This document shows positions 1-16,900 of a DNA stretch of 16,900 nt, piece by piece. Origin of the DNA: an uncultured bacterium (GTDB lineage Bacteria > Oederibacteriota > PGYV01 > CAWJRG01); NCBI GenBank assembly GCA_963845185.1, contig CAWJRG010000003.1, forward strand, positions 1 to 16,900, in the 5' to 3' direction. A program made the position numbers and the translations under genes. The number at the start of each line of letters is the position of its first letter. Position 1 is the stretch's first letter. The notes beneath the pieces were generated by a model, which was given only the letters and a program-made list of their open reading frames with translations, was not told the DNA's origin and did no database searches.

Positions 1-1418
1 ACGGTGCCTGTCGGTACCGGCGTGCGTGTGAAAGTTGGCGTATAAGTGCGTGAAACAACCGGCGTGTTTGTTGGCGTGCCGACGGACACGGCAGCGACAA
101 AACTGACTATGCTTTGGCTTGGCAGCGTATAGGTAAAGCTTCCGCTGCTTACGGCCACGGACGTCTGTTGCACCAGGTTATTGCCCGAGTCCGTGAGCCA
201 TGGATAGACCGTGGAGACGCTTAAATCGGCAAAACTCACGGGCTGGCTCACCGTGGAGGAGTTGCTGTTGATGGCCACGACTACGACCTTTCCCGCGGAC
301 GAGCCGTAGTAAGCCGAGACCAGAACCCCGGAGGATGGCGCCTCGGTGCAGCCAATGCGCACGAAGCCCGGACGAATGAACTTGCTGTAATTGCCCAGGG
401 CATAGAGCCTCTTTGTCGGGTTGGCGCTGCTGTCGCAAAGCCCCTCGTCGTCGGAGTTCAGGTTGACCAGCCACCAATAGCAAAAGGCGTTGAAATTGTT
501 GTCCACGATGCATTTGTGAAGCAGATTATCGTAGTATATCCCGCTGTCTATGTTGTTATCGCTGGTTTTCTCCGAGATTTCCGTTTCCCAGCTCTCGACT
601 GCGTGTCCGGCAGTGGTGGCATAGCTGGACGGGATCGCGGTTGGGCCGCCGCCGTAAAGGTGCATGCCGATGACATTCACATATTTCGCCGCATTCGAGT
701 CGCCCATGGTGGTGGCGGACCCTGCCAGGTTGTCCGCGAAAGACTCAGGTATCATGATAATGTTTCCGAAGCCCGCAGCCGCAAGGTCCGGGCCCAGGTA
801 AGTCCCGACAAAAGTGTCTATGGCTGAGGCCGACCAAAGGCAGGAGTCGTAGCTGGTGTCATAGTCTGATTCGTTCTGGACCGAAATCGCGTATGGCGTA
901 AAGCCGTAGGTATTCTTGCAGGCCGTGGCAAAGCTTGTTAAGTATGCTGCATAGTTGGCGTAGTCCGAGGTGTTGATCTGGTTGGTGTTGGAGCCGGGAT
1001 TGAAGTTGCTGTTGCCGGTGTTGTTGCCGGTGGTGCTGTTGTTGTTCTTCCACTTCGCCGGCGGGCTCCACGGACTGGCGAAGACCTTGATGTTGGGGTT
1101 GATGGCCAGCGCCTGGGTCGCGAATGCGCATTGCGAGCCCCAGTTGGAGTTGCCTGAGTCGTCAATGCCGAGGCGGAGAATGGATAGCCCGGCATCACCG
1201 TTCACCTGGTTGGTGGGAGGCTGGCTGGAATCGTCCGCCCAGAAAGTGTTGGCGAGCGAGGATGAAAATGCGCTGTCCCATTGGCTGCTTGCGCCGAAAC
1301 CATCGATTGTCTGGTATGTTGTAGCTGAGGTAACAGTGCAGGTTCCGGCATATATTATTGATGACATAGTAAATGCAGTTATGCATAATAATATTTTAAT
1401 TACTTTGATTTTCCTCAT
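1..1418 (-). CDS. Secreted GH30 xylanase-like glycoside hydrolase (partial; continues into a Pro/Thr linker beyond the left edge)
   Basis: Absent from the ORF track because it has no stop in the window. Manual translation from ATG 1418 is open to base 1: signal peptide MRKIKVIKILLCITAFTMSSIIYA, then TYQTIDGFGAS, GLSILRLGI, FASPWSPPAKWK, ISVQNESDY (acid/base Glu), SWETEIS (nucleophile Glu), YALGNYSKFIRPGFVRI, FTYTLPSQSIVSFV and a TPTNTP linker. Confidence 0.93.
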   Translation of the reverse strand, partial: MRKIKVIKILLCITAFTMSSIIYAGTCTVTSATTYQTIDGFGASSQWDSAFSSSLANTFWADDSSQPPTNQVNGDAGLSILRLGIDDSGNSNWGSQCAFATQALAINPNIKVFASPWSPPAKWKNNNSTTGNNTGNSNFNPGSNTNQINTSDYANYAAYLTSFATACKNTYGFTPYAISVQNESDYDTSYDSCLWSASAIDTFVGTYLGPDLAAAGFGNIIMIPESFADNLAGSATTMGDSNAAKYVNVIGMHLYGGGPTAIPSSYATTAGHAVESWETEISEKTSDNNIDSGIYYDNLLHKCIVDNNFNAFCYWWLVNLNSDDEGLCDSSANPTKRLYALGNYSKFIRPGFVRIGCTEAPSSGVLVSAYYGSSAGKVVVVAINSNSSTVSQPVSFADLSVSTVYPWLTDSGNNLVQQTSVAVSSGSFTYTLPSQSIVSFVAAVSVGTPTNTPVVSRTYTPTFTRTPVPTGT

Positions 1419-1474
1419 GCTTAACCCCAATAATTAAATTTTAAAACCGTATTGTCTTACCTAAAAATTATTTT

Positions 1475-1488
1475 TATAAACGTTCATA
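1475..1488. promoter_or_regulatory. Putative LacI-family operator, auxiliary copy
   Basis: TATAAACGTTCATA, a one-mismatch variant of the TGAACGTTCA core, in the GH30 leader. Confidence 0.5.
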
Positions 1489-1537
1489 TTTTATAAAAAT
1501 TTTATCTATTAATCCATATTTTTGCTTTATTTCATTT

Positions 1538-1553
1538 ATATGAACGTTCAAAT
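1538..1553. promoter_or_regulatory. Putative LacI-family operator
   Basis: ATATGAACGTTCAAAT with the perfect palindrome TGAACGTTCA (1541-1550, central CG), just downstream of the predicted -10 box. Confidence 0.6.
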
Positions 1554-1564
1554 AGTTTGTTATA

Positions 1565-1593
1565 AGTATACATACTATTCCTTCATTTGTCAA
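1565..1593 (-). promoter_or_regulatory. Sigma70-type promoter of the GH30 gene
   Basis: Minus strand reads TTGACA (1593-1588), 17-nt spacer, TATACT (1570-1565). Confidence 0.8.
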
Positions 1594-1785
1594 GTAATTC
1601 GTTTAAAGAGGGATTTTTAGGCGTTTTTTCCACAGCAAATGGAAAGAATGTTTGCTGTCCATTATTATATTGAGGTTTAAAGACAAACGGTTGGTTATTT
1701 TTTCTCAGGTTTGATTATGCTTGTTTAGAAAATCCTCAATTTTTGTCCTGCTGCGGTAGAAACGTTTATATCGGGGGGTAAGAGG

Positions 1786-1926
1786 ATAAGTTCGTATATT
1801 GTATATTATACGAATATTTGGGTTTAGGGGATTTTCCCAATGTTTATCGTACAAATCTTTGGTTTAAAAGAATTTGTGCAGCATTTTATACGAAATTATA
1901 TTTGCATGATATATTTTGTATGAATT
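1786..1926. repeat. Left array of dif/lox/res-like palindromic sites (one strong, three degenerate)
   Basis: AGTTCGTATAT-TGTATA-TTATACGAATA at 1789-1816; related right arms at 1847-1857 (TCGTACAAATC), 1886-1896 (TTATACGAAAT) and 1916-1926 (TTGTATGAATT). Confidence 0.65.
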
Positions 1927-1939
1927 CTGCGGGAACCCC
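1902..1939 (-). mobile_element. Partial Tn3-family terminal inverted repeat (outer end at 1939, element to the left)
   Basis: Reverse complement begins GGGGTTCCCGCAGAATTC, like the outer 18 bp of Tn501/Tn1721-type IRs; the inner half is degenerate. Confidence 0.55.
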
Positions 1940-2014
1940 ATCATAAGCTTCTTTAAACTTCCGCCGATATAAAAAACGGCCGCATATTTTACCGTCCTGT
2001 CCTTTAATCATTTT

Positions 2015-2052
2015 GGGGTGGACGCAGAAAACGGACAATTCCGCAATACTTA
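2015..2052 (+). mobile_element. Tn3-family terminal inverted repeat (left end)
   Basis: GGGGTGGACGCAGAAAACGGACAATTCCGCA...; the first 15 bp are the exact inverse of 2873-2887, and CAGAAAACGGA is as in Tn21-type IRs. Confidence 0.7.
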
Positions 2053-2262
2053 TACAGACCGAAATTTTTTACCTTTCCTGTTATCACAATAAGTATTCAG
2101 GTCTTTTAACGAAAGGTCAAAATTTACCCCTTCAACAACAAGGTTTCTTCCATTAATAAGTTGATAACCCCCCCTGTTATTGTAATGTTGTTTATCGATG
2201 GCTTTACAAACACGTATTCCTCTTTTTCTAAGAAATCTTTTGATTGCAGACACTGTTCTCAT
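2050..2262 (-). CDS. Small basic hypothetical protein (70 aa)
   Basis: ORF with AAAGGA upstream of ATG; protein-like composition (NNRGGYQLINGRNLVVEGVNFDLSLKDL). Confidence 0.55.
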   Translation of the reverse strand: MRTVSAIKRFLRKRGIRVCKAIDKQHYNNRGGYQLINGRNLVVEGVNFDLSLKDLNTYCDNRKGKKFRSV

Positions 2263-2541
2263 TTTTAATATCCTTTACTTTTTTTTCTTTTAGGTATTCA
2301 CGCTTCTCCGGTTGCTTTCATAATCTCACTTTGCAGGGTTTATTAAAGAATTCATCCGCGCAAGCCTTCTTTTCTTCTAGTTGCGCTTCACTATTGCCCT
2401 CATTTTACGCTTCGAAATCATACTGTCCATAATATTACCACCTTTTTTTTTATTTTTATTTGCCTCTCATTAATTGTTTTTTATGTTGTTTTTTGCGTTT
2501 TTTAAATTCTTTTTTTTTCTTTTTCCATTCATTTTTATTTT

Positions 2542-2727
2542 TCATTTTTTTAACCTCATTTTCTTTTTAGTTTTTAACTTCCTTTGGTTTGTATCTGACA
2601 TTGATTTCACTTTTGTGGTAAAAAATTCACAGTTTATTTTAGGTTTTGTAATATTTATTCCACATGAATTAATATTTTCAAGTCTTGTTATTTTTTTATT
2701 ATTAAATATGCAGTTTTCGCATTTCAT
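2542..2727 (-). CDS. Small Cys/Lys-rich hypothetical protein (61 aa)
   Basis: ORF track; CxxC plus two further Cys and a basic tail; weak RBS. Confidence 0.35.
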   Translation of the reverse strand: MKCENCIFNNKKITRLENINSCGINITKPKINCEFFTTKVKSMSDTNQRKLKTKKKMRLKK

Positions 2728-2849
2728 TATCGCTGCTCACTTTCTCTTTAGTTTTTTACTTCCTGTAATTAGAGTTAGGAATCCCTTACCCGGGAAAAAA
2801 TAATGGCTCCATGGGGCGTATGCGAAGCCGTTTAGGGAGTATACAAATC

Positions 2850-2887
2850 CTTGGCGTACTATTTTTTCCAAATTCTGCGTCCACCCC
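2850..2887 (-). mobile_element. Tn3-family 38-bp terminal inverted repeat (right end A)
   Basis: Reverse complement GGGGTGGACGCAGAATTTGGAAAAAATAGTACGCCAAG; 31/38 to the Tn501-type IR as I recall it (GGGGGAACCGCAGAATTCGGAAAAAATCGTACGCTAAG). Confidence 0.85.
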
Positions 2888-2927
2888 TATAACGGCTGTA
2901 AAATCCGGATTATCTTAAATGCGGGCA

Positions 2928-2962
2928 AAAAGGCATAGAATCATAACGGTTCTATGCCTTTT
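2928..2962. terminator. Intrinsic terminator, probably bidirectional
   Basis: AAAAGGCATAGAA-9 nt-TTCTATGCCTTTT, a perfect 13-bp stem with A/T tails, 20 nt after the stop of the 30-aa ORF. Confidence 0.75.
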
Positions 2963-2981
2963 CAAAATCAAAACAACGTTT

Positions 2982-3074
2982 TTACTTCGCTTTTGCTGCA
3001 GGAGTTGTTCCTATCGCCTTAACTTTTACGGCTGCCTTTTTCGCTTTTTTGGCTTTCTTTATTATTTTTTTCAT
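2982..3074 (-). CDS. 30-aa Lys/Ala-rich basic peptide
   Basis: Manual translation MKKIIKKAKKAKKAAVKVKAIGTTPAAKAK*; strong RBS AAGGAGGT 7 nt upstream; followed by a terminator. Confidence 0.7.
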   Translation of the reverse strand: MKKIIKKAKKAKKAAVKVKAIGTTPAAKAK

Positions 3075-3246
3075 CTAAGTTACCTCCTTTCTTTTAAACA
3101 GATTCATGCACAATTTATTCTTGCGATTAATTGTTAATTAACTATCCACAACGGCATAATTAAGCGGATAAGTGTTGCCTTTTTCTTTAACTATCGTGTG
3201 GCTTACATCAGGCACGGATGATTATCTTATATCCCGTATTTCTTCT

Positions 3247-3366
3247 TTACTTCTTTTGCCATATATTTTTCACCTTCTTGTAAATTTCCTCTGCGAACTT
3301 TTTGATTTTCTCTTGGAATGCCTCAAGAGCAGGCTTGCCCTGCTGTTTTTTCACTTCTTCTGCCAT
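3247..3366 (-). CDS. 39-aa helical charged peptide, possibly a truncated DUF2934-like gene
   Basis: MAEEVKKQQGKPALEAFQEKIKKFAEEIYKKVKNIWQKK*; RBS AAGGATGGTGA; another frame continues MAKEVKKKYGI*. Confidence 0.5.
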   Translation of the reverse strand: MAEEVKKQQGKPALEAFQEKIKKFAEEIYKKVKNIWQKK

Positions 3367-3396
3367 GATTCTTTCACCATCCTTTCAATGAGATTT

Positions 3397-3434
3397 TTTA
3401 GCGTACTATTTTTTCCGAATTCTGCGTCAATCCC
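3397..3434 (-). mobile_element. Tn3-family 38-bp terminal inverted repeat (right end B)
   Basis: Reverse complement GGGATTGACGCAGAATTCGGAAAAAATAGTACGCTAAA; 3401-3434 is 31/34 identical to 2854-2887; 31/38 to the recalled Tn501-type IR. Confidence 0.85.
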
Positions 3435-3440
3435 AACGTA

Positions 3441-3668
3441 TCAGTCTGCCACGTTTATTTTTTTTATGTCAAACTCCGGGTATTTAAGCCTGCCTTTCAA
3501 AAACTCTTTCGTGGCAATATCGGTTGGTTTCAGTTTTCTGTCTTCGTCCTCGATTTCTTCCGGGTTTTCCCTTATGTATTTTGCCCGGCTCGAGACCGCC
3601 AGCACGGCAGCGTATTTGTTCGGAATTTTTTTCTCGATATCGTCTCTTGTAAATTCCATTTTTTTCAT
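3441..3668 (-). CDS. rpoZ: RNA polymerase omega subunit homologue
   Basis: 75 aa with omega-type motifs KIPNKYAAVLAVSSRAKYI and KPTDIATKEFLKGRL; RBS GGAGGT. Confidence 0.8.
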   Translation of the reverse strand: MKKMEFTRDDIEKKIPNKYAAVLAVSSRAKYIRENPEEIEDEDRKLKPTDIATKEFLKGRLKYPEFDIKKINVAD

Positions 3669-3811
3669 TTACCTTACCTCCAGTCTTGTGTTGTTGTTTT
3701 ATTTTTCACGCGCCACTATATCTTCAAGACGCACGACGCTTTTCTTTAAATATCTGTTTACAATAATATAATTATTACTTTTTTCATTCTTTAAAGCCTC
3801 CTTTAAACAAA

Positions 3812-4666
3812 CTACAAATACTCCGGTGTAAATTTTTGAATCCTGTTATTATTCATGTCTGTAACATACACGTTACCGCTGCTGTCTACTGCTAATCCAT
3901 TAGGATCATAAAACTGCCCGTTGTCGCTTCCTAAACTACCCCATTGAGTTATATATGTTCCTGTACTGCTAAATTTTTGTATTCTGTTATTATCCGTGTC
4001 TGTAACATAAACGCTTCCGCTGTTGTCTACTGCTACTCCTTCAAGATACTCAAACTGCCCGTTGCCGTCTCCAAAACCACCCCATTGTGTTATATAGTTC
4101 CCGGATGAATCGAATTTTTGTATTCTGTTATTAATCGAGTCCGCAACATAAACGTTTCCGCTGTTGTCTACTGCTACTCCAGAAGGACAATCAAATTGCC
4201 CGTTGTCGCTTCCTTTACTACCCCATTGTGTTATATATGTGCCTGTACTGTTAAATTTTTGTATTCTGTTATTATCCGTGTCTGTAACATAAACGTTACC
4301 GCTGCCGTCTACTGCTACTCCATAAGGAAGTTTAAACTGCCCGTTGCCGTCTCCAAAACCACCCCATTGTGTTATATAGTTCCCGGATGAATCGAATTTT
4401 TGTATTCTGTTATTATTCCAGTCTGCAACATACACGTTTCCGCTGCTGTCTACTGCTATTCCAACAGGAAGTTTAAACTGCCCGTTGCCGTCTCCAAAAC
4501 TACCCCATTGAGTTATATATGTTCCTATACTGCTAAATTTTCGTATTCTGCTATGCCTGTCTGAAACATACACATTACCGCTGCTGTCTACTGCTATTCC
4601 AGAAGGCCAAAAAAATTGCCCCTTGCCGTTTCCTTTAATACCCCATGAAGATAAATTTTTTTTCAT
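3812..4666 (-). CDS. NHL-repeat six-bladed beta-propeller protein
   Basis: Six ~47-aa repeats of the form GQFxxPxGVAVDSSGNVYVxDxxNNRIQKFxSxGxYITQWG; no signal peptide. Confidence 0.92.
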   Translation of the reverse strand: MKKNLSSWGIKGNGKGQFFWPSGIAVDSSGNVYVSDRHSRIRKFSSIGTYITQWGSFGDGNGQFKLPVGIAVDSSGNVYVADWNNNRIQKFDSSGNYITQWGGFGDGNGQFKLPYGVAVDGSGNVYVTDTDNNRIQKFNSTGTYITQWGSKGSDNGQFDCPSGVAVDNSGNVYVADSINNRIQKFDSSGNYITQWGGFGDGNGQFEYLEGVAVDNSGSVYVTDTDNNRIQKFSSTGTYITQWGSLGSDNGQFYDPNGLAVDSSGNVYVTDMNNNRIQKFTPEYL

Positions 4667-4675
4667 AGTTTCCGC

Positions 4676-4810
4676 CTACTTTGCCGTACTCTTTTTTTCC
4701 TTTTGTTTCGATTTTTCTGTCTGCTATAAAGTAATCATATAAGTTTTATAAACCAAAAAAATACCATCAATCCTGCCAACATATAATTATCCCCTGGATT
4801 ATTAACATTA
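4676..4810 (-). pseudogene. Degraded 3' fragment of the membrane-protein gene at 5739..6122
   Basis: Aligns with 5739-~5870 (shared tttttctgtctgctataaagtaatcatat and ataccatcaat), but has indels and lacks the 5' part. Confidence 0.75.
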
Positions 4811-4856
4811 CAATAATTTTTATAACCTGCTATTCAAACCAATATTTAACATTCAT

Positions 4857-5729
4857 CTATGGTTTAAATTTTTGTATTCTGTTATTACCCGCATCTGCAA
4901 CATACACGTCTCCACTGCTGTCTACTGCTACTCCTTCGGGTTGAATAAACTGCCCGTTGTCGGTTCCCATACTGCCCCATTGAGTTATATAGTTCCCGGA
5001 TGAATCGAATTTTTGTATTCTGTCATTACCATATTCTGCAACATACACGTTTTCGCTGCTGTCTACTGCTACTCCTTCGGGTTGAATAAACTGCCCGTTA
5101 CCGCTTCCACTAATACACCCAGGAGCACCCCATTGAGTTATATATGTGCCTGTACTGCTGAATTTCTGGATTCTGCTATTACTATCGTCTGAAACATACA
5201 CGTTACCGCTGCTGTCTACTGCTACTCCAGAAGGACAAAAAAACTGTCCGCTGCCGCTTCCTTTACTACCCCATTGAGTTATATATGCGCCTGTGCTGCT
5301 GAATTTTTGGATTCTGCTATTACCCTGGTCTGCAACATACACGTCTCCGCTGCTGTCTACTGCTACTCCAACAGGAAGTTTAAACTGCCCGTTGCCGCTT
5401 CCAGAACTACTCCATGAACCACCCCATTGAGTTATATATTTGCCTGTGCTGCTAAATACTTGGATTCTGTTATTATTCGTGTCTGAAACATACATGTTAC
5501 CACTGCTACCTATTGCTACTCCAACAGGTAAATTAAACTGCCCATTGCCGGTTCCTTTACTACCCCATTGAGTTATATATGCGCCTGTGCTGCTGAATTT
5601 CTGGATTCTGCTATTACCCTGGTCTGCAACATACACGTCTCCGCTGCTGTCTACTGCTACTCCTGCGGGAAAATTAAACTGCCCGTTGCCGGTTCCCATA
5701 CTACCCCATGAAGATGGATTTTCTTTCAT
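4857..5729 (-). CDS. NHL-repeat six-bladed beta-propeller protein (paralogue of 3812..4666)
   Basis: Six NHL repeats, with the same start context (GTAGGCGGAAACTATGAAA) as the other copy. Confidence 0.92.
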   Translation of the reverse strand: MKENPSSWGSMGTGNGQFNFPAGVAVDSSGDVYVADQGNSRIQKFSSTGAYITQWGSKGTGNGQFNLPVGVAIGSSGNMYVSDTNNNRIQVFSSTGKYITQWGGSWSSSGSGNGQFKLPVGVAVDSSGDVYVADQGNSRIQKFSSTGAYITQWGSKGSGSGQFFCPSGVAVDSSGNVYVSDDSNSRIQKFSSTGTYITQWGAPGCISGSGNGQFIQPEGVAVDSSENVYVAEYGNDRIQKFDSSGNYITQWGSMGTDNGQFIQPEGVAVDSSGDVYVADAGNNRIQKFKP

Positions 5730-5738
5730 AGTTTCCGC

Positions 5739-6122
5739 CTACTTTGCCGCACTTTCTTTTCCTTTTGTTTCAATTTTTCTGTCTGCTATAAAGTAATCAT
5801 ATAGGTTCCATAAACCCAAAAATACCATCAATACTGCCAACACATAATTATACCAGGGATAAGAAACATTAATATTGCCCCACCCAAATGCCGCGAATCC
5901 AAACAGCACAAGCGCCAATAAAAATTCATCGATTGCATTGATTAATTTTATTTTGGGAGACTTCGAGACAAAAGAAACAATACATACTATGATACTGGCT
6001 ATGCCTAGTGCAATTAATAAACAACCCACGACTGTATCGTGTATAATTAAAAAAACACCGGATAGTAAGATGCCTAGCCCAAATACACCAGTAAAAAATT
6101 TTGACATCAATGACTTAACCAT
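5739..6122 (-). CDS. Small integral membrane protein, about 4 TM helices
   Basis: Four hydrophobic segments; RBS AGGAGGT; 9 nt before the NHL gene start. Confidence 0.8.
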   Translation of the reverse strand: MVKSLMSKFFTGVFGLGILLSGVFLIIHDTVVGCLLIALGIASIIVCIVSFVSKSPKIKLINAIDEFLLALVLFGFAAFGWGNINVSYPWYNYVLAVLMVFLGLWNLYDYFIADRKIETKGKESAAK

Positions 6123-6456
6123 TTGTATACCTCCTAAATTATATTACTCGAAAATTTTCTCGATTTTGCCGGCAAAACGCGAAGGAGTTATGTACAACCG
6201 GCCTAGAATTTACCGCTCTTTTCTTTTCCAAAAAAAACCCCATTATATTTTAAACTATATACCGCAGACAGTTATTCAGATAGACCTTTATTCCGCTTTT
6301 TATGGCCTTTAATCGCAGGAAAAACAGGTGTTAAAACGAATGTAAAACGGATCAGAATTGCCGTATTTACTTCCCGGGAGGACAGCACATTTTTGTGAAT
6401 CTTGTTATTCGTGTTCCTGAGAATCCATATATGATTTTAAATTATCAAATGAAAAT

Positions 6457-6660
6457 GTGGAGCCTCCCGCCCCTACGGCAGGCGGGGATTTTCGCGGAGC
6501 GGGATTAATATATTTTTTAAATTAACCTTACTCTATGCTTTTGCCATAGTGGAACCCCGCCGACAGGAGTCGGGGGCTCCTTTAAAAACCACCGGAGGTT
6601 ATTATAAGTTCCCTCCGGAAAGGTTTAATTCATCCTCCAGCCAAAGCCGGGGGATTTCTT
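6457..6660. mobile_element. GC-rich multi-hairpin element resembling IS200/IS605 ends (non-autonomous remnant)
   Basis: Four hairpins at 6465-6488, 6551-6580, 6592-6618 and 6632-6655. On the minus strand it starts AGAAATCCCCCGGCTTTGGCTGGAGGATGAA, and two hairpins are each followed by TCCAC. Confidence 0.5.
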
Positions 6661-6666
6661 TCTAGA

Positions 6667-7749
6667 TTAAACTAACGCGGCATTCAGCTCCATCATAAGT
6701 TCATCTATAAGTTCCTTTACGCTCACAATCTCGTTTATCCTGAACGCGTTCGCCCCGCAGAATGCAAACCCGTTGTCAAACAGTCCCCTCTGCGCGTTAA
6801 TAAGCGCCAGCGCAATGCAATACGGTGTGTTCTCAAAGTCACAGGTCCTGATGCAGTGGTACGGGCACTTGACCGGTATCCTCATGCCGCTTTCCACCTG
6901 CTCAAGGAATTTATTCCTGATGGCCCTGCCGGGCATCCCAACCGGCGATTTTATTATGACTATGTCCTCTTCTTTTGCGTCAATGTATTTCTGCTTAAAC
7001 TTTTCGTCGGCGTCGCACTCGTGCGTCGCCACAAAACGCGTGCCCATCTGTACCCCGGCAGCGCCGAGCGCCATTATTTTTGCTATGTCCGCGCCCGTGT
7101 AAATGCCGCCGGCGGCTATCACAGGTATCTTACGGCCGTATTTTTCCTCAAACGGTTTCACCGCTTCGATAACGTCGGTCACCAGCTTTTCAAGCGGGTA
7201 CTCATCTATACGGTCCAATTCATCGTACGAAAATCCGAGGTGACCTCCTGCCTTTGGCCCCTCTACCACAATCGCGTCAGGTGTACAGTTGTATTTTTTA
7301 TCCCAGACTTTCATGATGACAGACGCACACCTGCCCGATGAGACTATCGGCACGAGTTTTACGTCTGATTTTTTTTCCATTTTCAGCTTGGGCAGGTGCA
7401 AAGGAAGCCCTGCGCCCGATATAATAATATCAATCTCCTCATCTATGGAAGCATCGACAAGGTCGTCATAGTTGCTTGCCGCCACCATTATGTTTACCGC
7501 AAGTATTCCTTTTGTCATTTCCCTGGCTTTCCTGATTTCCTTGCGTATGCCGTGCTTGCTCGCCTCCAGGTAGTTTGTGTTAGCGTCAAGTTCCTTTAAA
7601 AAAATGCCTATCGAAGCGATGGTACCGATACCGCCATGGTTTGCCACTGCCGCGGCAAGTCCTGCAAGCGATATGCCTACTCCCATCCCGCCCTGAATGA
7701 TCGGAATTTTGGAAATTAAGTTTCCTATCGTAAGTCCTTTAATATCCAC
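6667..7749 (-). CDS. Nitronate monooxygenase-family flavoprotein, FabX/UfaA-like with a Cys cluster
   Basis: PIIQGGMGVGIS, SGAGLP, VVEGPKAGGHLG, IAAGGI, GVQMGTRF, SPVGMPGRA and CPYHCIRTC...YCI. Likely start is GTG at 7749 (RBS AAGGAG), not 7839. Confidence 0.88.
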   Translation of the reverse strand: MDIKGLTIGNLISKIPIIQGGMGVGISLAGLAAAVANHGGIGTIASIGIFLKELDANTNYLEASKHGIRKEIRKAREMTKGILAVNIMVAASNYDDLVDASIDEEIDIIISGAGLPLHLPKLKMEKKSDVKLVPIVSSGRCASVIMKVWDKKYNCTPDAIVVEGPKAGGHLGFSYDELDRIDEYPLEKLVTDVIEAVKPFEEKYGRKIPVIAAGGIYTGADIAKIMALGAAGVQMGTRFVATHECDADEKFKQKYIDAKEEDIVIIKSPVGMPGRAIRNKFLEQVESGMRIPVKCPYHCIRTCDFENTPYCIALALINAQRGLFDNGFAFCGANAFRINEIVSVKELIDELMMELNAALV

Positions 7750-7781
7750 CGAAAATCTCCTTTTGCACCTATTTTTTATCT

Positions 7782-7980
7782 GGGGTAGACACAGAATTCG
7801 CACATAATTGTACGTTAAGGATCCATAAATCAATATCATAAATTACGGGAATAGCCGCCATCTCAAAAATTTATTGCCCACCGTATTTATTACTATTTTG
7901 TAACCCTATATATTACAATAAGTTTTTTTAGTAGTTTATACGCTTAGTGTACTGTTTTTTCCAAATCGTGAGCTGACTCC
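7782..7980. mobile_element. 199-bp Tn3-derived miniature inverted-repeat element
   Basis: Left IR 7782-7819 GGGGTAGACACAGAATTCGCACATAATTGTACGTTAAG; right IR 7943-7980, reverse complement GGAGTCAGCTCACGATTTGGAAAAAACAGTACACTAAG. Both are 38 bp ending TAAG; no ORF inside; no perfect 5-bp target duplication. Confidence 0.75.
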
Positions 7981-8010
7981 TATAAACATGCATGGCGTGA
8001 ATATATAAAA

Positions 8011-8205
8011 TCAAACTTTCTTATCTTCCCCACTATAGATTAAAGCATTATCTATCCATTTTTCCAGTATTTCTTTTTTAAAACGCCATACTTTTGAAAT
8101 CTTAATCCCAGGCAGTTTCCTTTCATGAACAAGTTTATATATAGTGACGGGTTTAACTTTTAAAAAATCAGCCACATCCTTAATTGTCATTAATTCTTCC
8201 TGCAT
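8011..8205 (-). CDS. Excisionase-like (HTH_17/MerR-type) DNA-binding protein
   Basis: LMTIKDVADFLKVKPVTIYKLVHERKLPGIKISKVWRFKKEILEKWI. Confidence 0.88.
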   Translation of the reverse strand: MQEELMTIKDVADFLKVKPVTIYKLVHERKLPGIKISKVWRFKKEILEKWIDNALIYSGEDKKV

Positions 8206-8225
8206 TTATCCCTCAATATATTTTA

Positions 8226-8606
8226 TTAGTTGCGACTTGGACTTTTGTGTGTTTCGTTTATAAATTGTTCCAGGAATTTTTGATCTTCTTCTCTTAGAGT
8301 AACAAAACTCAATCCAATTTCATATAACCCAACCGAACTTTCAAAATTGCACCATCTAACCTCGCAAAAAGCTTTAATTATCCCGTTATTCGAATCTGTT
8401 AAATTTATTTCAACGCGCAATATAGTCCCCTCTTCTGCTTTTTGGGGCATCAAAAGACATACACCGCCTTTGGATATGTTTTTTATTTTCCCTTTCTCAT
8501 AACTAGAATTAATTTTATCCAAATCGTTGCTGAGCATTTTATACTTGGTTTCTCTCACAATATTAATGCGCTCGGTTAAGCGTTTTTCTATAAAGTCTGT
8601 TTGCAT
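8226..8606 (-). CDS. Stand-alone PilZ-domain protein (c-di-GMP receptor)
   Basis: RxxxR (KRLTER) and NxSxxG (NISKGG) motifs, plus CEVRW and IGLSF; start at ATG 8606 with RBS GGAGG. Confidence 0.88.
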   Translation of the reverse strand: MQTDFIEKRLTERINIVRETKYKMLSNDLDKINSSYEKGKIKNISKGGVCLLMPQKAEEGTILRVEINLTDSNNGIIKAFCEVRWCNFESSVGLYEIGLSFVTLREEDQKFLEQFINETHKSPSRN

Positions 8607-8640
8607 AATAAATCGCCTCCACAAATGATTTTCAGTGATA

Positions 8641-8657
8641 AACAAGGATTGTGCCAA
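8641..8657 (-). promoter_or_regulatory. Possible sigma54 promoter for the PilZ-HTH pair
   Basis: TTGGCACAATCCTTGTT fits TGGCAC-N5-TTGC except for GT at -12. Confidence 0.35.
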
Positions 8658-9024
8658 ACTTAAATATATATAAACTGGTATCCGTCATATCAAAACCAAC
8701 TAACCTATTTTCATTATTAATTATCCCCCCAATGATGTTTAAGTCAAGAACAATAGTTTTAAAGGAAAGTTGCAATTTAATTAAAATAAGATATACTTAT
8801 TATTGGCCGGGGATGCAGTGCCCTTATGTTTCACCAAATGTGTGGTTGATACCCCCCAATTCCCCTCCAAACTCTTAACCACGCAGTCTCCGGGCATTTA
8901 TTTTTTTACATGCCTATTGCAGATTAGTTTAACGGAATTTTAGCGTGAGCCAAGGGAATGAGGGATAAAGAGATGGGTTAAAAGCAGTTCTCTTTAAAAA
9001 GGCATTAAAAAATTAAAGCCGATT

Positions 9025-9279
9025 TCATTTACCTTGAATTTTCTTAATTTCATCATATGCTTGTTTAAGTCCCAATTTTCCAGCTTTATTTAAATCTTTA
9101 AGCGCGCCTTGCTTGTCGCCTAAGATATTTTTGGCAAGCCCTCGGTTGTAATAAGCTTCCGCATCCTTCGATTTAAGTTTTATTGCTTCGTCAAAATCTT
9201 TAACCGCAGCCTTGAAGTGGCCTATCATGGCGTTATGCTCACCAGCATCTAGATATTGCATAACCTTATTTGATGGCAT
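9025..9279 (-). CDS. Small TPR-repeat protein
   Basis: AVKDFDEAIKLKSKDAEAYYNRGLAKNILGDKQGALKDLNKA; RBS AGGAG. Confidence 0.85.
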   Translation of the reverse strand: MPSNKVMQYLDAGEHNAMIGHFKAAVKDFDEAIKLKSKDAEAYYNRGLAKNILGDKQGALKDLNKAGKLGLKQAYDEIKKIQGK

Positions 9280-9339
9280 GAATTCTCCTAATTAAATTTT
9301 AAAATATGTTAGAACAGGAAAGGAGAAAAAGCAAGAAGT

Positions 9340-9522
9340 TTTCAATATAACGTATATTATTTATGATGTTGCCGGTGTCCGCTTTCCTGGTATTCTAATT
9401 TTCAGGGGTATAAAAATATCTGTCAGAGGGGTATGGGCAAAGTACGTATATAGTATTTTATACGAAATATGGTTTTAAGTGGAATTTACGTACAATGTAT
9501 ATTATACGAATGTTTGGTTTTA
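9340..9522. repeat. Right array of dif/lox/res-like palindromic sites
   Basis: AGTACGTATAT-AGTATT-TTATACGAAAT (9441-9468), TTTACGTACAA-TGTATA-TTATACGAATG (9485-9512) and a weaker TTTCAATATAA-CGTATA-TTATTTATGAT (9340-9367). 9496-9522 matches 1800-1826 at 25/27. Confidence 0.65.
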
Positions 9523-9586
9523 ATTATATTAAATAGTTTAAGCTTAAATCTTTAGGAGTAATTTTTTAGGTCTTAAAAACCTTGCA

Positions 9587-10603
9587 TTAAAATTTACCTA
9601 CTACAGACAAATACTGCAGAGGAGTTAATTCACTATTGACCCATGCGTAATCCAATCCGATAAAGTACCATCTTATACTCGCTCCAAGCGTCCAGCTGGG
9701 TTGCTGCTGCAGCCCCTGCGATATTTCACTGTAATTCTCAATTCCGCCTCTTATTCCTATCATCTTGTTCCACCAGTACTCGGCTCCAACGTGGACTAGA
9801 GTCTGGTATTCTGTATCAATGTCAGCTGCAACTATAAACTCGCTTTTCATTTGTTTTAAAAAATCCAGAGGTATATTATAAGCAAGCCCTGACTTTACGT
9901 TTATAGCAACCTGTTCAGGCCCGCCTTGAAAGCTGCCTACCGCAGCCCAATTCTCCACAGTATATATGTCCTGGAAGTTTACGCCGAGCGACAATCCTTT
10001 TAACGCGCTGGAAAGCGTGGCCATATTCAGGTAAAGCCCGGCGTCCAAGCCGCCGCCGCTGTAATTTATTGTTGCCAGGCTGGATGCTCCTGTAGAACCA
10101 TTTATTACCGTCGCCGGGTAATTCCCAAGCAGTATCTTCCCTGATAACCCGATTGAAAAACCCTCAATAAGATTTCTTGCGTATGAAAGATAAATAGTGT
10201 TATCAGCGTTTTCCTCATTGCCTAAAAGAGTTCCAGCCGCATCTGTTATTTGTATGTTTCCGATTCCCTGGTTTAACCATGCAACGCCAAATGCGCCGAT
10301 ATCATTGCTTACGTTATAAACAAGGTTGACGTAAGTATACTTGGTGTCAATCTGGTTGTTGAAGCTCTGCGTCAATTTTACGTCAGATACTTCCACCCCA
10401 TTGACGTTCACAAGTCCTGCCGGATTCCAGTATGATGTGGAAGCATCATCTGCCACAGCCACAAACGCGCCTCCCATTCCAAGTGCTCTCGCGCCAACTC
10501 CGATTGCCATTGATTCGCCCGCATATTCATCTGCCGAATATAAACTAATTGCAAAAAACATAAACGCAACAGCTAATAAACCTGTTTTAATCATTAACTT
10601 CAT
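9587..10603 (-). CDS. PorV/PorQ (UPF0164)-like outer-membrane beta-barrel protein
   Basis: Signal peptide, GVGARALGMGGAFVAVADDASTSYWNPAGL motif, amphipathic beta-strands, C-terminal Phe; RBS AGGAGG. Confidence 0.85.
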   Translation of the reverse strand: MKLMIKTGLLAVAFMFFAISLYSADEYAGESMAIGVGARALGMGGAFVAVADDASTSYWNPAGLVNVNGVEVSDVKLTQSFNNQIDTKYTYVNLVYNVSNDIGAFGVAWLNQGIGNIQITDAAGTLLGNEENADNTIYLSYARNLIEGFSIGLSGKILLGNYPATVINGSTGASSLATINYSGGGLDAGLYLNMATLSSALKGLSLGVNFQDIYTVENWAAVGSFQGGPEQVAINVKSGLAYNIPLDFLKQMKSEFIVAADIDTEYQTLVHVGAEYWWNKMIGIRGGIENYSEISQGLQQQPSWTLGASIRWYFIGLDYAWVNSELTPLQYLSVVGKF

Positions 10604-10685
10604 AATCTTATTGCCTCCTTCCTGTAATTTAAAAAGGGAGCCATAAAAAGGTCGCCAACTGCAGGATCCTTAAGCCTTATTTTAA

Positions 10686-10753
10686 AAAGTGTACCACGGC
10701 GCGGATAGGGATGGGAAACATCACTTTTCCTTATAATTTCCGTGGCACACTTT
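10686..10753 (-). terminator. Long intergenic stem-loop (terminator or mRNA-stabilising element)
   Basis: Minus-strand AAAGTGTGCCACGG...CCGTGGTACACTTT forms a 14-bp stem whose only non-Watson-Crick pair is G-U, ending in a U run. Confidence 0.55.
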
Positions 10754-10768
10754 CGTATTTCCTTTTTC

Positions 10769-13700
10769 TTACTTCAGTATCAAGATTTTAGTTGTCGCAG
10801 AACTGGTCTGGCCATGCGATTTCACAATAATAACTGCGATGTAAGCTCCGCTGGCCAAATTCGCTCCTCTTATGTCTTTCTCGTTCCAATATAATAAGTG
10901 GCTCCCTGACGATCCTATGGAAGCTCCTTCAAAGGTCTTGGTCCATATCAAACGGCCCGCTGTTGTATATACCTTCATGGTGATTTGTGCGTCCGGATCC
11001 ACCAAATTGGAACCATTTGATACTGACTTGGCACTAACACTGGATGCTGTAGTTCCGCTTCCTGATACGCTAACCGACACATTGACTCCGTTGCCGGTTG
11101 AAGGATTCGGATAAGCAAGCGCGCTGGCTGTCGTCAATGCCGCAGAAGAAGCAGATGGCTCCTGCCCCCATACAAGCGACCCGTTCAAATATCCTGTTAT
11201 TTGCGTCCACTTTGTGAAACTCGTATAAGCAACATAGCTCCAGTCATTGCTCTGTATCATGTTGCTCCAGTCGCTCAAATTGAACCTGCTCTGGATCTCT
11301 ATTGCCTGCCCGGGCTGCAGCACAAGGCCTCCAGTAAATCTGTAGCTTATATAATCGGTCTGTCCTCCAAGAGTGGTTGGGACAACCGAGGTTTGCACAT
11401 CCCCGGTAACCGAGCTTCCTGATGTCAGTAACCCTGCCCAATCAACCCATGCCTGCACTGACTGGCCGGTGCAGTCGCAGTTGAACCAGTAACGCACTTC
11501 TGCGTTATTTAAATTCAAGGCACTGGTTCCCGTATTTACAACCTCAATCTGCGGATGCGGGCTGTTCGTAGAGTTTGTTGTCACTCCCGACAGTAAATAC
11601 AGGGTCAATGCGCCTGATGCCGGCGGAACTGTAGTAGGCGTAAAGGTTGGGACTGTTGTGTTTGTCGGCACTGGCGTCGTAGGTGTAGCTGACGGCGTTA
11701 TCGGTGTATATGTTGGAACTGGTGTCGTAGGTGTTGCCGACGGTGTTATCGGTGTATATGTAGGAACTGGTGTCGTAGATGTTGCCGATGGTGTTATCGG
11801 CGTATTTGTCGGCATCGGCGTTGTTGGCGTCGCTGACGGCGTTATCGGCGTATTTGTTGGCACCGGTGTTGTAGGTGTTGCTGACGGCGTTATTGGTGTG
11901 CTTGTCGCCGCGGCCTGCACCGAAACCGTGAAAACTTCCGTGGACTTTAGCCCACAGGCATTCGTGTACGTAGCCGTGAAGGTGTTTGTGCCCACGCTCA
12001 AGGCGATATTGTCAATTTCCCGTGTGGTGGAAGTGAAGCCGTTAGGGCCGCTCCAACTCCAGGAGCCGCCGGTTAATGGCTGCGGACCCAGGTTCACTGT
12101 AGAGGCTGTCGAGGTTACCGAAGCACTATTGGTCTGCTGCCATGCCCCACCGTTCACTTGAATATATGGGGTGATGGCGGTGGAAACGCAGGAAGTGGAG
12201 GTCGGCACAGGCGTTGTAGGCGTTGGTGATGGTGTTATTGGCGTGCTCGTCGGAACCGGCGTTGTCGGTGTTGCTGACGGCGTTATTGGCGTATTTGTCT
12301 TTGTGAATGTATATGTGGGCGTATTTGTCGCTGCGGCCTGCACCGAAACCGTGAAAACTTCCGTGGACTTTAGCCCACAGGCATTCGTGTACGTAGCCGT
12401 GAAAGTGTCGGTGCCCACGCTCAAGGGAATATTGTCAATTTCCCGCGAGGTTGAGGTGAATCCGTTAGGGCCAGTCCAGCTCCAGGAGCCGCCTGTTAAT
12501 GGCTGCGGGCCAAGGTTAACTGTGGAAGAAGTAGAAGTTACCGAAGCACTGTTGGTCTGCTGCCATGCCCCGCCATTCACCTGGATATATGGCGTAATGG
12601 GTGTCGTAGCGCATGGAGTGGCTGTGCTTGTCGGAGTAAAGGTAGATGTCGGCACCGGAGTTGTTCCGTTTGTCTGGGTGAAACTGTATGATTCAAAATT
12701 AAAAAGCGTGCCTGATCCCCCGGTAAATACAAAAAATATGTCATGAACTCCTGACGCGCCGGTTATTGCGCATGATACATTTGTCCATGTCTGTGTCCCG
12801 CCTGTATTTGGCACTGCGCACGTGCCGATAAGCGTGCCTGTCGTGCTGTCCAGGTGTATTTGTATACTTCCTCCGCTGACCGTCCCGCGACGCGGGCGCT
12901 AAAAGCCGGAAGCCCCGGTCCCAAAATCAAGGTTCCTTACCTGTGTCCAGTAACCGTTTTGAATATTCGTAACATTCATTCCGCCTTCGGAGCATACTTT
13001 GTCTGTATTCCAGACTCCTTGGCCATCGTTACGGCTTTTACTGTAGTATAAGGGTTAAAATTCTTGAGTGCGGCCACGCCTCCGTTGTCGGCGTCACGAC
13101 CGCAATCGTACCGTCCGAGTTAAAGTAAAGCTTGTCAAGACAAACGCTTCTCTGGTATATGCCGTTGCAGTTACCAAGTTTTAAGTTTGACAGCGATCTG
13201 TCATGATAAGCTATGTAGTAGTTGGAACCTATATTTACTATCGAAGCGTGATTGTTGTTACCGCAGTTATTCGGTGGGTTATAGAGGATCGTCCCCCGGT
13301 GCGTAAAGCCGGTCATGGGGTTGCTGCTGGTCATGTAATCGATACTGGCATCTGGTGATGCTGAAAAATCCGTCGAGTAGGAAAAATAATAGGTGCCGTT
13401 GTATTTGTTCATGAAAGGGGCCTCAAAATACCGGGGTGCGTCGATCGTGACGGCAGACCCGTTCACGCTTATCATGTCCGAGTTTAATTTTATAACCCTG
13501 GCATTACCGGGCCCGCCGCCGCCGAAATAGCAATAAGCCTGGCCGTCGTCGTCAATAAAGGCCGCCGGGTCAAAAATATACGTCATGCCGCTGCAGCCCG
13601 GCGTGCTGGAGGTGATAAGCGCGTGGCCAAGCGGGTCGGTATAAGGGCCTGTCGGGCTCGTGCTCCTCAATACTCCTACGCTGCCCCCGCCATTGCCGAA

Positions 13701-14041
13701 ATACACATAATAATATCCGTTCCTGTATACGCAGTCCGGAGCATATGTCAGGCCCGCCCACGATGTGTCCGACGCCTTGATCGGATTACGCCCTCGTCGG
13801 TCCAGTTCACAAGGTCGTCGGATGAAATAAGCGTAACATCAGTTATATTATAACCTGTTGCGCCGGTTTGATCATGTGAACAGTATATATACATCCTGTT
13901 GTTAAACCAGCACGCAGTCGGGTCAGCGGTGTATTTTTGATAAATCAGCGGGTTATAGGCAAAAATTGCCGCGCTAAAAAAAATAAGCGGCAGTATGGCG
14001 AAAAAACACTCTAAAATAATCTTTTTTATTTTTTCTGGCAT
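10769..14041 (-). CDS. Secreted GH43 arabinofuranosidase/xylosidase-like enzyme: GH43-CBM6-two X modules-Pro/Thr linker-CBM3-C-terminal secretion-like domain (frameshifted in this sequence)
   Basis: Joins ORFs 13748..14128, 13038..13706 and 10769..12814: signal peptide, NPLIYQKYTADP, IFDPAAFIDDDG, RYFEAP, NNNHASI, YQRSVCLDKL; CBM6 (NLDFGTG..., VPNTGGTQTW, HDIFFVF); CBM3 (EVRYWF, QSNDWSY, LVWGQEP); CTD AYPNP...KILILK. Start at ATG 14041 chosen from RBS spacing. Frameshifts near 13770, 13080 and 12880-13000. Confidence 0.85.
11650..11905 (-). repeat. Tandem 48-bp repeats encoding a TPITPSATPTTPVPT(N/Y) linker
   Basis: About five 16-aa units in the translation; similar units at ~12195-12330 and ~15020-15410. 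Confidence 0.85.
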
Positions 14042-14092
14042 TTTCATACCTCCCTCACCGTACATATAAAATCCAATTTGTTTAAAAATTTC

Positions 14093-14121
14093 AGCCCCCC
14101 GGTATAGCCGGGGGGCTTTTT
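14093..14121. terminator. GC-rich hairpin between the two large CAZyme genes
   Basis: AGCCCCCCGG-TATAG-CCGGGGGGCT, a perfect 10-bp stem; the T tail is on the plus strand and is weaker on the coding strand. Confidence 0.65.
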
Positions 14122-14144
14122 CATTCAAATCTTAAAATCCAAAT

Positions 14145-16900
14145 TTACTTTAAAATCAATATCACGAAGCTCTTGCTTGAAACTTGGCCGTTAGAGATTA
14201 TACTTACGTTTAATATGTACGTACCCGGCGTAAGCGTCCGGCCGCCTGAGGTCTTGCCGTCCCAGGATACTACATGGCGTCCTGCGGACACATTCGCGAT
14301 CCCTCAAGATCTTTTTTCCATATAAGCCTGCCGCTTGTTGTGAATATCTTGATTTCAACTTTCGCTCGGGTCAAGGTATCGAGTACATTAACATTGTGTA
14401 TCGAGCTCTAGTCTGAGCTTGTCGCGGCTACCGAAGATCCTGAGAATGGTGTAAGAGACTGGCGGAGCCTGAGGTAGAGGAAGAAGGGTTAGGATTGCTT
14501 GAATATGCTTGCTACCTGCGGAAGCATGAGCTGCTTGTGCTCGCTGTTGGCTCCTGTCCCCATACAAGGCTTCCGTTCACGTACGCTGTTATCTTGTTCC
14601 ATTTCGTAAAGCTGGTATATGCGGTATAGCTCCAGTCATTGCTCTGTATCATGTTGCTCCAGTCGTTTTTGTTGAACCTTGACTGTATCTGCACATACTG
14701 GTTAGGCTGCAATGTTATTCCGCCTGTGAATTTTATGCTGACATAGTTTGTTTGCGTTCCAGCGTAGTAGGCTGGACACTTATCTGAACATCACTGGTTA
14801 CGTTTGAGCCCGATGGCAGGTACCCTGCATAATCAACCCAAGCCTGAATAGTCTGGCCTGTAGTGCAGTCGCAGTTAAACCAGTAGCGCACTTCCACGTT
14901 ATTCAAATTCAAGGCACTGGTTCCCGTATTTACAACCTCGATCTGCGGATGCGGGCTGTTTGTCGTATCGCTTGTAACCCCGCTCATTAGCTGCAGTGTG
15001 ATATTTGATGATGTAACAGGCGTGTTAGTTGGTACCGGCGTCGTCGGAGTTGCCGATGGTGTTATTGGCGTGTTCGTCGGAACGGAGTTGTCGGCGTCAG
15101 CTGACGGTGTTATCGGTGTATTCGTAGGAACCGGCGTTGTCGGCGTCGCTGAACGGTGTTATCGCCGTGTTCGTCGAAATAGGTGTCATCGGCGTCGCTA
15201 ATGGTGTTATTGGCGTATTTGTTGTATAGGTGTTAGTAATTGGTGTTGCGGACGGCGTTATTCGGTGTGTTGGCTCCGGAACCGCGTTGTCGGTGTTGTC
15301 ATGGTGTTATTGGTGTATTTGTCGGCGGGGATGGTGTATTTGTCTTTGTCGCTGTATTGGTGCTGGTGAACGGATTGGCGGCGTAAATGTATATGTGGGC
15401 GTGTTTGTCGCCGCTGCCTGCACCGAAATAAGTGAAAATTTGCGTGACTTCAATCCACAGGCATTAGTGTACGTAGCCGTAAAGGTGTTGTTCCCCGCTC
15501 AAGGGAATATTGTCGATTTCCGCGAAGTAAATTGGAAGCCGTTCGGCCGCTCCAGCTCCAGCAAGCCGCCGGTTAACGGCTGCGGCCCAGGGTTCACTGT
15601 GGAAGAAGTTGAAGGTCACCGAAGGGTAGCTGGCCTGCTGCCATGCCCCGTCCTCATCGACATACGCAAGCACGCAGGAAGATGGAGGTGCATCGGCGGT
15701 ATTGGCGTATTTAATGGCAGGCACGGAGTATTGGTCTTTGTTGGTGTATTTGTCGGCGTTGACGTCTGCGGTATTATCTGGAATCGCGTCTACCTTGGCG
15801 TTGTCTACGCTCGCAGGCCCGAACTATATCGTTATGGTCCCGTTCTCGGCGATATATTGCTGAATACCTCGTCTATGGCCTTGTTTGCACCTCCTGCCGA
15901 GGAATACAGGTCAAAGTTGGTCAGCACCTGCGTCCCGTTGATGGATACGTTGAATACCCTCTTCCCTGTTGCAGTCCAGTACGTCTCAGCCATCTTAAAT
16001 GTTAACTGGTATGTGCCTGCAGGCACGTTGAAAGTATATGTGAACGGGCTTCCATAGCGCTCATTCTGGTACAGGGTCTGCGCTGTTATTGGTTCCAACA
16101 AAGGAAACTACGCTTTGCCAGGAAGCCGATAAGTAAATGTGTTGTTTGAGACACTTACAGCTGATTGCGCCACCAGGCCGTGGCTGGAGTTGGTCACCAT
16201 GGCGTCACTGAAGAGACGTTAAGGCCGTTCAAGTTAAAAGTCTGGCTCACTGATGAAGTATTGTTATTTATGGCTACAAACACAATTTTTGATGGCCAGG
16301 AATTGTTGGTATCCTTAAAAGCGCTGATCGATACGCCTAATGTCGGTGATTCGGTTGCACCATACGGTAATAGCCGGGTCTAATAAATTTGCTGTGATTG
16401 CCAAGTACAAAAGCCTTGATGTCGAGGGCGTTGTTGCTGATAAAGTCCTGGAGCCACCAGTAGTGAAAGGCGTTCATGCTTGCATCCACAAGGCTTGTCT
16501 GTATCCAACCCACTTCCTGAGTGCCCTGAAATGTCGGTCGATTGCCGGAAATCTCAGTCTCCCACCACTCCTGGTTTGTTACATTGCTGTAGCCGTAGGA
16601 AGAAAGGGGTGCTGGATTCCCGCCATACATGTGAGTAGCAATAATGCCGACGTAAGGTGGTGAGTCGGAGTCTGCCATGGCTGTGGATGCCAGGTTCATT
16701 CCGCCTGGATTATCCGGCTCAGGAATCATGATCTTTGTTGAAAGCCCTGCGCTTGATAATGCGCTATGGAAAGCCTGGACGTAAACGTCAAACTGACCGG
16801 CACTCCAGAGGCATGCTTCATAAGTTGGGTTGAAATTTGGTTCGTTCTGGACTGAAAGGGCGTAAAGGTTAATGCCCTGGTTTTTGCAATACTGGATAAA
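14145..16900 (-). CDS. Secreted GH30 xylanase-like enzyme: GH30-malectin-X module-Pro/Thr linker-CBM3-C-terminal domain (partial, heavily frameshifted)
   Basis: From the right edge: LYALSVQNEPNF, MIPEP, THMYGG, WWETEIS, FHYWWL, GNHSKFIRPGYYR; malectin TLYQNERYG...FKMAETYW...RVFNVSING; CBM3 fragments 14733..14987 and 14512..14712; ends SFVILILK with TAA at 14147-14145. Confidence 0.82.

Follow-up and report, generated by a model that had tools for sequence, protein, structure and literature searches.

To our knowledge, gene-moving look-alikes of dif in many copies have so far been characterised almost exclusively on Acinetobacter plasmids, on which they disseminate antibiotic resistance. Another group of elements, the IMEX (such as the CTX and TLC phages and the gonococcal island), integrates at dif via the Xer enzymes of the host. 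Acinetobacter dif modules are described with pdif (xrs) sites on plasmids and chromosomes (PMC12907356, PMC11705084, PMC7399989), while IMEX are mentioned in the background section of PMC3025954 and in the discussion of PMC7399989. XerT of the Helicobacter TnPZ transposon is, according to PMC3325230, an extra Xer-like gene on a conjugative element.

In the current study, a stretch of 16,900 nucleotides (contig CAWJRG010000003.1, positions 1-16,900; hereafter the window) was found to carry dif-derived sites. The site family is common to several families of the same order within candidate division FCPU426, and it resides on chromosomes, in an uncultured phylum from peat bogs; the site-carrying contigs are chromosomal in content. 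The closest known system is that of the Acinetobacter dif modules, of which the FCPU426 sites are a differently built variant. Compared with the Acinetobacter papers, both systems have many 28-bp dif-like sites (11-6-11) next to accessory genes, including toxin-antitoxin pairs, and both have sites that are more palindromic than dif; partner choice by sequence and a recombinase acting in trans, features of the Acinetobacter system, are predicted for the FCPU426 sites too. Accessory modules bracketed by sites were found in relatives, and the content of the window is a gene patchwork. According to the same sources, the Acinetobacter sites combine one XerC and one XerD arm, are mostly opposite (C/D, D/C) where they flank a module, and belong to Rep_3 plasmids, whereas the FCPU426 sites have two XerC-side arms, are mostly direct when neighbouring, and lie on chromosomal contigs. 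Further differences are the two discrete centres, often paired 42-44 bp apart, and a dedicated third Xer-like recombinase linked to sites in three genomes. We consider it likely that the palindromes are dif-derived Xer-type sites, at which a tyrosine recombinase acting in trans exchanges strands between sites with like centres and so shifts gene blocks. Judged by sequence comparison, they are probably docking points where an Xer-type enzyme shuffles accessory genes.

A repeat search of the window returned a 34-nt unit three times (at 1793, 9445 and 9489). The motif TATACGAA occurred five times against 0.68 expected, a number reached in none of 200 shuffles, and the 16-mer TGTATATTATACGAAT recurs unchanged on the same strand at 1800-1815 and 9496-9511, 7696 bp apart. 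The repeated palindromes in the same orientation that had been noticed in the preliminary description are therefore real, but the 8-N8-8 layout given there has to be replaced: the conserved unit is 28 bp long and consists of an 11-bp arm, a 6-bp centre and a second 11-bp arm. Three intact units of one orientation are present in the window, with decayed copies alongside (Table 1). Of the left array, delimited earlier as 1786-1926, only one site (1789-1816) is intact, the remainder being two to three decayed copies; the right array (9340-9522) retained two intact sites, and no more than the remnant of a half-site is left at ~9347-9370.

Table 1. Positions of the sites and of selected features in the window.
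Feature	Position	Strand	Description
Best sigma-70-like promoter match	1565..1593	-	TTGACA-17-TATACT, 11/12; upstream of GH30 gene
Intact site B1	1789..1816	+	AGTTCGTATAT-TGTATA-TTATACGAATA; pattern match, 0 mismatches
Interval between sites	1817..9440	.	Patchwork of paralogous and relocated genes (Pfam; paralogues and mosaic matches elsewhere in genome)
Decayed second unit copy	1832..1870	+	44-bp register after B1; read against 9482-9522
Decayed A-type site	1869..1896	+	Direct reading; right arm TTATACGAAAT intact at 1886-1896
Degenerate site-like sequence	1899..1926	-	3 mismatches, orientation reversed; weak, chance possible
rpoZ paralogue	3441..3668	-	PF01192; one of three genome copies
NMO/FabK-like flavoprotein	6667..7839	-	PF03060, E = 9e-58; single copy in genome
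64-aa HTH_17/excisionase-family DNA-binding protein	8011..8205	-	PF12728, E = 7e-15
Intact site A	9441..9468	+	AGTACGTATAT-AGTATT-TTATACGAAAT; pattern and profile matches
Intact site B2	9485..9512	+	TTTACGTACAA-TGTATA-TTATACGAATG; repeat and pattern matches

At the centre and over bases 1-10 of the right arm, sites B1 and B2 are identical; their left arms are unlike at 4 of 11 positions (own count). Sites A and B2 lie 44 bp apart. Over 74 bp, this pair (9442-9515) has 93% identity with C8:35420-35493 on another contig of the genome. The block 1789-1930 shows 85% identity to C10:688669-688810, which opens with an intact A-type site. The decayed A-type site of the left array has a left part that is ~3 bp shorter, a TATACGAA match at 1887 and a weak nhmmer match at 1880-1897.

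The assignment of dif arms to XerC or XerD binding was taken over from E. coli and is presumed to hold for this lineage. The dif of the source genome lies on a different contig from the window (C9:734885-734912), and none of the nine places where the family occurs is at this position, unlike the IMEX, which are integrated at the chromosomal dif; shared with IMEX are the direct-repeat dif look-alikes that flank foreign DNA and the arrays of intact and decayed sites. In the genome, the exact sequence ATAA-N6-TTATACGAA occurs only in the C8 palindrome and at C9:734892, the latter ~2 kb away from where the cumulative GC skew peaks (732-734 kb), and a near-identical dif sequence is present in one copy each in at least ten relatives. 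In relative G019 the dif (C2:776498) sits where the skew of a 400-kb stretch peaks (776-780 kb). The replication origin, terminus and dif of the lineage were thereby placed in the same analysis. By our own count, the G019 dif, read on the other strand, agrees at 24 of 28 positions with the sequence that PMC3025954 gives for E. coli dif, and the dif of the source genome at 21 of 28.

Compared with the dif of the source genome, the left arm of B1 agrees with the XerC-side arm at 10 of 11 positions, and the right arm agrees with the inverted XerC-side arm at 9 of 11 but with the XerD-side arm at 6 of 11 (own counts). This bears out the earlier proposal of an inverted XerC-type arm and a symmetric site. 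Likewise, the TGTATA spacer, said to equal that of E. coli dif, does so and is also the centre of the G019 dif; arm and centre together are identical to a true dif in a relative at 16 of 17 positions (own count). Together with the conserved arm cores, this kinship with the host dif and the E. coli dif upholds the 11-6-11 Xer/dif reading. The E. coli-type dif has the layout and the XerC-side arm in common with the window sites and, for type B, the same centre, but it is a single-copy site at the terminus. The family numbers ~11 copies dispersed over nine places, and both arms of the window sites are of the XerC-side type. The window sites are thus not the dimer-resolution site, and the missing XerD-type arm also weighs against the Xer explanation itself.

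Seven of the nine places in the source genome lie beyond the window, as the search for further copies proposed in the preliminary description revealed. The pattern search gave 12 matches (10 distinct members) compared with 0 for the reversed control, and matches were obtained in 10 of the 24 genomes of the order, with control matches of ~0. Among 40 sites collected from 10 genomes the arm cores were invariant or near-invariant, and the centres were discrete, either AGTATT or TGTATA/TTTATA, with TTAATA seen once; members of the two classes are often adjacent as pairs, 42-44 bp apart. The 6-bp spacing of these 40 sites was imposed by the search pattern, but a spacing-free listing of TATACGAA in the genome gave the same spacing in all members except one short form (C11:63770).

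The sites had also been compared with loxP and with resolvase res sites, neither of which agrees with the data. Conservation and symmetry follow 11-6-11, not 13-8-13, and no Cre-like gene was identified among the three PF00589 matches of the genome. Matches to PF00239 (serine recombinases) and to PF01797 numbered zero in the genome, which is 99.4% complete, so that res sites and REP/RAYT elements were rejected. Integron attC sites were rejected as well: all three tyrosine recombinases scored only 104-162 bits with the integron-integrase models (cut-off 265), and there are many genes per interval. What speaks for lox-type (13-8-13) sites, serine-resolvase res sites, REP elements mobilised by a Y1 (RAYT) transposase or attC sites of integrons is the palindromic form in general and, in one relative, a Y1_Tnp gene at a distance of 0.9 kb from a site, and we regard this whole group as extremely improbable.

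None of the 17 ORFs of the window that were scanned with Pfam encodes a recombinase, as the preliminary description had stated; the three PF00589 matches of the genome are on contigs C5, C6 and C8. Two of these proteins are XerC (338.2 bits; NCBIfam cut-off 335.15) and XerD (350.2 bits; cut-off 329.6). The third Xer-like protein passed no named NCBIfam model, the best hit being of the XerA type (174 bits compared with 220), yet all catalytic residues (R134, K157, H224, R227, H250, Y259) are present and are conserved in its orthologue. Its gene lies 1.5 kb from the site pair C8:35420-35493, the pair that resembles A and B2, which agrees with the earlier suggestion of an enzyme acting in trans. 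Orthologues were detected in 3 of 24 genomes, and all three genes are 0.3-1.5 kb from a site. It counts against the Xer explanation that an orthologue of this recombinase is missing from 7 of the 10 genomes that carry sites; two of them, G014 (13 site matches) and G009 (6), have only two PF00589 matches each. Like XerT, the third recombinase is an extra Xer-like gene, but unlike the named Xer paralogues it falls below all NCBIfam cut-offs, and its target is a prediction.

The sites derive from the XerC-side half of the lineage's dif, with an inverted second XerC-type arm in place of the XerD-side arm. In the proposed mechanism, a tyrosine recombinase supplied in trans would bind both like arms, and strand exchange would occur at the edges of the 6-bp centre, with only sites of the same centre as partners. 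Candidate enzymes are the third Xer-like recombinase, whose gene neighbours sites on DNA of mobile appearance, or the XerC of the host, either alone or together with XerD. One recombinase serving a site whose arms are alike would resemble XerH/difH, XerS/difSL and XerA. Gene blocks would be gained, lost or rearranged at the sites, as proposed for dif modules. What the sequence comparisons establish is the layout of the sites, their origin from dif, their distribution and conservation, the linkage to a recombinase gene and the variability of the genes beside sites; binding, cleavage and recombination at the sites, including an excision of the 7.7-kb interval, are what we infer from them.

In another reading the function is at the RNA level: on the gene strand the palindromes would fold into hairpins by which transcripts are ended or stabilised, the likeness to dif being incidental. 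At 8 of 9 places in the genome the sites are found downstream of genes and oriented against them, and in relatives the orientation is likewise opposite to the neighbouring genes at most places; a role tied to transcription would also fit this, to the disadvantage of the Xer explanation. The two arms vary in concert (in 21 cells both sides changed, compared with 9.3 +/- 2.2 after shuffling; 0 of 500 shuffles as high), which again weighs against the Xer explanation, since a folded single strand could matter; common ancestry of the copies could cause such co-variation too. Moreover, the minus-strand fold of 1781-1830 has -6.5 kcal/mol (z = -5.96). On the plus strand, however, the right-hand pair shows no gain in folding over shuffled sequences (z = -0.10), and on the minus strand only a modest one (z = -2.13), the stems are weak and AT-rich, with no U-tract, and a terminator scan found no terminator at the sites. 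Conservation of the loops as two discrete classes, the near-identity of arm and centre to a true dif in a relative, and the linkage of a recombinase gene to a site in three of three cases are further points against a hairpin, which we therefore judge improbable.

Protein docking that involves no strand exchange, either at XerC-specific chromosome-organising sites or at transcription-factor operators, would explain the symmetric arms, the constant orientation of the sites relative to genes and GC skew, and their retention in genomes that have no third recombinase. Against it, the distance from site to gene start varies from 158 to ~850 bp, the genes beside sites have no common functional theme, the asymmetric centres are conserved as two classes, and the gene content between and beside sites is variable in relatives. 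Sites also occur near the origin (C10:689-732 kb, within 45-90 kb of the origin at ~776 kb). Such docking appears very improbable, and a little more so than a hairpin.

In the preliminary description the 7.7 kb between B1 and B2 were taken as one mobile cassette that integrates or excises as a circle via the two like-centred sites. The two sites are direct repeats with the same centre and the same 16-mer, and the interval is unlike its CAZyme flanks in genes and in GC content (33-42% over most of the interval, compared with 50-56%). Its contents are small K-rich ORFs, an extra rpoZ, two NHL-repeat proteins, a membrane protein, the NMO/FabK-like gene, an HTH_17 and PilZ pair and a small TPR protein. 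The other rpoZ copies are at C10:68086 and C10:613127, and each of five relatives has a single copy. The HTH_17 protein, whose family is that of excisionases (TIGR01764, 42.1 bits; cut-off 28.8), is encoded next to the PilZ gene (8226-8657) and has a paralogue (89% aa) at C9:949 kb, likewise with PilZ. The NMO/FabK-like protein, scoring 160 bits with the FabK model (under the cut-off of 453), is conserved across the order and is encoded elsewhere in all four relatives examined. The genes of the interval are thus not ancestral at this locus: NMO is relocated, rpoZ is extra and HTH_17-PilZ is paralogous.

While this paralogous or relocated gene content and the excisionase-family gene favour one cassette, the interval holds the genome's only NMO/FabK-like gene and has no mobility genes. 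No contigs joining 1.8 kb to 9.5 kb were found, and one public run, which had no read cover at either array, contained no joint between them; among the relatives, none was closely enough related to supply an empty site. The same run yielded no recombination product for the Xer explanation. Sites were indeed present at both junctions with the CAZyme genes but are not peculiar to them, and because the family is dispersed, any two sites bracket something. The unlike positions of the left arms of B1 and B2 are a further objection, as is the failure of direct-repeat plasmid Xer sites of Acinetobacter to excise in assays (PMC11705084), a result that for multi-copy sites and the DNA between them counts against the Xer explanation as well. 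A single cassette is consequently unlikely.

In relatives, site pairs bracket an MNT/HepT toxin-antitoxin pair, a single DUF1214/DUF1254 gene, or an ArsR gene and a flavodoxin/ferredoxin pair, and a Fic gene adjoins a site pair in two genomes. Direct orientation of neighbouring sites was observed in the window and in G019, G009 and G023. The congeneric genomes G021 and G017 differ by the inversion of a 0.73-kb block against the DNA on either side. The block ends in a site, and one of its breakpoints is at most 15 bp from that site, in favour of the Xer explanation; at the other breakpoint of this inversion there is no second site, which counts against it.

Tentatively, FCPU426 may possess an undescribed chromosome-wide system of gene shuffling, in which the A and B centres would be exclusive and, side by side, form a two-address platform served by a dedicated single Xer-like recombinase that travels on mobile DNA or by XerC acting without XerD. 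Such a platform would in effect be the natural counterpart of heterospecific lox sites for cassette exchange. If the Xer explanation is true, the borrowing of chromosome-unlinking machinery for gene traffic would be an older and wider idea, the sites would be a natural test of whether an Xer enzyme can work when both arms of its site are alike, and a compact recombinase-site pair with two addresses would be at hand.

One observation stands apart from these points. The best sigma-70-like promoter match upstream of the GH30 gene (Table 1) is ~200 bp from B1, inside a stretch (1468-1606) that is shared with C10:5350-5488, the upstream region of a paralogous gene.

The repeat reported in the preliminary description at both junctions of the 7.7-kb interval is real: a repeat search found a 34-nt unit three times in the window (at 1793, 9445 and 9489), TATACGAA was present five times against 0.68 expected, and the 16-mer TGTATATTATACGAAT was identical at 1800 and 9496. 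The unit was, however, 28 bp long, and it was not limited to the two window junctions. The bare 8-mer TATACGAA occurred 110 times in the genome, compared with about 107 for a random 8-mer, so that only the long form can be regarded as a family; a loose CGTATA-N8-TATACG search was dominated by threonine/proline-linker repeats. In the genome from which the window derives (G000), 10 clear members of the family, together with one short form, were spread over nine places (table; C-numbers are contigs). These were collected from all TATACGAA contexts in the genome, a small nhmmer profile and pattern searches, which agreed with each other. The pattern search gave 12 matches versus none for the reversed control, namely the 10 distinct members, the other strand of the C8 palindrome, and C10:27814, which is not member-like.

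Sites of the repeat family, genes beside or between them, and genes of the window (C-numbers are contigs of G000; other G-numbers are genomes of the same order)
Feature	Position	Remarks
Site B1	C3:1789-1816	Same orientation as A and B2
Site A	C3:9441-9468	Same orientation as B1 and B2
Site B2	C3:9485-9512	Same orientation as B1 and A
Family site	C4:22240	Neighbour: GH9 gene
Family site	C6:2506	Neighbour: DNA methylase with MutH-like nuclease
Family site pair	C8:35419 and C8:35463	Neighbour: Fic
Family site, intact type A	C10:688669	Neighbours: OmpA-family gene, phosphatase
Family site	C10:731884	Neighbours: glutamate synthase small subunit, MiaB-like gene
Family site, short form	C11:63766	
Family site	C11:66297	
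Neighbours of C11 sites	C11	Glutamine synthetase III, group-II-intron-like reverse transcriptase, MBL-fold gene
GH30 gene	C3:3-1430	
Small ORFs, rpoZ, two NHL-repeat proteins, NMO/FabK-like gene, HTH_17 and PilZ pair, small TPR protein	C3	Listed between GH30 and PorV/PorQ genes
PorV/PorQ-family gene	C3:9587-10603	
CBM- and GH43-bearing genes	C3	Listed after PorV/PorQ gene
rpoZ, window copy	C3:3441-3668	
rpoZ, second copy	C10:68086-68310	89% aa identity to window copy
rpoZ, third copy	C10:613127-613351	84% aa identity to window copy
MNT/HepT toxin-antitoxin pair	G009	Between sites
One DUF1214/DUF1254 gene	G019	Between two A sites, then a B site
ArsR-type regulator and flavodoxin/ferredoxin protein	G023	Between sites
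PilZ, DUF4912, cyclase	G014	Between sites

Alignment of 40 sites from G000 and its relatives defined an 11-bp arm, a 6-bp centre and an 11-bp inverted arm, with the consensus ATTTCGTATAA, centre, TTATACGAAAT. By their centres the sites divide into type A (AGTATT) and type B (TGTATA or TTTATA, and TTAATA once). The adjacent A and B2 sites were 93% identical over 74 bp to the C8 pair, and B1 was followed by decayed copies in a block (1789-1930) that was 85% identical to C10:688669-688810. Across the order, sites were present in 10 of the 24 genomes.

Cumulative GC skew, computed for the large contigs of G000, had a single minimum at about C10:776 kb and a single maximum at C9:732-734 kb, which places the origin near the former and the terminus at the latter. 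Exact matches to ATAA-N6-TTATACGAA in this genome were restricted to the C8 palindrome and C9:734892, where the sequence is ACTTATCATAA GATAGA TTATACGAACT, some 2 kb away from the skew maximum. A near-identical sequence was found once per genome in at least 10 relatives from nine families. In G019, which is assembled in three contigs, this near-identical sequence (match at C2:776498, site at C2:776496-776523; ACTTCGCATAA TGTATA TTATGTTAACT on the other strand) coincided with the skew maximum at 776-780 kb, the skew being computed over 400 kb around that sequence. Compared with E. coli dif as given in PMC3025954, the G019 site was identical at 24 of 28 positions and the G000 site at 21 of 28. 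Based on the position at the skew maximum, the single copy in relatives and the identity to E. coli dif, G000 C9:734885-734912 and G019 C2:776496-776523 are probably the chromosomal dif sites of this lineage.

By the E. coli convention the first-written arm of dif is bound by XerC and the last-written by XerD, and on this convention the dif arm common to the window sites is the XerC-side arm. The left arm of B1 matched it at 10 of 11 positions, while the right arm matched its inverted form at 9 of 11 and the XerD-side arm at only 6 of 11. Moreover, in a type-B site of another relative, G007 (ATTTCGCATAA TGTATA TTATGCGAAAT), 16 of the first 17 positions were the same as in the G019 dif. These arm identities indicate that each site is composed of the left half of dif, a centre, and a second, inverted copy of the same arm. 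We consider it likely that the window repeats are dif-derived sites of the Xer type.

A role as RNA hairpin or terminator is also suggested by the data, as the sites are oriented opposite to both main neighbours at eight of the nine places in G000 and at most places in the relatives, and the arms co-vary (21 doubly changed cells versus 9.3 +/- 2.2 in shuffles). However, folds of the left site were weak (-6.5 to -9.2 kcal/mol) and had no U-tract, the right pair folded no better than shuffles on the plus strand (z = -0.10) and only modestly better on the minus strand (z = -2.13), and a terminator scan found none at the sites. Such a role would also leave the identity to dif and the two fixed centres unexplained. 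Scans for sigma-70 promoters and terminators gave no prediction overlapping an intact site. Operator or docking sites acting without strand exchange do not fit the spread of distances to gene starts (158 to about 850 bp) or the differences in gene content at the sites. As to other classes of palindrome, a lox reading fails on the 11-6-11 symmetry, a res reading on the lack of PF00239 (serine recombinase) matches in the genome, a REP/RAYT reading on the lack of PF01797 matches in the genome, and an attC reading on integron-integrase scores that were all under the cut-off.

With regard to enzymes for Xer-type sites, three PF00589 matches were detected in G000. Two of these are XerC (338.2 bits, cut-off 335.15) and XerD (350.2 bits, cut-off 329.6); the third, on C8, is a Xer-like protein that scored under every model cut-off and is encoded 1.5 kb from the C8 site pair. 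This third recombinase was represented in 3 of the 24 order genomes (orthologues at 57-58% identity), in each case 0.3-1.5 kb from a site, and the catalytic residues were kept between the two aligned orthologues. Seven genomes had sites and no detected orthologue, and G014 and G009 had only two PF00589 matches each; in such genomes either the housekeeping enzymes act on the sites, or the sites are relics, or the element is unbinned. G023, G021 and G019 have other extra recombinases, none of which had sites nearby; that of G019 is not an orthologue of the third recombinase. Viral contigs searched with the recombinase alignment yielded 13 loci, all at most 28% identical and not orthologous.

Besides the third recombinase, the 46-kb contig C8 (39.9% GC) encodes a RepA-like protein, two ParA/ParB pairs, a type IV coupling protein, transposases of the IS3 and IS21 types, RadC, a serpin, Fic and a CHAT protease; its type I-C CRISPR-Cas set is complete and has a KilA-N gene embedded in it. 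Judged by this gene content, C8 looks like mobile DNA of a plasmid- or ICE-like kind.

The neighbours of the sites in G000 shared no functional theme. In the relatives, site pairs bracketed small accessory gene sets, and a Fic gene adjoined a site pair in both G000 and G009. Between the loci L058 (G021:C87) and L078 (G017:C84) of two congeneric genomes, a 0.73-kb block comprising a DUF5678 gene, an aspartyl-protease gene and a site differed in orientation, being inverted with respect to the recombinase gene and to the flank on the other side. One breakpoint was at most 15 bp from the site; the second had no site, and a clean site-to-site inversion was therefore rejected. The G017 locus had an additional 65-aa ORF between site and recombinase. 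For the one-gene module of G019, no syntenic locus that could serve as its empty-site counterpart was found in five relatives. C11:66297 consists of an A-type left arm and flank joined to the centre and right arm of B2, and ATT...AAC sites occurred in relatives beside ATT...AAT and GTT...AAC sites. These hybrid-looking sequences would fit exchange at the border of arm and centre, and are only suggestive of it.

The 7.7-kb interval between B1 and B2 is not ancestral at its present position. Its NMO gene (6667-7839) is single-copy in G000; in G019, G009 and G017 the gene lies inside a block collinear with G000 C9:252-269 kb, and in G008 between two genes that are adjacent in G000 at C10:518.7 kb. 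Neighbourhoods of the NMO/FabK-like gene differed between families of the order, and no Xer-type sites lay beside the NMO gene in the four relatives examined. G000 has three rpoZ copies, and five relatives have a single copy each; of the G000 copies, that at C10:613 kb could be ancestral, as it is preceded by a 186-aa ORF that is possibly gmk. The HTH_17-PilZ pair has a paralogue with 87% identical DNA at C9:949 kb, and parts of 2316-3795 are present again at C10:67.8-68.8 kb and C9:649-650 kb. Such relocated or duplicated genes would fit gene traffic around the sites, which does not make the interval one unit.

The preliminary interpretation is supported in part, for the Xer-type reading of the sites and for candidate recombinases in trans, whereas its proposal that the interval moves as a single cassette now appears unlikely. 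The interval has no mobility gene except an excisionase-family HTH protein, which is a generic domain, and excision would delete the only NMO gene of G000. No joint between about 1.8 kb and about 9.5 kb was present in reads of the public run X1, whose depth was zero at both places (bins 1693-2820 and 9025-9588); one tenth of sampled words were present in this run, which gave only short contigs, from related organisms, and is neutral on the cassette proposal. For Acinetobacter plasmid sites, the assays of PMC11705084 showed that separate molecules form cointegrates, whereas DNA lying between two sites was not excised. A metagenome scan with the PorV-like protein gave five loci, which were orthologues of the paralogous locus C1:283-285 kb or distant relatives; none of the five had sites, and they therefore offered no empty-site comparison.

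The nearest described system is the Acinetobacter dif-module (pdif, xrs) system. According to PMC12907356, PMC11705084 and PMC7399989, it comprises many 28-bp dif look-alikes beside accessory genes, toxin-antitoxin pairs included, and these sites are more palindromic than dif, their compatibility being determined by the site sequence. Unlike these, the present family has two XerC-type arms, neighbouring sites mostly in direct orientation, two centres that often form a 42-44-bp pair, and a linked, dedicated Xer-like recombinase, and it occurs in an uncultured phylum, on chromosomal contigs. XerT of the Helicobacter element TnPZ is a precedent for an additional Xer gene carried by an element (PMC3325230). 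The literature found on dif-like sites and modules concerned mostly Acinetobacter, the remainder dealing with Azospirillum plasmids, a Photobacterium plasmid and, in a review, archaeal tyrosine recombinases; a limited full-text search found no Xer work on the present lineage.

The window is the entire 16.9-kb contig C3 of a 3.5-Mb genome in 11 contigs, and almost all of its genes are on the minus strand. Its ends (1-80 and 16337-16900) fall within genes with threonine/proline-linker repeats, and the pieces of a paralogous CAZyme cluster at C10:2.4-5.5 kb and C10:663.7-666.5 kb are in a different order; the ends of C3 are therefore probably assembly breaks at repeats. The GH43 gene is in two ORFs (13038-13706 and 13748-14128, profile positions 90-288 and 3-60), which points to a broken gene or else to an error of assembly. 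Neither Rfam at gathering scores nor a tRNA scan gave a match in the window.

No long ORF is present in 2262-3441, where several short ORFs rich in lysine/glutamate have good ribosome-binding sites; one of these encodes a basic peptide of 30 aa (2982-3074) and has a clean terminator hairpin behind it. GGGG..GCAGAATTyGG..AAAATAGTAC, a second family of small repeats, was found at 2851-2887, 3398-3434, 7944-7980 and 1912-1945 (minus-strand reading), with an inverted copy at 2015-2038 and a further copy at C10:688810. It lies directly upstream of small lysine-rich ORFs (e.g. the 39-aa ORF 3247-3366) and of the NMO gene, and may be a shared promoter or leader. As a general promoter, however, this second local repeat (the GCAGAATT element) was rejected, since only about 5 of the 136 occurrences of the element were in the family, which is not a genome-wide motif.

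Positions 6548-6671 and 8660-8762 of the window are copies of two abundant short interspersed repeats, with 20 or more and 8 or more further copies in G000. A reverse-transcriptase element (RVT_1), probably a group II intron, occurs at least six times; compared with the C11 copy (C11:62500-63460), identity is above 99% for five copies and 89% for one. The end of one copy is about 300 bp away from the short-form site. In C9:916586-917153, a 68-bp repeat is arrayed in tandem at a period of 100 bp, and a related dispersed repeat has dozens of copies.
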